This document shows positions 1 to 64,000 of a stretch of 64,000 bases of DNA, in pieces. The position numbers and the translations under genes are program-made. This DNA is from a virus. Location of the stretch: IMG/VR virus record IMGVR_UViG_3300045988_166882; one strand, given 5' to 3'. The notes beneath the pieces are model-generated. The model did no database searches and was not told where the DNA came from. It saw only the letters and a list, made by a program, of their open reading frames with translations. Each line of letters opens with the position of its first letter. Position 1 is the stretch's first letter.

Positions 1-17
1 GCGAAATACAGGTAGAG

Positions 18-803
18 TTGGAATACGTCCAAGACGTGTTAAAACGGTTCATCAACGACATCGAAAAACGCCGTGAAGAATTCCGTAACCGCGTCCAAGA
101 CGTGCGTCTGTATTCGAAACGCCCTCGCTTAGAGGAACTCAGCTGGATGTACACCCAGATGAAGACGCGGTATAAGGCCCTACGTTCGAACGACGCCTAT
201 AATTCGATGCTTCGCACTCTGGAGCAGATCCGTAAAGAGGCCGAAGGCGACCAAATCTTCATCAACGGAGCCATAGACGTCAACGTCGAAACAGAGATAC
301 GCCTCCACATCCAGCAAACCATATACAAATCGGTCAACCTCAAGGAGATAATCCTTGGCCGCGTGGCTGCGCGTATGAATTGGGACTTGGCGAAATTAGT
401 CGCTGGCCTCCACAACTCGTATTACGCCCGTTTTATGCCTACCAACGACGAATACGATCCCCAAGCCGAAATGGAGTACCCGTCGTCGATGAATTACGAC
501 TTCAACCGTATTCAACACAACCACGCGGTGAGTGGCGTTGACGAAGTGGAAGACGTTAAGGCCGAACCCCTCACCGAGCAAGAGCGTACCTCCAGCGAGG
601 CCATAAAGCAGCTATTCCTCCAGCGTATCGCTAAACAGCGTGAAGCCTTGGAAGCACCTAAACAGCGTGCTGACGCCGAAGTGGACTTTTGGCGTTCAAA
701 GTTTAATAAGACCGCGGACGAAGACCACGAACTCACACGCGAGGAAGGGCGCGTACCGCAGCACAAGTTCAATAAAAAGCAAAAATCTAAATTCAAGAAG
801 TGA
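18..803 (+). CDS. hypothetical protein (261 aa)
   Basis: Long ORF opening after an in-frame stop at 12-14. Only a TTG is available at 18 and the first in-frame ATG is at 147, so the start is uncertain. Its stop overlaps the next start (TGATG). Confidence 0.6.
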   Translation: MEYVQDVLKRFINDIEKRREEFRNRVQDVRLYSKRPRLEELSWMYTQMKTRYKALRSNDAYNSMLRTLEQIRKEAEGDQIFINGAIDVNVETEIRLHIQQTIYKSVNLKEIILGRVAARMNWDLAKLVAGLHNSYYARFMPTNDEYDPQAEMEYPSSMNYDFNRIQHNHAVSGVDEVEDVKAEPLTEQERTSSEAIKQLFLQRIAKQREALEAPKQRADAEVDFWRSKFNKTADEDHELTREEGRVPQHKFNKKQKSKFKK

Positions 804-1372
804 TGGAAATTCAAGAATTCAAAAGTCGTTGGAATTGCCAGCCCATCGAGTTGATCTCCGGAGCGGAGGCTGACGTGTTGGTCAACTTAGACCGTGAGCG
901 CGACGAGCGTGTACGCTACGTCACCGAAAAGGTTACGGCGTTCGGTTGGCAGGCGTCGAAAGTGATCCCTGTGGCCGACGGTATGTATGACCGCGTTCGT
1001 AACTTGGTGATGATTGGCGACGACGTGGTCGGTAAGTCTGTAACCACGACCACCACGGTACGTTCGTTCGCCGAGTTCCGCGCAGACTACGAAGCGATGA
1101 TGGCCGAACTTCAGCGTCGCGTTGACGATTCGGACTACGTGCTGGGCGCCATCCGTTCGCTGGGCTTCGACGTACGTGAAGACACCGTCGTGGAGAAGGT
1201 GTCCAGCGTAACCATTAGCGCGATGCATACTCGTATGGGCGTGGAGTTTGTAACCGCGTTCGCTAACACCTCGGCAGTGGTGTACCTCCCGCTGCGCCCC
1301 GAAGAGCGTAACGTACGATTTGTGGCCGTGGCCGGAGCAGGGTGGTACAAGGTGACGTTCGCTAAACGATAA
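803..1372 (+). CDS. hypothetical protein
   Basis: ORF 800-1372; the ATG at 803 overlaps the upstream TGA, suggesting translational coupling. Confidence 0.65.
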   Translation: MEIQEFKSRWNCQPIELISGAEADVLVNLDRERDERVRYVTEKVTAFGWQASKVIPVADGMYDRVRNLVMIGDDVVGKSVTTTTTVRSFAEFRADYEAMMAELQRRVDDSDYVLGAIRSLGFDVREDTVVEKVSSVTISAMHTRMGVEFVTAFANTSAVVYLPLRPEERNVRFVAVAGAGWYKVTFAKR

Positions 1373-1390
1373 CGAAAATTCAAGACCAAA

Positions 1391-1930
1391 ATGGACGACA
1401 AATCGACATTATTCGCCGCGCTGGTGTGCGCCTTGGCTATCGTCGTGGTGTTGATCGTGGAACACCGCCCGTCTTTCTTCTGGTGGCGGTATTTGTTCGG
1501 GTTGGAGAAAACCAGCCCTGACGAAATGGAGTGGAACGAAGTGGTACAGCGTATTCGTAAGCGCGTATACAAAGCATACAAGCGCCAACGCAAGTGCCTT
1601 TCCAACGGTATCATCGCTACCTACGGAATAGAACAATACGACGACGGTGTATACCGTGAGTGGTTGACGCTTTACCCCAAACGCGGTTACAATCCTCAGG
1701 TCCCGATCGTCATCATCGACCTTCAAACCAGTATCGCCTCAGTTGACGGGCTGGGTCCCAAAGAGGACTTCGATCCGTACCAGTGGATGATGGAGCAGAT
1801 GAGTAACGACACGTGCTACGAAATCGCCAAGCGGGCGTACATTTGCGAACAGAAGGGCCACCGGGGCGATACCGAACGCGCCAAGGTACAACAGGAATAC
1901 ATTTCGTGGATAGCGCGACGGTTCATCTAA
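1391..1930 (+). CDS. hypothetical protein with N-terminal transmembrane helix
   Basis: 179-aa ORF with a hydrophobic N-terminus (LFAALVCALAIVVVLIV). Confidence 0.65.
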   Translation: MDDKSTLFAALVCALAIVVVLIVEHRPSFFWWRYLFGLEKTSPDEMEWNEVVQRIRKRVYKAYKRQRKCLSNGIIATYGIEQYDDGVYREWLTLYPKRGYNPQVPIVIIDLQTSIASVDGLGPKEDFDPYQWMMEQMSNDTCYEIAKRAYICEQKGHRGDTERAKVQQEYISWIARRFI

Positions 1931-1984
1931 CAACGTTATACTACGTGACGCCGCGAGGCGATATAACTATCATTTTACAAGTTT

Positions 1985-2020
1985 CCCCCAGTAGACAAAA
2001 CGTCCGCTGGGGGTTTCTGT
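1985..2020 (+). terminator. rho-independent terminator
   Basis: CCCCCAGTAGAC/GTCCGCTGGGGG 12-bp stem with one mismatch, 5-nt loop, followed by TTTCTGTT. Confidence 0.6.
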
Positions 2021-2039
2021 TGGCGGTTTACGAAAAATA

Positions 2040-2120
2040 ATTCTCTTTTGTTGGAAGATTTTTCGTAATTCTCTTTGAAGTCTTGGAGATTTACACTACC
2101 TTCGCTCTTGGAAATGAAAC
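2040..2120 (+). promoter_or_regulatory. promoter plus conserved leader, copy A of 4
   Basis: ATTCTCTTTG..TTGGAGA..TACCTTCG (2097-2104, -7-like box) followed by CTCTTGGAAATGAAAC. Homologous cassettes lie at 5131, 19536 and 29343. Confidence 0.5.
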
Positions 2121-2137
2121 TTAAACACTCGAAAACT

Positions 2138-2251
2138 ATGAAACGCTTTAATCTTATCTCCGCTCTCGAAATTACGGCCCGTGTGCTGATGATTGGTGGA
2201 TTGGTAGCCGGAACGCTGGCTGTCCTTGGATTGATAGTTTCGTTGTTCTAA
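2138..2251 (+). CDS. small membrane protein (37 aa)
   Basis: First ATG after promoter copy A; hand-translated as MKRFNLISALEITARVLMIGGLVAGTLAVLGLIVSLF. Below the length cut-off of the ORF track. Confidence 0.45.
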   Translation: MKRFNLISALEITARVLMIGGLVAGTLAVLGLIVSLF

Positions 2252-2265
2252 AAACTGCTTGGAAA

Positions 2266-2481
2266 ATGGATAAGAATCGTAAACAACTCGAAGAGCGTGC
2301 CGCTTGGGCGCTGTGTATTATCGTAACCGTGATCGTCTTTGGCGCTACGAATATAGCCTACTTGGGCTGGCGCTTTGAAAACTTTTGGAGTAAGACCGTG
2401 TGGCTTTCGGTGGCTGGCGTGATGACGCTGGCTGGAATAGTAGCTATCGTCAAAATTATCGAACGTCTCAACCGTAAATAG
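2266..2481 (+). CDS. small membrane protein (71 aa)
   Basis: ORF with two hydrophobic segments. Confidence 0.6.
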   Translation: MDKNRKQLEERAAWALCIIVTVIVFGATNIAYLGWRFENFWSKTVWLSVAGVMTLAGIVAIVKIIERLNRK

Positions 2482-2612
2482 CCCTATGACACGTGAAATG
2501 ATTATCGCCGCCGCGTATGCCGCTGGCTACGACGCTGAAACGCCCAGCGTTACCGAGGCTGAAGCCTATTTGGCCGCCGCCGTAAGATTGTAAAACTAAA
2601 TCGTATATCAAA

Positions 2613-2933
2613 ATGAAATCCAAAACCCTCAAACAGTTTATCGCTGAGAAGCGCAAGAGCGACGTACAGCGCCCCGACGCCGTGATGAAAGCGTTGGATC
2701 GACTCACCAGCGTGAAGGACGGTGTGTATTACGGTTCGGCCGTTATCATCAACATCACCGACCTCGAAGGTAACGTTCTGGCCGACGCAGCTATCAACGG
2801 TGAGCAGTTAGACGGCCTTCGCGTTGCGCTCATCGAGGCGTATCGCCAGACGCTGATGGCCAAGGAGACTGTCGCTGCGTGCGAAGTCCGCAAAATGCAA
2901 CGTTTTATTAACGAACTTAATCCCCAAAAGTGA
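2613..2933 (+). CDS. hypothetical protein
   Basis: 106-aa ORF; its stop overlaps the next start. Confidence 0.65.
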   Translation: MKSKTLKQFIAEKRKSDVQRPDAVMKALDRLTSVKDGVYYGSAVIINITDLEGNVLADAAINGEQLDGLRVALIEAYRQTLMAKETVAACEVRKMQRFINELNPQK

Positions 2934-3262
2934 TGAATCCCCTGTACCGTATCGGCAGCCGCGTGAAGGTTAAGACGTGGCCCGAAATAGCTGAATACCT
3001 CGGTTTGGACTACGAAGAACGCGACTTCTTGGAATTAGAAGGTATCGTATACGACGAAGCCAACGACGACCCTATCGGGTTGTTGGACGAAATGTACGAC
3101 GCCGCTGGTAAGGGTGAAGACCCGTGCCTAATCGTTGGCGGTGATACCGAGGACGAGTTCCCGACCTACCACCTGCGTAACCTACGCACAGGCCAGATGG
3201 TGGAACGAGAACCGCGTGCGCCGTACCAGTTCCGTGATTGGATGTTAAAACTGACGCGGTGA
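2933..3262 (+). CDS. hypothetical protein
   Basis: ORF 2930-3262; ATG at 2933 in a TGATG overlap. Confidence 0.65.
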   Translation: MNPLYRIGSRVKVKTWPEIAEYLGLDYEERDFLELEGIVYDEANDDPIGLLDEMYDAAGKGEDPCLIVGGDTEDEFPTYHLRNLRTGQMVEREPRAPYQFRDWMLKLTR

Positions 3263-3495
3263 TGACTAAGGACGAAATAATACGCCAAATCGAGGATGTC
3301 CGTCGTCAACGCGCCAAGACCGAACGCCAGTTGATAGCGCGAGGACGCGGTTATCCCGTCCACAACGACGCCGAGGTAGAACTCACACTGGAAGAATACC
3401 ACTACGAGGGTTCTTCGTCACGCAGCGAGGAGCGGCTGTTGGCCCTCTTGGACGAAGAACGCGCTAAATACACCACCACCCTAACCTATCTGTGA
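3262..3495 (+). CDS. hypothetical protein
   Basis: ORF 3238-3495. The in-frame ATG at 3262 shares one base with the upstream stop (TGATG), so it is the preferred start. Confidence 0.6.
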   Translation: MTKDEIIRQIEDVRRQRAKTERQLIARGRGYPVHNDAEVELTLEEYHYEGSSSRSEERLLALLDEERAKYTTTLTYL

Positions 3496-3496
3496 T

Positions 3497-3988
3497 ATGT
3501 CGCGAATTGTTGGTAAACCATCAGTTCTTGTCGAAGGCAGCGACGCTTTACGAGAACTCATCGAAACTTACGCCACGATGGATATTAAGGCGTTTTGCGC
3601 TAAATGGGATTTGGCGATCGCTACGGTCCGCAGTACGGCGTCGCGAAGGGGTTTACTCCGGCTGAGGGTGAAAGTCCCTAAAAAGGACACCGCCAAAGCC
3701 GTGAAGCCCACCGCGCGTCGCGGTCGTAAGCCGAAGGCAGTTGAAACGCCTCCACCGCCACCCGTACCAGCCTACGAACCGCCAAAAGATATGATTCCGC
3801 CATCGTTACTTAAACAGGTACGTGGTCGTCGCTTGCGGGCTTGGAAAGAACCCTCGTCGCGTGCCGAACTCAACACGATGCCTGTACCGTATCCGTTCAG
3901 CGAAATCGCCGACGCACCCTACAACCGCGGGTTGGATGAAACACCAGAAGAAACGGGTCGCGTTATAAGACACACCAAAAACCGATAG
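3497..3988 (+). CDS. hypothetical basic, proline-rich protein
   Basis: 163-aa ORF with a possible helix-turn-helix-like N-terminus. No firm motif. Confidence 0.6.
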   Translation: MSRIVGKPSVLVEGSDALRELIETYATMDIKAFCAKWDLAIATVRSTASRRGLLRLRVKVPKKDTAKAVKPTARRGRKPKAVETPPPPPVPAYEPPKDMIPPSLLKQVRGRRLRAWKEPSSRAELNTMPVPYPFSEIADAPYNRGLDETPEETGRVIRHTKNR

Positions 3989-3990
3989 CC

Positions 3991-4542
3991 ATGGACTATA
4001 AAGGACGTATATGCCGCCTGATCGTTGACGAATTGCCTGTTGACGCCTATGGAATGAAGGTGTTGGCGGCGGCGCGTGACCTGTGGGCCAAGCAGGGTAA
4101 GGTGTGTATTTCCACGGGCCGCGCCTTGGGGCGTGAGTTCCCCGTGGTCCAGATTATCGGTGGTGAACCGATGAACTACCCCCAGCGCGTGATCGACGTC
4201 GTCAACGAACTCCGTTCAGCCAACACCAACGTGCGTATCAAACTCTTCACCGGGTTCCCCGACACGGAGGGGTTGTTGAAAGTAGCACCGCTGGTTGACG
4301 CTATTGCCGTGACCTTGGCCAGCCCGGACGACGAACACCACTTCCGCGTTTCGCGCTTGGGGTTTCGCGATTTTGGTAAAACCAGTATGGAGATACGCTA
4401 CAACTCCACCACCGGAGAAGATCCTACAGGCCGCGTATTTCCCCAGTATTGGCGGTTGGTGGATATGGCTCGTGTTGGTGACTATCTGTTGGAATCGACG
4501 GCCTGGGTGATGAAATACGCCAACGGAACGTTATTTAACTAA
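3991..4542 (+). CDS. hypothetical protein (GGEP-containing, radical-SAM-core-like but without a Cys triad)
   Basis: 183-aa ORF; QIIGGEPMNY...KLFTGF resembles the SAM-binding GGEP region, but no CxxxCxxC is present. Confidence 0.55.
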   Translation: MDYKGRICRLIVDELPVDAYGMKVLAAARDLWAKQGKVCISTGRALGREFPVVQIIGGEPMNYPQRVIDVVNELRSANTNVRIKLFTGFPDTEGLLKVAPLVDAIAVTLASPDDEHHFRVSRLGFRDFGKTSMEIRYNSTTGEDPTGRVFPQYWRLVDMARVGDYLLESTAWVMKYANGTLFN

Positions 4543-4558
4543 AAATCTTGGAAACGAT

Positions 4559-4996
4559 ATGAACGAAGAACGTAACTACGATGACCCGCGGCTCAGCGAA
4601 GAAATGCGCCGTTACGGGTGTTACACTGTACCCAGCGCAGACCCCGCGCGTCCTAACGACACCCAAATCTGTTTAACGCCGGAATTTCTGGCCAACACCA
4701 AGGGGTACTCCATCACGATGGATATGGGGTTCGGTAAAGAACGTGTAAACTCGTGGACACGTAACGCCAACGGCGTACTGGAGTTTCGCCAGTTCCCCGA
4801 CCGCCTGTACTTGGATGAAACGGCGGGTGAGGGTAAGTACACCGTTGAGGTGACGCTGAGGTGTGAGTGCGGTGAACGAATCCCCCTCACCTACGCTCAG
4901 ACGCGCATATTCATACGCGGAGCACTCGAACAGCGCTACCTCCCCAAGGTGCTGCTCCGCTGTCCTAAGTGCAACAAAATGATCTTCAAACCGTGA
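4559..4996 (+). CDS. hypothetical Zn-ribbon protein
   Basis: 145-aa ORF with CECG...CPKC cysteine pairs. Confidence 0.6.
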   Translation: MNEERNYDDPRLSEEMRRYGCYTVPSADPARPNDTQICLTPEFLANTKGYSITMDMGFGKERVNSWTRNANGVLEFRQFPDRLYLDETAGEGKYTVEVTLRCECGERIPLTYAQTRIFIRGALEQRYLPKVLLRCPKCNKMIFKP

Positions 4997-5018
4997 TGAA
5001 ACCGTTGGTGTATATACT

Positions 5019-5060
5019 GAGGTTGGTGGTCCGGGTGGTCGCCAACCTCCTTTATTTTAT
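5019..5060 (+). terminator. rho-independent terminator
   Basis: GAGGTTGGTG/CGCCAACCTC 10-bp stem (one G-U pair), 11-nt loop, followed by CTTTATTTTAT. Sits just upstream of promoter copy B. Confidence 0.55.
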
Positions 5061-5130
5061 AGCGTGGTTGGTAGTTTTGGCGTTATTGGCGATGATGCTA
5101 TACTCGCTCTGGTGTTGATAAAACGAGGGT

Positions 5131-5222
5131 CTTGGAAAAATCTTCGTAAAAAAGAGAAAATTTCTTCAAATTCTCTTGGCGGTTTGGAAAATTCGCCGTA
5201 CCTTTGCAGTGGAAAATGAAAC
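5131..5222 (+). promoter_or_regulatory. promoter plus conserved leader, copy B of 4
   Basis: AAATTTCTTCAAATTCTCTTGG (identical 22-mer also in copy C), then TTTGGAAAATT, TACCTTTG (5199-5206, exact TAnnTTTG) and GTGGAAAATGAAAC. Confidence 0.55.
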
Positions 5223-5236
5223 TAAACCTTTTAATT

Positions 5237-5650
5237 ATGAAAGCAACCGTTGAAACCATCCGCGAAATCGTAAAGGTCCTGACCCCTGAAGAACAGCAAC
5301 TCTTGAAAGACACGTTCTTGTACGGAGGTTGGGGTGATACCGACATTGAGTTCCTCGACGAAGAGGGTAAAGTAGAAACCGTTGGCGCTTGGGGATATTG
5401 TACTAATGACGCTCGCGAAGGTGGTCATTTCGCCGGGCGTGTGGTATCGACGATGTTCCGGTCGATTTACCGTAAACTCTGCGCCGCTAACCGTAACACG
5501 ATTGGCGCCCAGCTGTCGCACTGTAACGATTGGTGGGGTGATGGTAGCGGCGATATGCTGTTCGTTCGCTCGGCGTGGAATAAGGCGTGGATGGAATGGG
5601 CCAAGGAGCCCATCCAGCCCGACGCCATCAACGCCTGCCTCGCCAAGTAA
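5237..5650 (+). CDS. hypothetical protein
   Basis: ORF 5204-5650. The ATG at 5237 lies downstream of the conserved leader and is the preferred start. Confidence 0.65.
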   Translation: MKATVETIREIVKVLTPEEQQLLKDTFLYGGWGDTDIEFLDEEGKVETVGAWGYCTNDAREGGHFAGRVVSTMFRSIYRKLCAANRNTIGAQLSHCNDWWGDGSGDMLFVRSAWNKAWMEWAKEPIQPDAINACLAK

Positions 5651-5680
5651 AATAGTCAAAACCGCAAGACAAATAGCACG

Positions 5681-6508
5681 ATGAAAACGTACCGTATTAA
5701 CCAATTCAAGACCAAGGAGGCCGTCATGGACGCCATCATCGAGGTCTTCAAACGCCGCGAGGATTGGACCGAAGCCGAGGGCCGCCGTACCGGCATCAAT
5801 CCCGAACCCACGTTCAAGGCCCAAAAGGCGTACGACCTGGCGTTCCAGTCGATGGGGGGTAATTCGTTCCGGCCAGGTGAATACCAAAAGTCGAAGCGCG
5901 AAATGGTCGATTACTTGAACAATATGGAGTCGCTGTTTCACGACGCCCGCCTTAAATGGTTCCGTTTCTACACCCAGCACACCTACCTCTCCACCGACGC
6001 CGGCAAGAGTGAACGTGAAGCCCTCTTGAAAAAGATTAACGTTTACAACGCCGCCATCGAGGAGTTGACGAACCGTTTTTCCGGGGACCTCGCTGAATTT
6101 TTGGAAGAAAACCGTAACTGCCCTGACTGGCGTGTGGCGCGGTATAGCGAGAACTCCGTAACGTTCGGGTTGGTGGATGCGGCCGATAATATCGACCAGC
6201 AGTCGCTGCTGACGTTTTACATCGATCGCGGCGTTACCGGCAGCGACGAGCCTACGTTGGTAACCTCCATCCAGAATCAGGGGCGCTGGTCGTGTGAAGA
6301 GGTCGGACCGCAGTACGTCCGATATGCATGGATGGGCCTACTGCTGTTGGACGACCGCCTCAAATCGCTTAAAGAGGCGATGGTAAGGTACGGGTCCGGC
6401 GTAAGGGAAAACGCGACTGCCATCAGCACCGCCAATGTTAGACTGAGTAAAGTGGGTCTCGACGACTTTCAGGCCCGTTTCACCGAGTACGAACTCCAAA
6501 ACTGGTAA
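5681..6508 (+). CDS. hypothetical protein (275 aa)
   Basis: Long ORF with no recognisable motif. Confidence 0.7.
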   Translation: MKTYRINQFKTKEAVMDAIIEVFKRREDWTEAEGRRTGINPEPTFKAQKAYDLAFQSMGGNSFRPGEYQKSKREMVDYLNNMESLFHDARLKWFRFYTQHTYLSTDAGKSEREALLKKINVYNAAIEELTNRFSGDLAEFLEENRNCPDWRVARYSENSVTFGLVDAADNIDQQSLLTFYIDRGVTGSDEPTLVTSIQNQGRWSCEEVGPQYVRYAWMGLLLLDDRLKSLKEAMVRYGSGVRENATAISTANVRLSKVGLDDFQARFTEYELQNW

Positions 6509-6511
6509 ATC

Positions 6512-6808
6512 ATGAACGCAGAAACTATCGTCAACCTCTATATCATCAACGCTACCTCGAAAAGCGACCTTCGCGATATGGGTGATAAGCAGCGTCGGAT
6601 GATTGAAGAACGCCGCCTGATGGCCGTGCGTGAGATGTTAGGCGCCAAATTGGCCCACATAACGGCTAACGGCCAGTGGCGTGAAGCAATAGCGGTCCTC
6701 GGTATCACCCACCGCGAATCGGCAGAAAAGTGGTACGATTTGACCACTACGTTTGGCGACTTCGACCCTAACCGGATGATGTTCGAGAAAGTAGAAATTG
6801 AAGTTTAA
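6512..6808 (+). CDS. hypothetical protein
   Basis: 98-aa ORF packed tightly against its neighbours. Confidence 0.65.
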   Translation: MNAETIVNLYIINATSKSDLRDMGDKQRRMIEERRLMAVREMLGAKLAHITANGQWREAIAVLGITHRESAEKWYDLTTTFGDFDPNRMMFEKVEIEV

Positions 6809-6827
6809 TCCCCTAATACAACGAATT

Positions 6828-7055
6828 ATGGCACCTAATCGAGTAACCCGCGCCACGGCCATGGCTACGGCCCGTGACTACGCTAAAAACCATTCCAAGG
6901 AGGCTCTCCGCGTTCAGGTAGCGCTGTACCGTGAGCAGGTAAAGTCGCTTAATCGCGCCAAGGCCAACGCCACCGACGAAGAAGTGAAACGGCTGACCGA
7001 GCGTATAGCCGACACCCGTGAACTTTTGAGGGCATTCGAGAACGAGGCCAAATAA
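6828..7055 (+). CDS. hypothetical protein
   Basis: ORF 6798-7055 has only a TTG at 6798; the first ATG is at 6828. Confidence 0.55.
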   Translation: MAPNRVTRATAMATARDYAKNHSKEALRVQVALYREQVKSLNRAKANATDEEVKRLTERIADTRELLRAFENEAK

Positions 7056-7093
7056 CAACGCAAACCTTTTAATCACCAAATAGCAAAACGAAA

Positions 7094-8083
7094 ATGGAAA
7101 ATCAAACTATCACGAGCGTTTTCAACGCCACCGCCCCGTTGGCCATCAACGCCGAAGCCTCAATCACCAAGACGCAGGTTCTGTTCCTGTACGCCGTCGC
7201 TGCTGCCGCCGCTGACCGCCCCTTCATCCCTAACGTCGACGAAGGCCCGCTGCCGTTCACGGGCGTTGACGAAGTGGCTGTACCTTACAGCGAGGTTCGT
7301 GTCTGGCTCGGCCAGATGCTGGACGCCAACCTGCTGATGCGGCGCGTGATGCCTATTCCTGACGGCGCAGACTTCGTTCGTGAAATCAAGCGCGTGTCGT
7401 ACGAGTGTAGCGACGCCGGGCTGTTGGAGTTGTGCGTTGACGACGACACGCTTCACTTCACCGCCCTTGGTGTTGAGGCCATCGAAAAGTACGGCCCGGT
7501 GTTGGACGCTGAGTGGCTGGTGATCGAGCGCTCGGTCCTGAAAATCGTCAACAACCGCTACGGCCACTGCGGTATCGGCGTTGAGGAATGTACGCGCCAC
7601 GTCCCCACGCTGAATCCGCGCGAACTGAAGAACCAGTTCGTGATGGTCGACAACGACCTCATGGGTGCTGTATACCGCCGCACCGACGGCCTGCTGCTGG
7701 TGAACGTGTTCGGCGTTGGTACGTTCATCGTCGAACGCCTTGTGGCTATCAACACCGAAGTGTTGGCCACGTTGGCCGACGAAGGCTATCTCCAGCGTGA
7801 CACCGAAGAAACCGTCAACGAGTACCACACGCGCTTCTCGGCCCTGTCGAAGGTCTACCAGCGCGAGCACGGCATTCCCGACGACGAAGAACCCGCCGAA
7901 GTCCCCGAAGACAACCCGATGGCGGCCTTGGCAGCGATGCTGGGTAAGCAACTCGGGAAGAAGGTAGGGCTGGCACGTATCGACGTCCCCAGGGACGGCA
8001 GCGCGCCTACGGTGGCCAATCTGGACGATAAGGTAGAGGAAGCCGCCGTGGTGATGGACGCCGAGGACAAACCCGTTTCGTAA
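7094..8083 (+). CDS. hypothetical protein with acidic C-terminus (329 aa)
   Basis: Long ORF; the minus-strand ORFs overlapping it look like shadow ORFs. Confidence 0.7.
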   Translation: MENQTITSVFNATAPLAINAEASITKTQVLFLYAVAAAAADRPFIPNVDEGPLPFTGVDEVAVPYSEVRVWLGQMLDANLLMRRVMPIPDGADFVREIKRVSYECSDAGLLELCVDDDTLHFTALGVEAIEKYGPVLDAEWLVIERSVLKIVNNRYGHCGIGVEECTRHVPTLNPRELKNQFVMVDNDLMGAVYRRTDGLLLVNVFGVGTFIVERLVAINTEVLATLADEGYLQRDTEETVNEYHTRFSALSKVYQREHGIPDDEEPAEVPEDNPMAALAAMLGKQLGKKVGLARIDVPRDGSAPTVANLDDKVEEAAVVMDAEDKPVS

Positions 8084-8107
8084 CCGCGCGTTGGCGTTGA
8101 CGCTTTT

Positions 8108-8143
8108 AGCCGCTGGGGATTTAGGTCCTTGGCGGCTTTTTCG
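8108..8143 (+). terminator. possible rho-independent terminator
   Basis: AGCCGC/GCGGCT stem with a long loop, followed by TTTTTCGTT. Confidence 0.4.
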
Positions 8144-8149
8144 TTGGCA

Positions 8150-8460
8150 CCCCCTTTCTTCCCCCTAATGGTTTCCCTCCTGCAACCTTCCTTTCCTTAA
8201 CCCCCTATAATCCCCCTTTTCCGGTGTAAAGAGAAAAAGACACTTCTCTTTACACTCAACGGGAGACTTTCCTTCTCCAGATAAATCTGTCGAAGACGTC
8301 TCCCGACGCGCACATACGTGCGCACACGTGCTTACGCACGAGAGAACACACGCAAGAAGCAAACGCCAAACATCTCAAATCGCCAAAACGCCGTCTCTCC
8401 AGCACACACGCGCGTGTACAACCGCCAACAGCACTACGCAAAGACGCCAACGTTATTGAG
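8150..8460. other. non-coding block: polypyrimidine/C5 tracts, perfect hairpin, Pu-Py palindromes, CGCCAA repeats (candidate origin or genome terminus)
   Basis: Four CCCCC runs at 8150, 8161, 8201 and 8212. Hairpin with 12-bp perfect stem at 8224-8235/8244-8255. GGGAGAC/GTCTCCC at 8262/8298, GCGCAC/GTGCGC at 8308-8323, palindrome ACACGCGCGTGT at 8406-8417. CGCCAA at 8364, 8381, 8423 and 8445. Confidence 0.4.
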
Positions 8461-8483
8461 GCTGAAAAACTCACAAACACGAA

Positions 8484-8675
8484 ATGGAATCAAACCCCCA
8501 ACACCCTGAAATCGATCATATGATCCAAGGCATGCAGCGTTTGGCGCAGAAATACGGAAAGCGAATCACAAATCGTCAACTCGATGTACGCTCGCTGACG
8601 GTATGTTCACTCAACGGTTGGCGCCTTACGTTGGAACGAGTAGAAACCACCAACGAAAACTCCTCACGCCAATGA
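8484..8675 (+). CDS. hypothetical protein (63 aa)
   Basis: ORF whose stop overlaps the next ATG (ATGA). Confidence 0.5.
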   Translation: MESNPQHPEIDHMIQGMQRLAQKYGKRITNRQLDVRSLTVCSLNGWRLTLERVETTNENSSRQ

Positions 8676-9241
8676 AACGCTTAATTCGTCGCTTTGTAGA
8701 ATGGCTCTGGAGCGAAGGCGTGGCGACGTTTTGTTCAACGATCGTCGCCACTGAACTGCGTCGCCGCTTCCCTGAAGAGTTCCGCAGCAAAACTCCTTGT
8801 CGCCCAGAGGTAATTCCCCAAGACGTTTACACCGCCGTCTTTCAACATCTACCAACTCCCGCCGATGTAATTCACGCCGATTACGGTGACTCCAACATCC
8901 ACCACGTCCGTACGTTCACCATCCAGCGACCTGGTCGTGGTGATTTTAGGATGGTGATGATAGCTGCGCGAATGCGTTTGGCGCCTGAACTACGGAGTGA
9001 CGAAATCTGTTGCGGAAGGTACGCTCACCTGTTGAACGTCGAGATTCACGGTTGGGGAAACGCACCGCGCAACACCCCCAACTACACACTGCAGTTTTCG
9101 CTGATGCAGTATCGACTTCAAGGACCCAACGTCGGCGGTACAGTTCCGTATTGGCGGTTGGAGGTTGAAAAGCCCGCTGTCCTTCACCGCCACACTGAAG
9201 CGGTGTTGGAAGGCGTGGCTCGTGGATTATCAAATTTATGA
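8672..9241 (+). CDS. hypothetical protein
   Basis: ORF 8603-9241; the in-frame ATG at 8672 forms an ATGA overlap with the upstream gene. Confidence 0.6.
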   Translation: MKRLIRRFVEWLWSEGVATFCSTIVATELRRRFPEEFRSKTPCRPEVIPQDVYTAVFQHLPTPADVIHADYGDSNIHHVRTFTIQRPGRGDFRMVMIAARMRLAPELRSDEICCGRYAHLLNVEIHGWGNAPRNTPNYTLQFSLMQYRLQGPNVGGTVPYWRLEVEKPAVLHRHTEAVLEGVARGLSNL

Positions 9242-9245
9242 GACT

Positions 9246-9398
9246 ATGGCAGAATTCTTTCGCGTTGGCCGTTATTTCGACACCCAAGACGCCGAACGCA
9301 CACGCACCGAGCAATTAGAGCGCCAAAAAGCAAGAGCAGCGCTATCTGGGGTCTACAATCCTTCGTCCCGGGATGAGACTTTACCAGTTCAACTATAA
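9246..9398 (+). CDS. hypothetical protein (50 aa)
   Basis: In-frame ATG at 9246 of ORF 9165-9398, just after the upstream stop. Confidence 0.45.
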   Translation: MAEFFRVGRYFDTQDAERTRTEQLERQKARAALSGVYNPSSRDETLPVQL

Positions 9399-9615
9399 GA
9401 CCGGAGAATGTCGGGAGATTGGTACTGAACGGCGGTTGGAATTCGACCCCGTCAGCGGCAACAAGGTTACTCGTTCTGTGAAGGTCCAATACGACCCCGA
9501 TTGCGTATATCTCCAGGCCCTCAACGAGCGAAACGCCATTCGTAAGTTAGTGAAGGCTGGATACATCAAAATGGTGAAACACGATGGTAAAGATCCACAC
9601 GTCGAAGATCGATGA
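9373..9615 (+). CDS. hypothetical protein
   Basis: 80-aa ORF. Confidence 0.55.
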   Translation: MRLYQFNYKTGECREIGTERRLEFDPVSGNKVTRSVKVQYDPDCVYLQALNERNAIRKLVKAGYIKMVKHDGKDPHVEDR

Positions 9616-10063
9616 AGCCCAAGAGCCAGCGAAGGCTCACAAAATACAACGCGGTTCCAACGGGCTACCGCTGTTTGGCGGTAAGCACGTTGAGGTGAAA
9701 GCCAAGCCCTACTCCGCTGAACGCAACGCCGACGATGGTGTTGATTACGATATGTCGCTGGCTGACTTTCTGGGTCAAGCGGAAGAACTCACCAAGAAAA
9801 AGCGTTTGAACGCCGTTTTTATCGAGTTAGGCGGTACGTTGGTCCCGTGGTACGCCATACGGTCGTTGAGCCGCACAGAGCGCTACGACGACGAACGCCA
9901 ACGATACCAGTACGGTATCATCGCCAACATCGACACCTTGGCGGCCGACGGCGACAATTTCGACGAGTGGTGGCTGGCGGAAGAAGCCCGCGACGAAGCG
10001 TGGAACGCCCTACGTGACCAGTTAACAGAACTCGGTATCACAATCGTACAAGCAAAGGTCTAA
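9584..10063 (+). CDS. hypothetical protein
   Basis: 159-aa ORF. Confidence 0.6.
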   Translation: MVKIHTSKIDEAQEPAKAHKIQRGSNGLPLFGGKHVEVKAKPYSAERNADDGVDYDMSLADFLGQAEELTKKKRLNAVFIELGGTLVPWYAIRSLSRTERYDDERQRYQYGIIANIDTLAADGDNFDEWWLAEEARDEAWNALRDQLTELGITIVQAKV

Positions 10064-10102
10064 ACAACCCTCATAATTATCAACAATCAAAATTATCGTA
10101 CA

Positions 10103-10399
10103 ATGAAAGTGCAAGATTTTTACGGTGCGCTGGCCAAGAAGGCTGGTACCACCAAGGCTCAGGCGATTGAGTTCGTCCGCGCCCTCGAAGAGGTCCTCAC
10201 CGAAGAGGTCCGTGACAAGGGTGAAACTATTCCGCTGGGTAAGGTCGGCAAGTTTGTCCTGAAGGACGTTCCGGCTCGTACCATGCGTAACCCCTTCACC
10301 GGGCAGGACATCGAGACTCGTGCCTACCGGACCATCCAGTTCAAAACGGCGTATGCCATGAGGGCCGACGCTGAAACCGCCAAAAAAGGCAAAAAGTAA
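10103..10399 (+). CDS. HU/IHF-family DNA-binding protein
   Basis: 98 aa. GKFVLKDVPARTMRNPFTGQDIETRAYRTIQFK matches the HU beta-arm signature (R-x-x-R-N-P-x-T-G). Confidence 0.85.
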   Translation: MKVQDFYGALAKKAGTTKAQAIEFVRALEEVLTEEVRDKGETIPLGKVGKFVLKDVPARTMRNPFTGQDIETRAYRTIQFKTAYAMRADAETAKKGKK

Positions 10400-10445
10400 C
10401 CTGTAAAATAATTCATTTACTGGTATATTAGTTAGCTTTCGCAGT

Positions 10446-10478
10446 CCGTCAGGGAAGTGGTTTGCCCTGACGGATTTT
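10446..10478 (+). terminator. rho-independent terminator
   Basis: CCGTCAGGG/CCCTGACGG 9-bp stem followed by ATTTTTC. Confidence 0.7.
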
Positions 10479-10493
10479 TCGTTACTTTCGCGT

Positions 10494-11130
10494 CAACGTT
10501 ATACTACCTGAAACGAGGGAATGCTGACTTTCCATGCCAGTTAGTTTCGAGTTGCTATAAGCGAGTTTCTTTTCCAAAACAGGATCGGCCAACGCCGTGA
10601 AGGTTTGGTTGATCCAACTCTTAGCGTTCCCTCTACTTTAGCCAGAAGAGCGCTGGGGAGTCAAAGAGTGGCCACAATTTACTCCATACAGTATCTCGTT
10701 CCGACCTCCGGGTCGGCTGGCACCAATACGGCTGGCCCGAAGCCGATCTCGATGAAACCAGCGGTGCGCACGCTGAGGGGCTACGAAGGATAGTAGCTGG
10801 GGTGAAATTCCCCGGTGAAGCCGGACGAAGTCGACGCCGATAGACAATAAAGAGCCTACGCTCACTCGGCTAATCGTTCTACAGACCACGACCTTCGCGG
10901 TCCGGCGAGGCCCTCCGTGGGTTGTGCGAGTAGAACGAGGGTATATCTCCACGGCTGGGGGGATCGGAGTTAGGCCTCCGTAAGGTGTAAGCCCTGACGC
11001 CAGCCAACGGGCCGCAAGGTCAAACAAATTGTCTCCAAGGCAGCAACGCAGACTTCCTCCATAGCGAGCGCCGGAGCGGAGGAGACAGACTCTAACTGGG
11101 GGAAGAGTATAAGCGATTCGTCGCGCCCCC
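10494..11130 (+). ncRNA. candidate large structured RNA, class unknown
   Basis: About 640 nt with no credible ORF and many local helices. CCGACC-UCCG-GGUCGG at 10701-10716; GCGA-UUCG-UCGC at 11113-11124 nested in GGGGG/CCCCC at 11097-11130; an 11-bp helix at 10582-10615; TTCCTCC/GGAGGAG at 11054/11078. Ends 5 nt before the tRNA. Confidence 0.4.
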
Positions 11131-11135
11131 TACGC

Positions 11136-11206
11136 TGATTCGTGGTGTAACGGTAACACACCAGATTTTGGTTCTGGCGTTGGAGGTTCGAATCCTTCCG
11201 GGTCAA
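11136..11206 (+). tRNA. tRNA-Gln (anticodon UUG)
   Basis: Hand-folded cloverleaf. Acceptor TGATTCG/CGGGTCA, D stem GTGT/ACAC, anticodon stem CCAGA/TCTGG with loop TTTTGGT, T arm GGAGG-TTCGAAT-CCTTC. No encoded CCA. Confidence 0.8.
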
Positions 11207-11487
11207 CTCTAAGGGCTTTTCGCGAAGAGCCTACCGAAGATCGCTAACGCCGCTGGCTGCGCTTCGGGTCGTGATAACCGGAATCACGATGACGCCGCGG
11301 CAACCATAACCCCGAAGGTCAGGGGTTCAAAGAAATTTCGTTCGTCATCGTTGTGGCAGTTCGCCCGCCCGGCCGGCATGGGGAAGATCAATAGGAACGG
11401 CAACCGACGAGCGCGGGGCGCGAAATATCGCCCCGACCCTAAAAGTCTTAACAGACTTCCATCAATCAAAGGTTTAATTCACCCCGG
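11207..11487 (+). ncRNA. structured 3' extension downstream of the tRNA
   Basis: No ORF. 9-bp long-range helix ACGATGACG/CGTCATCGT at 11286-11294/11343-11351. Hairpins GGGGCG/CGCCCC at 11415-11434, ACCCC/GGGGT, and TCGTGAT/ATCACGA. Confidence 0.3.
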
Positions 11488-11527
11488 ACCGCCCCACAGT
11501 AGCGATACAGCGAGGCGGTTTTCTTTT
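11488..11527 (+). terminator. possible rho-independent terminator
   Basis: ACCGCC/GGCGGT stem followed by TTTTCTTTT; the loop is rather long. Confidence 0.4.
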
Positions 11528-11557
11528 ACAACTATAAGGATGGAAAAGACTAATTAA

Positions 11558-12436
11558 ATGAAGATAGGAATAATATACAAATTAACCATTTTAGCGAAGT
11601 ACAAGTTCTACGGACAACGCCCCTTTTATGTCGGTCAACACTGGGGAATGGAAGACTTTAACTCGTATTTTGGCGGAGGTACAATTTGGAACGATTTTCT
11701 GAATGTCGTCAAAAAGGATTATCCGCTTCACTGGAAAAAGTTTGTTCGGCGTGAAATTTTATATCAAGGCGCGTGTGATCAACGTGCTTTGGACTTTCTC
11801 GAACAGTATTACATAAAGCGCGAAATGGCGCATTATACCGAAGAGAAAGGCGGTTGCAACGTTTTACGTGGTACGGCGAATGCGTTTGGCGCTGGGAGTC
11901 CGATGAAGGACGAAAATTGCAAAAGAAAGCAGGCTGAATCGTTGAAAAAGTATTATGATGAATACGGACATCCGTGTTTAGGTAAAAGGGCAACTCCCGA
12001 ACTGCGTAAACGGTTGAGTGAAGCGCATCGAGGCAAGAAACTATCGCCAGAAACGGTTGAAAAGATACGTAAAGCCAACGCTGGAAAGAAACGAACGCCT
12101 GAATTTTGTGAGTTGATGCGTGAAATGTGGCGTAAACGGAAAGAAGCGGGTTACGTGCCAAAGAATAGAGGGCGAAAAGTCCCCAGGGAAATAGTTGAAA
12201 AACGAGCCGCAGGGGTACGTAAATATTATGCCGAACACGCTTCATCGTTTTTAGGTAAACACCACACCGAGGCTACAAGGTTAAAAATTAGTGAAGCGAA
12301 TAAAGGCAAGAAATTACCGCCTTTTTCAGCTGAAACGAAATTAAAGATGAGCCAATCAGCCAAAAAGGCGTGGGCAATTAGAAAACAACAAAATAATTAC
12401 AATGCGTCGTTCGAATTATCTTGTAATGGACACTGA
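11558..12436 (+). CDS. free-standing GIY-YIG homing endonuclease with NUMOD3 repeats
   Basis: N-terminal GIIYKLT...FYVGQH (GIY-YIG). Repeated G-K-x-x-[ST]-x-E-x-[RK]-x-K-[IML]-S blocks typical of NUMOD3. AT-rich relative to neighbours. The 3' end overlaps the next gene. Confidence 0.8.
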   Translation: MKIGIIYKLTILAKYKFYGQRPFYVGQHWGMEDFNSYFGGGTIWNDFLNVVKKDYPLHWKKFVRREILYQGACDQRALDFLEQYYIKREMAHYTEEKGGCNVLRGTANAFGAGSPMKDENCKRKQAESLKKYYDEYGHPCLGKRATPELRKRLSEAHRGKKLSPETVEKIRKANAGKKRTPEFCELMREMWRKRKEAGYVPKNRGRKVPREIVEKRAAGVRKYYAEHASSFLGKHHTEATRLKISEANKGKKLPPFSAETKLKMSQSAKKAWAIRKQQNNYNASFELSCNGH

Positions 12437-13070
12437 AACCGGGGGCCTGGACCCCGCACAGAACCCCATAACGTCGTTTGCAGCCGTTGTGCTGGACTTT
12501 AACACCCTTAAAGAGGTAGACCGCTGGGAAACCTACGTAAAGCCGTACAACGATCTCCAAATAACGAAAGAATCCATCCAAAAGACGATGGTCAATATGG
12601 CCGAGGTGAACCGCGGTATGGACCTCAACGCCTTCATCGAAGCGTTCGGGCGGTTCTGTACCCAGAATTTCCCCGACGTGAAGGGTAAGGACCAACGGCG
12701 GTTGATAGGCGTTGGCCACAACGTGATGTTCGACGTGGGGATGCTGGAGGCAGCGTTCTACTACTCGGCCTACTCCAAAAAGCAGACTCTGTTCACCTAC
12801 ATCCAAGACCAGACGCTGGACACGATGTACCTCTCCAAAATGATGTACGGCCTCGCGGGCGACGAGAAGATGACGTTAGGCGCCACGTGTGAACGCGCCG
12901 GCATCCGCCTCACCGACGCTCACGGCGCGATGAACGACGTTGAAGCCACGGCCGAGTACTTCCGCTACTGTATCCAGCGTCTTCGTGCTACGGGCGACGT
13001 CTCGTCTTCTGCCGAGAAGAAGACTCGCCGCCGCGGGAACGAATTCTTCGAGTTCAAGTGCGCCAAGTAA
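12402..13070 (+). CDS. DnaQ-like 3'-5' exonuclease (DEDDh)
   Basis: Exo I VMDTETGG, Exo II GHNVMFDVGML, Exo III HGAMNDVEATA. Confidence 0.8.
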   Translation: MRRSNYLVMDTETGGLDPAQNPITSFAAVVLDFNTLKEVDRWETYVKPYNDLQITKESIQKTMVNMAEVNRGMDLNAFIEAFGRFCTQNFPDVKGKDQRRLIGVGHNVMFDVGMLEAAFYYSAYSKKQTLFTYIQDQTLDTMYLSKMMYGLAGDEKMTLGATCERAGIRLTDAHGAMNDVEATAEYFRYCIQRLRATGDVSSSAEKKTRRRGNEFFEFKCAK

Positions 13071-13119
13071 CGACCGCCAACGTTATACACCGTGTCTAAC
13101 AACAAAACCGTATAACAAA

Positions 13120-13821
13120 ATGGACAAGCAATCATTCATCACTGGCGTTAAGGCGTCGATCGCCGAAATCTTGGAGCGTTCCACGAATAAGTGGGTAAGC
13201 GTGCTGGAACCCGGAGCGTCGTTTGGCGCTATACTGGCCAAAAACGGTATCAGCCCCAAAATCACGCCGCCGCTTTTCGACGTTCTTACCGCCAACGGGC
13301 TGGTAGAGCGTTTGGGTGATAAGTCGGCGATTCGCTACCGCTATCAACCCCAAAACTCCACGACGCCCGATCTGGATAAGTTGGCCGAAAAGGTATTCGA
13401 CGCCAACCAAGCCTACAACCGCCAAAAGAGCGTTTCCGGAAAGCAAAAACGTGTAACCCCCCCGCGGGAAGTCAACCAGAACGGACGGGCAGCGCGTTTT
13501 AAGGGCGATCTTCTGCCTCAGATTGGTGATTCGCGTTACGTACTTATGGACTGTGACACGGACGAAGGTATCAAAATCTCGATCGTCGAAGTGAAGATCG
13601 TCGCCGCCCGGCGTGAGATGGCCACGGGCCACTACTGGTTTGAGGCCGTGTATCGCTCCAAGGAAGATGGTGAAACGGGCTGCCTCGACGGTTTGAGTAT
13701 TTCTGACCTGTACGTTTCAGCCGAAGCGGTGGCGCAGCGCCTGATCGCTCGCCAGATCAAATTCCGCGGTCCGCTGTTTCCAACTATAAAACCGGAAACC
13801 GTAAAACAAAATGGCAGATAA
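13120..13821 (+). CDS. hypothetical protein
   Basis: ORF 12940-13821. The part before the ATG at 13120 overlaps the exonuclease gene and is low-complexity, so 13120 is preferred. Confidence 0.65.
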   Translation: MDKQSFITGVKASIAEILERSTNKWVSVLEPGASFGAILAKNGISPKITPPLFDVLTANGLVERLGDKSAIRYRYQPQNSTTPDLDKLAEKVFDANQAYNRQKSVSGKQKRVTPPREVNQNGRAARFKGDLLPQIGDSRYVLMDCDTDEGIKISIVEVKIVAARREMATGHYWFEAVYRSKEDGETGCLDGLSISDLYVSAEAVAQRLIARQIKFRGPLFPTIKPETVKQNGR

Positions 13822-14287
13822 CACACGCGTCGCTCAAACGCCCGAGGAGGTAGCAGCGACAAAACAGTACACCGAGCAGGACGAAAACCGTAAACTGGCC
13901 TTTTCCAAGGCTCTCGAACTGCTTCGTATTTTGGGCCTCGATGATTTGGAACGGGAGATGATAGCCCAGCGAACCTTCACTCGTACTGAGGTAGTCAAGA
14001 AAACTACGCTTTCCCACCGCAAGGCTCTCGACGTGTTGGAAACGCTTCAGACGTTCGGCTACGTCGCGCTGCTCGATACCAACAAGACAAAATTCCGCTT
14101 CACCTTTAACGCCGATGACCGCGCAGCGGTTTATAAGGCCAAGATCATACAGTTAACCACGATTCTGGGAACGGCCATTGAGGGGTACAACGCCCTGCTC
14201 CTGAAGGACTACCCCAAGGACGTTTACGAACGTGAGACGCTGGAGATGGAACGCTACCTGACTAAAGCGTTGGAGTTGAAGAGATGA
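13811..14287 (+). CDS. hypothetical protein, possible small terminase subunit by position only
   Basis: 158-aa ORF directly upstream of terL; no diagnostic motif. Confidence 0.6.
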   Translation: MADNTRVAQTPEEVAATKQYTEQDENRKLAFSKALELLRILGLDDLEREMIAQRTFTRTEVVKKTTLSHRKALDVLETLQTFGYVALLDTNKTKFRFTFNADDRAAVYKAKIIQLTTILGTAIEGYNALLLKDYPKDVYERETLEMERYLTKALELKR

Positions 14288-14308
14288 GTTTTGTTGTGTG
14301 ACCCGGTG

Positions 14309-14338
14309 ACACCCAGAGGGATTTGCCCCTTTGGGTGT
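14309..14338 (+). terminator. strong hairpin between the putative terS and terL (terminator or packaging-related structure)
   Basis: ACACCCAGAGGG/CCCTTTGGGTGT 12-bp stem (one G-U pair). No clear U tract. Confidence 0.3.
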
Positions 14339-14360
14339 TGCTATTAAAATACTTTGACGT

Positions 14361-17078
14361 ATGATGCCTCAAATTGCGATCCCGTCGTTGACGCACCGTT
14401 TGGCTTGTTTAGACCTCGTTGACGAGATAATCGAGGGTATGGACGAACGCGGCCTTAACGAGATGATGAGTGGCGATACACACGACGTTGACACGATATT
14501 TGATGCTTTGATGATGGACACGTACCGGATTATGTATACTGGCGACGTGTCGATTGATTTTAAGCCCCGCTATGAAGAGAACGTCTCGGCCGTGGTTGAA
14601 GACACCCTGCGGTGTGCCAATTTGACGTATTTCATCACCTCCGTCATCCCGGACTTCCAGCTGTCGTGGCACCACTTGGAGTGGGGTGAGTTAGTCCACA
14701 ACCACAAGAAATTGTGTATCAACGCAGCACGTGACCACGGGAAGTGTGAAGCCGTCGGAACCCCTGTCCGGATGTACGACGGAACTATCAAAAAGGTCGA
14801 AGACGTTGTGGTTGGCGACTTGTTGATGGGCGTCGACTCTAAGCCCCGCCGCGTGGTTGCTACGCGCCGTGGCCACGATTCGATGATGTACCGTATCGAC
14901 CAGTCGCGCGGTGATAGCTACACCGTCAACTCACGCCACATTTGTACGCTGATCGAGAAGGACCGCAACGGTTCCATCGCTACAGCGTCGAAGCGGATAG
15001 TGGATATTGATATTCCGACGCTTTTAAGCAAGACCCCGAACTGGGTGAAGGAACGTTACCGCGGTTTCAAGGTGGCAGTGCAGTACCCCACGCGGCCCGT
15101 GGGGTTGGAACCATATTTTCTTGGGTACTGGTTAGGCGACGGCAACTCCAACAACCAGAAGATCACCACCGCCGACCCTGAAGTGTGTGAGTACTTACAC
15201 TCTTACGCCGAGCGCTTGGGGCTTCACTATGGCCAAAATGGTATGGTAGTGACACTTGGAATTGACGTTCGTGGCCGCGGTAAGCGTAACCCGCTGGAAA
15301 GGATGCTCAAGGGTTACAACCTGCTCTACAATAAGCACATTCCGGAGCAGTACCTCGTCAACAGCGAAGAAGTTCGTCTTCAGGTGTTGGCTGGGTTGAT
15401 CGATTCCGACGGTAACTATTGGCAGGGCGGCTATCACTTCGGTAATACGAACTACCAGTTGGTGTGTGACGTGAAGAACTTGGCCGACAGCCTTGGCTTC
15501 TGTACCCGAATGGGTGGTGGAACGCGGTATTGTAAAGCGTTAGGCCGCGACTATTCGTCGTGGTGCGTGACTATTTCTGGTGAACTGGACCGCATCCCAG
15601 TAAAGATCGCTCGTAAAAAGGTCCAAACCGACTGGGCCGCCAAGACGTCACACAAGGACTGGGGCACTATCGACGGCGTACACCCTACGGTGGTATCGTC
15701 GTTGAAGATCACGCCCGCGGGTGAAGGTGACTACATATCTATCACCACCGACGGCGACCACCGCTTCGTGCTGGGTGACGGTACGGTTACGCACAACTCG
15801 TTCTATTTCTCCAACGCCTACGCCGCGTGGCAATTATACCGCTATAAGAAGCCGTCAACGACCCGTTACTCGAAGCGTCCCACGGTAGCGTCGTCGAATC
15901 GCGGCTTCTTGTTTTCGTTCTCACTCCAGCAGAGCGTTGACCTCTTGGAGATTCTGAAAGGAACCATCGAGGAAAACGAGATTTTGAAGGAACGCCTGCT
16001 ACCCCAGTCCACGGCCAACAACTGGTCGGCTACCAATATCGTGTGCCGTAACGGCGCGCGTTTGACGGGTAAGGGTTTTGGGTCTTCGGTGCGTGGTGCT
16101 CACCCCTACTGGATTATCGTCGATGACGGCCTGAAGGACAACGTCATCTATTCCAGCCTCCAGCGAAATAAGTCTACCGACTATTTCCATTCCGTAATTA
16201 TGAATATGCTCGTACCCGGCGGCCAGATCGTTGTCGTCGGTACGCCGTTCCACGCCGAGGACCTTTACGGCGACCTCAAGACCAAGAACGGTTGGTTCGT
16301 GATCGAGTACCCAGCCATCTTCCCCGACGGGCGAATCCTTTGGCCGCAGCGTTGGTCGTTTAAGGACCTGATGGACAAAAAGGAGACCCAAGGCTCGATC
16401 ATCTTCTCGCGTGAGAACCTTTGCCGCCCGATCACCAACGAATCGTCGATCTTCCCGATGGAAATCCTCACTCGGTCGTTGCTGCGTATGGAGAACTACA
16501 CGTTGGTGGATTCACGCGAAGAGTTCCCCGTTAAGTTCTCCAAGGTAGTCGTGGGCTGTGACTTCGCTATGTCGGCCAACGTCGGTGCTGACTACGCCGT
16601 ATTCAGCGTGTGGGGTATTGACGAACTGACCGACGAGCGTTGGCTGCTTCACCTGTGGCGTGAAAAGGGTGCCAAGTTCTTCGAACAGATGAACGTCCTG
16701 CGCCGTATCAACTCGCGTTTCCGGCCCGACCTGATCGTGATGGAGAACAACACCTTCCAGCAGATATTCGTCGAAACGGCCGACACTGAGGGTATGCCCG
16801 TGATTGGCCACACTACGGGAATTGATAAGTACGACCTGAAGACGGGGTGGCCTCACCTGTCGACGCTATTCGAGCGGGGCAAAATCCACATCCCGGTGGG
16901 TAACGTCTACTCTCAGCAGGTGAAAGACCTCATCTTCCAAGACCTCGGTTCAGTGGCCTTCACCGAAAAAGGCTTGGAAAGCGTGGGCAGCCACGACGAT
17001 ATTTCGTCGTCGTTCTGGTTGGCTGACTTGGCCGCTTCGCGTATGACTACGGGCTTTAAGTTTGATATGTTAGGTTAG
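14361..17078 (+). CDS. terL: terminase large subunit, interrupted by an intein
   Basis: Removing residues 129-479 joins AARDHGK|S into a Walker A motif. The downstream nuclease-type region includes VVGCDFAMS. Lies upstream of the portal and head genes. Confidence 0.85.
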   Translation: MMPQIAIPSLTHRLACLDLVDEIIEGMDERGLNEMMSGDTHDVDTIFDALMMDTYRIMYTGDVSIDFKPRYEENVSAVVEDTLRCANLTYFITSVIPDFQLSWHHLEWGELVHNHKKLCINAARDHGKCEAVGTPVRMYDGTIKKVEDVVVGDLLMGVDSKPRRVVATRRGHDSMMYRIDQSRGDSYTVNSRHICTLIEKDRNGSIATASKRIVDIDIPTLLSKTPNWVKERYRGFKVAVQYPTRPVGLEPYFLGYWLGDGNSNNQKITTADPEVCEYLHSYAERLGLHYGQNGMVVTLGIDVRGRGKRNPLERMLKGYNLLYNKHIPEQYLVNSEEVRLQVLAGLIDSDGNYWQGGYHFGNTNYQLVCDVKNLADSLGFCTRMGGGTRYCKALGRDYSSWCVTISGELDRIPVKIARKKVQTDWAAKTSHKDWGTIDGVHPTVVSSLKITPAGEGDYISITTDGDHRFVLGDGTVTHNSFYFSNAYAAWQLYRYKKPSTTRYSKRPTVASSNRGFLFSFSLQQSVDLLEILKGTIEENEILKERLLPQSTANNWSATNIVCRNGARLTGKGFGSSVRGAHPYWIIVDDGLKDNVIYSSLQRNKSTDYFHSVIMNMLVPGGQIVVVGTPFHAEDLYGDLKTKNGWFVIEYPAIFPDGRILWPQRWSFKDLMDKKETQGSIIFSRENLCRPITNESSIFPMEILTRSLLRMENYTLVDSREEFPVKFSKVVVGCDFAMSANVGADYAVFSVWGIDELTDERWLLHLWREKGAKFFEQMNVLRRINSRFRPDLIVMENNTFQQIFVETADTEGMPVIGHTTGIDKYDLKTGWPHLSTLFERGKIHIPVGNVYSQQVKDLIFQDLGSVAFTEKGLESVGSHDDISSSFWLADLAASRMTTGFKFDMLG
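14745..15797 (+). mobile_element. intein (351 aa) with double LAGLIDADG homing endonuclease
   Basis: Starts with Cys (CEAVGTPVRMYDG) and ends THN followed by Ser+1. LAGLIDADG motifs GYWLGDGNS and LAGLIDSDGNY. Confidence 0.85.
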
Positions 17079-17097
17079 CGCCATCGTTTTAGGTGAT

Positions 17098-17913
17098 ATG
17101 AAAACTCTGATAGCACTATTCACCCGCGGTCGTATCGATCGCCAAAAGACCCTCCAACGGCTCACGCCTCAGGCGCGCCGCCGCGTGACGGTATTCTGTC
17201 ACCCCGGCGAGTTGGCTGCTCACCAGCGTAACTGGGGCGGTGAGGTTGCCGCCATCGAGGAATACAGCACTGCGTGTCGCGGCGTGGGGGACATACGGGA
17301 CTACATCGTTGTAGAGGCCCAAAAGCGGGGATTTGGCGGAGTCTTTTTCTTAGACGATAACGTGTCTTTCTCGCTGCGTTTAGACGATGCCAAGACCCCC
17401 GTGGTGGTAAACAACGACAATTTCACCGTCGAGGCCCAAGAATACATCTATTCGATGATGTTCGACTGGGTGGCGGAGCACTTGGACACCTACGCCGTCG
17501 CCGCGCTTTCGTATCGGCCCTTTAACCGCGACAAGGAACACGACGTACAAATCAACGGGCGATTCTTCTCCATTTGGGGACTGAACATCGCCCAGTACCT
17601 CAGCCAGCCCGTGAGGTTTCGCGATTGGCCTATCAAGGAAGACTTCGCCGTGGCTTGCGGTTTACGCCGCGCCGGGCTGGATAACGTGGTGTCGTACCAG
17701 TATTCGTTCGACAAGATGACCGGAGCCAACGCCGCTGGCGGTTGTTCCGTGTACCGCACTATCGAGAACTCCAACGCCGAGTCACAACGTTTAAGGGAAG
17801 AGTTCCCCGAATATATCACCCTTCGTACCAAGAAATGTACCAATTGGGGGGGTGAAATGAAGGACCGTGAAATGATTGAAGTTAAAATACACTTAAAAGG
17901 TTACAAGAAATGA
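17098..17913 (+). CDS. GT-A-fold glycosyltransferase-like protein
   Basis: VFFLDDNVSF is DxD-like. Collinear with the paralogue at 35286-36089, which carries SKNRP, NRGYSY and VVVMDDDI. Confidence 0.5.
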   Translation: MKTLIALFTRGRIDRQKTLQRLTPQARRRVTVFCHPGELAAHQRNWGGEVAAIEEYSTACRGVGDIRDYIVVEAQKRGFGGVFFLDDNVSFSLRLDDAKTPVVVNNDNFTVEAQEYIYSMMFDWVAEHLDTYAVAALSYRPFNRDKEHDVQINGRFFSIWGLNIAQYLSQPVRFRDWPIKEDFAVACGLRRAGLDNVVSYQYSFDKMTGANAAGGCSVYRTIENSNAESQRLREEFPEYITLRTKKCTNWGGEMKDREMIEVKIHLKGYKK

Positions 17914-18473
17914 TCGTAAAATTCAAGAAAGTACACCCCGACGCCGTACTGCCGCACTACGCTCACCCCGACGGTGAGGACAACGGACTGGACTTGGTTG
18001 CCGCAGCCGTTTTCGAGTCCGACGACTACATCGAGTACGACACAGGTATCGCCGTTGAAATCCCCAAGGGGTACTGCGGCCTGTTGGTCCCGAATTCACG
18101 TTGTTCGAAAAAGGACCTCGTGATGTGTAACGCGCCGGGTATCATCGACCCCGGATATCGCGGTACGATGCGTGCCCGCTACAAGAAGGTTTGGCACCTT
18201 CCGACGCTGCTCCATAAGTTCCTCCGCAGCGTGTGTACGTTGTTCTCGAACGCCTTCGGTGAAATAGCCGGGTTGCGTGCACAGGAAATCAATTTCGACG
18301 TCAAGCAGTTTGAGGTCGGTGAGGTAGTGGCCCAGTTGGTTATCATCCCCGCGCCGCAGATCGAGGTTGAGGAAACTGACACGCTGACGCCTTCGATGCG
18401 TGACACCGCGGGGTTCGGTTCGACGGTAAAAGCGGTTCCCGAGAGCGAACGTGTTCAAAATGCCGAAAAATAG
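17910..18473 (+). CDS. dut: dUTPase (trimeric family) with internal insertion
   Basis: Motifs NGLDL, PNSR, GIIDPGYRG, VVAQLVI and RDTAGFGST. About 34 extra residues between motifs III and IV. Confidence 0.85.
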   Translation: MIVKFKKVHPDAVLPHYAHPDGEDNGLDLVAAAVFESDDYIEYDTGIAVEIPKGYCGLLVPNSRCSKKDLVMCNAPGIIDPGYRGTMRARYKKVWHLPTLLHKFLRSVCTLFSNAFGEIAGLRAQEINFDVKQFEVGEVVAQLVIIPAPQIEVEETDTLTPSMRDTAGFGSTVKAVPESERVQNAEK

Positions 18474-18479
18474 AACGCC

Positions 18480-18659
18480 ATGGATCAACAACAATTACTG
18501 GCTCTTTTACTCGGAATAGGGTTCTTCTTCGTGATGCCGATTGCTCTTTTCCTGATCGGGTTGTCGAACGCTTCCTCAGATCGCCGTTTACGGCGTTATC
18601 GCGAAGAGTACAAACGAAAGTACGGATTTTATCCACCCGACGAATATTAACAAAATGAA
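18480..18659 (+). CDS. small membrane protein (59 aa)
   Basis: Hand-translated as MDQQQLLALLLGIGFFFVMPIALFLIGL.... Overlaps the next start. Below the ORF-track cut-off. Confidence 0.4.
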
Positions 18660-19242
18660 AACGATCCTCCAACACAACCCCGCCAAACAGGACAACGTCG
18701 AAGCCATGGCCGACGCGCTGGTAGAGTCGATGCGCTTCGCTGACCCTACGGTTGATTATCCTGATATCTCCAAGGCCAAAGCCGACGACGGCGTTCCGGC
18801 CGAGTGGTTCCACAAGGCATACGCCGGCATTACCGGTACGTCGGAACTCACGGCCATTCTTCAGTACACGCAGCAGCGGATGATTTTTGACCAGATTGGA
18901 GAAACGTTCCTCGGTATCGCCCTCACCGAGATGAAGCACTACGACCGATTAGGCGACTTCATCGACCATATCGGGGGCAGCGTATCGCGGCCCGTATTTT
19001 CGGCAGCCAAAGTGGACATTACGACCGAAAGCGCGGCCGAAGCCGTCCAGATCAACATCCGCGCCGAGCAGGACACCATCGCCGAGTACGAGAAACTCAT
19101 TCAGCGTATTCAGGCCAACAACCCTACGCCGACCGTTACATCCACGCTGGCGGTTCAACTTATCAACAAAATCATCGCCGACGAGCGCGTCCACGTGCGG
19201 TTGTTGAGTGAATTGGCGATTATGATCGATGAAACGTTATGA
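18655..19242 (+). CDS. ferritin-like di-metal protein (Mn-catalase/CotJC-like)
   Basis: ELTAILQYTQQ, plus two E-x-x-H motifs (LTEMKHY and ADERVHV). Confidence 0.5.
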   Translation: MKTILQHNPAKQDNVEAMADALVESMRFADPTVDYPDISKAKADDGVPAEWFHKAYAGITGTSELTAILQYTQQRMIFDQIGETFLGIALTEMKHYDRLGDFIDHIGGSVSRPVFSAAKVDITTESAAEAVQINIRAEQDTIAEYEKLIQRIQANNPTPTVTSTLAVQLINKIIADERVHVRLLSELAIMIDETL

Positions 19243-19535
19243 TATCCGCCACCGCTTACCGAAGGTGCCGTGCGCTGTTGCTGGCCGCGGTGAAGAATAT
19301 CGAAGCCGAACGCCCAGGAGTTATCGCCTGGGCGTCTCGTCAAGAACGGTGGTGGGAAGTGTGCGTGAGTGACTACGCGCTCTACCGCAGCGAACAATTT
19401 GCGCTGATACGGTCGGTGTACCGTAAGGCCATTTATGCCGCTGGCGGCGGTAAGGTGATATTCTGCTACGCCAAGCCCGACGCCGAACGGTTGTACGAGT
19501 TGGAGTTGAAAGGTAATTTGGTGATGGATTGTTGA
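19239..19535 (+). CDS. hypothetical protein
   Basis: 98-aa ORF with an ATGA overlap. Confidence 0.6.
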   Translation: MISATAYRRCRALLLAAVKNIEAERPGVIAWASRQERWWEVCVSDYALYRSEQFALIRSVYRKAIYAAGGGKVIFCYAKPDAERLYELELKGNLVMDC

Positions 19536-19600
19536 AAAATTTCTTCAAATTCTCTTGGAGAATTCAAATTTTCGCCGTACCTTCGCTCTTGGAAAGAATC
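19536..19600 (+). promoter_or_regulatory. promoter plus conserved leader, copy C of 4
   Basis: AAATTTCTTCAAATTCTCTTGG..TTTTCGCCGTACCTTCG (box at 19578-19585) followed by CTCTTGGAAAGAATC. Confidence 0.5.
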
Positions 19601-19618
19601 GTAAAACAAAATTGGTTA

Positions 19619-20445
19619 TGGAAAACACTCAAGACATCAACTCAATCCTCGCGAAACTGAAGAAACTGCAGCGTCTGTACGAAGGCGCCAAGGCCATCAA
19701 TTCTGAAGCCGAAGCCCAAAATGCTGCTGTTAAGATTCAGAACCTCCTCACCCAGTACAACCTTTCGATGGCTGATTTGGAAGCCGTGCCCGACAACGAG
19801 CAGAAGACCAACGTAACCGAAGAGCGCTTGGGTAGCGATTGGTGGCGTAAGTGCGGCGGCGCGTGGGACCAAGTCCTTATCGCTGGAATCTGTAAGTACA
19901 ACTACTGCTACGCTATCACAAGTCAGAGCGTGCGCTACCGTATCAACCGCAACGGCAACGAGGTACGCGAAAAGACTCAAAAGTACATCATCATCGGCGA
20001 ACCTCAGAACGTCGAGGTCGTAAAGTGGCTGTTCAACATTTTGGCGGACCAATTGTATAAACTGGCGCTGAAACGTTACCAAGAGTACCTCAACGACGAC
20101 GGTCAGGCCGTGATGCGTGTGTTCATGGGCGAAAAGCGGATGCACCGCGGTACGTTCTTGCGGTCGTATTTGACCGGAGCCGCCATTGGCGTTAAGGCCA
20201 AACTGAAGGAAGAGCGTGAACGCGAACTCCAAGCCCAAGTTCAGGTAAGCGCGCTGGTGCTTCGTACGGACCAGAAATTGAACGACTACGTGGCTGAGAA
20301 TTACAAGGACTTACGCTCGTCGCGTCCGGGACATATCGGTAGTGGCCACGCTATGGCGATGGGGCGTGAAGATGGCCGCAAGGTTAATATAACCCGCGGC
20401 GGTATCGCTGCTTCGAATACCAACTCTAACCAGATAGCGCAATGA
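19619..20445 (+). CDS. DUF2786-like protein
   Basis: The ATG at 19619 lies downstream of the leader. ILAKLKKLQRLYEGAKAINSEAEAQNAAVKIQNLL resembles the DUF2786 N-terminal motif. Confidence 0.6.
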
Positions 20446-21434
20446 AAATAAACCTCGTATTTGACGGGAATTTCCTGTACCACCTTTCGTTCTCGATCTT
20501 CTCGACGTACTACCGCGGTCAAGATATGTGCGCTGTACTCGAAGACCGTGAAAAGCGTCAGGTGCTGATCCGCAAGTGCGTGATGAACCTTTGCGCCGCG
20601 GTACGGCGTTTTGGTGATGACGTTGGTCGCGTGATAGTGGTCATCGACTCCCACTCGTGGCGCCGCGGCGTATACGACGACTACAAGTACGCCCTGACGC
20701 GGGTGAAAGAACCGTGGAGCGACGCATTCGTCGAAGTGTTGGGTGAGTTTGAAGCGTTGCTGCGTAAACGCGGGCTGATCGTTTCGCGTGTACCGGGCGC
20801 AGAGGGTGATGACCTGATTATGTTGTGGGCCTACGCGCTGGACGAACTCCCCGGCGAAGAAACCGTCATCCTCACGGCCGACAGCGACATCCGCCAGTTG
20901 ATCACGCCAACGGTTTCGGTATTCAACTACAACTCCAAGTTCATGAAATTCTACACCTTCCCCGGTAAGGAAGAGTTCTGGAACGAACGGCTGGATGCCG
21001 ACATTCAGGTCCTCGCCACCGAAGCGTTGGAGGTGTTGTTGTTTAAGGTGCTGATGGGCGATACGTCAGACAACATCCCCAAGGTTCGCCGCGGTTTTGG
21101 CGAAAAGGCGTTTGGCCGTTTCATCGAATCGCTGAAGCCGGAACTCAACGGCCGACTGGTATCGCCGTCGGCCTTCGAGGGGTACAGCAGTACCAAGTTG
21201 GCACTTTGGATTCAGTCCAAGTTTGAGCGTTTCTTGGGCAGCCCGCTGACGACGGAAGAGGTAGGGCGCATCCTTTTCAACGTCCAGTTGACTTGGCTGT
21301 CGCCGTCGGTTTACGGCCCCAAGCAGGAAGACCTGCTGATGGCGATGACCGAAGAGGTAGCCAACACGAAGGACTCCTACAACTATAAAAAGGCGTATAC
21401 GCTGGAAGACTTCTACGGAATGTTGATAAAGTGA
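20442..21434 (+). CDS. 5'-3' exonuclease / flap endonuclease (PIN-like)
   Basis: VFDGNFLYH, VIDSHSWRRGVYDDYK, GAEGDDLI, LTADSDIRQL, GDTSDNIPKV..GFGEKA. Confidence 0.8.
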   Translation: MKINLVFDGNFLYHLSFSIFSTYYRGQDMCAVLEDREKRQVLIRKCVMNLCAAVRRFGDDVGRVIVVIDSHSWRRGVYDDYKYALTRVKEPWSDAFVEVLGEFEALLRKRGLIVSRVPGAEGDDLIMLWAYALDELPGEETVILTADSDIRQLITPTVSVFNYNSKFMKFYTFPGKEEFWNERLDADIQVLATEALEVLLFKVLMGDTSDNIPKVRRGFGEKAFGRFIESLKPELNGRLVSPSAFEGYSSTKLALWIQSKFERFLGSPLTTEEVGRILFNVQLTWLSPSVYGPKQEDLLMAMTEEVANTKDSYNYKKAYTLEDFYGMLIK

Positions 21435-21452
21435 TTAAAATCAAGATACGCT

Positions 21453-21653
21453 ATGAAGAAATGGATGTGGATTCTTATCACCGCGGTGGTCCTTGTGATT
21501 GCCGCGGTGGTGTACGCTCATGAGGCGAAGATTATCCACACGCTGGTAGCCATCTTCTCGTTTGTAGCGGGAGTAGTGGCTCACTGGGCGTGGGTAAAGT
21601 ATTTGGCCGCGAAGGCCGTTAAACAGGACAACAACGATGGAAAACATTCGTGA
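21453..21653 (+). CDS. small membrane protein (66 aa)
   Basis: ORF with two hydrophobic helices. Confidence 0.55.
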   Translation: MKKWMWILITAVVLVIAAVVYAHEAKIIHTLVAIFSFVAGVVAHWAWVKYLAAKAVKQDNNDGKHS

Positions 21654-22314
21654 CATCATCCTCGGCGCTCGTGCTCAGCGTCAGGATCACATGCTGAAAG
21701 GCTTCGCCCCGGTCCCTGAAGACATTGAGGAGGGTGAAAAGGTCGAGAAGGCCGACAACGTCTTTGAGAAGATGGCCGACGCCATCGAAAAGGCTGAGTC
21801 GGACGACGCCGAGGAAGCCCTCCAAGGCGAGATTCAGAAATCGGACATCATGCAGGCCATCAGCGGTTACGGCTCGGAAATCAAGTTCAGCCGCTTGGGG
21901 AAGGAAATCAAGGCTAAACTGAAGGCTGATATTCTTCCGCCGTTGAACGCCAAACTGCAGGTCCTTACCGCCGAACTGGAAAGCCTTTTGGGTAACTGCG
22001 GCGGTGCGCCTACCGAAACCGTTCCGCCGTGGTATACGGCCGAGATCAAGATGGACGTTCCGTTCCGGCTGTTCAGCTGGGAAGAAACCAGTGACCGTGA
22101 AGCCCCTGCGCTGGCTGGTACGCTGGTCGACAACCAAACCGAAAACGCCGTAACGCCCGAAATGTACAAGTGCCGGCGTGACTACAACGAAAAGGTTCGT
22201 GACTACGCCAACGTGGCTACCGATATCAAGGCGTGCGAGATTCTCGACACCAACCTCTCCGACAACGAACGTTACCAGCTGTCGCCTCGGCAGTTGACGA
22301 TGTTCGGATTCTAA
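21637..22314 (+). CDS. hypothetical acidic protein
   Basis: 225-aa ORF with a Glu/Asp-rich N-terminal half. Confidence 0.65.
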   Translation: MENIRDIILGARAQRQDHMLKGFAPVPEDIEEGEKVEKADNVFEKMADAIEKAESDDAEEALQGEIQKSDIMQAISGYGSEIKFSRLGKEIKAKLKADILPPLNAKLQVLTAELESLLGNCGGAPTETVPPWYTAEIKMDVPFRLFSWEETSDREAPALAGTLVDNQTENAVTPEMYKCRRDYNEKVRDYANVATDIKACEILDTNLSDNERYQLSPRQLTMFGF

Positions 22315-22356
22315 ACCTCTTTTCTGTTTCCATTTTGTCAGGTTTGTTAGGACAGC

Positions 22357-22395
22357 GGCCCCGATTCGTAAGCGTTTCGGGGCCAACGTTTTTGA
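22357..22395 (+). terminator. rho-independent terminator
   Basis: GGCCCCG/CGGGGCC stem followed by AACGTTTTT. Confidence 0.5.
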
Positions 22396-22399
22396 GCGT

Positions 22400-22714
22400 A
22401 TGGACCGATGGAGATATTTCAAAATAGGTGATATCGTCACCGACCCCGAAGTGTGGGGAAAGACGATGTTCGTAATACGCACGCTGCACGGTAACGACTA
22501 CTGCCCGCTGATCAGTGGCGAGTCCCTAAAACCGATCCGCGGTCGCCGTATAAGGGTAAACCTCGGCGTGGGGGAGACGCGTCTTGTAAACGCTCCTAAA
22601 CGTCCGTTGATGAAGATTCCCGACGGTACGTTGGTGCGGTTAGCTGGAAAGAGCGTTGAAGCGCGGCGCGAATTGTTAATTAGAAGCTATCGTAAACAAT
22701 ATGGCAACGTTTGA
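22400..22714 (+). CDS. hypothetical protein
   Basis: 104-aa ORF. Confidence 0.6.
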   Translation: MDRWRYFKIGDIVTDPEVWGKTMFVIRTLHGNDYCPLISGESLKPIRGRRIRVNLGVGETRLVNAPKRPLMKIPDGTLVRLAGKSVEARRELLIRSYRKQYGNV

Positions 22715-23711
22715 CCATTATGCTTGGGCTGATAAACTACCCGACGCGTCGCTCGACGTGAGCGCAGAACACCACACGGAGTTCTTCCGGACGATGTTCG
22801 AGCGTCAGATGATATGGAAACGGCGGTTCTTAGATCAGGCTCCGCGCCCGTGGACTGAAGACCCCATACTACGCGACTACAAGTTTACCAACGTCTACCG
22901 CGAACTGGACCGAAACTCCCAGTGGCAAATACGTAATATCCTACTCGATGACGGGTTGACGCTGGCGAATCTGGTGTGGAAGATGATGGTGTTCCGCTAT
23001 TTCAACAATCCCGCCACGTTCGAATACGCTCGCGAAAAGTACGGTTGGGGAGCCGGCATCCCGGATCACGACCAATACGACGAAGACCTCTTTGCCGAGA
23101 TGATAACGTCGTACCGCGCTACGGGTAACAATCCCTATACTACGGCGTATCTGATCAATTCGATGGCCACGCCCGGTAAGCCGCGCGACTACTGCTACAC
23201 GCACTTGGTCGTCCCGACGCTTCACCGTCGGTTAGGCGAACTGATGCGGACGGTGTTGACGGCTGACACTCCGGAGCAGATCATCAAGTTCCTTCAGAGC
23301 CTTCCTTCATCGGCGACGTTTATCGCTCACGAATTCTACCAAGACTTCACCTACATACCGCGTTACACCTATCGCCGTTTTATGCGTTTCACCCAAGACG
23401 ACTACACCAACGTCGGTCCCGGCGCGTCCATAGGGCTGCGGCTGGTGTTTCCGTCGTTGAAGTGCCAAATTGACGGTATCTACCGTTTGCGTGACGAAGC
23501 CCGCGAGGCTCTTCAGCAGTGTGGAGACTTTCCATACCTACATTGGGATCGCGCAGGGCGTTGCTACCGGGTGTCGCGCTGCGGCGACGTGACGCTTCAT
23601 CAAGTTGAGATGTGGCTGTGTGAGTACCAGAAGTACTGGAAGATGAAGATCGGCGAAGGGAAGCAACGCTCAATCTTCGAACCGCGAACTCGTAAAATTG
23701 TAGGCCAATGA
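22701..23711 (+). CDS. alpha-glutamyl/putrescinyl-thymine pyrophosphorylase (aGPT-Pplase)-like protein
   Basis: ERQMIWKRRF..PRPWTEDPILRDYKFTNVYRELDRNSQW matches my recollection of the conserved N-terminal block of this family. Not verified by search. Confidence 0.5.
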   Translation: MATFDHYAWADKLPDASLDVSAEHHTEFFRTMFERQMIWKRRFLDQAPRPWTEDPILRDYKFTNVYRELDRNSQWQIRNILLDDGLTLANLVWKMMVFRYFNNPATFEYAREKYGWGAGIPDHDQYDEDLFAEMITSYRATGNNPYTTAYLINSMATPGKPRDYCYTHLVVPTLHRRLGELMRTVLTADTPEQIIKFLQSLPSSATFIAHEFYQDFTYIPRYTYRRFMRFTQDDYTNVGPGASIGLRLVFPSLKCQIDGIYRLRDEAREALQQCGDFPYLHWDRAGRCYRVSRCGDVTLHQVEMWLCEYQKYWKMKIGEGKQRSIFEPRTRKIVGQ

Positions 23712-24031
23712 TCACGTTCCACACCCCGTTGGAAACGGGCGAGTTTATGGGCATCGACTTTCAGGTGATGGCCGATGACCTTTCAACCAGTGCCGCACGA
23801 TTAGTAGTCGTCGGCACTTTCATATCACCCCTTACCGTTGAAGAGAAATCACACCTCCAAGACCTCGTTCACTTAATCCGCCGCGACGGTGAGTGGAACG
23901 GTTCGTATGACGACCAGACGGACTACTACTCATGGAACGGTCATCAGGTAGCAGTTTGGGGCGATATCATCCATCAGGCTATCATCATACGCAAGACGGC
24001 CCGCAACGACTTTTTGAATCTGTTGAGTTGA
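23708..24031 (+). CDS. hypothetical protein
   Basis: 107-aa ORF with an ATGA overlap. Confidence 0.6.
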   Translation: MITFHTPLETGEFMGIDFQVMADDLSTSAARLVVVGTFISPLTVEEKSHLQDLVHLIRRDGEWNGSYDDQTDYYSWNGHQVAVWGDIIHQAIIIRKTARNDFLNLLS

Positions 24032-24068
24032 CAGCCAATTATAGCTTAACAAATCGCATAAAAACATT

Positions 24069-25829
24069 ATGTCCGGTGTAAAAGAAAGATTGGAATCGGT
24101 AGAACGCGCCATGCAGGCTCTCACGATACGTAAATCGTTGTTGATGGAGCGAGCGTTGCGCAGCGACAACCCGTCCGACATACTCAAAGCCGCTGAGATA
24201 TTCAATCAGCAATCCAAGCCCGCTAACGTTGCTCCGAAGGCGTACCTGATCGACCCTTTGGAGTTCAATTCGTTTTTGGGCTATAAGGATAAGCCGTTTT
24301 CGCTTTCGTACGAAACGCTCCGCCGGATGAGCCGCACCCCCATCATCAACTCAATCCTCAAGACCCGTAAGAACCAGATAGCCGACTTCGCTGAACCGCA
24401 GGCCGACCGCTATTCGACGGGCTTCGTGATTCGCCGTAAGCCCAAGCACGGCCAAGAGCAGAAGATGGATTCACAGGACCGCAAGATCGCGTCTTCCATC
24501 ACCGACTTCATCCTCAACTGCGGCGATACCGCTACGTGGGACGGCGACGAGTTTGATGAGTTTATTCGTAAAATCGTTGACGACTCGTTGACGTTCGACC
24601 AGATGACGTTCGAGTGTATCCGGAACCGCCGCGGCAAACTGGTACGCTTTCAGGCCGTGGACGCCGCTACGTTCCGTCTTGCGGAATCGTACTTCGACGG
24701 CGAGTACAACAACCCGTACTTCGACGGCGCCATGACCGACGATCGCCAAAATTGGGGTCCCAAGGTCGACGGCTATTATCCGGCCTACGTTCAGGTGTAC
24801 CAAACAGCCAAGGTGGCGCAGTTCTATCCGTGGGAGTTGTGCTTCGGTATTCGCAATCCGACCACGTCGATCTACGCCAACGGCTACGGCAACTCAGAGT
24901 TGGAAGAGTTGATCAACGTGGTCACGTCGATGCTTTGGGGTGATGAATACAACCGCCGTTTCTTCTCACAAGGTTCTGCGCCGAAGGGTCTGCTCCGCAT
25001 CAAGGGTAACGTCAACGAGGCGTCACTCCAGCAGTTCAAGCAGCAGTGGCAGGCCATGATATCCGGCGTTATGCAGTCGTGGAAGACGCCCGTCGTTGAG
25101 GGCGATATCGACTGGGTTGACCTCCAGAAGAACAACCGCGACATGGAGTACAACTCTTGGATGGAGTACCTGATCAAGATCGCGTGCGCCGTATTCTGTA
25201 TTGACCCCACGGAAATCGGCTGGGATATTTCACGCTCCAACGGCAGCGGCCTTACCTTCGGCGACGGCCAAAAGCAGCGCATGGAGCAATCGAAAGACAA
25301 GGGTCTCTACCCGATGCTGAAATTCATCCAGCGTAAGATCAACAAATTCATCGTCGAGCAGATCAACCCCGACTTCGAGTTTGTGTTCATGGGCCTCAAC
25401 GGTATGACCATCTCCGAGGAATTGGAGATGGACATCAAACGCCTCCAAGCCTTCCAGACCGTGGACGAGATTCGCGAGAAGTGGGACCTCCCGGCTATCG
25501 GCGAAGAAAAGGGTGGCGATACCATCGAGAACGCCGTCATCCAGCAAGCACTCAGCGCCAAGCAACAGCAGCAACAGGCGATGGGTGGTATGGGCGGCGG
25601 CAACCCGTTCGAAGAGGCTGCGGGTATGGGTATGGAAGTCGCGGGTGGCCCGGCTGATGAACCTGTGGCTGGCGGCGAAGGTGAGGAAGACGATGAAGCG
25701 CAGGCCGGCAACCCGTTCGATCTCTACGCCCAAGGCGACGAAGAAGAAACTATGAAGGCCCGTGAGGCAAATCCGCTCGTGGCCGCATTCGATGAATACT
25801 TACAAAAAGCAATAAACCATGACGAGTAA
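24069..25829 (+). CDS. portal protein
   Basis: 586 aa. NSELEELINV..YNRRFFSQGSAPKGLLRIKG..QQFKQQWQAMISG is portal-like. Acidic Gln/Gly-rich C-terminus. Position downstream of terL fits. Confidence 0.75.
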   Translation: MSGVKERLESVERAMQALTIRKSLLMERALRSDNPSDILKAAEIFNQQSKPANVAPKAYLIDPLEFNSFLGYKDKPFSLSYETLRRMSRTPIINSILKTRKNQIADFAEPQADRYSTGFVIRRKPKHGQEQKMDSQDRKIASSITDFILNCGDTATWDGDEFDEFIRKIVDDSLTFDQMTFECIRNRRGKLVRFQAVDAATFRLAESYFDGEYNNPYFDGAMTDDRQNWGPKVDGYYPAYVQVYQTAKVAQFYPWELCFGIRNPTTSIYANGYGNSELEELINVVTSMLWGDEYNRRFFSQGSAPKGLLRIKGNVNEASLQQFKQQWQAMISGVMQSWKTPVVEGDIDWVDLQKNNRDMEYNSWMEYLIKIACAVFCIDPTEIGWDISRSNGSGLTFGDGQKQRMEQSKDKGLYPMLKFIQRKINKFIVEQINPDFEFVFMGLNGMTISEELEMDIKRLQAFQTVDEIREKWDLPAIGEEKGGDTIENAVIQQALSAKQQQQQAMGGMGGGNPFEEAAGMGMEVAGGPADEPVAGGEGEEDDEAQAGNPFDLYAQGDEEETMKAREANPLVAAFDEYLQKAINHDE

Positions 25830-26076
25830 CGAGAAGAACACCGCGCCCATCGTACAGCTGTTGGCTGACGCTATGCCCAAGCCTATCATCGACGCTTCTG
25901 GCGGCAGCGTGATCTACCGCGGCTATGCCCCCATTGGTACGGGTCAAGGTGAGGCCGGGTGGCGCATCGAGCGTGAGACCACCGCCAACGGCATCACCAT
26001 CACCGAATACCCCATCGGCGACATGAGTTACAATTTCGTGTGGGCCGACCGCGCTACCTACGTATATTCACGCTAA
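25819..26076 (+). CDS. hypothetical protein
   Basis: 85-aa ORF. Confidence 0.6.
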   Translation: MTSNEKNTAPIVQLLADAMPKPIIDASGGSVIYRGYAPIGTGQGEAGWRIERETTANGITITEYPIGDMSYNFVWADRATYVYSR

Positions 26077-26089
26077 ACCGAAACGCACA

Positions 26090-27712
26090 ATGGCAACTAT
26101 TGACGTCGGAACTGTAGCAGGTATATCCATCGGAACGACACCTCCGTCGAATCCGGCGATTATCTGGTACGACACCACCGACAAACTCCACAAGAACTAC
26201 GACGCCTCACTCGGGCAGTGGATTCCGATGTCGCAGGCGATTGTGTCCGAAATAGGCGATTTTAACGACCTTATCAATAAAGCGAACCTTCCGGGCGGCT
26301 TACCTATCGCTGCGTTCTACAATGTCCTGAAACGCGACGCTGACGCCCAGTGGAACACCATGGTCTGGGTGGTGGGGCAAACGCGCATCCAGTACGTCGA
26401 TAAACTCAACAACATCATCGTTGAAGACTTGGCTGGTCAAGGTACTACGACGCAGTATGTGGCATCGACCAACTACTTCTTCGACAACATCGTCGCTACG
26501 TTCGACCAAAAGACCTCGAAACTCAACTACACGTTCCAGCAACTGACCGACAATCCGGCCCTTGCAGACGTGTTGTACGGCATGCGGGTCATCAACAACA
26601 TTCCTACGTTGGTGAAGCGGACGGTGAAGTCGCTGTTGTCTAATTCGAGTAAGAACTCGTTAGGGTTCGTCAATGGCTTGTACTTCGACTTCAGCGCAGC
26701 GATGAACGGCGTTATCGTCTCTGAACAGGCGGGCGATACCCAAGTCCCCGGCTACAAGCAATACAAGGCCGATTATGCAGCCATCGAAAAGGCTTTTGAG
26801 GACGTCAGCAAGATCATCAACGACTGGCAGAACGGGTCTCAACAGATGATCTTTGGCGCCAAGTTGATCGAGGTTAATCCCGTAACGGCTACGGTGGCCA
26901 CGCCTCAGGACCTGACTACGCAGGACGATTTGAAGACGGCCCTCAACAAGATACAAGGCTGGTACAACCGTCTGAAATTGGCTACCGGCATGACCCTTTC
27001 GTCGGATTATGTCAAGGCACCATCTAAGACCCGTTATCCGCAAGGAGGCGATACCGTCCAGCAGGCAATAGCTATCCTTCATAAATTCGTTGAGGATTTT
27101 GACGGTAAGGCTACAAATGTCGTCGTTGGTGGTAGCGAAGGCGACTTCCCTGCCAGCCCTAACCCTTCGTATCAGATCAAGCCAACCGACAGCCTGTATC
27201 AGGCCGTTGCTAAGATCGTCAACAACTTGGCGTCGCTGTTTGGCGGTGGAGTGAGTGATGCAGCCTATTTGGCTGATAATTTCGTACGTACCCAGAGTAT
27301 TCGCCCCAAAGCAGTCAACTCCCTGAAGATATCGGACGAACTCCACGACGCAATATTCTGTCACACGTACAATCCTGTTGATTGGAGCGGTGATGACACT
27401 ACCAACTTCATGCTGGAGCCGGGGTGTATGTTCGACGCTATCAATTCCCCGCTGACGCTCATCGACCCGGTTCTTTCTGAAGCGGACGTTTTCCCGCCTA
27501 AAATGTGGGATACCTACGTGCGCATGAAATCGAACCAGACTTTCAAGGCCCCGACGGGTTCGGCTCTGGGCATCACCGTCAGCGCCGTTTATACGAATCA
27601 GTTAGGATCGGGCGACCGTAAACTTGTCCACGTTAGGTTCATTCCCGCGGCTCGCACTCCAACGACTGGTTTCTTCTTTGTTACGACGTATTTGTTTTCA
27701 AGTCAAGCCTAA
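26090..27712 (+). CDS. putative virion fibre-like protein
   Basis: 540 aa. The N-terminus IIWYDTTDKLHKNYDASLGQWIPM resembles fibre N-termini. Weak call. Confidence 0.6.
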   Translation: MATIDVGTVAGISIGTTPPSNPAIIWYDTTDKLHKNYDASLGQWIPMSQAIVSEIGDFNDLINKANLPGGLPIAAFYNVLKRDADAQWNTMVWVVGQTRIQYVDKLNNIIVEDLAGQGTTTQYVASTNYFFDNIVATFDQKTSKLNYTFQQLTDNPALADVLYGMRVINNIPTLVKRTVKSLLSNSSKNSLGFVNGLYFDFSAAMNGVIVSEQAGDTQVPGYKQYKADYAAIEKAFEDVSKIINDWQNGSQQMIFGAKLIEVNPVTATVATPQDLTTQDDLKTALNKIQGWYNRLKLATGMTLSSDYVKAPSKTRYPQGGDTVQQAIAILHKFVEDFDGKATNVVVGGSEGDFPASPNPSYQIKPTDSLYQAVAKIVNNLASLFGGGVSDAAYLADNFVRTQSIRPKAVNSLKISDELHDAIFCHTYNPVDWSGDDTTNFMLEPGCMFDAINSPLTLIDPVLSEADVFPPKMWDTYVRMKSNQTFKAPTGSALGITVSAVYTNQLGSGDRKLVHVRFIPAARTPTTGFFFVTTYLFSSQA

Positions 27713-27723
27713 AATGGTATCGT

Positions 27724-28293
27724 ATGTGCAAGGTGGTCTATTTAACATCCAAGCGTTTTAACGCCGAGGCCCGACGCTTCATCCAAGCGCTGGCTGCTGA
27801 GTTGCGTCGGCGGCGTATTGAAGTGGTCGTCGGCAACGCTTACGATGTTTGGAATTATTTCCGGCCACATCGCACCTACGGTATAGCCATGGCGGTGGAC
27901 TTCTTCGCCGACCAGAAGGACGGGTGCAGTCTGACGCTGAACCGGGTTTGCCCGGCTTTAACGCGGGACTTTGCCTACAACCTTTCGAACCACTACGATA
28001 TTTTGACGCCTCAAATTCGTTGGCGGTCGTTTCTGTTCGTTGATTCGTATGACCGTCAGTGGTATCGTTTCTTCAATCGCGTTAGTGCGGAGGTGAAACT
28101 CATAATCTACCCCGCTACGCTTACCAGCGAGGGGGACATGGACGCCTACCTCAGTGCGCGTGACGGGATTATACGGGTATTTGCTGACGAAATTGTGAGG
28201 TGTCTTCGCTCTAATTACGATTACAACGCATATGCTCGCGCCGCCAAGGCCGCTCGTATACGTATTAACGAAAGAATGAAACACAATGGCTGA
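27724..28293 (+). CDS. hypothetical protein
   Basis: 189-aa ORF with only a faint Amidase_3-like pattern and no catalytic residues. Confidence 0.6.
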   Translation: MCKVVYLTSKRFNAEARRFIQALAAELRRRRIEVVVGNAYDVWNYFRPHRTYGIAMAVDFFADQKDGCSLTLNRVCPALTRDFAYNLSNHYDILTPQIRWRSFLFVDSYDRQWYRFFNRVSAEVKLIIYPATLTSEGDMDAYLSARDGIIRVFADEIVRCLRSNYDYNAYARAAKAARIRINERMKHNG

Positions 28294-28786
28294 CGGACTT
28301 TTCATGACCACCATCTTCCCTGTAATTTCGCTTCTGTTCGGGGCGGGCGGTATTGGCTACGCCATTGTGGCGCGTATGCTGGATCGTAAGAAATACGATC
28401 AGGAAGTACGTTGTAGCCAAGCCGACGCTGACCTCAAAGGCGAAGAGTTCTGGAAAGGCCGTTATGATACGCTGATGGCCGAGTTGGACAAAAAGGAGTC
28501 GTGGTGGAAGGAACGCTACAACAACCTCTATCAAGAGGTTCAGAACGAACGTAAGTTATCCAACGAAATGATGACGAACTTTCGTAACGAACTCAACAAA
28601 ATACGTGACGAGTATGAGGCCCAGCGTCAGGCCGACCGCGATAAGTACAACCGCCTGATGGAAGAATTCCGCACTCAGGAGCGTGAAGCCAACAAGGCGG
28701 CGGAAGACTACAAGCGACGCATCAACGAACTCGAAGCCTCCATAACGGCCTACGAGGAGATGATCAAAAGCGGAAAACGGCCATGA
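28286..28786 (+). CDS. membrane-anchored coiled-coil protein (spanin- or holin-like by architecture)
   Basis: N-terminal TM helix followed by charged heptad-like sequence. Confidence 0.6.
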   Translation: MADGLFMTTIFPVISLLFGAGGIGYAIVARMLDRKKYDQEVRCSQADADLKGEEFWKGRYDTLMAELDKKESWWKERYNNLYQEVQNERKLSNEMMTNFRNELNKIRDEYEAQRQADRDKYNRLMEEFRTQEREANKAAEDYKRRINELEASITAYEEMIKSGKRP

Positions 28787-29340
28787 AAACAGCAGTGCAA
28801 ATAATTCTCGTTTTGGTGGCCCTAATTCTCGCGTTTTTATTCGGGCGAAGTACTTATACCCCTGAACCCCCTAAAGTCGTTGAAAGGTGGCGTACAAAGC
28901 ACGACACGGTCGAATACCGCGATACAGTAAAGGTTCCGGTCCCGAAAATCATCATCCGCGACACCACCATCTACCTACCGGGTGAAATCGACACCGCCGC
29001 GCTACTGGCCGACTATCTGGCACGCAAGGAGTATCACCTCGACTTCTCCAACGACAGTATCGGCGAGTTCCGTGTCGACGCCACTGTCCAGTGTAACGCC
29101 ATTACGGAGGCCGTGTCTCACGTCAAGCCGCTGATCCGCATCCACGAGATAGAACACACCATTATCGACAAGCGAATACCCTTCATCCAAGGCTACGCCC
29201 AGATAGGAACGTCCGTGGACTTTGGTACACAAAAGTTCTCCGCCGGAGCCGACTTTCGTCAACGCTTCATGGTTGGCGCTTCAGCTATAAGGGTTGAAGA
29301 CCAGTGGGGGTATACGTTAGATTTTGGCATAAAATTTTGA
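28783..29340 (+). CDS. membrane-anchored hypothetical protein
   Basis: N-terminal TM helix (IILVLVALILAFLF); ATGA overlap. Confidence 0.6.
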   Translation: MKTAVQIILVLVALILAFLFGRSTYTPEPPKVVERWRTKHDTVEYRDTVKVPVPKIIIRDTTIYLPGEIDTAALLADYLARKEYHLDFSNDSIGEFRVDATVQCNAITEAVSHVKPLIRIHEIEHTIIDKRIPFIQGYAQIGTSVDFGTQKFSAGADFRQRFMVGASAIRVEDQWGYTLDFGIKF

Positions 29341-29342
29341 CG

Positions 29343-29394
29343 ATTCTCTTGGCAGTTTGGAGAAAATTCAGTACTTTTGTAGTGGAAATGAAAC
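29343..29394 (+). promoter_or_regulatory. promoter plus conserved leader, copy D of 4
   Basis: ATTCTCTTGGCAGTTTGGAGAAAATTCAGTACTTTTG (box at 29372-29379, exact TAnnTTTG) followed by TAGTGGAAATGAAAC. Confidence 0.55.
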
Positions 29395-29412
29395 TTATAA
29401 ACCTATAACACC

Positions 29413-31488
29413 ATGAAAGAAGTTATCAACTACGGCGAAGCACGTCGCCAGCAAATTCTTAAAGGGTTCACCAACGTCGAGGAGGTCGCGGACGAGCCGA
29501 TCGAAAAAGCGCGTCACGGTGTCTACGCCGACAACGCTCAAAACCGTCGTCTGCAGCGCGTGGGACAGGAGTACGGTCAAGCCGCCAAGGAAGACCCCGA
29601 AGGTGAAGGCCAGGAGGGCGGTATGCCTGAGGGCAACGTCAGCCTCCAGAACCACGCTCGTCAGGCTTCAGAAGAGGCGCTGACGAAGGTCGCCAACGAC
29701 CCGCAGGCTGACCCCGAAATGCGCAAGGTGGCTACCGCTGAATTGGAACGCCGCGGTGTAAGCGTTCGCGCCAAGAACAAGAACGGCGACACTTCGCTGC
29801 GTAACGGGTTGGCTGACGGTGACGCCAAATCGGCTTCGACGTTCGAGGGCATGGGCTTCCGCCAGATGGACGATCAGGACCTCCAACAGTACGCCGGAGT
29901 TGAGGACGCTTCGCACGCCTTCATCAAGCAGATCGGCAGTGACGAAGACGGCTTCGACCTTGTGGTCACCAAGACCAGCGAGGGCTACCGCGTGGACAAA
30001 TACCCTTACGCCGACGTGGACAATTTCGAGTCGGTGACGGTGAAGGAGATTGGCGACGTTGAGGGAGCCGCGTCTAAGTTTGGTGATCCCGATGCCAAGG
30101 GTAAGGGCGGCAAAGCCGACGCCGCATCGCTCGTTGACAGTTTCAACGCTATGGCTGAGGGCGATGCAGACTTCGACGCCAAGTCGTTCAAATCGTTCGT
30201 GAAGGAAAAAGGCGGTAAGGCCGTGAAGGAAATCGCCGACGCCATTCGTAAGATGCCCAGCGAGGCCGGGCAAAGCGATCTGGCTGACGACGAGATCGCC
30301 GACATGATCGAGAATATGTTCGAGGAAGCCGGAACGCGCGTTCCGCGTGAGGCCAAGAAGGAACTCGACAACCTTCGCGGGTCGGGTGAAAGCGTTCTGG
30401 CCAAGTGGGACGCCTACACTTCGGAGTCGGGTGAAGACGATGACTTCAGCGCAGCGCTCGAAAGCCTCATCGACAACAAGGGCGAGGCTAAGGCCATCAA
30501 GGAACTCGCTGCCGCTATCAAAACCTCCGGTCAAGGTGAGGCCGCTCAGAGCGATATCCTCGACGACGAAATCGCTGACGAAATCGCCAATATCTTCGAA
30601 GAGGCCGGAATCGACCTGTCGAAGAAAGGTCAAGCCGCGCTCGACAAGATGCGTGCTGACTCGGACGGCGACGGTAACGTGAGCAGCGCCGAAGGTCTGG
30701 TCCAGAGTTTCGACGACATGGCCGAAAACGACACCGACTTCGACACCGCAGGCTTCAAGTCCTTCGTGAAGCAGAAGGGTGACGCCGCGGCTATCAAGGA
30801 ACTGGCCGCAGCCATGAAAGCAAACCCGGCTGATACCGGCGGTGCTCAGTCCGACGCTACGGACGACGAAATTGCCGACACCATCGCCAATATGTTTGAG
30901 ATGGCTGGTGTGAAGGTATCGAAGGACGGCCAGAAGGAACTCGACGCGCTGATCGGCGGCGAGGAGGAAAGCGCCACCAAGCAGGGCGAAAAGGCCGACG
31001 CCGCAGCCAAGGCTGAAGTGAAGAGCGCTGAAAAGGGTGCTAAAGCCAAGGCCGACAAAGCCGCGAAGTCTTCGCCTGAGAAGGACAACGCCGCCGCCGA
31101 CAAATTCATCAAGAAAAGCGAAAACGGAGCCAACCCCTCTGAGTACGCCAAGATGATCTCCAAGAACCCCGAAGGTATCGCCCGCGTGCTGAAGGAAAGG
31201 ATCGCTTCCGGCGACAAGGCCGCTAAACGCGCTGCTCTGAGTCTCACTTCGCTCATCGACCCGGAGTCCCGTGAGAAGGGTGTCGGCCAAGAACTCCTCA
31301 GCCACCCCGAACTCAAGAAGATTGCCGACGAACGTGCCGCAGCGCACAAACTGCTGACGGGCGTGTCTTACGACGATATGGACACGTACAAGAAGAAGTC
31401 AGACGAGCAAATTGAGATATTCAAACGTACCAACAAGGAGTTCGTCGACAAGTTCCTGGAGATTTACGGCGGTAACACCGAAGAGTAA
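29413..31488 (+). CDS. acidic repeat-containing protein (691 aa), possible internal virion or scaffold-like protein
   Basis: Long Asp/Glu/Ala/Lys-rich ORF with three ~93-aa tandem repeats. The minus-strand 559-aa ORF is a shadow. Confidence 0.75.
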   Translation: MKEVINYGEARRQQILKGFTNVEEVADEPIEKARHGVYADNAQNRRLQRVGQEYGQAAKEDPEGEGQEGGMPEGNVSLQNHARQASEEALTKVANDPQADPEMRKVATAELERRGVSVRAKNKNGDTSLRNGLADGDAKSASTFEGMGFRQMDDQDLQQYAGVEDASHAFIKQIGSDEDGFDLVVTKTSEGYRVDKYPYADVDNFESVTVKEIGDVEGAASKFGDPDAKGKGGKADAASLVDSFNAMAEGDADFDAKSFKSFVKEKGGKAVKEIADAIRKMPSEAGQSDLADDEIADMIENMFEEAGTRVPREAKKELDNLRGSGESVLAKWDAYTSESGEDDDFSAALESLIDNKGEAKAIKELAAAIKTSGQGEAAQSDILDDEIADEIANIFEEAGIDLSKKGQAALDKMRADSDGDGNVSSAEGLVQSFDDMAENDTDFDTAGFKSFVKQKGDAAAIKELAAAMKANPADTGGAQSDATDDEIADTIANMFEMAGVKVSKDGQKELDALIGGEEESATKQGEKADAAAKAEVKSAEKGAKAKADKAAKSSPEKDNAAADKFIKKSENGANPSEYAKMISKNPEGIARVLKERIASGDKAAKRAALSLTSLIDPESREKGVGQELLSHPELKKIADERAAAHKLLTGVSYDDMDTYKKKSDEQIEIFKRTNKEFVDKFLEIYGGNTEE
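30121..30960 (+). repeat. three tandem coding repeats of about 279 nt
   Basis: Units share D-x-DFD..FKSFVK.KG.A.AIKE[IL]A.A[IM]K....G.AQSD..DDEIAD.I.N[IM]FE.AG...S/P...K.LD. Confidence 0.7.
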
Positions 31489-31679
31489 TGCCCTACAACG
31501 CCAAACATACCCACTTTCTGCCGTCGCCGTTCCCCACCGTTACTCAGTACGAAGATCGGTTCATCCGGGAATGGAACGCCAATAATGCCGCAGCGTTAGG
31601 TGATGTACTGAAATACATCGCCGACGCTACGGCTACGGCGGTAAAAGAATTAAAAGAAGATGGCAAAAAGCAAGACTAA
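31488..31679 (+). CDS. hypothetical protein
   Basis: 63-aa ORF with a TAATG overlap. Confidence 0.55.
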   Translation: MPYNAKHTHFLPSPFPTVTQYEDRFIREWNANNAAALGDVLKYIADATATAVKELKEDGKKQD

Positions 31680-31908
31680 AACATTTGTATGGTGCGTTTT
31701 CTCTGAACAGTATGCGGAGTACAAAGACGGCTTTGGCACTCACGTCAACAAGGATGTAAAGGTACGTCGTCTGTTGGAGATTTTCTCTAACGAAGATGCT
31801 GCTCATGAATACATTGCTGCTCAACCGTATCGTTTCTTTAATTATCGCCTTCCGAATCCGGAAAGCGCCATTATTGAAAAGCGCGAAGTCCTCACAAGCT
31901 ACGATTAA
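31660..31908 (+). CDS. hypothetical protein
   Basis: 82-aa ORF. Confidence 0.55.
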   Translation: MAKSKTKTFVWCVFSEQYAEYKDGFGTHVNKDVKVRRLLEIFSNEDAAHEYIAAQPYRFFNYRLPNPESAIIEKREVLTSYD

Positions 31909-31917
31909 CAACGCGAA

Positions 31918-32196
31918 ATGGAACATTGTTTAACATCCACCGGAACCCCTACGCGGGCCGAAAAAGTGTTGGAGAATACGTTCAATGAAAGCGAGCCTAT
32001 TGAGTACTTCTGCGAACTGAAATCCGGCGACTGGGTTATAATCCAGCTGGGGAGCCTCAAACTGGGGTATCATTACCGGAGCGGAGTTGTCAGCGAACGG
32101 AAAGACGGTAGTATTGAAGTGAGGTCAGGAGGGCATCGTATTTTATTCAAACCGGGTAGCGAACACAGAATACGAAGATGCAAGTTGATGAAGTAA
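31918..32196 (+). CDS. hypothetical protein
   Basis: 92-aa ORF. Confidence 0.55.
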   Translation: MEHCLTSTGTPTRAEKVLENTFNESEPIEYFCELKSGDWVIIQLGSLKLGYHYRSGVVSERKDGSIEVRSGGHRILFKPGSEHRIRRCKLMK

Positions 32197-32726
32197 CAAA
32201 GGCTTTTCACGAGGCCAGCCGATATCGCGCCGATCACTTACGTAAGGCCCTTGGTGGTTTTACGGAGAACGGCCTGATCGAAAAGGGCCGTTCAAAGAGC
32301 GGTCGCTACGCCAACACGGCTGAGAATCGAAGAAAGGGACGTGTTGGCATGCCTTATGAAAAGAAAGGCCGTGGACCAGCGCCACACCAGCGTCGAGATT
32401 CTGAACATCGCCGAAACGGTACGTATATTCGTACGCTTACTGCAGGTGACGGGAACGAGGCTCTCGAAATAGGCGAAGACGGCGTTGCTCGTAATGATTT
32501 TTACGACAACCAAGAAGTCGGCAAATACACCAAGAAATACGAAAAAGTCAACAACGGAGACAAGGTTCGTTATGGTAGTAGAATCTATACCGTTTACGCC
32601 ACAAAGAACTTAACCGAAGGCGGGGTAACAACGCAATTCGTTCAATTCACTGGTAAGCCTTCTTACAGTGGTGCTCCGCGTGGAACGGGCAAGTGGGTTC
32701 CCCGAAAAGACGTCGAGAAACTATGA
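32178..32726 (+). CDS. hypothetical basic protein carrying the Y-A-[DN]-x-A-x-N-R-R-x-x-R-V-G motif
   Basis: 182-aa ORF. GRYANTAENRRKGRVGMPY at 32301-32357 parallels HGVYADNAQNRRLQRVGQEY in the gene at 29413. Confidence 0.6.
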   Translation: MQVDEVTKAFHEASRYRADHLRKALGGFTENGLIEKGRSKSGRYANTAENRRKGRVGMPYEKKGRGPAPHQRRDSEHRRNGTYIRTLTAGDGNEALEIGEDGVARNDFYDNQEVGKYTKKYEKVNNGDKVRYGSRIYTVYATKNLTEGGVTTQFVQFTGKPSYSGAPRGTGKWVPRKDVEKL

Positions 32727-33655
32727 TTTTCAACAATCGCCAAATAGACGACATGGTCGGCATTCTCCGGCGTTGGCAGTACCTGTTTATTGCCAAGCAC
32801 GTCGGATTAGACTTTCTGACCCAGTCGGAGATCGACATCTTGGTGGCGTCAGGGGTCAACGTCGATAAGTACAAGAACACGAAAGGTATCATCGAACACG
32901 CTTTTCTGTTCGGTATCTTGGCTGAGGCACTCGGCGATCAACGCGCCAAGAAGATGAATTACAAGCAGTTTCTCCAGTACCTCAAATCAGGAAACTTCGT
33001 TCCGCTCACCGAGCAGGAGGAGAACGCGCTGAATTATCTCAAGAACCGCGCCTACACCGACATCACGTCGCTCGGAAACCGTATCGTTACCGGTACGCGC
33101 AACGCCATCCTCAAATCTAACTTTCGTCAGCAAGCCGCCATACGCCAGCAGATCAAAGATAAGGCCATGCAAGCCGTCCAACTGCGTAAGGGGGCGCGGT
33201 ATATAGCCAGCGAATTGGGGAACCTTACCCAAGACTGGGGACGCGATTGGCTGCGTATTGCGTACTACCTTCTGCACGAAGCCTACAACGTGGGCCGCTC
33301 GGAAAGTATCTACAAGCAGTATGGCCCCGACGCTATGGTGTATTTCGACGTATACCCCGGCGCGTGTGCCAAATGCCGCGAGTTGTACTTGGAGGACCCC
33401 GAAGACCCTAATTCGAAGCCAAAACTGTTCCGCCTCGGAGACCTTATCGCCAACGGTAACAATATCGGCCGTAAGGTGGCTGAGTGGCTTCCTACGATCG
33501 ACCCGACGCACCCCTACTGCCGCTGTACTATCAACCACGTACCGCCGGGGTACGAGTGGGACCCTGAAACACGCGCTTTCACCAAGCCTGTCAAGCGTCA
33601 GTTCAAGAACCCAAAGTTAAGGAACGTGAAACTCAACATTAAAGTAACAAAATAA
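32723..33655 (+). CDS. MuF-like minor head (head morphogenesis) protein
   Basis: CAKCRELY...IDPTHPYCRCT matches the SPP1 gp7/Mu F signature (HPxCRC). The ATG at 32723 overlaps the upstream stop. Confidence 0.65.
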   Translation: MIFNNRQIDDMVGILRRWQYLFIAKHVGLDFLTQSEIDILVASGVNVDKYKNTKGIIEHAFLFGILAEALGDQRAKKMNYKQFLQYLKSGNFVPLTEQEENALNYLKNRAYTDITSLGNRIVTGTRNAILKSNFRQQAAIRQQIKDKAMQAVQLRKGARYIASELGNLTQDWGRDWLRIAYYLLHEAYNVGRSESIYKQYGPDAMVYFDVYPGACAKCRELYLEDPEDPNSKPKLFRLGDLIANGNNIGRKVAEWLPTIDPTHPYCRCTINHVPPGYEWDPETRAFTKPVKRQFKNPKLRNVKLNIKVTK

Positions 33656-34614
33656 TGAAAAACAAAATCGTACAAGACCCCCCGTTCACCATGCAGATCG
33701 AGCCGACCGAGGGTTGTAACTTGGGGTGTTCGTTCTGCGGCCTTCACGGCATGCGTGAAAAGGGTACCAAACCGTGGAATTTCATGACCGTCGAAACCGC
33801 CGAGCGTATCGCTTCTGAGGTAGCGCGTGTGGGCTGGAATTGCAAGTTCGTGTTCGCTATGCACGGCGAACCCACGCTCAACCCGGCGTTCATCGACATC
33901 GTGGCCACGTTCCGCAAGCACTTGCCGAAGGCCGTGTTCCATATGTACAGCAACGGCTACGCCATGAACCACGCCGACGACACCGAGGCTTACCTCGACC
34001 GCCTGTTCGGCGCTGGCATGAACGACATCTTGGTGGACTGCTACACCGCCAACGGCGACTGGAATTTCGTCGAGAAGATCGATGTCGATAAGTACAACGT
34101 CGTCACGCTGGAACCGGGCGTTCCGTACTACTACCCCAAGCAGGGCCGTCGTATCTGCTTGCTGCCGCCCATCGCCCAGGACGATACCAACAAGATGACG
34201 CGGCGTCTGGCCAACCACTGCGGCGCGGCGTTCCCGCTCGACGATTCGTTCAACAACAAGCGTTGTACTTTCCCGTTCCGGGAACTGGACGTGCGCTGGA
34301 ACGGTCAGGTCTGCTTGTGTTGTGACGACTTCCGCGGTGAGTACCCCATCGCCAACATCCACGACATGCCCATCGAAGACCTTTGGAACCACCCGCGCTT
34401 CCACGCCGCTCGCGTGATGCTGTACAATAACGACCGCCGCTTCCGCCCGTGTCAGGGGTGTACGCACGTCAGCGTTCGCGTTGGCTTCCTGCCTGACAAG
34501 AAGGGTAAGCAGACGCTGCCGGCTATCACGCCCGAAATCCGCCGTATGGCTGAAGAGGTATCGAAGGACGGCCCCTGCGCCGAGAAGATTTACCGACGGC
34601 CATGGGAAAAATAA
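33655..34614 (+). CDS. radical SAM enzyme with SPASM/twitch-like C-terminal Cys cluster
   Basis: CNLGCSFC (CX3CX2C), HGEPTLNP, and C-terminal CTFPF..GQVCLCCDDF..PCQGC. Confidence 0.8.
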   Translation: MKNKIVQDPPFTMQIEPTEGCNLGCSFCGLHGMREKGTKPWNFMTVETAERIASEVARVGWNCKFVFAMHGEPTLNPAFIDIVATFRKHLPKAVFHMYSNGYAMNHADDTEAYLDRLFGAGMNDILVDCYTANGDWNFVEKIDVDKYNVVTLEPGVPYYYPKQGRRICLLPPIAQDDTNKMTRRLANHCGAAFPLDDSFNNKRCTFPFRELDVRWNGQVCLCCDDFRGEYPIANIHDMPIEDLWNHPRFHAARVMLYNNDRRFRPCQGCTHVSVRVGFLPDKKGKQTLPAITPEIRRMAEEVSKDGPCAEKIYRRPWEK

Positions 34615-35282
34615 AGTACCTTTGTGTCGAGTCTCAAGCGGGTGATCTCCTGATGAGTGCTTGTCACGTTTTAGTAGCACCTGAATATGACGTTCGGGTG
34701 CTTACTGTAGATAACGCCCCAAAGCCTTTGGCTGAGCAGCAGCGGTTGTACGATTTTCTGGGTATCGGGATGGACCGCTTGGACTTAGAGTTAGAAGATG
34801 TCCGTTGTGGCGATTTTAAGGCCCATTCTGCGGACTGCAACTACGAAGGCGTCTATACGTACCTTCGCGCGAAATACGGGAACGACGGACTTAATTTCGC
34901 CGAACAAACGCTTCGCGATTACCTGCGTAAGTTTATGCGCCGCAACCCCGGTTACGTGATACTGGCGCCGCTGGGGTCGGGACACCCCTTCAACCAGTTC
35001 GTTCACGATGTGGTGTTTGATACGGCGTCGGCGGCAGAATACTATCGCGACTTTCCATATTCGTACGTACCACGGGGTCGTGAACAGGTCAGGGTCCAGT
35101 GCTACGGCGGCGAAACTTTACTGATGAAACGCCGAGTTCCGTGCGACGATATGTTCGACGTGAAGTGGGAACTGGCTATGCGCTTCTACCCGTCGTTATC
35201 GCCGACGATACGCAAGTATCAGCGTTTTATAGAACAAAACCCGCCCGAAGAAATCTGGTACGAGGGCGATTTACCATTTTAA
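34602..35282 (+). CDS. hypothetical protein, possibly PIG-L/LmbE-fold (deacetylase-like) with a degenerate metal site
   Basis: Three blocks are collinear with PIG-L: LCVESQAGDLL..VRVLTV, QQRLYDFLGIG, and PGYVILAPLGSGHPFNQFVHDV. The HPDDE motif is not conserved. Confidence 0.55.
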   Translation: MGKIKYLCVESQAGDLLMSACHVLVAPEYDVRVLTVDNAPKPLAEQQRLYDFLGIGMDRLDLELEDVRCGDFKAHSADCNYEGVYTYLRAKYGNDGLNFAEQTLRDYLRKFMRRNPGYVILAPLGSGHPFNQFVHDVVFDTASAAEYYRDFPYSYVPRGREQVRVQCYGGETLLMKRRVPCDDMFDVKWELAMRFYPSLSPTIRKYQRFIEQNPPEEIWYEGDLPF

Positions 35283-35285
35283 GCT

Positions 35286-36089
35286 ATGGATTGTCAATTC
35301 TTCGTCGTGTCCAAGAACCGCCCCAAGTGCGTCACGACCAAATTGTTGGAAAAGGGCGGCGTCGACTACCACATCGTGGTCGAAAAGGAAGACGTTGAAA
35401 AGTACGTCGAAGCAGGTCACGACCGTAAGCGGTTGATCGTACTACCAGCGTCGAACCGCGGCTACAGCTACGTGGTCAATTTCTGCAAGAACACCTACCT
35501 CCGCGCCGGGCGGCCTGTGGTGGTGATGGATGACGATATCGCCAACTTCTTCTACTCGATCGACGGCGAAGCCAAATGCGGCCTTTCGCTGAAGACCCCA
35601 GAAGAACTGTCAGAGTTCTTTGAAGAGTTCAACCGCGAAGTCATGGAGACCGACTTCGAGTACGGCACCATGGGCAAGAGCGCCTTCGACTGGAGTTGTA
35701 CCGACGTCAGCCCGCGTTTCAAGTACGGCGGTATCCCTCACCTCATCGTGTTCAAAGGGCTGCGGACGCTGGAGTTGGACTTTGACGAAAAGTTGGAGTT
35801 GAAGTGCGACATCGACTATTCGTTGAAGTGTATGTATCTGGGCATCGTCTACGCACGCTTCGTACGCTTCCTTCTCCAGAGTAAGATGAACAAGGAGGCA
35901 AATCAGGGCGGCGGCCTTCAAGACGTGTACGAGCGTCAGGAACGTGTTCAGCGTGCTCACAACATCATATTGAAGCGGTGGCCGCTGAACGCCCGTGTCG
36001 ATGACAAGAAGAAGCCCATCAACGGCGTACCGGAGTTACGTATTGTGTACAAGAAATTTGATATTGACTTTGATGCGGTGGAGGTGTAG
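35286..36089 (+). CDS. GT-A-fold glycosyltransferase-like protein (paralogue of 17098-17913)
   Basis: FVVSKNRP, NRGYSYVVNF, VVVMDDDIANF (DxD). Confidence 0.55.
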   Translation: MDCQFFVVSKNRPKCVTTKLLEKGGVDYHIVVEKEDVEKYVEAGHDRKRLIVLPASNRGYSYVVNFCKNTYLRAGRPVVVMDDDIANFFYSIDGEAKCGLSLKTPEELSEFFEEFNREVMETDFEYGTMGKSAFDWSCTDVSPRFKYGGIPHLIVFKGLRTLELDFDEKLELKCDIDYSLKCMYLGIVYARFVRFLLQSKMNKEANQGGGLQDVYERQERVQRAHNIILKRWPLNARVDDKKKPINGVPELRIVYKKFDIDFDAVEV

Positions 36090-36124
36090 GATTCCAAGTA
36101 TTTATTTGGAAAACTGCACAACGT

Positions 36125-37873
36125 ATGTCAGACAATATCCAAAAAGCAAAGCACAACGTCGGCGATCATCATCCTACGCAACCGTGGGTGTGGACGGAGT
36201 ACAAGCCCGGAAAGTTCAACTGGCGTGTCGACAAGAACGCCAAACCCAAGGACAACGCCGATACCGGTAAACAATCGACAGGCGGCGGCGCCACGAGCCT
36301 CGAAGAGTGGGCTAAGCGTACCACCGACGACAACCTGCTCAAAGTAGTAAACAACCCCAAAGGTAACGCGCAGTTGCGGCAGATTGCCTACAACGAACTG
36401 AAGTCACGTAACGCCGATCTTTTGCAGGTCGATACAAGCGGTACGTTGGCCACGCTGTTGAAGATGACCACCCAGCAGGACCCCGTGGCACCCACCAACG
36501 CCGCGGCTAAAGTAGACATCAACGACGGCGAGGGCGGAAACGACGACGGTGAAATCGTTGAAGACTGGTTCCTCAACCCTGACGACCCGCGCATTCAGAA
36601 GAAGTTCAACAAACTCCAAAGCCGTCAGGACCGTATTGCGTACGACCGCTTCGTCTACGCGATGAAGAAGAAGGACCCTGACTACCAGCCGCCTGTTGAG
36701 GTGATGTACGACCTGAACCGCCAGTATCTGGAGTTCTTGGACAACAAGGAGCAGCGGTTCATGATCTCGGCTGGTGGTGCCGGTATCGGTAAATCGTACG
36801 GTTTCAAGAAAATCGCCGAACTGCTCAACAAGCGTCCGTTTGACGCCGAAACCGACGCGCCGGGCGATGGCGACTATGACTACGTTGAACTCGGTGACAT
36901 CAACTCCAAGAAGCAGCTGCTGGGCGTACTCAAAGCCCACAACGGCAAGATTCTTCTGTTCGACGATACCGACTCCGTTATCACCCGCGCCGACTTGGCT
37001 TCCATCATGAAGAAGGCCACTTCCGCTTCAGGTAAGCGCGTGGTCGGAGACCCGGACGACGTCAAGTCGAATTTCGTATTCACGGGCCGTATCATCATCA
37101 TGACCAACAAGGACCTCGTGAACCTCGCCAAGAACGAGGATGCCAAGGCTATCATTTCGCGCGCTACGCTGACGTCGGAAGTCTACCTGACCGTTGACGA
37201 GACGATCGAGGTTCTGAAGGACCGCTACGAAGACATGGACGTTCCCCAGCAGCCGCACCTCGATGACCCCGAAGAGGACAAGCAGGAACGTAAAGAACTG
37301 TTTGACCTTATTGTCAAGAACAAGAATAAGATCGACCCTGCCAAGTTTACCACCCGTACCTTTGGCACCATCTTGTCGGAGAAGCGTTCTGCCGACCGCG
37401 CTAACAAGCGCGCCAAGCAGGGCGGTCAGTGGACAAACCTGATCGGCAGCCAGCAAAAGGAGTGGGAACGCGCCGCCGTTCGTGCACTGACGAAGGGACT
37501 CGCGTACGAGGCCATTCAACCCGTCGAAACGTCGGATGATATCAGTAAGGCCGAAGCCCTGCTCAGCGACGCAGAATCGCTCGAAAAGGCCGATTTTACC
37601 GAAGAGCAGCGTGAGAAACTTGCCAAGAAGAAGGAGGCCCTCCCTGACGGCTCGTTCCCGATTCGTAACAAGTCCGACCTGAAGAACGCCATCCGTCTTG
37701 CTGGTAACGCCAAAAACCCCGAACGCGCTCGGCGCTGGATCAAACGCCGCGCCAAGTCGCTCGGTGCTGAGGATATGATCCCCGACACGTGGAAGGCTCA
37801 GACTACTGACCTCGGTTCGCTGCCGGCTGACGACATGTCGATCGAAAAGGCTGAAACCCTCTTGTTCGGATAA
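36125..37873 (+). CDS. P-loop (AAA-like) ATPase domain protein (582 aa)
   Basis: Walker A GGAGIGKS, Walker B ILLFDDTD, then FTGRIIIMTN. The C-terminus carries FPIRNKSDLKNAIRLAG. Confidence 0.7.
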   Translation: MSDNIQKAKHNVGDHHPTQPWVWTEYKPGKFNWRVDKNAKPKDNADTGKQSTGGGATSLEEWAKRTTDDNLLKVVNNPKGNAQLRQIAYNELKSRNADLLQVDTSGTLATLLKMTTQQDPVAPTNAAAKVDINDGEGGNDDGEIVEDWFLNPDDPRIQKKFNKLQSRQDRIAYDRFVYAMKKKDPDYQPPVEVMYDLNRQYLEFLDNKEQRFMISAGGAGIGKSYGFKKIAELLNKRPFDAETDAPGDGDYDYVELGDINSKKQLLGVLKAHNGKILLFDDTDSVITRADLASIMKKATSASGKRVVGDPDDVKSNFVFTGRIIIMTNKDLVNLAKNEDAKAIISRATLTSEVYLTVDETIEVLKDRYEDMDVPQQPHLDDPEEDKQERKELFDLIVKNKNKIDPAKFTTRTFGTILSEKRSADRANKRAKQGGQWTNLIGSQQKEWERAAVRALTKGLAYEAIQPVETSDDISKAEALLSDAESLEKADFTEEQREKLAKKKEALPDGSFPIRNKSDLKNAIRLAGNAKNPERARRWIKRRAKSLGAEDMIPDTWKAQTTDLGSLPADDMSIEKAETLLFG

Positions 37874-37876
37874 CCC

Positions 37877-40261
37877 ATGGACGAACTGAGAAAAGCGCTG
37901 GAAACTTTCGCCCTCCGTAACGCCGAGGGCGAAGTTTCTGACGCCATGCTGGAGAAGGCGTGTGAGGCGTACAAGGTTCGTTCTTCAGAGTTCGTCGACG
38001 ACTACCAGTATAACCTGTACGTGGCGAAGTCCGTCTACGATCACCTCCATGGCGTCGATCAAGACCCTGAAATTTCAAAGGCTATCATGCCCGGCCAGAC
38101 TAAGGTTGTCGATGGCGTGGTGTATATTTGGACGCTTACCCCTAACGCCAAAACGAAGTACGACTGGCGAGTTTACAAGAATCCTCAAGGTACACCCGTT
38201 GGAAAGGGTCCTTTTCGCTCTAAAGCCATATTAGAACGGCAGCAGAAGGAAGTGAACGAAATGTTCCCCGCCGACCCCTCTGAATTGACCTTCGTTCAGA
38301 AACTGGGCGGTTCTACGGGGGCTGAGTTGATGAAAGACGCCAAGGGCCGTGAGTTCGTCGTAAAGAGTTCTAAGAACACCACCCGCGGTCACATCGCAGC
38401 GGAGTACTACGCCGCGCAGGTATACAGCCTTTTGGGGTTGGACACGCCTGACTATGAAATGTACGACGACGGAACGGACCTCGTGTTGATATCGAATTAC
38501 ATGCGCGGCATGTCCGAACCTCAAGTTAAGGACTACGACACCATGGCTAAAGGCTTTGTCGTTGACGCCTTTTTGGCCAACTGGGATATTTACAAAAACG
38601 ACAACTGCTTGGTTGACGCCGCTGGTAAAGTCTACCGCGTCGACAACGGTAGTACGTTTGATTACCGTGCCCAAGGAGCCAAGAAGCCTTTTGGCAACCA
38701 AATCGACTGGGATAACATGGTGCGGTACAATTCCAGCGTGGTTGCCAACCTCAAGCCGCAGGACTTCATCGATCAGATTGACGCCCTGAAAGCCCGTAAA
38801 GACGAAGTATTGGCGTATTTTGACGCCGGAAGGCTCGGTTCCAAGCCGAAGATGCGCGCCATCATTGAGGCTCGTTTCAAAGACCTCGACCGCATCCGCG
38901 GTATTTATGAGATAGAAGTACGTCGTACCAGCAGACAAGTTGCGCCCCGAACGCTCAAGTCTCCGGCAGATATGTACCGCGACTTCACCGAAGATGAGAT
39001 CAATGATTTTTGGAATAATCAGCCCGGAGCCGATTATTACCAAAAGTTACAACGTCACAGCGGCCATACGGGGTGGGAACTGCTCTCTACCATTTGTAGC
39101 GCTCGTGGCTTTGATGCGCGGCCTGATGTAGTCGACGACGCTACGTTCTTCGCCAAGGCTGCTCAGAATAAGTATCATATGTTCCGGGGAGTGGAACGTA
39201 ACGGAACGGATAAAAACTACTACGCCGACGACTTCAAGTACAACGACGCTTGTTACTACGGAACTGTTGGTGTGTATGCTGAAGGAATCTATTTCCATGT
39301 GAACGATTCGTCTAACGCCGACCGCACTCCATCCGGCTATCAGAAGACTTCGGCTTATCACAACGCTCGCGGTTACGCGGGTAGTGGTGCCATTATCGAG
39401 GCAGTTCTCGACGACAGCGCCAAGGTCATAACCGTTAATGACGCTCGTGAAGAGGTCAAGCAACTGTCTGCCGGTAATTCACCTGCTTTCCAAAAGGCAA
39501 AAAAAGAACTCGACGACGCCAAGGCCGAATACCAGCGCGTAACCGACGAACTCAACAACCTTACCGACACTACCGAAAAGAAGGTAAAGTCCGATATGCA
39601 CTGGGACGACGCTTCGTACGTCGATATCCCGTTACAAATCGACCAGATTATCGACTGGGGTGCCATCGACGATGACGGCAACCCGGCATACATGAAGTTT
39701 GACGACTTCATGGATAATCACCTAAAAGGCTGGATCAAGGCTAACGGCGGTACTATTACGGCCAAGGGTGGAGGCACCGACGACTACGTCATCAAGATGC
39801 CTAACACCAACGAACGGTTCGTCTTTTCGCGCTTTCGGTACGAGAACGACGCTATCAAACGTAAGAACGCATTTGCGCGTCCGTACAACTATCCCGTTCG
39901 CCAGCTGAAGGAATGGATCATGCGCGAGCACTTCGGTAAAATTGAAGATGCCGTAAAGAGTGCCATCAACAACTTGGATGACGAAGTGAAACGTTTGCAG
40001 GGCGAACAGCGCAAGGCGTATGTCGATTACAAAGACAAGGACAACGCCATGAGCAAGTTGAGCGTAAACGCCGTTGGTGATCCTGATAAGGACATCTATG
40101 CTGCCATCTACAAGAACGTTCATAAGGACGGCGAAAAAGAAGCACTGGGCGTATACGCTGCTTTGAAGGGATATGACGCCCTTATTCAGCCTAACGGAAA
40201 CGGTTCCGGTAACTCGTTCATGATCGTGTTGAATCGCTCTAAAATCATTACTCGTAAATAG
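37877..40261 (+). CDS. large multidomain protein: PI3/4-kinase-like or protein-kinase-like domain plus ART-like domain
   Basis: KGREFVVKSSK...DAFLANWDIYKNDNCLVD..GKVYRVDNGSTF resembles a kinase catalytic loop. HMFRGVE...GVYAEGIYFHVN...IIEAVL resembles the ADP-ribosyltransferase R/G-x-G-I-Y-F/E pattern. Confidence 0.7.
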   Translation: MDELRKALETFALRNAEGEVSDAMLEKACEAYKVRSSEFVDDYQYNLYVAKSVYDHLHGVDQDPEISKAIMPGQTKVVDGVVYIWTLTPNAKTKYDWRVYKNPQGTPVGKGPFRSKAILERQQKEVNEMFPADPSELTFVQKLGGSTGAELMKDAKGREFVVKSSKNTTRGHIAAEYYAAQVYSLLGLDTPDYEMYDDGTDLVLISNYMRGMSEPQVKDYDTMAKGFVVDAFLANWDIYKNDNCLVDAAGKVYRVDNGSTFDYRAQGAKKPFGNQIDWDNMVRYNSSVVANLKPQDFIDQIDALKARKDEVLAYFDAGRLGSKPKMRAIIEARFKDLDRIRGIYEIEVRRTSRQVAPRTLKSPADMYRDFTEDEINDFWNNQPGADYYQKLQRHSGHTGWELLSTICSARGFDARPDVVDDATFFAKAAQNKYHMFRGVERNGTDKNYYADDFKYNDACYYGTVGVYAEGIYFHVNDSSNADRTPSGYQKTSAYHNARGYAGSGAIIEAVLDDSAKVITVNDAREEVKQLSAGNSPAFQKAKKELDDAKAEYQRVTDELNNLTDTTEKKVKSDMHWDDASYVDIPLQIDQIIDWGAIDDDGNPAYMKFDDFMDNHLKGWIKANGGTITAKGGGTDDYVIKMPNTNERFVFSRFRYENDAIKRKNAFARPYNYPVRQLKEWIMREHFGKIEDAVKSAINNLDDEVKRLQGEQRKAYVDYKDKDNAMSKLSVNAVGDPDKDIYAAIYKNVHKDGEKEALGVYAALKGYDALIQPNGNGSGNSFMIVLNRSKIITRK

Positions 40262-40262
40262 T

Positions 40263-40679
40263 ATGAAAAAGGAACCCCAGTACGGAATAGCGCGCCTGCG
40301 AACGACTTCGGTCGTTGGCGGTATGGCTTCACCGTACATCAATCGTAAACAACCTTCGGCGTTGATCCCCTTCAAGGGTGATCTCCCGATGCTGAACGAC
40401 ATCGACACTCTCACGTTCCGTGAAGCTATCCGTGAGACGCTGTCGCTCGACGAACTTTCGTCAGAGTTTCAGCGTGTAGCCACCGAGGGTTATCGTATTG
40501 CCGTCATGGAAGAAGGATTCACCGCGTATCTTCGCGAGCGAGCCATAACGCCTGACGACTTTGTAAAATTAAGCAATCCCGAGAAATCGGACTATTTGCT
40601 GGATTGGATGAATTTGAACTCATTAGGTTTGGAATCGCTTAAAATCACAATCCGCAATGGCAAAAATTACGTACAATAA
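40263..40679 (+). CDS. hypothetical protein
   Basis: 138-aa ORF. Confidence 0.6.
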   Translation: MKKEPQYGIARLRTTSVVGGMASPYINRKQPSALIPFKGDLPMLNDIDTLTFREAIRETLSLDELSSEFQRVATEGYRIAVMEEGFTAYLRERAITPDDFVKLSNPEKSDYLLDWMNLNSLGLESLKITIRNGKNYVQ

Positions 40680-41181
40680 TCCCGCGGCGTTCGCTATCAA
40701 CGACACCGTGCGCGACCTCATCAGTAAGGTGGCCGATGATACCGCCAACCCCGAAATCGTCATCACCTCGACGCTCCGTACCCCTGAAGCGCAGGCCAAG
40801 GCTATGGCCGACAACCTGTATGCCGGTAAACGTATCCGCTACCGTGCGCCGGGTGCAGCCGTTACCAAGGTCTTTGACGACAACTGCAAAAAGCAGGCCC
40901 GCTCCGAGGTCGAGAAACTGATGGTGGCTGAAATCGAACGCCAAGCCGCCATGGGGCAGCGTGTATCGCTTCACTGTACGACGGAGGCGTTGTACCGCCA
41001 GTGTAACATCATCGACCTTTCGATCTCGCAGATGAAGAACCCGCGTGACTTCACCAACGCTTTGGCTAAAGAGGAGAAGTGCCGTAAGATCATCACGCCG
41101 CTTGGCGACGTTAAGTATGAAAGCCCCAAGGTGTCTATCGACGGCAATGAAGCCGCGCTCCACGTCGAGATTTTGGCGTAA
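40657..41181 (+). CDS. hypothetical protein, possibly M15-type (DD/LD-peptidase fold) cell-wall hydrolase
   Basis: ITSTLRTPEAQ, SLHC...IIDLS and AALHVEI loosely match the SxHxxGxAxD/H pattern. Weak call. Confidence 0.55.
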   Translation: MAKITYNNPAAFAINDTVRDLISKVADDTANPEIVITSTLRTPEAQAKAMADNLYAGKRIRYRAPGAAVTKVFDDNCKKQARSEVEKLMVAEIERQAAMGQRVSLHCTTEALYRQCNIIDLSISQMKNPRDFTNALAKEEKCRKIITPLGDVKYESPKVSIDGNEAALHVEILA

Positions 41182-41215
41182 CAAGTATAATGTTAGAAAC
41201 TTATAAAATTTAAGA
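41178..41215 (+). promoter_or_regulatory. conserved gene-junction element (candidate late promoter)
   Basis: GTAACAAGTATAAT..AAATTTAAGA-N2-ATG, almost identical to 60531-60560. The ACAAGTATAA core also occurs at 44250. Confidence 0.35.
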
Positions 41216-41217
41216 AT

Positions 41218-42963
41218 ATGCCGAGTTTTGTAAATATGGCGTCGCTTACCAAGTTGACGTCGATTACGGGAAACGAAGAGTTTCAAGTCTCAGCTACCAA
41301 CAAGATTAGTTCAAGAGACATAGCTTCATTGGCGCTTACACAGCAATTACATGGTTTATCGGAGGTCACTATTGGATCACCAAAAATATCAAGTACCTCG
41401 TTGTTGCTGTCTGCCATAGCAGCACTTTACAGGCTTAGTAGCGACAATGGTAAAATACTTCCAATTTCCAACGGTATTGATAAGTTCGGAAATGTCGTTT
41501 TTTCCGGTACTAATGCAGTCGGGATATTATTCGATGTGAAGGCATCCAAATACTTTACCCGATCAGGAGTGACTGCCACTGCAATCTTCAACAGCGCGCA
41601 ATGGATTTCTTGGTTGCAAGACGGAGAGGCTCATGAGATGGACGGTGGTTCCGGTGTTGCCGATCCGATTCAGATTCACGACTTCGCCGAGGTCAGTGCT
41701 ATCGACAACTGGCCGACGCCTAAAGACGGTCTGATTATTCCGTTTGTTACGGATTCAGGCGTTCTGAATAAACCGGGGAACGAATCCGAGTACGTGGGCA
41801 TCATCATCTGCGAAGTAGATACCCAAAATACGGGCCGCGCCGAAGTAATTGCTTACGGATGTGGAACTGGTGCGTGCTATGTAGGATTACTGGATTATGC
41901 TTCGGTCAGTATCGAATGGATGGTAAACAAAATGTCGGTCGCTGGCAAAAAACTTAGCGCGTTTACCGGTACTGCAATCGGAAACTATATTCAGAGCATG
42001 GGAAATGCTGGTGACTTATTTCCGTTCGTCACTGTAAACGCCAACAAGACTACCGCTAACCAGTTTCCGGCCAACGGTGCATGGAGTGGATTCGTCACCA
42101 TTGGTGACGGGGGTGGTGTAAACATTATTGCTTTCAAAAGCACCACTGATCCGAATGCCGAGGTTTATGTCGGTCGTTGTAGTGGCGGCACTACCCAATG
42201 GACCCTCGTCGGTGGTGGTAGTGGTGGTGGTGGTGGACTGGACGTGATTAATGTTCCTATGGGCGGTGATATAGGCTCCATCATTGCTGGTGCAAACTGG
42301 AAACAAACGGGAATGGAGGGAGAGATGAAAGCCGTTTTTGTCTTGGACCCTGCAAGTGTTGTTGGAGACTATTTTCCGAATCTTAAAAACGCTCAGACAC
42401 TCGCAGGATTTGCTCAATGTGTCTATGACGGTTCAGACTATCAGTATTTCATAACCACCCTATTCCCGTATACAGACACATTACGCAATCTCTCAAAAGA
42501 GTATGGGCGAATTCTTTCAGAAACTAACGGGGATGTTATCGACTATGAAGAATATCCGTATTGTGGAGAGGCCCCTATTCCCGGTTATTCTACTTTAGTG
42601 AACGTATGGCGTGGTCCTTTAGTGACAGATAGTACCGGGGTTATAAATTTTAACGCTGAGATACCTACATCTTCAAAGATATTGGTTGTCGCAAAACTGC
42701 GTAGCTCAACTGCTACAACAGCCAATGTCGTAGCGAATATCCCTATAACTTTTGTTGATGTAAATTCGACAGGCCAAGGAATTATACTCGACTACACAAA
42801 CCTACTCATAGGTAAAAACGGTGTTCCCGGTTCCATAAGGCTCATTTGTTCGTCTGTTATTACTGGAGCTACGGGTGTACAAGGTATGAATTTCGTGTTA
42901 CAAGTGAGCAACGTATCAGATGTGTCTAATATTCTCGAAATAGCGATGTATAGCAATAGATAG
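41218..42963 (+). CDS. tail fibre / receptor-binding protein (581 aa)
   Basis: Low-GC ORF, Gly-run hinge (GGGSGGGGG), Ser/Thr/Gly/Asn/Val-rich (beta-type composition). The C-terminal third is homologous to the inverted ORF at 43448-44230. Confidence 0.65.
   Translation: MPSFVNMASLTKLTSITGNEEFQVSATNKISSRDIASLALTQQLHGLSEVTIGSPKISSTSLLLSAIAALYRLSSDNGKILPISNGIDKFGNVVFSGTNAVGILFDVKASKYFTRSGVTATAIFNSAQWISWLQDGEAHEMDGGSGVADPIQIHDFAEVSAIDNWPTPKDGLIIPFVTDSGVLNKPGNESEYVGIIICEVDTQNTGRAEVIAYGCGTGACYVGLLDYASVSIEWMVNKMSVAGKKLSAFTGTAIGNYIQSMGNAGDLFPFVTVNANKTTANQFPANGAWSGFVTIGDGGGVNIIAFKSTTDPNAEVYVGRCSGGTTQWTLVGGGSGGGGGLDVINVPMGGDIGSIIAGANWKQTGMEGEMKAVFVLDPASVVGDYFPNLKNAQTLAGFAQCVYDGSDYQYFITTLFPYTDTLRNLSKEYGRILSETNGDVIDYEEYPYCGEAPIPGYSTLVNVWRGPLVTDSTGVINFNAEIPTSSKILVVAKLRSSTATTANVVANIPITFVDVNSTGQGIILDYTNLLIGKNGVPGSIRLICSSVITGATGVQGMNFVLQVSNVSDVSNILEIAMYSNR
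42193..42204 (+). repeat. left copy of the inverted 12-mer at the fibre constant/variable junction
   Basis: ACCCAATGGACC, read as ACC CAA TGG ACC (TQWT). Confidence 0.5.
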
Positions 42964-43005
42964 ATTAACAGTGGTGCATCTTCGGGTGGAATAGCTCCCG
43001 GTACA

Positions 43006-43413
43006 GTGATATTCAACGACGAATTTTCGTTTGATGGCTACACCAGCGCAAATCCCGGTCAGTTGTCTCTCTTACAACCTATTCCGTTAGGGTCCATAGT
43101 GACTTTCATAGGATCGTATTATTTTGGACTTCCCGCCGAAGAAATTTTACTTTCACCCGAAAGCCATACATGGTCATTTACAGTAGCTTTACCCACTGGA
43201 GCTTCCAGTGTCGCACACTATCTGAAAGACATGTTAGTCGTGCAAAATCCCGATACAAATTTGGTAGTAGACAGACAATCCGCGATGTACAAAATAGATG
43301 CCAAAAATCTCGTTAATGGCAAAATCAGTACAATAGATATGTACGCTACTGGAGTTCTGTTGTCTGATATGTATTTAACGATTGAGCAAATTATCTATGT
43401 TGCGCAGGTATAG
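43006..43413 (+). CDS. hypothetical protein in frame with the fibre gene across a single TAG
   Basis: Only a GTG start is available. Same frame as 41218-42963 and open continuously from the fibre TAG at 42961-42963. Confidence 0.5.
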   Translation: MIFNDEFSFDGYTSANPGQLSLLQPIPLGSIVTFIGSYYFGLPAEEILLSPESHTWSFTVALPTGASSVAHYLKDMLVVQNPDTNLVVDRQSAMYKIDAKNLVNGKISTIDMYATGVLLSDMYLTIEQIIYVAQV

Positions 43414-43418
43414 AATAA

Positions 43419-43443
43419 ATCCCCCTCCTATTAAGAGGGGGAT
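43419..43443. terminator. bidirectional rho-independent terminator
   Basis: ATCCCCCTC/GAGGGGGAT 9-bp stem flanked by AATAAA and TTTTCTT. Lies between convergent ORFs. Confidence 0.7.
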
Positions 43444-43447
43444 TTTC

Positions 43448-44137
43448 TTAGATATTGGCATACACACCTTTAATCCGCAAAATATCAGATGGATTACCTA
43501 AATTGTTTGATGTTACAACTACTTGTAATCCCTGAATCCCTTTCGCTCCTGTCACAACAGAAGCAACATTCAAACGGATTTGCCCGATATTAGTTCCGGA
43601 CGCAATACTTCGGGTGTTCAAATCCATAAGTGTTGCTGCTTGTACGGGATTAAAGAACGTTACAGGAATAGCCACTGATCGAATGTCAGCATTGGGACCA
43701 GCCGATGATCTGAGTTCGGCGTCAATGAACATTGCCGTACTGTTGATGACCTCATAGTTAAAATTCACAATCATCAAACTCCCTGCTGATAATGCCAAGT
43801 CATATTGATTGGCTATTTTGGTAAATCCGGGGATAGGGGATGCAAAGGTACCAATGGGGGTCAACATGGTCTCCATTACGTCACCGCTATTGTTCATCAG
43901 CACTTCTCCCCGGTAAGCGATCCGGCCTGATGTTTCCCATATTGTGAAGGTTAGTCCAATGTGTTGATAATCTCCGCCATCATACACACGCTGGGCATAT
44001 CCAACAATAGTAGATTCAGCCTGCGGAAAAGAAGCGTTTTTGATCTGAGGTAATTGATCGTATATATCGGATGACGGCTCTATGAATACAGGCACTATTT
44101 CGCCATCCTTATCCCACGAGTGATTTTCAACAATCAT
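43448..44137 (-). CDS. alternative tail-fibre C-terminal cassette (frame open to 44230 without a start codon)
   Basis: The only convincing minus-strand ORF in the window. Collinear with residues ~326-581 of the + strand fibre. The homology continues 31 codons upstream of its first ATG. Confidence 0.6.
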   Translation of the reverse strand: MIVENHSWDKDGEIVPVFIEPSSDIYDQLPQIKNASFPQAESTIVGYAQRVYDGGDYQHIGLTFTIWETSGRIAYRGEVLMNNSGDVMETMLTPIGTFASPIPGFTKIANQYDLALSAGSLMIVNFNYEVINSTAMFIDAELRSSAGPNADIRSVAIPVTFFNPVQAATLMDLNTRSIASGTNIGQIRLNVASVVTGAKGIQGLQVVVTSNNLGNPSDILRIKGVYANI

Positions 44138-44197
44138 CGTGATGGATTCATCCGACCCGATGTATATAGGGTCAACTGCCCCACCTCCGCCAACAGC

Positions 44198-44209
44198 GGT
44201 CCACTGGGT
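44198..44209 (-). repeat. right copy of the inverted 12-mer
   Basis: The + strand reads GGTCCACTGGGT, so the minus strand reads ACCCAGTGGACC, in the same codon phase (TQWT). Confidence 0.5.
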
Positions 44210-44286
44210 GGGGACGTGTTTTGCCCCACGTCAACACGATTCGCCATTACAAGTATAACGCTGATAACAGTACACTATCGTAAAAC

Positions 44287-45831
44287 ATGTTTAAGGACGA
44301 TAAATTCAATTTCTGGTGCCCTATCGGGCGCATCGAGAAGGCCACCGACGAAGCGGGTGAACCCGTTATGCGTATCGGCGGTATTGCCTCTACCATGGAT
44401 AAGGACGCCGATGGCGAATACCTCGATCCCACGGGGTTTGACATCGAGCCGCTGAAGAACTCCGGAATGGTTAACTGGCACCACCAAGCCAAGAACTCCC
44501 CAGCCGCTATTATCGGTGAGCCGTCGAAGGTCGAGTTGCGTCCTGAAGGTCTTTGGATCGAGAGCGACCTGTACGCTTCGTCGCCTATGGCTAATGAGGT
44601 CTACGAACTGGCCAAAACTCTCGAAGAAGACAGCAAGACGCGCCGCTTGGGGTATTCCATCGAAGGAAAGGTTGTAAAGCGTGCTTCTAACGACAAGAAG
44701 TCGCCCCTCTACAACAAGATCGTTAAGGCCGTTATCACTGGCGTGGCCGTAACCCACATGCCCAAGAATCCTCATACGTTCGTCAACATCATAAAAGGCC
44801 AAATCGACGCCGACGGCATTGAGGTCGATTTGGAGGAAGAGGACGACAACGCCGAACAGCGCGGTGGTGATACCGAGAAGAAGGCTCTTACTACGTCCAG
44901 TGGCGCAGCGTTGATGCCTGAGTCGGTCGACGGCCAACCGAAGAAAACGTTCTCGAAATCTTCCGTCATGGAATGTATCTTCCGCGACATTCCAAATATT
45001 ACAATACCGAACGCCCAAGAAGTGTACACTTTAATCAAAAACATATCGGTTATGAACAAACGCAAATCCATCACTTCCGAGGACATCGAGAAGGCATACG
45101 ACGCTCTGGGGCTGAATCCCGAGGGTAAGGTTGCCGCCGATGCCGAAGACGTGCAAAAGGGTGACGACGCCGACGGCCAGATGGGTAAGGAAGACGAAAC
45201 CCACGACGACGAGCCGCGTCATAACGCCGCCAACATGAAAAATGCTAAGGCCGGCAAGAAGGAGGAATCCGAAGAGGAGACCGAAGACGACGACGAGGGC
45301 TTCGAGCAGTGCGACAAGAACGGAGCCAAGATGAAGAAGGCCGCCGACAACGACCTCATGAAGGCTATTCAGGGCATTGGTAACGACTTCAAGTCGTACA
45401 TCAAAGCTACTGCCGTACTGGTGAACGATCTCCGTCAGAAACGCGCTGAGGACGCTAAACGTATCGCCGAACTCGAAGACGTCATCAAAGGCCAGACCGA
45501 GGTCATCGAAGGCTTCTCTACCAAACTGGAACGCTACGGCAGCGAGGTTCCGCGCCCCAAGTCGCTGCGTTCGGCTACGGTGGTTGACCGCGCTTTCGCC
45601 AAGGGTGACACCAAAGGCGACATCGAGAAGGCCGACGGCATTACCCGTATCTCCATGACGGAGCATCCCAAGGCCGTTGCTTCGCTGCTCGATCAGGCGT
45701 CGTTCGCCAAGGGCTACGACAAGGAGTACGGTGACGCGCTTTTGGCGTTTGAGGCCAGGCCGGAAGACGGCGTTCCTTCGAACATCATCGCTCGTCTGAA
45801 GGCGGAAACCGGATACGAGATCGTGAAGTAG
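44287..45831 (+). CDS. prohead serine protease fused to an acidic/coiled-coil scaffold-like C-terminus
   Basis: IGGIASTMDKDADGEYLDP, VNWHHQ, RRLGYSIEGKV and ITGVAVTHMPKNPHT match the HK97-type prohead protease pattern. The C-terminal half is Asp/Glu/Lys-rich. Confidence 0.75.
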   Translation: MFKDDKFNFWCPIGRIEKATDEAGEPVMRIGGIASTMDKDADGEYLDPTGFDIEPLKNSGMVNWHHQAKNSPAAIIGEPSKVELRPEGLWIESDLYASSPMANEVYELAKTLEEDSKTRRLGYSIEGKVVKRASNDKKSPLYNKIVKAVITGVAVTHMPKNPHTFVNIIKGQIDADGIEVDLEEEDDNAEQRGGDTEKKALTTSSGAALMPESVDGQPKKTFSKSSVMECIFRDIPNITIPNAQEVYTLIKNISVMNKRKSITSEDIEKAYDALGLNPEGKVAADAEDVQKGDDADGQMGKEDETHDDEPRHNAANMKNAKAGKKEESEEETEDDDEGFEQCDKNGAKMKKAADNDLMKAIQGIGNDFKSYIKATAVLVNDLRQKRAEDAKRIAELEDVIKGQTEVIEGFSTKLERYGSEVPRPKSLRSATVVDRAFAKGDTKGDIEKADGITRISMTEHPKAVASLLDQASFAKGYDKEYGDALLAFEARPEDGVPSNIIARLKAETGYEIVK

Positions 45832-45871
45832 AAACACCCAAACTATTCCATAACATAATCAATTCCAAATC

Positions 45872-47359
45872 ATGGACAGACTTTCTATCAATCTCGCCGA
45901 CTATGGCATCCAAGCGCGTGGTGCCCAGTACGGCTCGTCCAGTCAGGAAGAGGTCGCTGCGCTGAACAAAGCCCTCGAAGCCACCGACATCACGGGTCGT
46001 CAGACGACGAACCTTACCGATGCCTCCGGTGCGCCGCTGAAGGTGGAGTCGCTGGAGCGTACTCTGAAGCACCTGACGTTCCGTGAGAGCGACATCGTTC
46101 TCTGGAAGAACCTGCCGAAAAAGGCCGCCTACAACACCGTTGAGGAGTACAACCAGTTGGCATCGTACGGTGCTGACCGCGGTGGCTTCACCAACGAAGG
46201 CGAACTCCCCGACGAGGAAGACTCGATCTACATCCGTCGGGCTCAGCTGGTGAAATACCTCGGCGTCACCAAGTCGGTTACGCACCAGATGACCCTCGTC
46301 AACACGATGGTGGGCAACATCATGGAGCGCACCATCAAAGACGGTACGCTGTGGATTCTCCGCAAGCTGAACAAGTCGCTGTACTACGGCAACTCGGACA
46401 TCATCCCGCAGGAGTTCAACGGTCTGCTGGCTCAGCAGCTGCAGTCGGACGCATGGAGCGGTCTGGACGCTTACCTCAACTCTGAGAACGTGATCGACCT
46501 TCGCGGTCGTGGCCTGACCGAGGACCCCATCGAGACGGCTGCCAACTCGATCGTCGAGAACTACGGCCTCGGAACCGAGCTGTATGCTCCCCCCGCCGTT
46601 CTTTCGGACTTCGTCAAGACGTTCTACGGCAACAAGTTCATCCAGCCCAACACCGCCCAGACCAGCGCCGGTATCATGGGTCAGCGCGTTCAGGCGTTCG
46701 ACTCGCAGTTCGGCCGCATCGGCCTCAACTACGACGTCTTCTTCAAGAAGGCTCCGTTCAAGGTTGCTGGTGCTCAGTCGACGCATCCCAAGTCGCCCGC
46801 CGCTCCCGTATGGGACACCGCCGCTCCGGCTACGGTTGTTGCTGACGTGACGACCTCGAAGTTCAACTCGGAGGACGCTGGCAACTACATCTACGCTATC
46901 GCAGCCATCAACCGCCACGGCGAGTCGTCGCTGGTGGTGAACGAGACTCCGGTGGCCGTGACTGCGGGGTCGGTCGTTGACCTCAAGTTCTCGATCGTGG
47001 ACAACGCTCACCCGGCTACGGGTTATCGCGTGTACCGTTCGAAGAAGGGTGGCGACAAGAACAGCAAACTGTACCCGATCTTCGACATCTCGGTGGCTCA
47101 GCTGAAACTGGGTTACGCAGGGGCTGCCGGCGATCTGTGCCGCGATAACAACTACTTCCTGCCCGACTGCGATCAGGCCTTCCTGGTTCAGTTCGACAAC
47201 GAAGTGATCGAGTTCGCTCAGCTGGCTCCGCTGATGAAGATGGACCTCGCGATTCTGTCGCCTGCGTACCGCTTCATGGTGCTGCTGTACGGTACGCCGT
47301 TCCTGTACGCGCCGAAGAAGTTGGTCCGCCTGATCAACATCGGACGCGCCTCCAACTAA
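45872..47359 (+). CDS. major capsid protein (HK97-fold by position)
   Basis: 495-aa ORF directly after the protease/scaffold gene, followed by a strong hairpin. Confidence 0.7.
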   Translation: MDRLSINLADYGIQARGAQYGSSSQEEVAALNKALEATDITGRQTTNLTDASGAPLKVESLERTLKHLTFRESDIVLWKNLPKKAAYNTVEEYNQLASYGADRGGFTNEGELPDEEDSIYIRRAQLVKYLGVTKSVTHQMTLVNTMVGNIMERTIKDGTLWILRKLNKSLYYGNSDIIPQEFNGLLAQQLQSDAWSGLDAYLNSENVIDLRGRGLTEDPIETAANSIVENYGLGTELYAPPAVLSDFVKTFYGNKFIQPNTAQTSAGIMGQRVQAFDSQFGRIGLNYDVFFKKAPFKVAGAQSTHPKSPAAPVWDTAAPATVVADVTTSKFNSEDAGNYIYAIAAINRHGESSLVVNETPVAVTAGSVVDLKFSIVDNAHPATGYRVYRSKKGGDKNSKLYPIFDISVAQLKLGYAGAAGDLCRDNNYFLPDCDQAFLVQFDNEVIEFAQLAPLMKMDLAILSPAYRFMVLLYGTPFLYAPKKLVRLINIGRASN

Positions 47360-47377
47360 CGAAACAATCGTTCAACC

Positions 47378-47416
47378 GAGAAGCGGGGGTGGGGGTAGCC
47401 CCATCTCCGCTTTCTC
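47378..47416 (+). terminator. strong hairpin / terminator after the capsid gene
   Basis: GAGAAGCGGGGGTGGGG/CCCCATCTCCGCTTTCTC, an imperfect long stem. Confidence 0.5.
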
Positions 47417-47431
47417 ATTAAATCGTTTACA

Positions 47432-47815
47432 ATGAAACTGAAAACCACCAATGCGTCCCTGTACGGTTCGCGCCTCGCTGTCCCCGTTGACGGCACCATT
47501 CAAATCGACCGCAACGGCGAGATCAACGTATCTGAAGCCTGCGCCAAACATCTGCTGACGCTGCCCGAATGGCAGGCCGTTGCAGGAAAGAAGGCTGAAA
47601 AGGCCGCCGAGGAGACCGCCGCCGAAGCCACGGCCGAGGATCAGGACAAGGTCGTCATTGACCAGATTCGCGCCATGTCGCTCGACGAGATGCTCGAGAC
47701 CGCCGCCGAAGCAGGTTATCCTGAGGACGAGTTCAAGAAGTTCAAGAAGAACCCCAAATTGATGGCAGCCTATCTGGTGAAGAAATACAAGGCCGCTGTC
47801 ACCTCTGAGGAGTAG
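47432..47815 (+). CDS. hypothetical head-associated protein
   Basis: 127-aa ORF, Ala/Glu-rich in the centre. Function assigned from position only. Confidence 0.6.
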   Translation: MKLKTTNASLYGSRLAVPVDGTIQIDRNGEINVSEACAKHLLTLPEWQAVAGKKAEKAAEETAAEATAEDQDKVVIDQIRAMSLDEMLETAAEAGYPEDEFKKFKKNPKLMAAYLVKKYKAAVTSEE

Positions 47816-47855
47816 TTTCCTCGTCTCACCGTTACGACTCGCAAAACAGACCAAA

Positions 47856-48650
47856 ATGACTCTTCAATTAGACATCCTCTATAACAAGAACGAAGGCCTC
47901 GTGTTAAGCCCTTCGGAACTGGCTGAAAACTACCTTTTCGGCATTCCGATGTGTGCACCCGATGGCCAGCGCGTTTCGGAGTCTTCGATCAAGACCCAGA
48001 TCAAGGTAGCGCAGGCGCAGGTAGAACACCTGTTGTCGGTGAAACTCAAAAAGCAGGTCATCGAAGAGAGCCGCGACTACATTCGCGAAGAGTGGAACAA
48101 CTGGGGTTTCGTCCGCGCGATGTACCCCGTGGTCTGTATTCGTTCGTTGTGCGGTTTCATCAACTCTGTAATGCAGACCCGCTACCCCTCCGAGTGGCTT
48201 TCCATCAAGAAGATCGCTTCTGTGGCCGTGTACCGTAATATCTCGCTGATCCCCAATTCGGGTTCCGGAAAGGGCGCCATCATGACGCAGAACTCGTACG
48301 TGTACAACGGTATTGCCCCTAACTTGGGGTGGTTTGGTCAAAAGTACATCCCTAACTACTGGCGGTTGAAATACGTCACCGGGTGGGACGAAATACCCGC
48401 CGACCTGTTGAACTTTATTGCCAAGGCAGCAGCGTTGAACGTGCTGGCAGTAATAGGCGATGTACTTTACGGCGTGGGCATGTCGTCGGTGAGTATCTCA
48501 CTCGATGGTGTGTCACAAAACACGCCGTTGACACGTTCGGCCCAAGGCGGCCTATTCGGCGGCCGCATCAAGTTATATCTGGACGAACTGAATCAACAAC
48601 TGCCGAATCTGAAGAACCAATACCGCGGTATCGCGTTTGATGTACTGTAA
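47856..48650 (+). CDS. putative head-tail connector/neck protein
   Basis: 264-aa ORF between the capsid and sheath genes; synteny only. Confidence 0.6.
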   Translation: MTLQLDILYNKNEGLVLSPSELAENYLFGIPMCAPDGQRVSESSIKTQIKVAQAQVEHLLSVKLKKQVIEESRDYIREEWNNWGFVRAMYPVVCIRSLCGFINSVMQTRYPSEWLSIKKIASVAVYRNISLIPNSGSGKGAIMTQNSYVYNGIAPNLGWFGQKYIPNYWRLKYVTGWDEIPADLLNFIAKAAALNVLAVIGDVLYGVGMSSVSISLDGVSQNTPLTRSAQGGLFGGRIKLYLDELNQQLPNLKNQYRGIAFDVL

Positions 48651-49483
48651 TGGCCAAAAAGCAATCCATACTGAGCGCGTCGCTCGTTGACACCCCACCC
48701 GTGAGCCTGACCCCCGCGCAACCGGGGCGTCCGGCCGTGGGCTGGGACGTCGGCCGTTTTGAACGCCTTATCTACGATCAGGGGTACGACGCCTACATCG
48801 ACCGCGCCATGCGCTGCCCGTGCGTGGACAAGACCAGCGGTCAAGCCTCATCGACGTGCCAAAACTGCTACGGCCGAGGATGGTTCTTCGTCAATCGCCG
48901 TGAAACGCGCCTCATAGCCCAGACCATGGGCAACCGCCGCAAGTACGAAGAGTGGAGCGAACTCAACATCGGCACCGCCGCTATCACGGCCCGTGCCGTT
49001 GATCGTATGGGGTTCATGGACCGCGTCGTGCTGTTGGACTTGGAGGGGTATTTCTCTGAGATACTCCGGCCGACTATCTACCGTAACGAACTGTTCGCTT
49101 ACCCAGTGTACGAACCCTTGGAAGTGACCGACATCTTCCTTCATGTAGCCGACGGCGAACCGTTGCGGCCGCTTACTACGGCAGAGTTCCGCGTGGACAA
49201 GAACAGGGTCGTTTTCAGCAAGGATTTGATCGGCATGGTAGAAAGTAACGACCCTAACGCTAAAGCCGGCAATTTGACCGTTTCTATTCGCTACAAGCAC
49301 TACCCCGTCTATCACATAATCGACGTTGACCGCGAACTCATGCAAGTGCGCGAAGGTAAGCCCTGCGCCGTGGATCGCGGAGCGTTGACCGCTATGCCAG
49401 TGAAGGTCGTTGGCCGCAAGGCGGAGTACGTATTCCCGCCCATGCGCTACGGCGACGTCCCCTACGATAACACCGTGAAGTAA
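48650..49483 (+). CDS. putative neck/head-completion protein with a Cys4 cluster
   Basis: 277-aa ORF containing CPCVDK..CQNCYGRG; synteny only. Confidence 0.6.
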   Translation: MAKKQSILSASLVDTPPVSLTPAQPGRPAVGWDVGRFERLIYDQGYDAYIDRAMRCPCVDKTSGQASSTCQNCYGRGWFFVNRRETRLIAQTMGNRRKYEEWSELNIGTAAITARAVDRMGFMDRVVLLDLEGYFSEILRPTIYRNELFAYPVYEPLEVTDIFLHVADGEPLRPLTTAEFRVDKNRVVFSKDLIGMVESNDPNAKAGNLTVSIRYKHYPVYHIIDVDRELMQVREGKPCAVDRGALTAMPVKVVGRKAEYVFPPMRYGDVPYDNTVK

Positions 49484-50286
49484 TGGCACGGCCCATCAAC
49501 ATAGACGTCACGGGTTTAGGAGCCCAGTTTGGACTCACCCAAGCCCAGATCGACGACCTGACCGAGTTGTGTGTTCAGGCCGTCACGGCAGCCGTCTATG
49601 CGAATTGGCAGGCCCAAGCCAAGCAGGGACTCAATTCAACACGCCCCGAATACCTCCAAAATCTCAACATCATCGACCGTGGCCGCTTTGCCAAGTCGAT
49701 CGTCCTCACGGGGGAACTACCAGTGATGCTGGAGGCCGGGGCAACCCCTTTCGACCAGAAGGAGTATTTCCAGCGGTCATCGCGTGTCCGCCACACCGTT
49801 CCCGTACTACGCAAAGACGGTACGGTACTGAAGCCCGGCGGCGATTGGTATCTGACTGTTCCGTTCCGCCATGGTACGCCCGGCACGGTTGGTCAGGCAG
49901 GATTCTCTGACGAAATGCCTCAAGAGGTTTACAACGTGGTACGCACGTTCGTTACCGGGCAGCGGTTACGCGCTTCGCAGATTCCTTCGCCGTACAACAT
50001 ACCGACTACACGCCGTGCCGTGGCAGCTACTGACCGCTCGCCGGCATACGGGGCTTACCTGCGTAAGCACTCCATCTACGAGGGCATCACCAAGATGACT
50101 GGCGTGTACGCGCGTACCACCCAGAACATGTACGTTTCGTTCCGCCGGGCGTCAAAGAACAGCGATCCGCTGAGTTGGATATTCCCCGGTTTGGCCGCAA
50201 GACGGTTTGCCGACAAGGCCCTCGACCAGACGGACGTTGAAACCATAGTACATAACGAATCGGTTAATTTCTTGGAAAACTTATGA
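49483..50286 (+). CDS. putative neck/tail-completion protein
   Basis: 267-aa ORF with a TAATG overlap; synteny only. Confidence 0.6.
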   Translation: MARPINIDVTGLGAQFGLTQAQIDDLTELCVQAVTAAVYANWQAQAKQGLNSTRPEYLQNLNIIDRGRFAKSIVLTGELPVMLEAGATPFDQKEYFQRSSRVRHTVPVLRKDGTVLKPGGDWYLTVPFRHGTPGTVGQAGFSDEMPQEVYNVVRTFVTGQRLRASQIPSPYNIPTTRRAVAATDRSPAYGAYLRKHSIYEGITKMTGVYARTTQNMYVSFRRASKNSDPLSWIFPGLAARRFADKALDQTDVETIVHNESVNFLENL

Positions 50287-50987
50287 AAGTAGACGCCATT
50301 ATCTTGCCTGAAGTGATAATCGCCCGCGTGCTGAACGCCATCGTGAAGATGATACGCGACGATATCGCCATGACGCTACCCGCTGACGTCAAGAACACCA
50401 TCCTGTATCAGCTGCTTGGCGCCAACGAAGACGACCAGCCTATCCACATGAACGCTTATAACTACTTCAAGCAGGCGGTCAAGATATTCTCTAACCCGGC
50501 GAATTTGGAGGTCCATTTGGGATACAACGCTCAGGTAACTACAGCCCTCGCCGTTCATATCATTTTGCCCGGTGAACAAGCCTCTAATGCCCCGCTGGGT
50601 GAGGGGCAGGAGTGGGACGCTGACGCCGAGCAATTCATGTACACGCAGTGGATGGATGCGCAGTACCAGATTCTCATCACGTCGGATAATTCATCCGAGG
50701 CCATGATTGCCTACAACGTGTTGAAATCCATGCTGCTGATGTACGCACCAAACCTCGACTTGGTAGGGTTACGCATCCCGCGGGTATCGGGCGGCGATAT
50801 CATCCTCCAGCAGGACATCATCCCGCCAACCGTATTCCACAAAGCCCTCACGCTGGCGTTCAAATACGAGGTTACGGTTCCAACAAGATTGCGTGCCCAA
50901 GTCGTAAAGGCCATCAGCTACAATTATAACATTTGCGACCCGTTTGGCGGTGAAGTGATAATCCCCGGCGGCGATGAAACCGAATAA
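50283..50987 (+). CDS. putative tail-completion/terminator protein
   Basis: 234-aa ORF just upstream of the sheath gene; synteny only. Confidence 0.6.
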   Translation: MKVDAIILPEVIIARVLNAIVKMIRDDIAMTLPADVKNTILYQLLGANEDDQPIHMNAYNYFKQAVKIFSNPANLEVHLGYNAQVTTALAVHIILPGEQASNAPLGEGQEWDADAEQFMYTQWMDAQYQILITSDNSSEAMIAYNVLKSMLLMYAPNLDLVGLRIPRVSGGDIILQQDIIPPTVFHKALTLAFKYEVTVPTRLRAQVVKAISYNYNICDPFGGEVIIPGGDETE

Positions 50988-51016
50988 ATACCAAACTTTT
51001 CTAAACATACAACATT

Positions 51017-52702
51017 ATGAGTACTGTGGTAACGATGAATGGCAAAACCTACGTTGAGCCGGGTTCGTACGCAATCACTGTCTACCAGCCTACTTCGGTA
51101 GTCAACGTGGCCTCGTTTGGCCGCGTCATGATTATCGACACGGGCCTCTCTCAGGAGAAGGCAGGCGACGCGACGTACGAGTTCGCTGGCGGCGCGGGTA
51201 TTGCCGGCGTTGACGCTTCCGGGCGCAAGGCCATTTACGCTTTCGAGAATTTCGAGGACTTCTCGGACTTTATGGGTGGCGGTATGATCACCGACATCGC
51301 TCAAAAGCTATTCACGCCGATCGACGGTGCGCTGGGTACGCCGCGTCTGTACTATACCCGTGCAGCCAAGACCACGCCTGCAACGTTGAGTATCGGCGCT
51401 GACACCAATTCTATCGTCCTGACGTGTTTGAACGAAGGCGCGGTTGGTAACGGTGTAGCTGAAGGCGATATGAGCGAACTGTCGAACGGCACGCTGGAGA
51501 ACCTCAAGGTGGGCTACGCCCTCGCGATTAAGGCAGGCGTTGATGACACGTCGAAATTCATCGTCACCATCTACCGAGGTAACTACCGCGGTACGGACGC
51601 TGCGGGTGAACCTTACGGCACCTATTCGCTGGCTGACGCTTACGGTGAGATGGTTGCCCAGTCGGGTGAGATTGGAACGTACGACGAACTTTACAACTGG
51701 TTGCTGACGTCGTCGATGGCCATGGCCAACTTCCGCCCGTCGAAGGGTGCAGGCTATGTAGGCACGACCGCGCTGAAAGTAACCGCTCCGGCACTGTTCG
51801 CTGGTGGCACCACGTCGTATAAGGGTTCGAAGGGCGAGAACGAATACTACCCCGACGTGCTGGAGGCTATCCGCGAGTTGGAGGTTACGTTCTTCCTGTG
51901 TACGGACTACGGTGTAGTCAACGGCGCCAAGGCTTCGTCCAACGGCAAACTGTTCACCTTCCTGAAGAACGACGCCAAGTTTGACGAGTTTATGTTTGTA
52001 CCCGGCGGCGAAGGAAAGGCTGATCTGCTGACGACCAACACCATTACCCAGACTTCGCAGGCGCTGGCTGTACACTACAACGACGAGAAGGTCATCGTCA
52101 CCCACGGTTCGCCTACCGTACCGCGTAAGGACGGCAACGGCACCAAGAACCTGCCGTCGATCTATCTCGCTGCGGCTATCATGGGCCTGAACGCTGGTCT
52201 GGCTGCCCAGACTCCCGTTACGTTCAAGCGCGTGGGATACGACGCCTACGCCTACGATCTCACGTTCAGCGAGCGCGTGAAGGCCCTTCAGGCTGGTATT
52301 ATGCACGTTCGCGAGGTTTCGGGTTACTACCGCGTCAATCAGGGCATCACGTCGCTTCAGAACAACAAGCAGACCATCTCCGAGGACGGCCAGACCTTCG
52401 AATTGTCGATCGCTCTGATCAAGGCTCAGCTGAACAAGGAACTGATCCTCGAAGGCCAAACGCGCTTCACGGGTAACACGGCGGCTCAGGCTTCGCCCAA
52501 CACCGTGAAGGACTTCACCGAAACCAAACTCACGTCGCTCGTGGCCAAGGTAGGTGATGACAACCTGATTATCTCGTGGAAGAACGTGAAGGTTTCGGCC
52601 CGCAACGGCGACTACAAGGTAACGTACGACTTCGTCCCGAACGTTCCGGTCAACAAGACGTTCTTCGTCGGGAACATGCTCGACTATGTTTTCAACTCGT
52701 AA
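51017..52702 (+). CDS. tail sheath protein
   Basis: 561 aa. The N-terminus VEPGSYAITVY..VASFGRVMIIDTG is sheath-like. Followed by tube, chaperones and tape measure. Confidence 0.7.
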   Translation: MSTVVTMNGKTYVEPGSYAITVYQPTSVVNVASFGRVMIIDTGLSQEKAGDATYEFAGGAGIAGVDASGRKAIYAFENFEDFSDFMGGGMITDIAQKLFTPIDGALGTPRLYYTRAAKTTPATLSIGADTNSIVLTCLNEGAVGNGVAEGDMSELSNGTLENLKVGYALAIKAGVDDTSKFIVTIYRGNYRGTDAAGEPYGTYSLADAYGEMVAQSGEIGTYDELYNWLLTSSMAMANFRPSKGAGYVGTTALKVTAPALFAGGTTSYKGSKGENEYYPDVLEAIRELEVTFFLCTDYGVVNGAKASSNGKLFTFLKNDAKFDEFMFVPGGEGKADLLTTNTITQTSQALAVHYNDEKVIVTHGSPTVPRKDGNGTKNLPSIYLAAAIMGLNAGLAAQTPVTFKRVGYDAYAYDLTFSERVKALQAGIMHVREVSGYYRVNQGITSLQNNKQTISEDGQTFELSIALIKAQLNKELILEGQTRFTGNTAAQASPNTVKDFTETKLTSLVAKVGDDNLIISWKNVKVSARNGDYKVTYDFVPNVPVNKTFFVGNMLDYVFNS

Positions 52703-52721
52703 TTAAAGAAAGGAGCGCTAT

Positions 52722-53222
52722 ATGTCGAATAAGAAAGTAATGACTGCACCGCTGGCGATTATCCGCATCAACAGCGTTGCTGTCGGTAAGATGAAGAACG
52801 TCCGCATCACGGAGAACATCCGCCGCGGGCGGGTCGTCGGCCTCGGCAGCCTCACGCCCAGTGAGGTTCCGGCGGTGGAATGGAGCGGATCGCTGAGTTG
52901 CAGTTCGTACTCCATCAATTTCAACCGTCTGGCCAACGTGTCCAAGAAGGGAACCTTCCGCCAGACTACCAGCGTCGAAGAGTGGGCCAACGCCATCCTG
53001 CTTCAGGAAGAGGGCTTGGAGTTCGCTGTTCAGCGTAAGGTCAAAGACGGCGAAATCGACCCCGAAACCGGAATGGTTAAGGCCACCTACGAAACGTTCG
53101 CGCTGGTGAAAGGGGCGTTCGTTACCCGCGAGGGCTTTGACATCCAAGAGGGGCAGATCTCGGGACGTGATACCGAGTTTGAGTACACCAGCCCGATCCT
53201 CTTTGACGGTATCAGCGAGTAA
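52722..53222 (+). CDS. tail tube protein
   Basis: 166-aa ORF directly after the sheath gene, followed by a strong terminator. Confidence 0.65.
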   Translation: MSNKKVMTAPLAIIRINSVAVGKMKNVRITENIRRGRVVGLGSLTPSEVPAVEWSGSLSCSSYSINFNRLANVSKKGTFRQTTSVEEWANAILLQEEGLEFAVQRKVKDGEIDPETGMVKATYETFALVKGAFVTREGFDIQEGQISGRDTEFEYTSPILFDGISE

Positions 53223-53252
53223 CGCCGCGTTATCTACCAACACCAAGTATAA

Positions 53253-53290
53253 AGAGAGTGCTACGGAAAGCCCGTGGTGCTCTCTTTATT
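53253..53290 (+). terminator. rho-independent terminator
   Basis: AGAGAGTGCTACGG/CCGTGGTGCTCTCT 14-bp stem (three G-U pairs) followed by TTATTGTT. Confidence 0.6.
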
Positions 53291-53311
53291 GTTAAACAAA
53301 AATAGTCTAAA

Positions 53312-53728
53312 ATGGAAGATTACAAACAACAACTTTCCGAGGTGAAAGCAGTCGAGTTCCGTGGTGCGAAACTCAACGTCAAGTTCCCTAACGTCGGCGA
53401 GATGATCGACATCGAGAACCTCAAAACCGCATACTCTGGCGGACGCTACGGCGTTATGCTGGCCAGCGGTGTGAAGAGCATGATCTACGCCGTTGACGTG
53501 ATCGACGCCATGGCCTTCATCGAGATCAAACTCAAAGCCGTACGCAACATGCTGAACCTTCCTGAAGGGCAGTCGCTGATGAGCGTCGATTCGGGGCTGG
53601 CGTCGGAACTCACGGCTTGGTACAAGCAGCAAATCGCCCCGTGGTATAACTCGATGATGTCGAAACTGTATGAGGCAGGAAATGCCCAGCCGTCTCTCAA
53701 CGCAAAGGGCGGAGCCGACGCTGAATGA
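53312..53728 (+). CDS. tail assembly chaperone
   Basis: 138-aa ORF upstream of the tape measure gene; overlaps the next ORF, which is in another frame. Confidence 0.6.
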   Translation: MEDYKQQLSEVKAVEFRGAKLNVKFPNVGEMIDIENLKTAYSGGRYGVMLASGVKSMIYAVDVIDAMAFIEIKLKAVRNMLNLPEGQSLMSVDSGLASELTAWYKQQIAPWYNSMMSKLYEAGNAQPSLNAKGGADAE

Positions 53729-54005
53729 CGTCATTGACCGTGGCGTCGAACGCTGGCTGAGTCAGTTCCCGATCGACCTTTGGTGGCGGAGGAAATACCG
53801 TATAGCCTACGGGTCTCCGCGTCACCGGGCGATGAGTTTCTTTGATCAGTTACGCGAGTACCGTGAAGAGGTGTTGCTGAAGCGTATCGCACAAGAGCAG
53901 TCAGAGCGTGAAATGATGGGCGACGACTACGATTCACGGGTTGTTAAACTGAGTCAAGAGGAGATCGACGAAGACTACGAGAATATCAACTTGGATGACT
54001 TTTAA
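53670..54005 (+). CDS. second tail chaperone ORF (separate gene or frameshift extension)
   Basis: This frame is open from 53658 and overlaps the end of 53312-53728. Canonical position for a G/GT-type pair. Confidence 0.5.
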   Translation: MRQEMPSRLSTQRAEPTLNDVIDRGVERWLSQFPIDLWWRRKYRIAYGSPRHRAMSFFDQLREYREEVLLKRIAQEQSEREMMGDDYDSRVVKLSQEEIDEDYENINLDDF

Positions 54006-54016
54006 CGCAAATAACA

Positions 54017-56089
54017 ATGGCCGAAAGGGACATAACAGTTAACATCAACGGAAACGGCTCCGGCGGCACCAGCACTCCCCCGACGCCTCCCGAACCGCCT
54101 GCGAGTGGCGGCGATACGCGGTTGAGCGCGTCGGTGTCGGACTTGGTAAGCGAACTTCGCAGCGTGTTGTCCCAAGGCGGCGGCCCGGCGTTCGGCCAGA
54201 GTGGATTCAAGGGTTATTTGGACGATGTCGGCCGGAGTATCGTCACCCAGCGTCAGGCAGAAATACGCAACCGATTCGACTTGGCTCGTGAGGAGAATTC
54301 GAGCCGTTACATGGAAGAGGTTAACCGCTTGGACGCTGAGCGTGAAGCGCGTGTTAACCAATATTCGTTCGCCCCTAACGGCACGCTGTTCAACCCCGAA
54401 GGTAAGCCGCTTCCGTCAGGCAAGACCATCGCTCAGGACCTCGATTCGTGGTACAACCCCCGGTTCCGGGCCATTGAAGAGCAATTTGCGCCGATTGACG
54501 AGCGTTTAGCCTCTGAAGAGGAAAGTGAGCGTGCCGCGGTAGAACGCGAAATGACGGACGCCCTGAAGGCCGTTGCGGAGGCGTTACGAACCGAGTCGCG
54601 TGAGAAGTCTTCAGGTAACGACGATTCCTACATGGGCCGCTTGCGTTTGCAGCGCAAGGAACTCACCGACGAAATGGAGCGGGCCGTGTCGCAAGACGAC
54701 TACGTTGCCGCCCGCCGAAGGTTGCAGGAATTCGATCAACGCCAAAGCGCAGCCGGCAACGGCGATATCTTCGAAAACATCACCAACGCCCGCTTGGCCA
54801 CTTCCGGCGCAGGCATGATAACCTCAGCCGCCAGCGGTAACATCACTGGCATGGGCATGGGGGCCGCTGGATTAGGAGCCGCCGCACTTGGCATTCCTAT
54901 CGCAGGTATCATCGCCGGAGCGATCGTTGCTGCAATAGGGCAAACCGTCATAGCCACCACCAACCGCATTGAGTCCATGGGCGACATGGCCGCGATACGG
55001 GGAATTTGGGGTGGTAATACCGGTAATGCCGCGCTCCGTAACGCTACCGCTACCGTCATCAACGCCCGTACTCAAGGAGCCTACGGCGAAGAAATCACCC
55101 GTAAACAGCTGGGGCTGGAGGATGCCGAGTTTATGCAACGTGCGCTTGCCCTCATGACTACGTCTGGCGTGTTGGCTAACTGGGAGAACCGGACGTTCTA
55201 CAGCTACGCCAACGAAAGCCAGTTCAATCTTCGCGAAGGCAGCGTTGCTCAGGCGTCCCGCTACGACCGCTATGGCTTGGAGGCCAACACGGCAATTTCG
55301 CGCTTGGCATACGAACTCGAACGCCTCAACGATGAAGGCGTGAATACCGGCATCGGCGGCGAGTTAGGATACATCCGGATGCAGGAGCGGTACGACATCC
55401 AGCAACAGCTGATGGGGCGGTACTACGCGGCGTACAATCGACCGAACTACGAAGTGGCTAACGCTACTCAGGCCGCTTACTCTGCAGCTATGGACCCGCG
55501 GTTCATTCAGGATAGCCGTTTGGGTGACGTTATCGCCAAGTTAGACTCCGCGCTGGGCAACCCGCAAAGCGAGAATATGCAGGCTATCTCGTTCGACGCC
55601 TTACGGGAGTACGGCGCAGGGTTCGGACTGGATAAAATGAACAATTTCCAACTGCAGTACGTACTGAGCAATCCACAGAGTTTTGGCCTCAATGAGACCC
55701 AAATAAACTCGATGGTGATTCAGCGTATCGCTGATATGGCCAATATCCCCAAAGACCAGCGTGGCGACATGAGCGCTCTGTTCGCTTCACCTGCGTTTAT
55801 GAATATCATCCGCGGCGTTTTACCGAATTTGACCTACGACGAACTGGCTCAAACGTTGCCCGGTTTGGCTACGGGCGAAACGGCGCGTCAATACTCGCGG
55901 TCCAGTCAGGCTATGAAACAAGGGGCTACTGAATCGCATTATAGCATGCTTCAAAACATGAGCGACTACTCCGGATTTCGCACGGCCATTGGTAAACTGC
56001 TGACAGCTACGGAGGAGTTCGCTACACAGTTAGGTAGCACGCTGGCAAATTACAACATAGAAGAAAACGAGGTTCACCCCGGTTCGTGA
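54017..56089 (+). CDS. tape measure protein
   Basis: 690 aa. Coiled-coil-type N-terminal half and a Gly/Ala-rich hydrophobic core (GMGMGAAGLGAAALGIPIAGIIAGAIVAAIG). Position fits. Confidence 0.75.
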   Translation: MAERDITVNINGNGSGGTSTPPTPPEPPASGGDTRLSASVSDLVSELRSVLSQGGGPAFGQSGFKGYLDDVGRSIVTQRQAEIRNRFDLAREENSSRYMEEVNRLDAEREARVNQYSFAPNGTLFNPEGKPLPSGKTIAQDLDSWYNPRFRAIEEQFAPIDERLASEEESERAAVEREMTDALKAVAEALRTESREKSSGNDDSYMGRLRLQRKELTDEMERAVSQDDYVAARRRLQEFDQRQSAAGNGDIFENITNARLATSGAGMITSAASGNITGMGMGAAGLGAAALGIPIAGIIAGAIVAAIGQTVIATTNRIESMGDMAAIRGIWGGNTGNAALRNATATVINARTQGAYGEEITRKQLGLEDAEFMQRALALMTTSGVLANWENRTFYSYANESQFNLREGSVAQASRYDRYGLEANTAISRLAYELERLNDEGVNTGIGGELGYIRMQERYDIQQQLMGRYYAAYNRPNYEVANATQAAYSAAMDPRFIQDSRLGDVIAKLDSALGNPQSENMQAISFDALREYGAGFGLDKMNNFQLQYVLSNPQSFGLNETQINSMVIQRIADMANIPKDQRGDMSALFASPAFMNIIRGVLPNLTYDELAQTLPGLATGETARQYSRSSQAMKQGATESHYSMLQNMSDYSGFRTAIGKLLTATEEFATQLGSTLANYNIEENEVHPGS

Positions 56090-57384
56090 TGATAGAAGTT
56101 AAGGGATATGTCGATATAATCCACGACCAGAAGAGCGTGGTAACCATGAAGGATTTCATAGCCTTCTACCACATTGACGAGATAACGCCAGAGAAGTTGT
56201 TCGACGACAACCGTGACAACATCTTGGCGGCGATGTCGTTAGTCGATAAGTACACCTACATGTTCGAGCACGGCCTGACCGGGGTCTTGGACACTTTAAC
56301 GGCCGATAAGTTGGACCCTGAAATGGCGTTGCCGCGGTTCGCTAAGATACGGGTGTACTACACCAACATTCGTCAAGAAGACGTTCTATACGTCAGTAAC
56401 GTCAAAGCCAAGATCACTGACTACGCAAAATGGGCCGACGAGCAATTGCTCGAAATAACGGACTCAAACGGTTTCCGGAGCGAAGGTAACGTCGTAACGA
56501 AGGAATATCGCAAAATGGCCCCTAACATTCGCGTGTGCGGGTGGTTTCGGGCCTTAGAGTTCCTGAACAGTGAACGGTCGGATGACATGAAGGCTTCAGC
56601 GCTGCGTGACATATCCCGTTACGTTGGCGCCATGACAGTAAACGTCGCTAAAAATGGCGGTAATTTCACGTTGAGTCTGCCGCACATCGCCATTGAGGAA
56701 ACTATTCGCGGTGAATCCGGTGTGTATGAAAATACCATCATAGCAGCCTCAATCGAAGAAAAGCCGTACTATAAAACGACTTTCGCTGATGACGTATCGC
56801 GGAACGAAAACGACTATTTCAACTGGCTCATATCGCCAAACGATTTGATATTCCTCCGGTTTGAAAAAACCGTCGAGGAAATCAACTCCGACCTCACAAA
56901 CCGTACAGGCGAACCTCAGTTACGGGGCGACGTCTGGGATATGATCGGTTTGGTGGATTCGGTGTCTATTTCCACTGATTCGCAAGGCGCAGTTTCCAAC
57001 GTCAGCGTCCGCGGTCGAGACCTGATGAAGCTACTGATCGATGACGGCTCGTTCTTCTTCCCGGTGGCTATGGATTTAGGCGCACGCGAACTCTTCGCTA
57101 ACGCTTCAGGTATTTCGACTACCAACGCTGGCGACGGATTAGGCGTCCAGTTAAACTGTAAGACTGCCGTCAATCGCCTTTTAGGACGAAACGTCAACGG
57201 CGTTATATTGCCTTTCATGGGTAATATGTACACCTTGGAATTTGTACTCAAAGAAGTTATAAACTGGCTTTCGAATATCGCCATCGCCCCAGACTACTTG
57301 TTCACTCCGTGGGGTGATGACCGCACTACGATGGCCGATATTGAACCAGCAACGCCCGAAGACCCTAAAAAGAACGTGAAATGA
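56089..57384 (+). CDS. putative distal tail/baseplate hub protein
   Basis: ORF 56086-57384; ATG at 56089 in a TGATG overlap; synteny only. Confidence 0.6.
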   Translation: MIEVKGYVDIIHDQKSVVTMKDFIAFYHIDEITPEKLFDDNRDNILAAMSLVDKYTYMFEHGLTGVLDTLTADKLDPEMALPRFAKIRVYYTNIRQEDVLYVSNVKAKITDYAKWADEQLLEITDSNGFRSEGNVVTKEYRKMAPNIRVCGWFRALEFLNSERSDDMKASALRDISRYVGAMTVNVAKNGGNFTLSLPHIAIEETIRGESGVYENTIIAASIEEKPYYKTTFADDVSRNENDYFNWLISPNDLIFLRFEKTVEEINSDLTNRTGEPQLRGDVWDMIGLVDSVSISTDSQGAVSNVSVRGRDLMKLLIDDGSFFFPVAMDLGARELFANASGISTTNAGDGLGVQLNCKTAVNRLLGRNVNGVILPFMGNMYTLEFVLKEVINWLSNIAIAPDYLFTPWGDDRTTMADIEPATPEDPKKNVK

Positions 57385-59216
57385 GTATCGGAACCGGACT
57401 TGTACGTAAACTGGACCAAAAGGAAAACGAATACTGGGCCTTCAAAACGTGGGACCCTGAGTGGTGTGTGTACGGTCAATCACCCTCCGCGCCTCTTGTT
57501 ATAACCTCCATAGTCGGCAACCGAACGCTGTCCATGGACGGCAAGAACAAGAAGGAATTCCACCAAGGGTTGGATATTTCAATGCCCGTGGGCACGGCTA
57601 TCTACGCTCCGGGGTATTGCAAGTGCGTTCGCGTCAGCCGTACACCCAACAAACCCTCGGGAAACTACGTTTCGATAATCATGCCTGCATGGTGGTTTGG
57701 AAACGTCGGCCCGTTCGGTCAGTTTGAAACAGCCAACTTGGCGAATAACGCCATATCGCGTAAGAAGTGGGCCGAAGACGCGGTGGCGTGCTATGCATAC
57801 GCCACGGTACGCTTTATGCATTTGAGTGAAATAGCCAACATCAGCGAAGGTGAATGGCTCGACCCCGGTACACTGTTAGGCAGATCAGGTAACACCGGGC
57901 GATCCACAGGTCCTCACCTCCATCTGGATTGTGCAGCCAACGGCGACTGGCTCAATCCGGCTCAAATGATGAGTAAGTGCTATTTCTCTATTTCAAAGAA
58001 GGAATTCGCCCCTTACATCAATCCCTACGACCGCCGCCGATTCACCACCGACGTGGGATCAAAGCCCGTGCCCGACTACCAGTGGATGATGGACTTCACG
58101 CGCTACAACCAAGTAGAAGTCCCGTTCGATTCCAAAGACACCGAGCCTATCATTCCCGAGGTTAAACTCGAAAGCCTTCAAGTCAAGCAGCGTTTGGCGC
58201 CCGGTATATGGCAAATCGTCAAACTAATCATTGACGAAAACGTGGCTCATCGACAGGTGTTCGATGGTACTATTACCAACCAAACAGGCTCGCTTCTCAA
58301 CTGGTTCAACAAGGTTTGCCAAGAGCCGTTCGTTGAGTTTATGGGAGAAACTTGGGGTGATCAATACTACTTCATTGCCCGCCGCCCGCCTTTTGACCAC
58401 GCCAGCGTGCTGAGGGCTTACAACTACGCGATGAGCGGTAGTGGCTTGTATCACGTGGTTCAGAAGGAGCAGGTCGTTGAAACGAATTTCACTCAAAGCG
58501 TTTCCAACGCTTACTCGTGGTACTACCTCCGGCCGCGCGTTTCGTTCGGCGGTAACGACGGTACGGTGTACTACATTCCAGCGGTATTCTTCCCGGAGAT
58601 GGCGGCGTTATTCGGCGCTCGCGCTTGCCACGTTCAAAGTAACTACTACAACACCGTCAACGACGGAAAGGCTGACGTTGATAACGCCAGCGAAGAGATC
58701 AGCAAACAGGCGCGTGATAACTTCGCGAAGTCGTATCTTCAGATGATGCTCGATTTGAAGTACCTGATCGAAACGACGATCTATTTGCCTTTCACCCGTC
58801 AGGGGACCATCACCTTGTACGGCAACCGCCAGATCAAGCGCGGTACGTGGATGTATTTCGTCCCTACGCAGGAAATGTACTACGTTGACGCTGTGACGAA
58901 TACTTTCCAAAGCGTCGGAAACCGCGTTTTCCGCTCGACCACATTACAGGTATCGCGCGGCATGAAGACAAGCCTGATAGACGGTACACGTCAAGATTTA
59001 GCTATTATTGATAAGGCTGATGGTTACAATAAATTGAGTGGATATTTCGGCTTGGTTGACTTCGGTAAAACAAAAAGCGGGGCTGCGTACCCTGAAAAGT
59101 GGGACGGCCTTATTGACGGGAAAACTACCTTCAATGAATGTATTGCTGACATCCACATCAATCAACATATTTTGAACATCCTGTGTAAAAAAGCCGGCTT
59201 TTTGCCCGGAAAATAG
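57381..59216 (+). CDS. tail/baseplate protein with M23 (LytM) peptidase domain
   Basis: HQGLDISMPVGTAIYAP (HxxxD) and GNTGRSTGPHLHLD (HxH). Confidence 0.8.
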   Translation: MSIGTGLVRKLDQKENEYWAFKTWDPEWCVYGQSPSAPLVITSIVGNRTLSMDGKNKKEFHQGLDISMPVGTAIYAPGYCKCVRVSRTPNKPSGNYVSIIMPAWWFGNVGPFGQFETANLANNAISRKKWAEDAVACYAYATVRFMHLSEIANISEGEWLDPGTLLGRSGNTGRSTGPHLHLDCAANGDWLNPAQMMSKCYFSISKKEFAPYINPYDRRRFTTDVGSKPVPDYQWMMDFTRYNQVEVPFDSKDTEPIIPEVKLESLQVKQRLAPGIWQIVKLIIDENVAHRQVFDGTITNQTGSLLNWFNKVCQEPFVEFMGETWGDQYYFIARRPPFDHASVLRAYNYAMSGSGLYHVVQKEQVVETNFTQSVSNAYSWYYLRPRVSFGGNDGTVYYIPAVFFPEMAALFGARACHVQSNYYNTVNDGKADVDNASEEISKQARDNFAKSYLQMMLDLKYLIETTIYLPFTRQGTITLYGNRQIKRGTWMYFVPTQEMYYVDAVTNTFQSVGNRVFRSTTLQVSRGMKTSLIDGTRQDLAIIDKADGYNKLSGYFGLVDFGKTKSGAAYPEKWDGLIDGKTTFNECIADIHINQHILNILCKKAGFLPGK

Positions 59217-59219
59217 CCT

Positions 59220-60083
59220 ATGGAAACAAAAGACTACAAACGCACCCCTGCGCCATTCGGCGTACAGATGAATCACCTTCATATGGGATGCGGCGGTATA
59301 GGTTATATCGTTATCCCTGAGGGAGGCGAGAACCGCGAACTATACATCCAGAACTGCATGAGGACCAACACCGTGTCTATTCAGGGCGGCGCAGGTAGGT
59401 CTATTTACAACAACGTACCTATCCCCCCGTCGGTTCTCGAAGCGGTGGAGTTTCCCGTATCAATCGACGAGTTCGGGACCCCTGTGGTTTGGGTGCTGGA
59501 CGAATACAATCAGTGGCCTATCGTTGTAAATTCTTTGGACTTACGCAAGTTCAACCAGCAACAACCGGGTCAGCGTACTATGCGCAAGGAATCTAACGGA
59601 GTGGTTGCCGAGGTGAAGACCGACGCCTCTCAAGGTATCATCGACATCTACGTCGGCGGTACGGAGGACACCCCTGCCGAAATCAATATCCGAGTTCAGT
59701 CAGCCAACGTCGATTCCAAAGTGAACATCATTTCCGACGCCGATATCAGCGTATCGGGTGATAAGCACGTCGAGATCACTTCCGCAACCCGCGTAACGGC
59801 ACACATAGTGAACGGCGTCGATACGGAGGCGGGAATTGAAGTAGTCCTTCAAGACGACGAATTGCAGTATACTACCAAGGGTGGCAAGTCGACGTTCATT
59901 GTGAAGGGTGAAAAGGCTTCGTTCAACGGCGGCTCAAACCGCGGCGTGGTAAATATCGCGCAAATCGAATCGCTGGTGCAGGCTCTCCAAAAAGACCTCC
60001 TGATAGCCTCATCGGGTTCGAACCTTTCGAGTTGGATGGCCAGCGAAATGCCAAAGATGGAGGACAAGAAATTATCGCATTAA
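59220..60083 (+). CDS. putative baseplate/central spike protein
   Basis: 287-aa ORF; synteny only. Confidence 0.6.
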   Translation: METKDYKRTPAPFGVQMNHLHMGCGGIGYIVIPEGGENRELYIQNCMRTNTVSIQGGAGRSIYNNVPIPPSVLEAVEFPVSIDEFGTPVVWVLDEYNQWPIVVNSLDLRKFNQQQPGQRTMRKESNGVVAEVKTDASQGIIDIYVGGTEDTPAEINIRVQSANVDSKVNIISDADISVSGDKHVEITSATRVTAHIVNGVDTEAGIEVVLQDDELQYTTKGGKSTFIVKGEKASFNGGSNRGVVNIAQIESLVQALQKDLLIASSGSNLSSWMASEMPKMEDKKLSH

Positions 60084-60087
60084 CGCC

Positions 60088-60534
60088 ATGGGAAAGTTAG
60101 GAATAGACCCCAAAATGGTTATCCGCGCTACGTGCAAGGACTACCTCGCCACGCTGCCTGAAGAAGAGGCTAACAGCTACGTTGACGACATGGAGCAGTC
60201 GGTTGGTGATTCTATCCAGCAAAAGATCGATGAAGCCGAAACGTGGCTCGAAGCCGCTGAAACATCAGGCACCAACGCCATCGAGGCGTCCACTTCGTTA
60301 GGCGTTCAGGCCGTATGCGCTGACCCTATGGCAGGTGTAGCGTCCACAGGCGTCATAGCGTCAGCCAAGTCCGGCGCAGCTACCGCCAAAGCGCAGGTGG
60401 CTACCGGTAATGCCGCCATCCAGCAGGTTATACGTATCGTTGGTGGTTTCATGCTACCGCTTCCGGCCCCTGTAACCGCCGCGGCTCAAACTCTGGCGGC
60501 AGCCGACGCTGCGTTGTCGGCCATACCCGTGTAA
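60088..60534 (+). CDS. hypothetical baseplate-module protein
   Basis: 148-aa Ala-rich ORF. Confidence 0.6.
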   Translation: MGKLGIDPKMVIRATCKDYLATLPEEEANSYVDDMEQSVGDSIQQKIDEAETWLEAAETSGTNAIEASTSLGVQAVCADPMAGVASTGVIASAKSGAATAKAQVATGNAAIQQVIRIVGGFMLPLPAPVTAAAQTLAAADAALSAIPV

Positions 60535-60560
60535 CAAGTATAATTGATGTAAATTTAAGA
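60531..60560 (+). promoter_or_regulatory. conserved gene-junction element (second copy)
   Basis: GTAACAAGTATAATTGATGTAAATTTAAGA-CG-ATG; compare 41178-41215. Confidence 0.35.
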
Positions 60561-60562
60561 CG

Positions 60563-61351
60563 ATGCCGACCATAGCAGGAACAGTTCTCAATAAAGCCAA
60601 AGGCGACTTTGCCAGCGCAACGAGCGACGCGCTTGTTACGATGGGGCGCGGGTTGGTACACGCTGTTGCGCCGGACGACTACGAGTACTACATGTGTACG
60701 TTGGAGTTGATAAGGTCAAGCGGTGAAACCGCGGCTTTCATGAACCTGCCTGTCATGCCCAGTAACATCACTGAAAGCCGGACATCGCTCACTACTATCA
60801 CCAAGACCAACAACGTGGTGGTGTCGATGATTAACCCGTCGTTCAACCCCGTCGATATTTCGCTGCGTGGTACGTTCGGCCGCAAGTTGCGCGTCTCGTT
60901 CGGCCAGCAGCAGTTCAAGGATCAGGCTGAAGAAGGAGCCTCCATCCCGTTCTTCAATATCGGCATGTTTACGGGAGCCGCCGGAGTAGGCGATAACCGT
61001 ACGATGATTGCCAAAACGGGGTACGGCCTTACCAAGATGATGCAGAAAATCCTCACCGCGGCTACGAAGTTGGACCCTAACGGAAAGCCCTATCGGCTGG
61101 TGTTCACCAACCACGCCTTCAACACGGCGTACTACGTTGAGGTCGTTCAGGATAACTACTCGATGGACGAGAACAGCAACATGATCTGGAATTACTCGAT
61201 CGAGTTGCGCGCCGTGGCCGCTTATACCACCATCAAGTCTCTCAACGACTTCTTGGGGCAGGTCATGAACCAATCGTTGAGTAGAAGTGTAACGCGGGTA
61301 CTGGGACAGGTCAGTGATCTGCTCACGTGCGGTATCATGAATATGTTTTAG
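60563..61351 (+). CDS. putative baseplate protein
   Basis: 262-aa ORF; synteny only. Confidence 0.6.
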   Translation: MPTIAGTVLNKAKGDFASATSDALVTMGRGLVHAVAPDDYEYYMCTLELIRSSGETAAFMNLPVMPSNITESRTSLTTITKTNNVVVSMINPSFNPVDISLRGTFGRKLRVSFGQQQFKDQAEEGASIPFFNIGMFTGAAGVGDNRTMIAKTGYGLTKMMQKILTAATKLDPNGKPYRLVFTNHAFNTAYYVEVVQDNYSMDENSNMIWNYSIELRAVAAYTTIKSLNDFLGQVMNQSLSRSVTRVLGQVSDLLTCGIMNMF

Positions 61352-61353
61352 CC

Positions 61354-62355
61354 ATGCTGATTCCTGAATACATAATCCGATTTTCCAACGTGACGAAATA
61401 TCGTTTGACGGACTTCTTGGAGCGATACCAAGACTTCTTCGACAACGATTACACGTCCATCGACCAGTATTTTTCGGGCCTCAGTGAAAGCGTCGATCAT
61501 GACCGCCTGCGTCGTCTCCAGAAATTGCTCGCCGACTGCCGTGAGTTACAAGCCCAGTTCAAGAACTACGACAACCGCTTTGATAACTGCGGCTATTGGC
61601 TGCTGATGGAGTGGATCGACAACCTCGTTATGCAGGTCGAAAAGGTTACGAAGCTACCCAAGTTCCGGCGCACCACGCTGACGGCCCGAAACTACAAGCC
61701 CGTTATTCAGGTCGAGTCGTCGATTGGCGCTCAGCGTACCATGGAGGACCTGTCCATAGCCATCCAATCGAACGGCATGGACCGCGTTTCGTGGGAGCAA
61801 CTCATGCTGGACAACGACCTCGAAGAAGACCAGTGGGAAATCGACGAGTTGAAGCCTGTAACGGCTATGGTGAATAACATCACGCCCGCCGCCGTGACTA
61901 CTATCTTGGAACCGCCTATCGGTGAACAGGTCTATGGCAAGGACATCGCCCGTAAGATCACCATCGAGGTTGAAGAGGAAGTGGCAACAAAGGCCGTTTT
62001 TCGGCGATCTGGCGACTCAACGACCGTCACCTCGGCCCGGCGTATAGGCGACCTTAAAATCGTTAAATACAAGGACAACATCGACCAAAAGGTGATGATC
62101 CTCATGGGACTCAACCGCGGGACCGTACCCGACAACCCGTTGCTGGGTGTCGATCCTAACCTCACGGCCGGAGTCACCGCCGCTCAGTTGTCGCTACCTA
62201 CGGTTCGCCGCCAGATGGTAGACACGTTCCTCCAGGACGATTTATTCGAGGCTGTTGATATGGTTTCCATCGAACAGAATCAGGACTCGCTGGTTTGTAC
62301 GCTGGAGATTAAGACCAAGTACAATGACAAAGTGACCAAAAAAGTGAAGCTATGA
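61354..62355 (+). CDS. putative baseplate protein
   Basis: ORF 61327-62355; the ATG at 61354 lies just after the upstream stop. Confidence 0.6.
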   Translation: MLIPEYIIRFSNVTKYRLTDFLERYQDFFDNDYTSIDQYFSGLSESVDHDRLRRLQKLLADCRELQAQFKNYDNRFDNCGYWLLMEWIDNLVMQVEKVTKLPKFRRTTLTARNYKPVIQVESSIGAQRTMEDLSIAIQSNGMDRVSWEQLMLDNDLEEDQWEIDELKPVTAMVNNITPAAVTTILEPPIGEQVYGKDIARKITIEVEEEVATKAVFRRSGDSTTVTSARRIGDLKIVKYKDNIDQKVMILMGLNRGTVPDNPLLGVDPNLTAGVTAAQLSLPTVRRQMVDTFLQDDLFEAVDMVSIEQNQDSLVCTLEIKTKYNDKVTKKVKL

Positions 62356-63614
62356 TAACGCAGATAACGCCAATCGAGGAACTCAAGCAGATGTGGCTCG
62401 AAATATTTCTGAACAAGACCGACAAGGTTTCCGACGTGTCAGCCGAGTCGGTTTTGAACGCCATGGCCTACGCCGATTCCAAGATCGGCCAGAAGATCAT
62501 GGTCAATCAGGCGGTGATCGAAGGTCACATATTCCCCGATACGGCAGCGGGCGAATACCTCGACGCCTTGGCTGCGCTACGTGGCGTGGCACCGCGCTTC
62601 GGAGCCGCTCCGGCAACGACCTACGTCCGTGTTATAGGCGACCCTGGTACGTTCTATCAGGCTGGTACGATGTTCACCTCAACGACCGGGTTGACGTTCG
62701 TTTCTACGGAAGACGTTACGATCGGTGGCGTCGATGAAAACACAGGCCGCGTGGTTGTAAACTCCCGGCTGGCGTATATCCCCGTTCGGTGTACGAAATC
62801 GGGTGCTGTTACCAACATCCCGCCGCTGTCGCTGAACCGCGTGAACCCTACGCCTCCCGGACACCAGAGTTGCACCAACGAGTACCAAGCCACCGGGGGT
62901 CGCGATCAGGAAGACGACGAAACGTTCCGCATCCGCATCAAGGAAAGCGTGAACCAGTTGGCGATGAATACGCTGGCGCAGTTGGAGCAGGTACTGATGA
63001 AGATCAACCCGCGTGTTCTGCGAGTACTCAAAGGCGGATACGGTGAATCGCAAACTACGGGTTCAGCCGCTGAAAGCCGCATCAACCTGACGGTGGTATC
63101 AGTTAACGGTCAAGACTTCACGCAAGAGGAATTTGATGAGATGTATTCACGCGCCGAGGAGTATTTGTGCCTCACCGACCTGTTGCGCGTTTCTATCGCC
63201 GGAGCGCGTTACCCCGCCATCAATCTGCGTAACGTCAACTGGCTGTTCGTTAACGTGGACTTCCGCGTTGATATCGACCCGGCGTACAATACCGACGACG
63301 TCCGCACCCAGATTCAACTCCAGATGAACAAACTGTTCGACTACCGTTTCTGGGAACCGGGCGACAAGGTAGAGTGGGAAGACATGCTGTACGTCGTCAA
63401 GAACGTCGAAGGCGTGCGATACGTCCCCGATACGCACTTCAACCCCGGCTATGACATCAACGTCCCCGAATATACGCTGCCGCGGGTACGCAGTTTCGTG
63501 ATGCGTGACTTGGACGGCAACGTGATACTCGACAACGGCGGAGTACTTTCCGAAGTGTTCTACCCGAACGTCGAAGACGCAAACTACCAAGCAACCGTGT
63601 TAATGTCTATCTGA
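62352..63614 (+). CDS. baseplate J-like protein
   Basis: 420 aa. YLDALAALRGVAPRFGAAPATTYVRVIGDPGTFYQAGTMFTS..GLTFVSTEDVTI resembles the Baseplate_J core. Confidence 0.65.
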   Translation: MITQITPIEELKQMWLEIFLNKTDKVSDVSAESVLNAMAYADSKIGQKIMVNQAVIEGHIFPDTAAGEYLDALAALRGVAPRFGAAPATTYVRVIGDPGTFYQAGTMFTSTTGLTFVSTEDVTIGGVDENTGRVVVNSRLAYIPVRCTKSGAVTNIPPLSLNRVNPTPPGHQSCTNEYQATGGRDQEDDETFRIRIKESVNQLAMNTLAQLEQVLMKINPRVLRVLKGGYGESQTTGSAAESRINLTVVSVNGQDFTQEEFDEMYSRAEEYLCLTDLLRVSIAGARYPAINLRNVNWLFVNVDFRVDIDPAYNTDDVRTQIQLQMNKLFDYRFWEPGDKVEWEDMLYVVKNVEGVRYVPDTHFNPGYDINVPEYTLPRVRSFVMRDLDGNVILDNGGVLSEVFYPNVEDANYQATVLMSI

Positions 63615-63615
63615 T

Positions 63616-64000
63616 ATGAATCTCACTACCTCCATACGCAGCAAGGTCGTTGTTTCGCCATCGAACGAAGTGACGATCACCGCCGCGGCCAGTGGCAACT
63701 TGCCTGAAATCTACGAGGCAGAGATTCTCCAAGAGCCCAAGACCGTCAACAATACGCCGGGTGTCCAAGGCGACCTGATGATCAGTTTGGATAAGCCCCC
63801 CGCTGACGCTGCCCTTACCAGTGATGGCAGGCTCGTTTTAACGGTCAGCGACGGTGAAGAAGGTAAGTACCATCGCGACGACTCCGATTTGATGTACGAC
63901 CGCGCTGAGGACCCTCAACTGAATAACGTCATGGCCGCAGTCGGCGACATGCTGCTGGTGGCTATCACGTGCGACATATCAGGGCGCGTTTCACTGGCTT
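63616..64000 (+). CDS. baseplate/tail-fibre module protein, 3'-truncated by the window edge
   Basis: ATG at 63616, two nt after the upstream stop. Open to the end of the window. Confidence 0.55.
   Translation, partial: MNLTTSIRSKVVVSPSNEVTITAAASGNLPEIYEAEILQEPKTVNNTPGVQGDLMISLDKPPADAALTSDGRLVLTVSDGEEGKYHRDDSDLMYDRAEDPQLNNVMAAVGDMLLVAITCDISGRVSLA

Follow-up and report, generated by a model that had tools for sequence, protein, structure and literature searches.

The window analysed here, a 64,000-nucleotide stretch of viral DNA (IMG/VR record IMGVR_UViG_3300045988_166882), carries two adjacent genes, encoding a 582-aa ATPase and a 794-aa protein that combines a kinase fold with a split ADP-ribosyltransferase (ART)-like domain (Table 1). 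Both ORFs were recovered at the coordinates and on the strand given in a preliminary description, and every motif quoted there is present in the two products. The ORFs are separated by 3 nt, and 1 nt lies between the stop of the 794-aa ORF and the start of the following one. The 794-aa gene comes from a ~100 kb gut myovirus lineage whose capsid protein shares 48-49% identity with its counterpart in Bacteroides phages (SJC03, DAC19-23).

Table 1. Features of the locus and its head-gene context (window coordinates).
Feature	Coordinates	Strand	Basis or remark
Portal protein (context)	24069..25829	+	phrog_12, 3.5e-45
Putative MuF-like minor head protein, 320 aa (context)	32693..33655	+	see text
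582-aa modular P-loop (AAA+-like) ATPase gene	36125..37873	+	ORF call
ATPase N-terminal module, aa 8-37, KA..VGD.HP...WVWTEYKPGKFNWR	36146..36235	+	recurs in relative L003
Walker A GGAGIGKS, aa 217-224	36773..36796	+	invariant, 20 homologues
Walker B LLFDDTD, aa 277-283	36953..36973	+	F279, D280, D281, D283 invariant
Candidate sensor-1 (MTNK, N328) and candidate Arg finger (SRA, R346)	37091..37168	+	
ATPase C-terminal module LPDGSFPIRN..DLKNAI, aa 506-548	37640..37768	+	nearly invariant in family
794-aa kinase-fold and split ART-like protein gene	37877..40261	+	ORF call
N-terminal region, aa 1-130: three helices and beta-hairpin unit	37877..38266	+	model secondary structure
Protein-kinase-like (HipA/CtkA/PI3-4K-like) domain, aa 131-352	38267..38932	+	
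ART-PolyVal-like N-terminal half, aa 396-530	39062..39466	+	R437-G438 strand 1, G470-x-Y472 strand 2
Insert of ~210 aa, aa 531-737: long coiled-coil helices and small alpha/beta unit	39467..40087	+	model
ART-PolyVal-like C-terminal half, aa 738-794	40088..40258	+	G765-Y-D767-A strand 5, L-N786-R787
Protease and capsid pair (context)	44287..47359	+	
Head maturation protease (context)	44287-45831	+	phrog_1028, 1e-34
Major capsid protein (context)	45872-47359	+	phrog_752, 4e-86

The 794-aa gene is flanked by the portal and MuF-like genes on one side and by the protease and capsid genes on the other. A relative at 38% identity preserves the order ATPase, kinase-ART, protease, capsid, and a different protein of 1459 aa fills the corresponding slot in Chryseobacterium phage MA9V-3. 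The earlier placement of both genes between a MuF-like gene and the protease holds as to position, but seven further ORFs intervene and the 320-aa MuF-like candidate has no match in Pfam or PHROG. Its putative assignment is based on an HPYCRC motif at the C-terminus and on the homology of aa 262-320 to residues 263-320 (~58 residues) of the fusion protein P0368, just before the ART-like domain of the latter. In the relative L003, the first 310 residues of a 679-aa protein align with the candidate at 59% identity. The intervening ORFs include one gene with radical-SAM and SPASM matches (1e-15 and 3e-12) and one for a TAGT-like glycosyltransferase (1e-13; phrog_842, 2e-18). Since these share the block, a gene's place within it is no sign that the product is structural or packaged.

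Judged by its motifs, the 582-aa product is a modular AAA+-like P-loop ATPase. It shares with AAA+ ATPases the Walker A and Walker B motifs, a polar residue at the sensor-1 position (within IIIMTNK, aa 323-329) and a downstream SRA arginine, all in the same order, and the source annotations of its homologues are ClpB, TniB, FleQ or clamp loader; the core differs in its phage-specific short flanking modules. The Walker motifs and the TN segment, pointed out before, are invariant in 20 homologues, as are T327, N328, K329, S345, R346 and A347. The order of motifs in AAA+ proteins makes N328 and R346 candidates for sensor 1 and the arginine finger, respectively. The protein matches phrog_1250 (unknown function) at 1e-11, its matches to Pfam AAA_30 and AAA are weak and below cut-off, and neither a sequence match in the PDB nor a profile up to its cut-off was found. 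In L003, two other head-block proteins carry its N-terminal module at their own N-terminus, and the module also lies directly behind the MuF-like domain of the 679-aa protein. The C-terminal region matches proteins of Microbacterium phages on its own, apart from the ATPase core. More than 300 homologues are found on ~100 kb phage contigs. MA9V-3, within its head-gene block, and Bacteroides DAC phages also have homologues, and the kinase protein is absent from all of these phages. Nothing was found in support of the proposal that the ATPase is a co-effector; it looks like a member of the wider head-gene block of the lineage rather than a partner effector.

The 794-aa protein itself has no Pfam match. 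It has 164 homologues, mostly 785-815 aa long; its full-length relatives, more than 160, lie on ~95-100 kb metagenomic phage contigs, and its AlphaFold model has a pLDDT of 87.8. The motifs quoted for the kinase-like part are VVKSSK (aa 161-166), VDAFLANWDIYKNDNCLVD (aa 229-247) and RVDNG (aa 254-258), and those for the ART-like part HMFRGVE (aa 434-440), GVYAEGIYFHVN (aa 465-476) and IIEAVL (aa 506-511). Conservation was scored over 33 homologues, 38-88% identical to the window protein, in which K163, E176, D230, N235, D242, D247, R254 and G258 are invariant, together with R437, G438, G470, Y472 and H474, while D256 and N257 are kept in 90% or more of them. These residues, together with the motifs that are invariant in the 20 homologues of the ATPase, mark the quoted motifs of both proteins as more than chance. 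The first 130 residues are conserved within the family and gave no family match in Pfam and PHROG scans.

The kinase-like core proposed earlier is well supported by the model as a protein-kinase-like fold. Searched against the PDB with Foldseek, this part of the model draws kinases only (E 2.5e-5 to 1e-3, probability about 1.0), among them ThurKC (2.5e-5), RNase L, AmiN, CK1, PAK1, CtkA (TM 0.49), PI3K-delta and PI4KIII-beta. Matches to HipA_C (9 of the 33 members) and HipA_2 (4 of 33), all below cut-off, are the commonest Pfam matches other than coiled coils. The domain shares with the HipA/CtkA/PI3-PI4-kinase superfamily a bilobal fold, a Gly-rich loop (144-149), the beta-3 Lys (K163), the alpha-C Glu (E176), a D-x4-N catalytic loop (D230-x4-N235) and the metal-binding Asp (D256), and the predicted ATP-binding and phosphotransfer site is complete. 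It differs in reaching no Pfam kinase cut-off and in the additional conserved N241-D242-N243 and R254. Kinase-PolyVal, a kinase family described in polyvalent proteins (Iyer et al., 2017, PMC5512222), is absent from the top families in Pfam scans of the 794-aa protein and the 33 members.

The ART-like region is real but was mis-drawn in the preliminary description. HMFRGVE and GVYAEGIYFHVN stand as the equivalents of strands 1 and 2, whereas the Glu of IIEAVL, taken as catalytic, is not conserved (homologues have ILECCL, INLLAY, IVKGVI and others). The third motif, GYD767A, lies near the C-terminus because the insert splits the domain, ~185 aa in total, between strands 4 and 5. Its residues and L-N786-R787, also in the C-terminal half, are invariant in the clade and nearly so family-wide. 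Searched against 1.84 billion representatives, a profile of the N-terminal half matches 642 proteins (E<=1e-3), with up to 6 stretches in a single protein. A profile of the joined halves aligns contiguously (hmm 3-193) to other proteins, which hold 1-3 full copies each; since it matches them without a break, aa 531-737 represent a clade-specific insertion, for which Foldseek returned coiled-coil matches only. Conserved across the family are the R, G-x-Y, GYD and NR residues, the last being N786 and R787, and H474 and N775 are specific to the clade.

To which ARTs is this domain related? The two halves appear to form a divergent homologue of the H-Y-D family ART-PolyVal, with Arg437 in place of the canonical His, so that its chemistry may differ. 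The window domain and ART-PolyVal (PF18760; Tox-ART-HYD2 clade; PMC5512222) share collinear motifs in strands 1, 2 and 5 (x-Y-[H/R]-G, G-x-[YF]-F/T and G-Y-D-[AG]-I). As with ART-PolyVal, a phage protein may carry a single window-type domain or several, frequently at the C-terminus, and MuF fusions are among these proteins. Besides the Arg and the insert, the window domain differs in an additional N-terminal helix-GF..P-strand unit and in Pfam scores below the gathering cut-off: when sequences of the domain alone are scanned, ART-PolyVal comes first among the families (6 of 30; best 9e-5, in register over profile positions 29-124 of 140), with a best score of 23.7 bits against a cut-off of 31.2. 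In hhalign, an 82-sequence alignment matched a 7-sequence H-Y-D alignment, placed by motif alone in the prototype protein of Iyer et al., over the whole domain (probability 84-86%, E 7e-6 to 5e-7; a smaller run gave only 25%). R437 stands opposite His, Y472 opposite Tyr/Phe and the window GYD opposite the GYDG of ART-PolyVal. With the homology going to this clade, an R-S-E ART of the Alt type was rejected. Per-domain searches recovered the kinase fold, and the ART relationship through hhalign but not Foldseek, which found no ART fold for the C-terminal model (nothing below E 0.6 in the PDB; only a PARP-like protein at E 3.3 in BFVD); HMMER profiles of the domain found no ART among PDB sequences. 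NUDIX domains lie directly upstream of the ART-like domain in four relatives, and Phage_Mu_F and Phage_min_cap2 matches occur in 2 and 1 of 49, respectively.

Both domain families are widespread in phage proteins, and kinase domain and ART are paired recurrently. A kinase-domain HMM matches proteins of ECML-606-1 (7e-30), Dolphis (gp117, 2e-29) and Forza (gp78, 2e-23). In Pseudomonas phage Dolphis gp117 and in Escherichia phage ECML-606-1, giant ART-carrying proteins of cultured phages, the kinase domain precedes a bona fide ADPrib_exo_Tox domain in the same polypeptide. In Gordonia phage Forza, gp78 lies between the portal gp77 and the "ADP-ribosyltransferase" gp80, with the MuF gp75 upstream. 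With the R-Y-D fusion of the window, these make three independent architectures.

The best explanation, about evenly poised in our judgement, is a two-enzyme kinase and ART-like protein that is late, partly packaged and host-modifying, with the ATPase as a head-block member. The 794-aa protein would be made late, together with the head genes, and at least some of it would be incorporated into the capsid and enter the host with the DNA. There it may modify host proteins by phosphorylation and NAD+-dependent ADP-ribosylation, in the service of takeover or counter-defence. That it is a tool for modifying host proteins is probable; its delivery by the capsid is plausible from gene position and from the MuF and NUDIX fusions of relatives.

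Alternatively, the protein may be an intracellular late enzyme that is not injected and works during morphogenesis on components of the phage itself (capsid or internal proteins, or DNA), as part of a modification cluster with the radical-SAM/SPASM enzyme and the glycosyltransferase. The genes of these two lie immediately upstream, the tight gene spacing suggests one operon, and in a distant relative a glycosyltransferase of another family and a 226-aa homologue adjoin the ATPase-kinase pair. However, the 38%-identity relative keeps the kinase-ART gene without the radical-SAM and TAGT genes, and members of each domain family are found repeatedly in polyvalent or MuF-fused proteins that have no such neighbours. 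We consider this explanation rather unlikely. A little less likely still is a different enzymology, in which the R-Y-D domain would serve as an NAD+ glycohydrolase, or its targets would be nucleic acids or signals that are nucleotides or derive from ADP-ribose, and the kinase fold would be non-canonical (AMPylation, glutamylation), with a role in counter-defence against NAD+- or ADPr-based immunity. The exchange of His for Arg, the extra conserved N786, R787, H474 and N775 and the recurrent NUDIX fusions would agree with it, and kinase-fold enzymes with atypical chemistry, such as SelO and SidJ, provide a precedent; yet the canonical kinase residues are all present, and the sequence does not tell the chemistries apart. 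A structural or scaffolding role in the head, with relic domains that are inactive, is very improbable for the protein: the gene does lie within the head block, coiled-coil segments are long and the ART-like domain deviates from the canonical triad, but relic enzyme domains usually lose the residues at catalytic positions, and here none in either domain falls below 90% conservation despite divergence to 38% identity.

As a packaged, host-modifying enzyme, the 794-aa protein would extend the theme of polyvalent or head-associated effectors. T4 Alt, the experimental precedent, and polyvalent proteins are held to be packaged and to enter the host with the DNA. Unlike T4 Alt and VIP2, the window domain is no R-S-E ART, and packaging of the 794-aa protein is putative. 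Compared with polyvalent and MuF-linked effectors, the protein has only two catalytic domains and neither a MuF nor a portal fusion. It resembles them in joining unrelated enzyme domains in one polypeptide, beside portal, MuF and protease genes, and its domains are common to giant multi-domain phage proteins.

The 582-aa P-loop ATPase and the 794-aa kinase-ART protein are encoded on the plus strand by ORFs separated by 3 nt, and 1 nt lies between the stop codon of the latter and the start of the next ORF. Both ORFs are located where a preliminary description had placed them, and all the motifs quoted there are found in the two proteins. The terminase, portal, protease and capsid genes nearby mark this block as the head-morphogenesis block of a myovirus. 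The major capsid protein shares 48-49% identity with those of Bacteroides phages SJC03 and DAC19-23 and about 41% with its counterpart in Chryseobacterium phage MA9V-3. Homologues of the 794-aa protein (164) and of the ATPase (323) come from metagenomic contigs of ~95-100 kb, mainly from the human gut, with Hadza samples among them. Among cultured phages, neither similar DNA nor a kinase-ART gene was found, and the nearest cultured phages lack the gene.

Coordinates of the head-gene block and of the elements discussed in the text
Feature	Coordinates	Strand
Large terminase	14361-17078	
Portal	24069-25829	
691-aa protein	29413-31488	
182-aa protein	32178-32726	
MuF-like protein, putative (320 aa)	32693-33655	
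Radical-SAM + SPASM enzyme	33655-34614	
Conserved 226-aa protein	34602-35282	
TAGT-like glycosyltransferase	35286-36089	
P-loop ATPase (582 aa)	36125-37873	+
N-terminal module of the ATPase	36146-36235	
[IS]-x-K-A-E-x-L-L, first copy	37547-37564	
[IS]-x-K-A-E-x-L-L, second copy	37847-37864	
Kinase-ART protein (794 aa)	37877-40261	+
581-aa ORF	41218-42963	+
Convergent copy of the 581-aa C-terminus	43448-44137	-
Head maturation protease	44287-45831	
Major capsid protein	45872-47359	

The gene order in the window is MuF-like (320 aa), radical-SAM/SPASM, 226 aa, TAGT-like glycosyltransferase, ATPase, kinase-ART, five ORFs, protease and capsid. A phage contig with a kinase-ART gene at 38% identity (L003) has the order MuF-like (679 aa), 222-aa homologue, GT4-like glycosyltransferase, ATPase, kinase-ART, 118-aa homologue, protease and capsid. 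In MA9V-3 (PV245944.1), an unannotated 1459-aa protein (5217-9596) with no similarity to the window proteins fills the MuF-to-protease slot. The earlier placement of both genes between a MuF-like gene and the protease holds for position; the MuF identity of the 320-aa product found no confirmation in sequence searches. The radical-SAM/SPASM enzyme, the conserved 226-aa protein and the TAGT-like (TET-associated, phrog_842) glycosyltransferase are all encoded within the head-gene block. The radical-SAM/SPASM and glycosyltransferase genes, with a GT4-like counterpart in the same place in a distant relative, suggest glycosylation or hypermodification of the virion or DNA.

The N-terminal half of the 794-aa protein carries a kinase-like domain (residues ~131-352). 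Across 33 homologues, whose identity to the window protein ranges from 38 to 88%, GGSTGA (144-149), K163, E176, D230, N235, D242, R254 and D256-N257-G258 are invariant or at least 90% conserved. They appear in the order Gly-rich loop, β3 Lys, αC Glu, catalytic loop (D230-x4-N235) and DFG-equivalent (D256), and from this order and the spacing we infer a complete kinase active site. An AlphaFold2 model built on the homologue alignment (pLDDT 87.8) yields 14 Foldseek matches in the PDB at E≤1e-3, every one a kinase domain (probability 0.99-1.0), including the ThurKC kinase domain (2.5e-5), RNase L, the APH-like AmiN, CK1, PAK1, Src-family kinases, CtkA, PI3K-delta and PI4KIII-beta. The best target-normalised TM in the PDB, 0.49, is to Helicobacter pylori CtkA. 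The kinase fold is confirmed, and the fold matches together with the complete, conserved motif order support the original reading of the region as PI3/4-kinase- or protein-kinase-like. The bilobal fold and the active-site residues of the protein-kinase-like superfamily (HipA/CtkA/PI3-4K-like branch) are both present. The domain does not reach the cut-offs of the curated families HipA_C, HipA_2, Pkinase and PI3_PI4_kinase; the window protein matches no Pfam family at E≤0.1 and no Pfam or PHROG family at threshold. When the 33 family members are scanned, the recurrent matches other than coiled coils are HipA_C (9/33, best E 0.004) and HipA_2 (4/33). "KALE/KAE" motifs, considered as prohead-protease sites, were rejected because their Glu varies among members of the kinase family.

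The anatomy of the C-terminal region differs from that first proposed. The Glu of IIEAVL, which had been taken as the third ART motif, varies among the homologues. Invariant residues gather instead in two patches, at residues 399-474 (RGF..P, R437-G438, D457 and G470-x-Y472-x-H474) and 758-789 (G765-x-D767, G774-N775, F781 and N786-R787-x-K789). A profile joining residues 396-530 and 738-794 matches relatives contiguously over its full length (positions 3-193), so that the two patches form a single domain of ~185 aa. In this clade alone, the domain is interrupted by about 210 residues comprising long helices and a small alpha/beta unit. Positions conserved across the family are G-F..P, R-G, G-x-Y, G-Y-D-A and N-R. 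An invariant Arg (R437) occupies the strand-1 His position in the clade and family-wide; Y472 and D767 do not vary within the clade and reach at least 90% conservation across the family, giving an R-Y-D signature. The domain is widespread: a patch-1 profile, made from the contiguous alignment of the N-terminal half, finds 642 proteins at E≤1e-3 among 1.84 billion representative proteins, many with several matching stretches and a maximum of six. Among 49 domain relatives, Phage_Mu_F occurs in two and Phage_min_cap2 in one. In the relative P0368, about 58 residues just upstream of the ART-like domain are homologous to the C-terminus of the 320-aa putative MuF-like protein of the window. A recurrent architecture, seen in four relatives of 358-980 aa (P0392, P0286, P0281 and P0341), has a NUDIX domain scoring above cut-off just ahead of the R-Y-D domain.

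Is this domain an ADP-ribosyltransferase? Direct searches are negative or give weak results. Neither the window protein nor the joined domain matches Pfam, and PDB sequence searches with single sequences and profiles (whole protein, joined C-terminal domain, broad domain family) return nothing significant. No PDB ART is retrieved with HMMER profiles, apart from a trace match to the GGMFGAGIYFAE motif of tankyrase (E about 3). A model of residues 395-794 retrieves coiled-coil proteins only from the PDB with Foldseek, with no ART at E≤0.6, the coiled-coil insert dominating the matches; from BFVD it retrieves uncharacterised phage proteins and the PARP-like 100L of iridovirus IIV-6 (E 3.3). An R-S-E ART (ADPrib_exo_Tox; T4 Alt/VIP2) was considered and rejected, since the Arg is present but Ser-Thr-Ser, Glu-x-Glu and any ADPrib_exo_Tox match are missing. 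When 30 domain-only sequences are scanned against Pfam, ART-PolyVal (PF18760) is by far the commonest match (6/30; PARP, 2/30). The best of these scores 23.7 bits (E 9e-5; the cut-off is 31.2), and the aligned stretch runs from the G-x-Y motif to the GYD motif, at positions 29-124 of the 140 in the profile.

The relationship to ART-PolyVal becomes clearer by comparison with its H-Y-D prototype, the vRNAP-like protein CBX87992.1 of Roseovarius Plymouth podovirus 1 (Iyer et al., 2017, PMC5512222), in which the putative H-Y-D domain, located by the motifs YHGT, GLFFT and GYDG, spans residues ~1015-1150. This region was combined with six tblastn relatives, from N4-like roseophages, rhizobial and Pseudomonas plasmids and a crAss-like phage, into a seven-sequence set. 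Aligned to it by hhalign, an 82-sequence R-Y-D alignment gives probabilities of 84.3% (local, E 7e-6) and 86.5% (global, E 5e-7) over 100-117 columns, with R437 in register with His, Y472 with Tyr/Phe and D767 with Asp. With a smaller query alignment the probability is 25% and the GYD..NR segment alone is aligned; HMMER with the domain profile against the prototype protein is negative, and the relationship was seen solely by hhalign with the large alignment. Compared with ART-PolyVal, the R-Y-D domain keeps the strand-2 Tyr and strand-5 Asp, aligned with G-x-[YF] and GYDG, but Arg437 stands for the strand-1 His and the score is below the Pfam gathering cut-off. The domain is probably a divergent ART-PolyVal relative with Arg in place of His; it lies outside the curated Pfam family and is not an Alt-type R-S-E ART. 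The earlier ART reading is thus sustained as to homology and revised as to anatomy, the domain being split, and as to clade, which is H-Y-D rather than Alt-type. The NUDIX and MuF contexts agree with NAD+/ADP-ribose chemistry and head association. The R-Y-D domain may transfer ADP-ribose, hydrolyse NAD+ or have another activity.

The kinase domain is also found with ARTs elsewhere. In cultured phages, tblastn matches are confined to residues 134-365 of the 794-aa protein, and the domain is located within giant proteins of Pseudomonas phages Dolphis and Jeremy, Escherichia phage ECML-606-1, and Yersinia and Aeromonas phages. Both Dolphis gp117 (1222 aa) and the ECML-606-1 protein (2253 aa) carry a C-terminal ADPrib_exo_Tox domain above the Pfam cut-off, a family that the 794-aa protein does not match. 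In Gordonia phage Forza (MK814760.1, 5841-14197), the kinase domain lies in gp78, whose gene immediately follows that of the portal (gp77) and has the MuF-like gp75 nearby; gp80, a 1017-aa protein annotated as an ADP-ribosyltransferase, is encoded two genes beyond gp78 and upstream of the capsid gene. A kinase-domain HMM of the window clade scores 7e-30 against the ECML-606-1 protein, 2e-29 against Dolphis and 2e-23 against the Forza protein. Taken together, these fusions, the Forza gene order and the HMM scores indicate that the association of the kinase domain with an ART, within or near the head module, is a recurrent pairing across phages of unrelated hosts. No description of this pairing was found in the literature searched.

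What would such a protein do in a head-gene block? The variable large "cargo" gene in the MuF-to-protease slot, the MuF fusions and the Forza order are circumstantially consistent with the head-packaged effector model (Iyer et al., PMC5512222; PMC9503650). The 794-aa protein agrees with the established idea of polyvalent effectors associated with the phage head, in that it joins two unrelated catalytic-type domains and its gene is located between the portal and the protease/capsid genes; on these grounds its delivery by the capsid is plausible. Alternatively, the enzymes may act on the virion components or DNA of the phage itself. Since the head block also carries metabolic-type enzymes, position alone does not imply packaging. 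For capsid delivery, Forza offers a cultured system in which packaging of the kinase family could be tested by virion proteomics.

It is predicted that head-packaged ARTs and polyvalent proteins reach the host before any other phage weapon. To our knowledge, few of them have been tested. This locus, from gut phages that are abundant, is a compact example with two domains and strong conservation, and its catalytic residues are clear targets for mutation. New in the 794-aa protein are two domain families absent from curated libraries, an unusual intradomain insertion and the His-to-Arg change. Current libraries miss both the HipA/CtkA-like kinase, often accompanied by ARTs, and the Arg-for-His relative of ART-PolyVal, widespread in phage proteins; with both families in hand, the annotation of hundreds of "hypothetical" phage proteins could be improved. 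If active, the two domains would extend the known chemistry of phage takeover or counter-defence. A broader reading is offered tentatively and is rather doubtful: the C-terminal domain would represent a large uncurated "Arg-Tyr-Asp" ART branch (at least 642 representative clusters, often NUDIX- or MuF-linked, sometimes multicopy), with an undescribed HipA/CtkA-like kinase family as recurrent partner in head-gene modules of phages infecting Bacteroidota, Proteobacteria and Actinobacteria. If true, a capsid-delivered enzyme would perform a conserved two-step modification of host targets, by phosphorylation and ADP-ribosylation.

The Walker A (GGAGIGKS) and Walker B (LLFDDTD) motifs of the ATPase, recognised from the outset, are invariant in 20 homologues, as are T327-N328-K329 and S345-R346-A347, and the motif order fits an AAA+-type core. 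The protein does not reach the AAA+ profile cut-offs (AAA_30, 17.1 bits against 27; AAA in 4/20 members, E 0.02), matches phrog_1250, of unknown function, and has no match in the PDB by sequence or profile searches; the names of its homologues in their sources are inconsistent (ClpB, TniB, FleQ, clamp loader, even thioredoxin). The ATPase core has homologues in MA9V-3, between the portal and MuF-like genes, and in the Bacteroides DAC phages, all of which lack the kinase protein, and the ATPase therefore belongs to the wider gene set of the lineage. Nothing marks it as an effector, as had been proposed for both proteins.

The N-terminus of the ATPase carries a module of ~30 aa, KA..VGD.HP.G.WVWTEYKPGKFDWR (in short form VGD.HP..WVWTEYKPGKFNWR), that recurs in L003. 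In that contig (1637-2809, 3102-3836, 3855-5894), two other proteins of the head block begin with the module, and in the 679-aa protein it comes immediately after the MuF-like domain; it may act as a common tag for head targeting or interaction. An N-terminal targeting module common to the ATPase and the kinase protein was rejected (hhalign 1.4%; module HMM on the kinase protein only E 0.044). At the other end, a C-terminal LPDGSFPIRN..DLKNAI unit independently matches Microbacterium phage proteins, and the conserved motif [IS]-x-K-A-E-x-L-L occurs twice in the C-terminal region (residues 475-480 and 575-580), with a maximum of three copies in homologues.

Further motifs recur within the block. 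The highly acidic, repeat-containing 691-aa protein (residue ~47) and the 182-aa protein encoded upstream of the MuF-like gene (residue ~55) have in common Y-A-[DN]-x-A-[QE]-N-R-R-x-x-R-V-G, and a stretch N.P....R..A..EL..R is found in both the 691-aa protein and the ATPase (residues 70-95). Downstream of the kinase-ART gene, the C-terminal ~227 aa of the 581-aa ORF have a 33%-identical copy (BLASTP 3e-31) in convergent orientation, about 0.5 kb beyond. The pair lies in a low-GC island (0.437 vs about 0.53) near which the only inverted repeats found are weak, and the copy could serve a head- or fibre-associated protein as an alternative C-terminal cassette.

Follow-up and report, generated by a model that had tools for sequence, protein, structure and literature searches.

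In the Mu G (Gin), P1/P7 C (Cin) and e14 P (Pin) systems a fibre gene keeps its constant 5' part outside an invertible segment that carries alternative, opposed 3' parts, the inverted repeats fall within the coding junction, the silent copy has neither promoter nor start codon, and a change of receptor specificity is expected upon inversion. The locus analyzed here lies in the window, i.e. the whole 64,000-nucleotide stretch of viral DNA under study (IMGVR_UViG_3300045988_166882), and it shares these features, including the expected change of specificity: a constant N-terminal part and inverted C-terminal parts that are joined in frame. The Mu G/P1 C-like logic that a sequence-only reading had proposed for it, with promoterless C-terminal tips and inversion at a coding junction, finds direct support in relatives. 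Unlike the Gin and Cin systems, however, no serine invertase was found beside the segment or elsewhere in the genome (the window and the remainder tiled from relatives). The locus differs further from Mu and P1 in that paired chaperone genes of the U/U' type are absent, in that its arms vary by lineage in sequence, length and position and evolve in concert, and in that a palindromic terminator common to both tips stands between them.

The p15B Min system and the R64 shufflon (Rci, pilV) are similar in offering more than two C-terminal cassettes to one constant N-terminal part, in mixing direct and inverted cassettes, and in yielding mosaic products, here by recombination at the junction and mid-tip. 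Unlike them, the present locus has neither a Min or Rci recombinase nor repeated conserved mix or sfx sites (the boundary between tips A and C described below is a remnant domain junction, not a repeated site), and its direct cassette is activated by deletion and not by successive inversions. Isomerization by general recombination between inverted repeats is known for herpesvirus and plastid genomes. In Anabaena cyanophages a ~30-kb invertible region undergoes inverted-repeat isomerization, for which replication-linked recombination at the arms has been proposed with no recombinase identified (bioRxiv 10.64898/2026.02.14.705889). The locus resembles the cyanophage case in that an inverted-repeat-flanked segment occurs in both orientations in close relatives and no recombinase is identified; in the isomerization cases, however, arms of 400-700 bp flank a segment of tens of kb whose inversion leaves reading frames unchanged, whereas here arms of 6-104 bp lie within coding sequence and a flip splices on a new protein end. 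In T-even phages, short coding motifs of the adhesin (the 'His boxes') reportedly act as recombination points that generate mosaic receptor-binding tips. In both cases recombination takes place at short, conserved coding motifs that separate variable modules of the adhesin, but the T-even exchanges occur between phage genomes and involve neither a silent inverted cassette residing in the genome nor a flip that can be reversed. The diversity-generating retroelement (DGR) of BPP-1 Mtd is comparable in that a receptor-binding fibre end is diversified from a nearby silent template; here, in contrast, whole domains are swapped with no adenine-directed point changes, the copies are domains of 34% identity and not a template/variable repeat pair, and no reverse transcriptase domain was found by Pfam in the window or the relatives-tiled remainder.

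Organization of the fibre locus

The source phage has a genome of ~100 kb and is widespread in the human gut. Unlike Mu and P1 it looks virulent, with all of its genes on one strand, no integrase, and replication and recombination genes of its own. The module at ~41200-44200 has a G+C content of 40-48% versus 52-60% in its flanks, and the sole large gap in plus-strand ORFs, at 43413-44287, is occupied by a minus-strand cassette. DNA-modification and head genes lie on one side of the fibre gene and protease and capsid genes on the other, the operon to its right encoding the head maturation protease and the major head protein; the baseplate genes are distant. A promoter-like motif, WACAARTATAA, occurs three times in 64 kb, always on the plus strand and 20-29 nt upstream of an ATG (41218, 44287 and 60563), versus a chance expectation of 0.09 matches, and no copy is present on the minus strand in 64 kb. 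The first, AACAAGTATAA (41180-41190, plus strand), stands 28 nt upstream of the fibre ATG; the second, TACAAGTATAA (44248-44258, plus strand), belongs to the protease/capsid operon, whose protease ATG is at 44287, and is the right limit of the variable locus.

The fibre ORF (41218-42963, plus strand) encodes 581 aa. Its N-terminal anchor (41218-41646, residues 1-143) ends at the first Gly linker, EMDGGSGV, and is constant across all related loci, and residues 4-329 of the fibre are 29% identical to a hypothetical protein of crAss-like phage cr108_1. The following domain 1, or shaft (41647-42192, residues 144-325), is 89-99% identical in the related loci L002, L045, L046 and L077 and is missing from L006, L040 and L004, in which the tip is joined straight after ..EMDGGAV; its start, GGSGVADPIQIH, resembles the start of the silent tip B, GGGGAVDPIYIG, in a second BLASTP HSP. 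Next come the left arm, ACCCAATGGACC (42193-42204, encoding T326-Q-W-T329), and the expressed tip A with its Gly-rich linker LVGGGSGGGGG (42205-42963, residues 330-581 and the TAG stop), all on the plus strand.

Tip B, the silent inverted cassette (43448-44197, minus strand), runs from AVGGGGAVDPIYIG.. to a stop at 43448-43450 in a frame that is open for 260 codons (44230 to 43451) and whose first ATG, GTG or TTG is the ATG at 44137. Residues 326-580 of the fibre align by BLASTP with residues 8-259 of the cassette (34% identity, 53% positives, E 8e-36), and the alignment begins at TQWT on both sides; the collinearity with the C-terminal end of the fibre noticed in the sequence-only reading corresponds to a common tip domain of 250 residues. 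Translation of the minus-strand frame confirmed that it remains open upstream of its first ATG to a stop at 44231-44233, and this start-less stretch, earlier described as still aligning with the fibre, is true coding sequence in L117, where it is fused in frame after ..TTQWTAVGGGGAVDPIYIG.. An inverted 12-mer, ACCCARTGGACC, does mark the onset of fibre/cassette similarity in the same codon phase, as had been claimed: the left arm and the right arm, ACCCAGTGGACC (minus strand, complement of 44198-44209), both begin a codon (42193 = 41218 + 3 x 325; 44209 = 44230 - 3 x 7), and the DNA upstream of the two copies is indeed unrelated. Ahead of the right arm come a leader without a start codon, RGAKHVP, and the stop at 44231-44233 (together 44210-44233, minus strand), overlapped by a conserved hairpin at 44208-44232. 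A nearby ATG (44247-44245) does not share the frame of the cassette in the window but does so in L006 and other lineages.

Tip C (42964-43413, plus strand) continues in the fibre frame directly after the stop and has no start of its own before GTG 43006. The ORF at 43006-43413, previously called a small accessory ORF, is no accessory gene but part of this third tip cassette, which is the expressed tip in L002, L040, L120, L122 and P0041 (via differing Gly-linker deletions) and lies silent and inverted in L006 and L117; the sequence INSGASSGGIAPG.. is the domain-E/tip-C junction of P0043. Independent deletions, which count as further microhomology events at the same linkers, are found in L002, L120, L122, P0041 and P0031, and deletion in the Gly-linker repeats would be a second, irreversible route to activation of tip C. 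The convergent frames have in common a palindromic hairpin terminator (43417-43445, both strands) with 14-nt arms that are 93% complementary. It scores terminator-like on both strands, in agreement with the bidirectional terminator proposed earlier, and is found in either orientation among relatives.

Orientation and coding state among relatives

In relatives drawn from IMG/VR, ENA, Logan and NCBI the inverted cassette is present in 27 of 49 unique loci, and four reciprocal tip pairs each occur in both states. Over 1435 + 625 nt L064 and L065 show 100% identity, yet their segments point in opposite directions; the reciprocal pair L017 and L026 differs by inversion of 885 bp (98.2% identity) between direct flanks; the reciprocal pairs L013/L059 and L006/L040 have inverted stretches of 1264 bp (94.5%) and 1219 bp (97.5%); and L052, which forms a reciprocal pair with L023, has 992 bp inverted versus L023, L018 and L028. 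L117 and L002 are exact reciprocals (1271 bp inverted, 92.2%): L117 carries tip B fused in frame to the shaft side and tip C in the silent slot, with a left junction of actaCCCAATGGAC followed by cgctgttgg.. and a right junction of ccccaCCCAGTGGAC followed by cctcgtagg.., these being reversed in L002, and the exchange point falls within TGGACC of the 12-mer. The L006/L040 exchange maps to 8 bp, GGTGGGGC. The 12-mer is a breakpoint in at least three comparisons, namely window/L045 (homology stops exactly at the left arm), L117/L002, and L123, in which the junction that a flip is predicted to give the window-type shaft, ggcggcactaCCCAATGGACcgctgttggcggaggtggggcagttgaccc, survives as a fossil; the right arm is constant in every window-lineage locus, whichever tip comes next. 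Contigs that end at the arms (L060, L062, L067, L069, L064 and L077) and the L064/L065 pair hint at both orientations within one population, which is only suggested by such assemblies. A clearly incomplete search for chimeric junctions returned no protein spanning the window's flipped junction (shaft plus tip B). The in-frame tip swap by inversion that had been proposed thus holds for relatives, where both states and the in-frame fusions P0001 and P0135 occur, and is predicted for this genome. On the strength of these comparisons the locus can with high confidence be regarded as an invertible tip-cassette locus.

As a fusion, tip B is the expressed tip of L006/P0001 and L117/P0135, and the 14 codons between the arm and ATG 44137 are in frame in all copies and lie within both of these fusions. 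The exact 229-aa product beginning at that ATG occurs in 82 blocks of the collection and is convergent with a fibre gene in each of the 10 places shown of those 82; a tip 58% identical to tip A occupies the silent slot of L003. No stop codon is present in the 7 unique silent copies, and dN/dS among silent copies is 0.11-0.29, values by which the silent copies are judged to be under purifying selection. Between the two expressed copies and their closest silent counterparts there are 18 nonsynonymous codon differences and 0 synonymous ones, versus 20 nonsynonymous and 51 synonymous in silent-silent pairs (Fisher p = 1e-8).

Arms, recombination genes and rival explanations

The 12-nt arms of the window (11/12 matching) belong to the shortest class. 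Because 73 inverted pairs are listed in 3.7 kb, a 12-nt inverted repeat is statistically unremarkable by itself, and blastn-short found no significant inverted repeat in the window; what gives the 12-mer weight is its codon phase, the fact that protein similarity sets in at this very point, and the crossovers that relatives show within it. A second short inverted repeat coincides mid-tip with the conserved PIPG motif (42572-42584, plus strand; partner 43827-43839); it is 13 nt long, 12/13 complementary, and its copies are in the same codon phase. Arms at this mid-tip position are 96-104 bp long and perfect in L011, L018, L023, L028, L052 and L070, where they flank inverted half-tips. Overall the arms fall into four classes, unrelated in sequence and located at two separate places in the gene, and range from 6-12 to 104 bp: the window, L002, L006, L040 and L117 have 12-nt arms with exchange cores of 6-8 bp, and in relatives with arms of 28-104 bp these are perfect in most genomes. 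Type I arms show 0 mismatches within the genome in 7 of 8 genomes versus a mean of 3.2 between genomes, and type IV arms 0 mismatches in 5 of 5 genomes versus 19.9. Arms that are identical within and different between genomes imply concerted evolution, a pattern that needs gene conversion and not fixed-core exchange. The gix/cix consensus is the standard of comparison for such sites; no 26-bp conserved crossover consensus is found in the arms, and the mapped cores TGGACC and GGTGGGGC differ.

The statement in the sequence-only reading that no recombinase is recognizable in the window was borne out by a Pfam scan of all 83 ORFs, which detected no invertase, resolvase or integrase (PF00239, PF07508 and PF00589 sought at E<=1e-3); no recombinase was found either, at the same cut-off, in 46 ORFs of the remaining ~36 kb tiled from relatives, so its caution about mechanism was justified. 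DNA of relatives outside the window encodes RecA-like (3e-11), AAA_23/SbcC with Metallophos, and UvrD proteins, and the window encodes a 5'-3' exonuclease (20442-21434); judging from these RecA-like, SbcCD-like, UvrD and exonuclease genes, recombination machinery would be available during infection. The engine of inversion is most likely general homology- and microhomology-dependent recombination during phage replication, a dedicated invertase being less likely. Flipping is probably frequent in lineages whose arms are long and perfect (30-104 bp), and the window, since it has only the 12-nt arm (11/12) and the 13-nt mid-tip arm, probably flips rarely, as a 'slow or nearly locked' switch. Against a homology engine, the exchanges mapped in the window lineage occur within 6 bp or 8 bp, far below what RecA-type recombination normally needs, and, like site-specific events, they are conservative and keep the reading frame. 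Against rare flipping, purifying selection acts on tip B even in genomes with short arms, and the identical product stands beside many different fibres; such selection is explicable if cassettes move between phages or are independently expressed, and is hard to explain otherwise.

It is possible, if unlikely, that the same switch is operated in trans by a site-specific recombinase, either an invertase of the host (probably a member of the Bacteroidota) or an unrecognized phage protein, with TGGACC or a G-run as core. Conservative, reciprocal, in-frame exchanges within cores of 6-8 bp, repeated use of the 12-mer as breakpoint and purifying selection on the silent cassettes of short-arm genomes are all consistent with this explanation, as is the fact that most proteins of the phage have no Pfam or PHROG match; the Pfam scan also identified an HU-like protein encoded by the phage, and HU assists the Hin and Gin invertasomes. 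However, no resolvase, invertase or integrase domain is found across ~100 kb, the two mapped cores are unlike each other, and the type IV arms, at another place in the gene, have no core in common with the others. The homogenization of whole arms of 30-104 bp would be impossible for fixed-core exchange, and selection for in-frame products would make rare illegitimate events look conservative.

Improbable as well is the explanation that the locus is an archive and not a working switch, in which tip B never flips within a population. Cassettes would then be reshuffled on evolutionary time scales only, through occasional illegitimate recombination and through exchange when relatives co-infect, and selection would fix the useful products. 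The short arms of the window, the finding of the silent product in the silent slot in every place shown, and the incomplete searches that returned no window-type shaft/tip B protein comport with an archive, and the locus is highly mosaic, with flanks often more diverged than segments, which points to exchange between genomes. On the other hand, L117 and L123 show recombination at exactly these arms, L064 and L065 are identical yet opposite, arms that match perfectly inside a genome imply that they often recombine with each other, at least where they are long, and the silent copies are undecayed by the measures given above. That the minus-strand ORF is (also) an independent gene for a free tip-domain protein, 229 aa from ATG 44137 or a longer form in relatives, is highly improbable: its frame is open to an ATG antisense to the CATTACAAGTATAA motif in types I, III and IV and in L006, in L003 an ATG of its own precedes TQWT by four codons, and the 229-aa product is strongly conserved across many contexts with purifying selection on silent copies, but in the window, L002, L004, L043 and L045 the upstream ATG does not share the frame, the phage promoter motif is absent from the minus strand, the 14 codons ahead of ATG 44137 are retained in frame everywhere as part of the P0001 and P0135 fusions, type IV cassettes are half-tips only, and the same tips are demonstrably used as fusions.

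Candidate switch of receptor-binding tips

The explanation favored here, at slightly better than even confidence for the whole of it with its invertase-free mechanism, is a switch that exchanges cassettes at the distal, receptor-binding end of a virion fibre. The constant promoter-proximal anchor and shaft (41218-42192) are joined at the conserved TQWT-Gly-linker junction to whichever tip adjoins them; the spare tips downstream, inverted tip B and tip C lying direct behind the stop, have no promoter or start codon, and the palindromic terminator between them would serve either orientation. Recombination between the in-gene junction and the inverted copy before the silent tip would flip ~42205-44197, splicing the silent tip in frame onto the shaft and silencing the old one; the flipped junctions predicted for the window genotype are GGCGGCACTACCCAATGGACCGCTGTTGGCGG and CCCCACCCAGTGGACCCTCGTCGGTGG.

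The fibre sequence has no match in Pfam, PHROG or PDB, and a structure model of the full-length fibre was poor. An AF2 model of tip A alone (pLDDT 77, pTM 0.75) has as its top PDB match in Foldseek 5m9f_C, the C-terminal domains of phage K gp144 (E 3e-5, probability 1.00), with a TM of just 0.27/0.32. The word 'tail' in the earlier designation 'tail fibre' is putative for a gene that lies among head genes, but gp144 is the receptor-binding protein of the staphylococcal phage K, and the modeled tip fold resembles its C-terminal domains. Exchange of tips would let the phage change what it binds and may be expected to affect host range.

It is tentatively suggested, at somewhat less than even confidence, that the locus represents a recombinase-free, self-maintaining 'shufflon' of a virulent gut myovirus, based on general recombination and on repeats within coding sequence (the TQWT-Gly-linker junction, the mid-tip PIPG motif and the palindromic terminator), by which receptor-binding domains would be flipped, deleted and exchanged, and that it is of a distinct class and not a degenerate Gin-type system. 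If so, gene conversion that makes arms longer or shorter would tune the switching rate of each lineage, and the locus would exemplify a distinct class of programmed host-range variation.

Architecture of the fibre locus

The fibre gene (41218-42963, + strand) encodes 581 residues, arranged as an N-terminal anchor (residues 1-143), a first Gly linker, domain 1 (residues 144-325), a TQWT-Gly-linker junction and the expressed C-terminal tip (tip A, 42205-42963). A silent inverted cassette (tip B, 43448-44197, - strand) lies in a frame with an uninterrupted run of 260 codons between 44230 and a stop at 43448-43450, and an ATG at 44137 is its earliest possible start codon. Fibre residues 326-580 and cassette residues 8-259 align in BLASTP with 34% identity (E 8e-36), bearing out the sequence-only reading that this ORF is collinear with the C-terminal tip of the fibre, and the alignment starts at TQWT on both sides. 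The similarity begins, as that reading also described, at a 12-mer in inverted orientation, ACCCAATGGACC at 42193-42204 (the left arm) and ACCCAGTGGACC as the complement of 44198-44209 (the right arm); both copies begin on a codon boundary, and their upstream DNA is unrelated. An inverted repeat of 12 nt is not unusual in itself; this one is meaningful because of its codon phase, where it lies and how it behaves in relatives. The parental junctions of the window are GGCGGCACTACCCAATGGACC/CTCGTCGGTGGTGG and ACGTCCCCACCCAGTGGACC/GCTGTTGGCGGAGG, and the junctions predicted after a flip are GGCGGCACTACCCAATGGACC/GCTGTTGGCGGAGGTGGGGCAGTTGACCC and ACGTCCCCACCCAGTGGACC/CTCGTCGGTGGTGGTAGTGG. Between the convergent fibre and cassette frames a palindrome (43417-43445, 14-bp stem) has a terminator score on both strands, in agreement with the bidirectional terminator proposed earlier, and the G+C content of the module is 0.40-0.48 vs 0.52-0.60 in its flanks.

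Two further features accompany this arrangement. A second inverted repeat (13 nt, 12/13; CCCCTAT(T/C)CCCGG) is present at 42572-42584 and 43827-43839, at the conserved mid-tip PIPG motif and in the same codon phase; at the PIPG position the type IV lineages (loci L011, L018, L023, L028, L052 and L070) have long perfect arms of 96-104 bp, which invert the C-terminal half of the tip only. Immediately outside the right arm there is a hairpin at 44208-44232 (GTGGGG..CCCCAC, or GACGTG..CACGTC) that is kept in L003, L002 and L014 with a loop and stem that vary in sequence (L003: GTGGGGACATGTTTGTCCCCAC) and that survives even in loci with no inverted cassette.

Tip exchange among related phages

Sixty-four related fibre loci (L-numbers) were fetched by way of the conserved upstream gene (40657-41181), and the DNA from this anchor gene to the protease gene was compared. 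Relatives had been expected to carry the inverted cassette if the locus is a switch, and this stood: a cassette of at least 100 codons is found in 27 of 49 unique complete loci. There are 23 tip clusters, with four tip pairs found in both arrangements; the shuffling among genomes involves at least this number of tip types. The switch logic of the sequence-only reading is further supported by reciprocal pairs, in which the flanks are direct and the segment is inverted: L017/L026 (885 bp inverted, 98.2% identity), L013/L059 (1264 bp, 94.5%), L065/L076 (641 bp, 98.3%), L006/L040 (1219 bp, 97.5%), and L052 vs L023, L018, L028 and L070 (992 bp, 87-89%). L064/ORRW01003285 and L065/ULRL01010213, from different assemblies, show 100% identity across 1435 nt of fibre and 625 nt of segment, yet the segment points the other way, so that one expressed junction reads ..GGGGDG/IFPGWKR.. 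and the other ..GGGGDG/VEQLFSG... Four contigs of 99-100 kb (L060, L062, L067 and L069), as well as L064 and L077, stop exactly at or inside an arm, which suggests that assemblers could not resolve the orientation of the segment in those samples; both orientations may have been present, although an unresolved repeat could look alike. An assembly artefact is ruled out as the source of the architecture, which recurs in independent IMG/VR, ENA, Logan and NCBI assemblies. The small contigs that carry the related proteins P0013 and P0004 are ordinary fragments and not arm-bounded segments. The 199-kb record IMGVR_UViG_3300029572_000001 contains two different related genomes head to tail (loci L004/L007, L023, L079, L088, L105 and L107), with fibre types that differ between about 88-100 kb and 189-199 kb, and is probably a chimeric or concatenated assembly.

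The crossover itself can be placed at the 12-mer named by the sequence-only reading. Tip B was scanned, profile-free, against 1.84 billion representatives, which brought up P0135, a 582-aa fibre that reads ..GSTTQWTAVGGGGAVDPIYIGPSESITMIVENHSW..; the start-less stretch of the window, which had been noted to align with the fibre, is there translated within a fusion. At the locus of this protein, L117, the silent slot is occupied by tip C (the third cassette, described below), preceded by HVPTQWT/LVGGSSGGASSGG; the left arm is actaCCCAATGGAC/cgctgttggcgg and the right arm ccccaCCCAGTGGAC/cctcgtaggtgg. L002 and L077 are arranged reciprocally to L117; the A/G difference goes with the flank and the linker goes with the tip, which places the exchange between them within TGGACC. 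The silent cassette of L123 contains ggcggcactaCCCAATGGACcgctgttggcggaggtggggcagttgaccc, a window-type shaft end joined to tip B via the 12-mer, which is exactly the flipped junction that had been predicted. Homology between the window and L045 stops at the last base of the 12-mer, at which place L045 has a 31-bp arm, and in the L006/L040 pair the exchange falls inside GGTGGGGC and involved the first linker and the right arm. Judged on these sequence junctions, the 12-mer is a real exchange point. The silent cassette of L123 (Logan SRR33116945_295) reads PTQWTLVG-RCSGGTTQWT-AVGGGGAVDP.., with the window-type shaft-end piece between two arm copies, and this prefix is a fossil left by inversions that followed one another and used different microhomologies (GTCGGT and the 12-mer).

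The switch in the window is likely slow. The exact silent product is in the silent slot at 10 of the 10 places listed, out of 82 blocks holding the product, and the exact flipped-junction pattern was not found in IMG/VR. A search for chimeric-junction proteins representing the flipped fusion gave none, but it covered only 84 candidates and missed known fusions, and this negative carries no weight.

What had been taken for a small accessory ORF inside the segment is instead a third tip cassette, tip C. It begins INSGASSGGIAPGTVIFNDEF.. (42964-43413, + strand) and directly follows the TAG stop of the fibre in the same frame. In the related proteins P0043 and P0077 the exact INSGASSGGIAPGTVIFNDEF sequence is the junction of an internal domain E with a terminal tip C; therefore tip A and its stop replaced domain E, stranding tip C. 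In L120 and L122 tip A is lost and tip C is fused, at different Gly-linker microhomologies (TLVGDSGASSGG and TLVGGGSGGGGIAPG), and because their silent-cassette DNA is 100% identical to that of the window these deletions are very recent. Three more tip C fusion junctions are found in L002, P0041 and P0031, and at least five different microhomology deletions in Gly-rich linkers have joined tip C to the shaft; tip C is thus an archive copy that is activated by deletion. Read-through or recoding of the TAG to join tip A to tip C is ruled out by the INSGASSGG junction, a remnant of the domain-E/tip-C fibre (P0043), and is further opposed by the use of tip C via deletions in relatives and by an ORF map of the window that is continuous under the standard code. 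A different deletion is seen in P0012 (269 aa, 69-kb Logan contig), where the 5' part of tip B is joined to the antisense of the fibre 3' end and tip C, the terminator and the end of tip B are taken out.

Recombination at the arms

The arm classes are unrelated to one another in sequence: arms of 52-66 bp encode TFSGSTNGTTAQWTELGGGG, arms of 31-33 bp T[QK]WTAVGGGG, arms of 28-30 bp TTQWTALGGG, and the mid-tip arms of 96-104 bp ..YEYPSVILSPIPGYKELV.. (with one 38-bp case, L055), while the lineage of the window has 12 nt. The two arms are nearly always identical within a genome and differ between genomes at several synonymous sites; type I arms have 0 mismatches in 7 of 8 genomes vs a mean of 3.2 between genomes, and type IV arms 0 mismatches in 5 of 5 vs 19.9. 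Natural polymorphism of the arms does occur, as in L021 with 3 mismatches; L017, L026, L064, L065, L018 and L052 are among the long-arm genotypes. The outer arm halves are thus homogenised, which gene conversion can do and a conservative fixed-core exchange cannot. This homogenisation and the many deletions by microhomology at the same linkers jointly point to general recombination on coding-sequence repeats, which would flip the segment with no dedicated invertase.

The main rival, which we regard as unlikely, is a site-specific enzyme acting in trans; it is kept because the mapped exchanges in the lineage of the window used 6-8 bp only and were conservative. Such an enzyme could not, by fixed-core exchange, have homogenised the outer arm halves, and no serine or tyrosine recombinase domain is present in the 83 ORFs of the window (Pfam), where the sequence-only reading had likewise recognised none. 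The search of the rest of the phage genome which that reading had proposed gave none among the 46 ORFs of the remaining ~36 kb, tiled from relatives L032, L079, L107 and L036, which with the window closes a ~100-kb circle. This ~36-kb sector of the relatives encodes a RecA-like protein, an SbcC/Rad50-like ATPase with a Metallophos nuclease, UvrD, DnaB and Pol III alpha. A diversity-generating retroelement (DGR) is ruled out, as no reverse transcriptase was found.

Invertible fibre tips are textbook features of temperate coliphages that carry their own invertase, whereas the present locus belongs to an apparently virulent ~100-kb gut phage in which no invertase was found. The locus is judged a variant of the same switch as Mu G and P1 C, with a mechanism that is probably invertase-free. 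Full-text literature searches returned no published description of this system; tail-fibre inversions in prophages have been reported (Milman et al., 2023; PMC9881135).

Expression, selection and phage biology

The motif WACAARTATAA occurs three times in the window (41180-41190, 44248-44258 and 60533-60543), each time on the + strand with a + strand ATG 20-29 nt downstream (0.09 expected by chance), and is probably a phage promoter or regulatory element. The fibre gene has its own copy; there is none on the minus strand of the window, and the cassette is therefore promoter-less with respect to this motif. A sigma-70-type promoter scan gave background level only. The silent frame may, with low probability, be expressed independently, as a gene of its own: the expectation that relatives would give it no independent start did not hold throughout, as in several lineages it extends without a stop back to an ATG on the strand opposite the protease promoter motif, but in the window that same ATG is out of frame. 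In some relatives the ATG opening the silent frame is provided by the reverse complement of WACAARTATAA.

The fibre sequence has no match in PDB, Pfam or PHROGs, and the AF2 model of the full-length fibre is poor (pLDDT 56; Foldseek matches with TM <= 0.13). For the tip model (pLDDT 77, pTM 0.75) the only strong PDB match (E 3e-5, probability 1.00, TM 0.27/0.32) is 5m9f, which comprises the two C-terminal domains of gp144, a receptor-binding protein of staphylococcal phage K; the BFVD matches of the tip model are uncharacterised phage proteins, some of them from crAss-like phages. Silent copies of tip B have no stop codons and dN/dS values of 0.11-0.29. When the two expressed copies are compared with the closest silent copy (window 43451-44179 vs L006 and L117), there are 13 nonsynonymous and 0 synonymous changes for the window vs L006 and 5 and 0 for L043 vs L117, a total of 18/0 vs 20 nonsynonymous and 51 synonymous changes in silent-silent pairs (Fisher p = 1.1e-8). 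The expressed copies differ by nonsynonymous changes only, and therefore selection for change acts on the copy joined to the shaft; the contrast is an unusually clean natural record of selection on the active copy only. The expressed/silent changes cluster at tip residues 9-10, 132, 164-165 and 223-231.

Every plausible gene of the window lies on the + strand. Pfam and PHROGs identify there a 5-hmdU DNA kinase (22701-23711), a portal (24069-25829), a head maturation protease (44287-45831), an SU10/SPO1-type major capsid protein (45872-47359) and Baseplate_J (62352-63614), together with TET-associated glycosyltransferases, a radical-SAM/SPASM enzyme and a 5'-3' exonuclease. The kinase, the radical-SAM/SPASM enzyme and the glycosyltransferases make up a DNA hypermodification module (22701-23711, 33655-34614 and 35286-36089), grouped with a thymidylate-synthase-like gene in L079/L107, and this module suggests glycosylated or otherwise hypermodified thymidine in the phage. 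A 905-aa ORF at 14361-17078 with a Hint domain and a LAGLIDADG homing endonuclease is an intein-containing gene, and a NUMOD3 protein is encoded separately near 11558-12436. An HU-like DNA-binding protein (Bac_DNA_binding) is encoded at 10103-10396; HU is a cofactor of Hin/Gin-type inversion, but SPO1-like phages commonly encode it as well. The nearest matches of the capsid protein (49%) are in Bacteroides thetaiotaomicron myoviruses DAC16-23 and SJC03, with Herelleviridae next, and the nearest isolates have Bacteroides as host. Membership in Crassvirales, prompted by a match to cr108_1, is ruled out by the SU10/SPO1-like capsid nearest DAC16-23 and by the Baseplate_J gene. No near-identical phage was found in INPHARED. 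Related contigs of ~97-102 kb come from human-gut metagenomes, and the phage is common: by its baseplate protein alone it is represented in 544 blocks of the public collection. The genotype of the window is present in SRR35114164, ERR13898744, ERR13982474, SRR22388816, SRR22877498, ERR9295330 and ERZ13448263, and in the data underlying GCA_900527225.1.

Confirmation of the switch would go some way towards explaining the persistence of such phages against the phase-variable surfaces of Bacteroidota, would mean that general recombination and coding-sequence repeats suffice for programmed variation, and would imply that searches for invertons that are anchored on recombinases miss loci of this kind.
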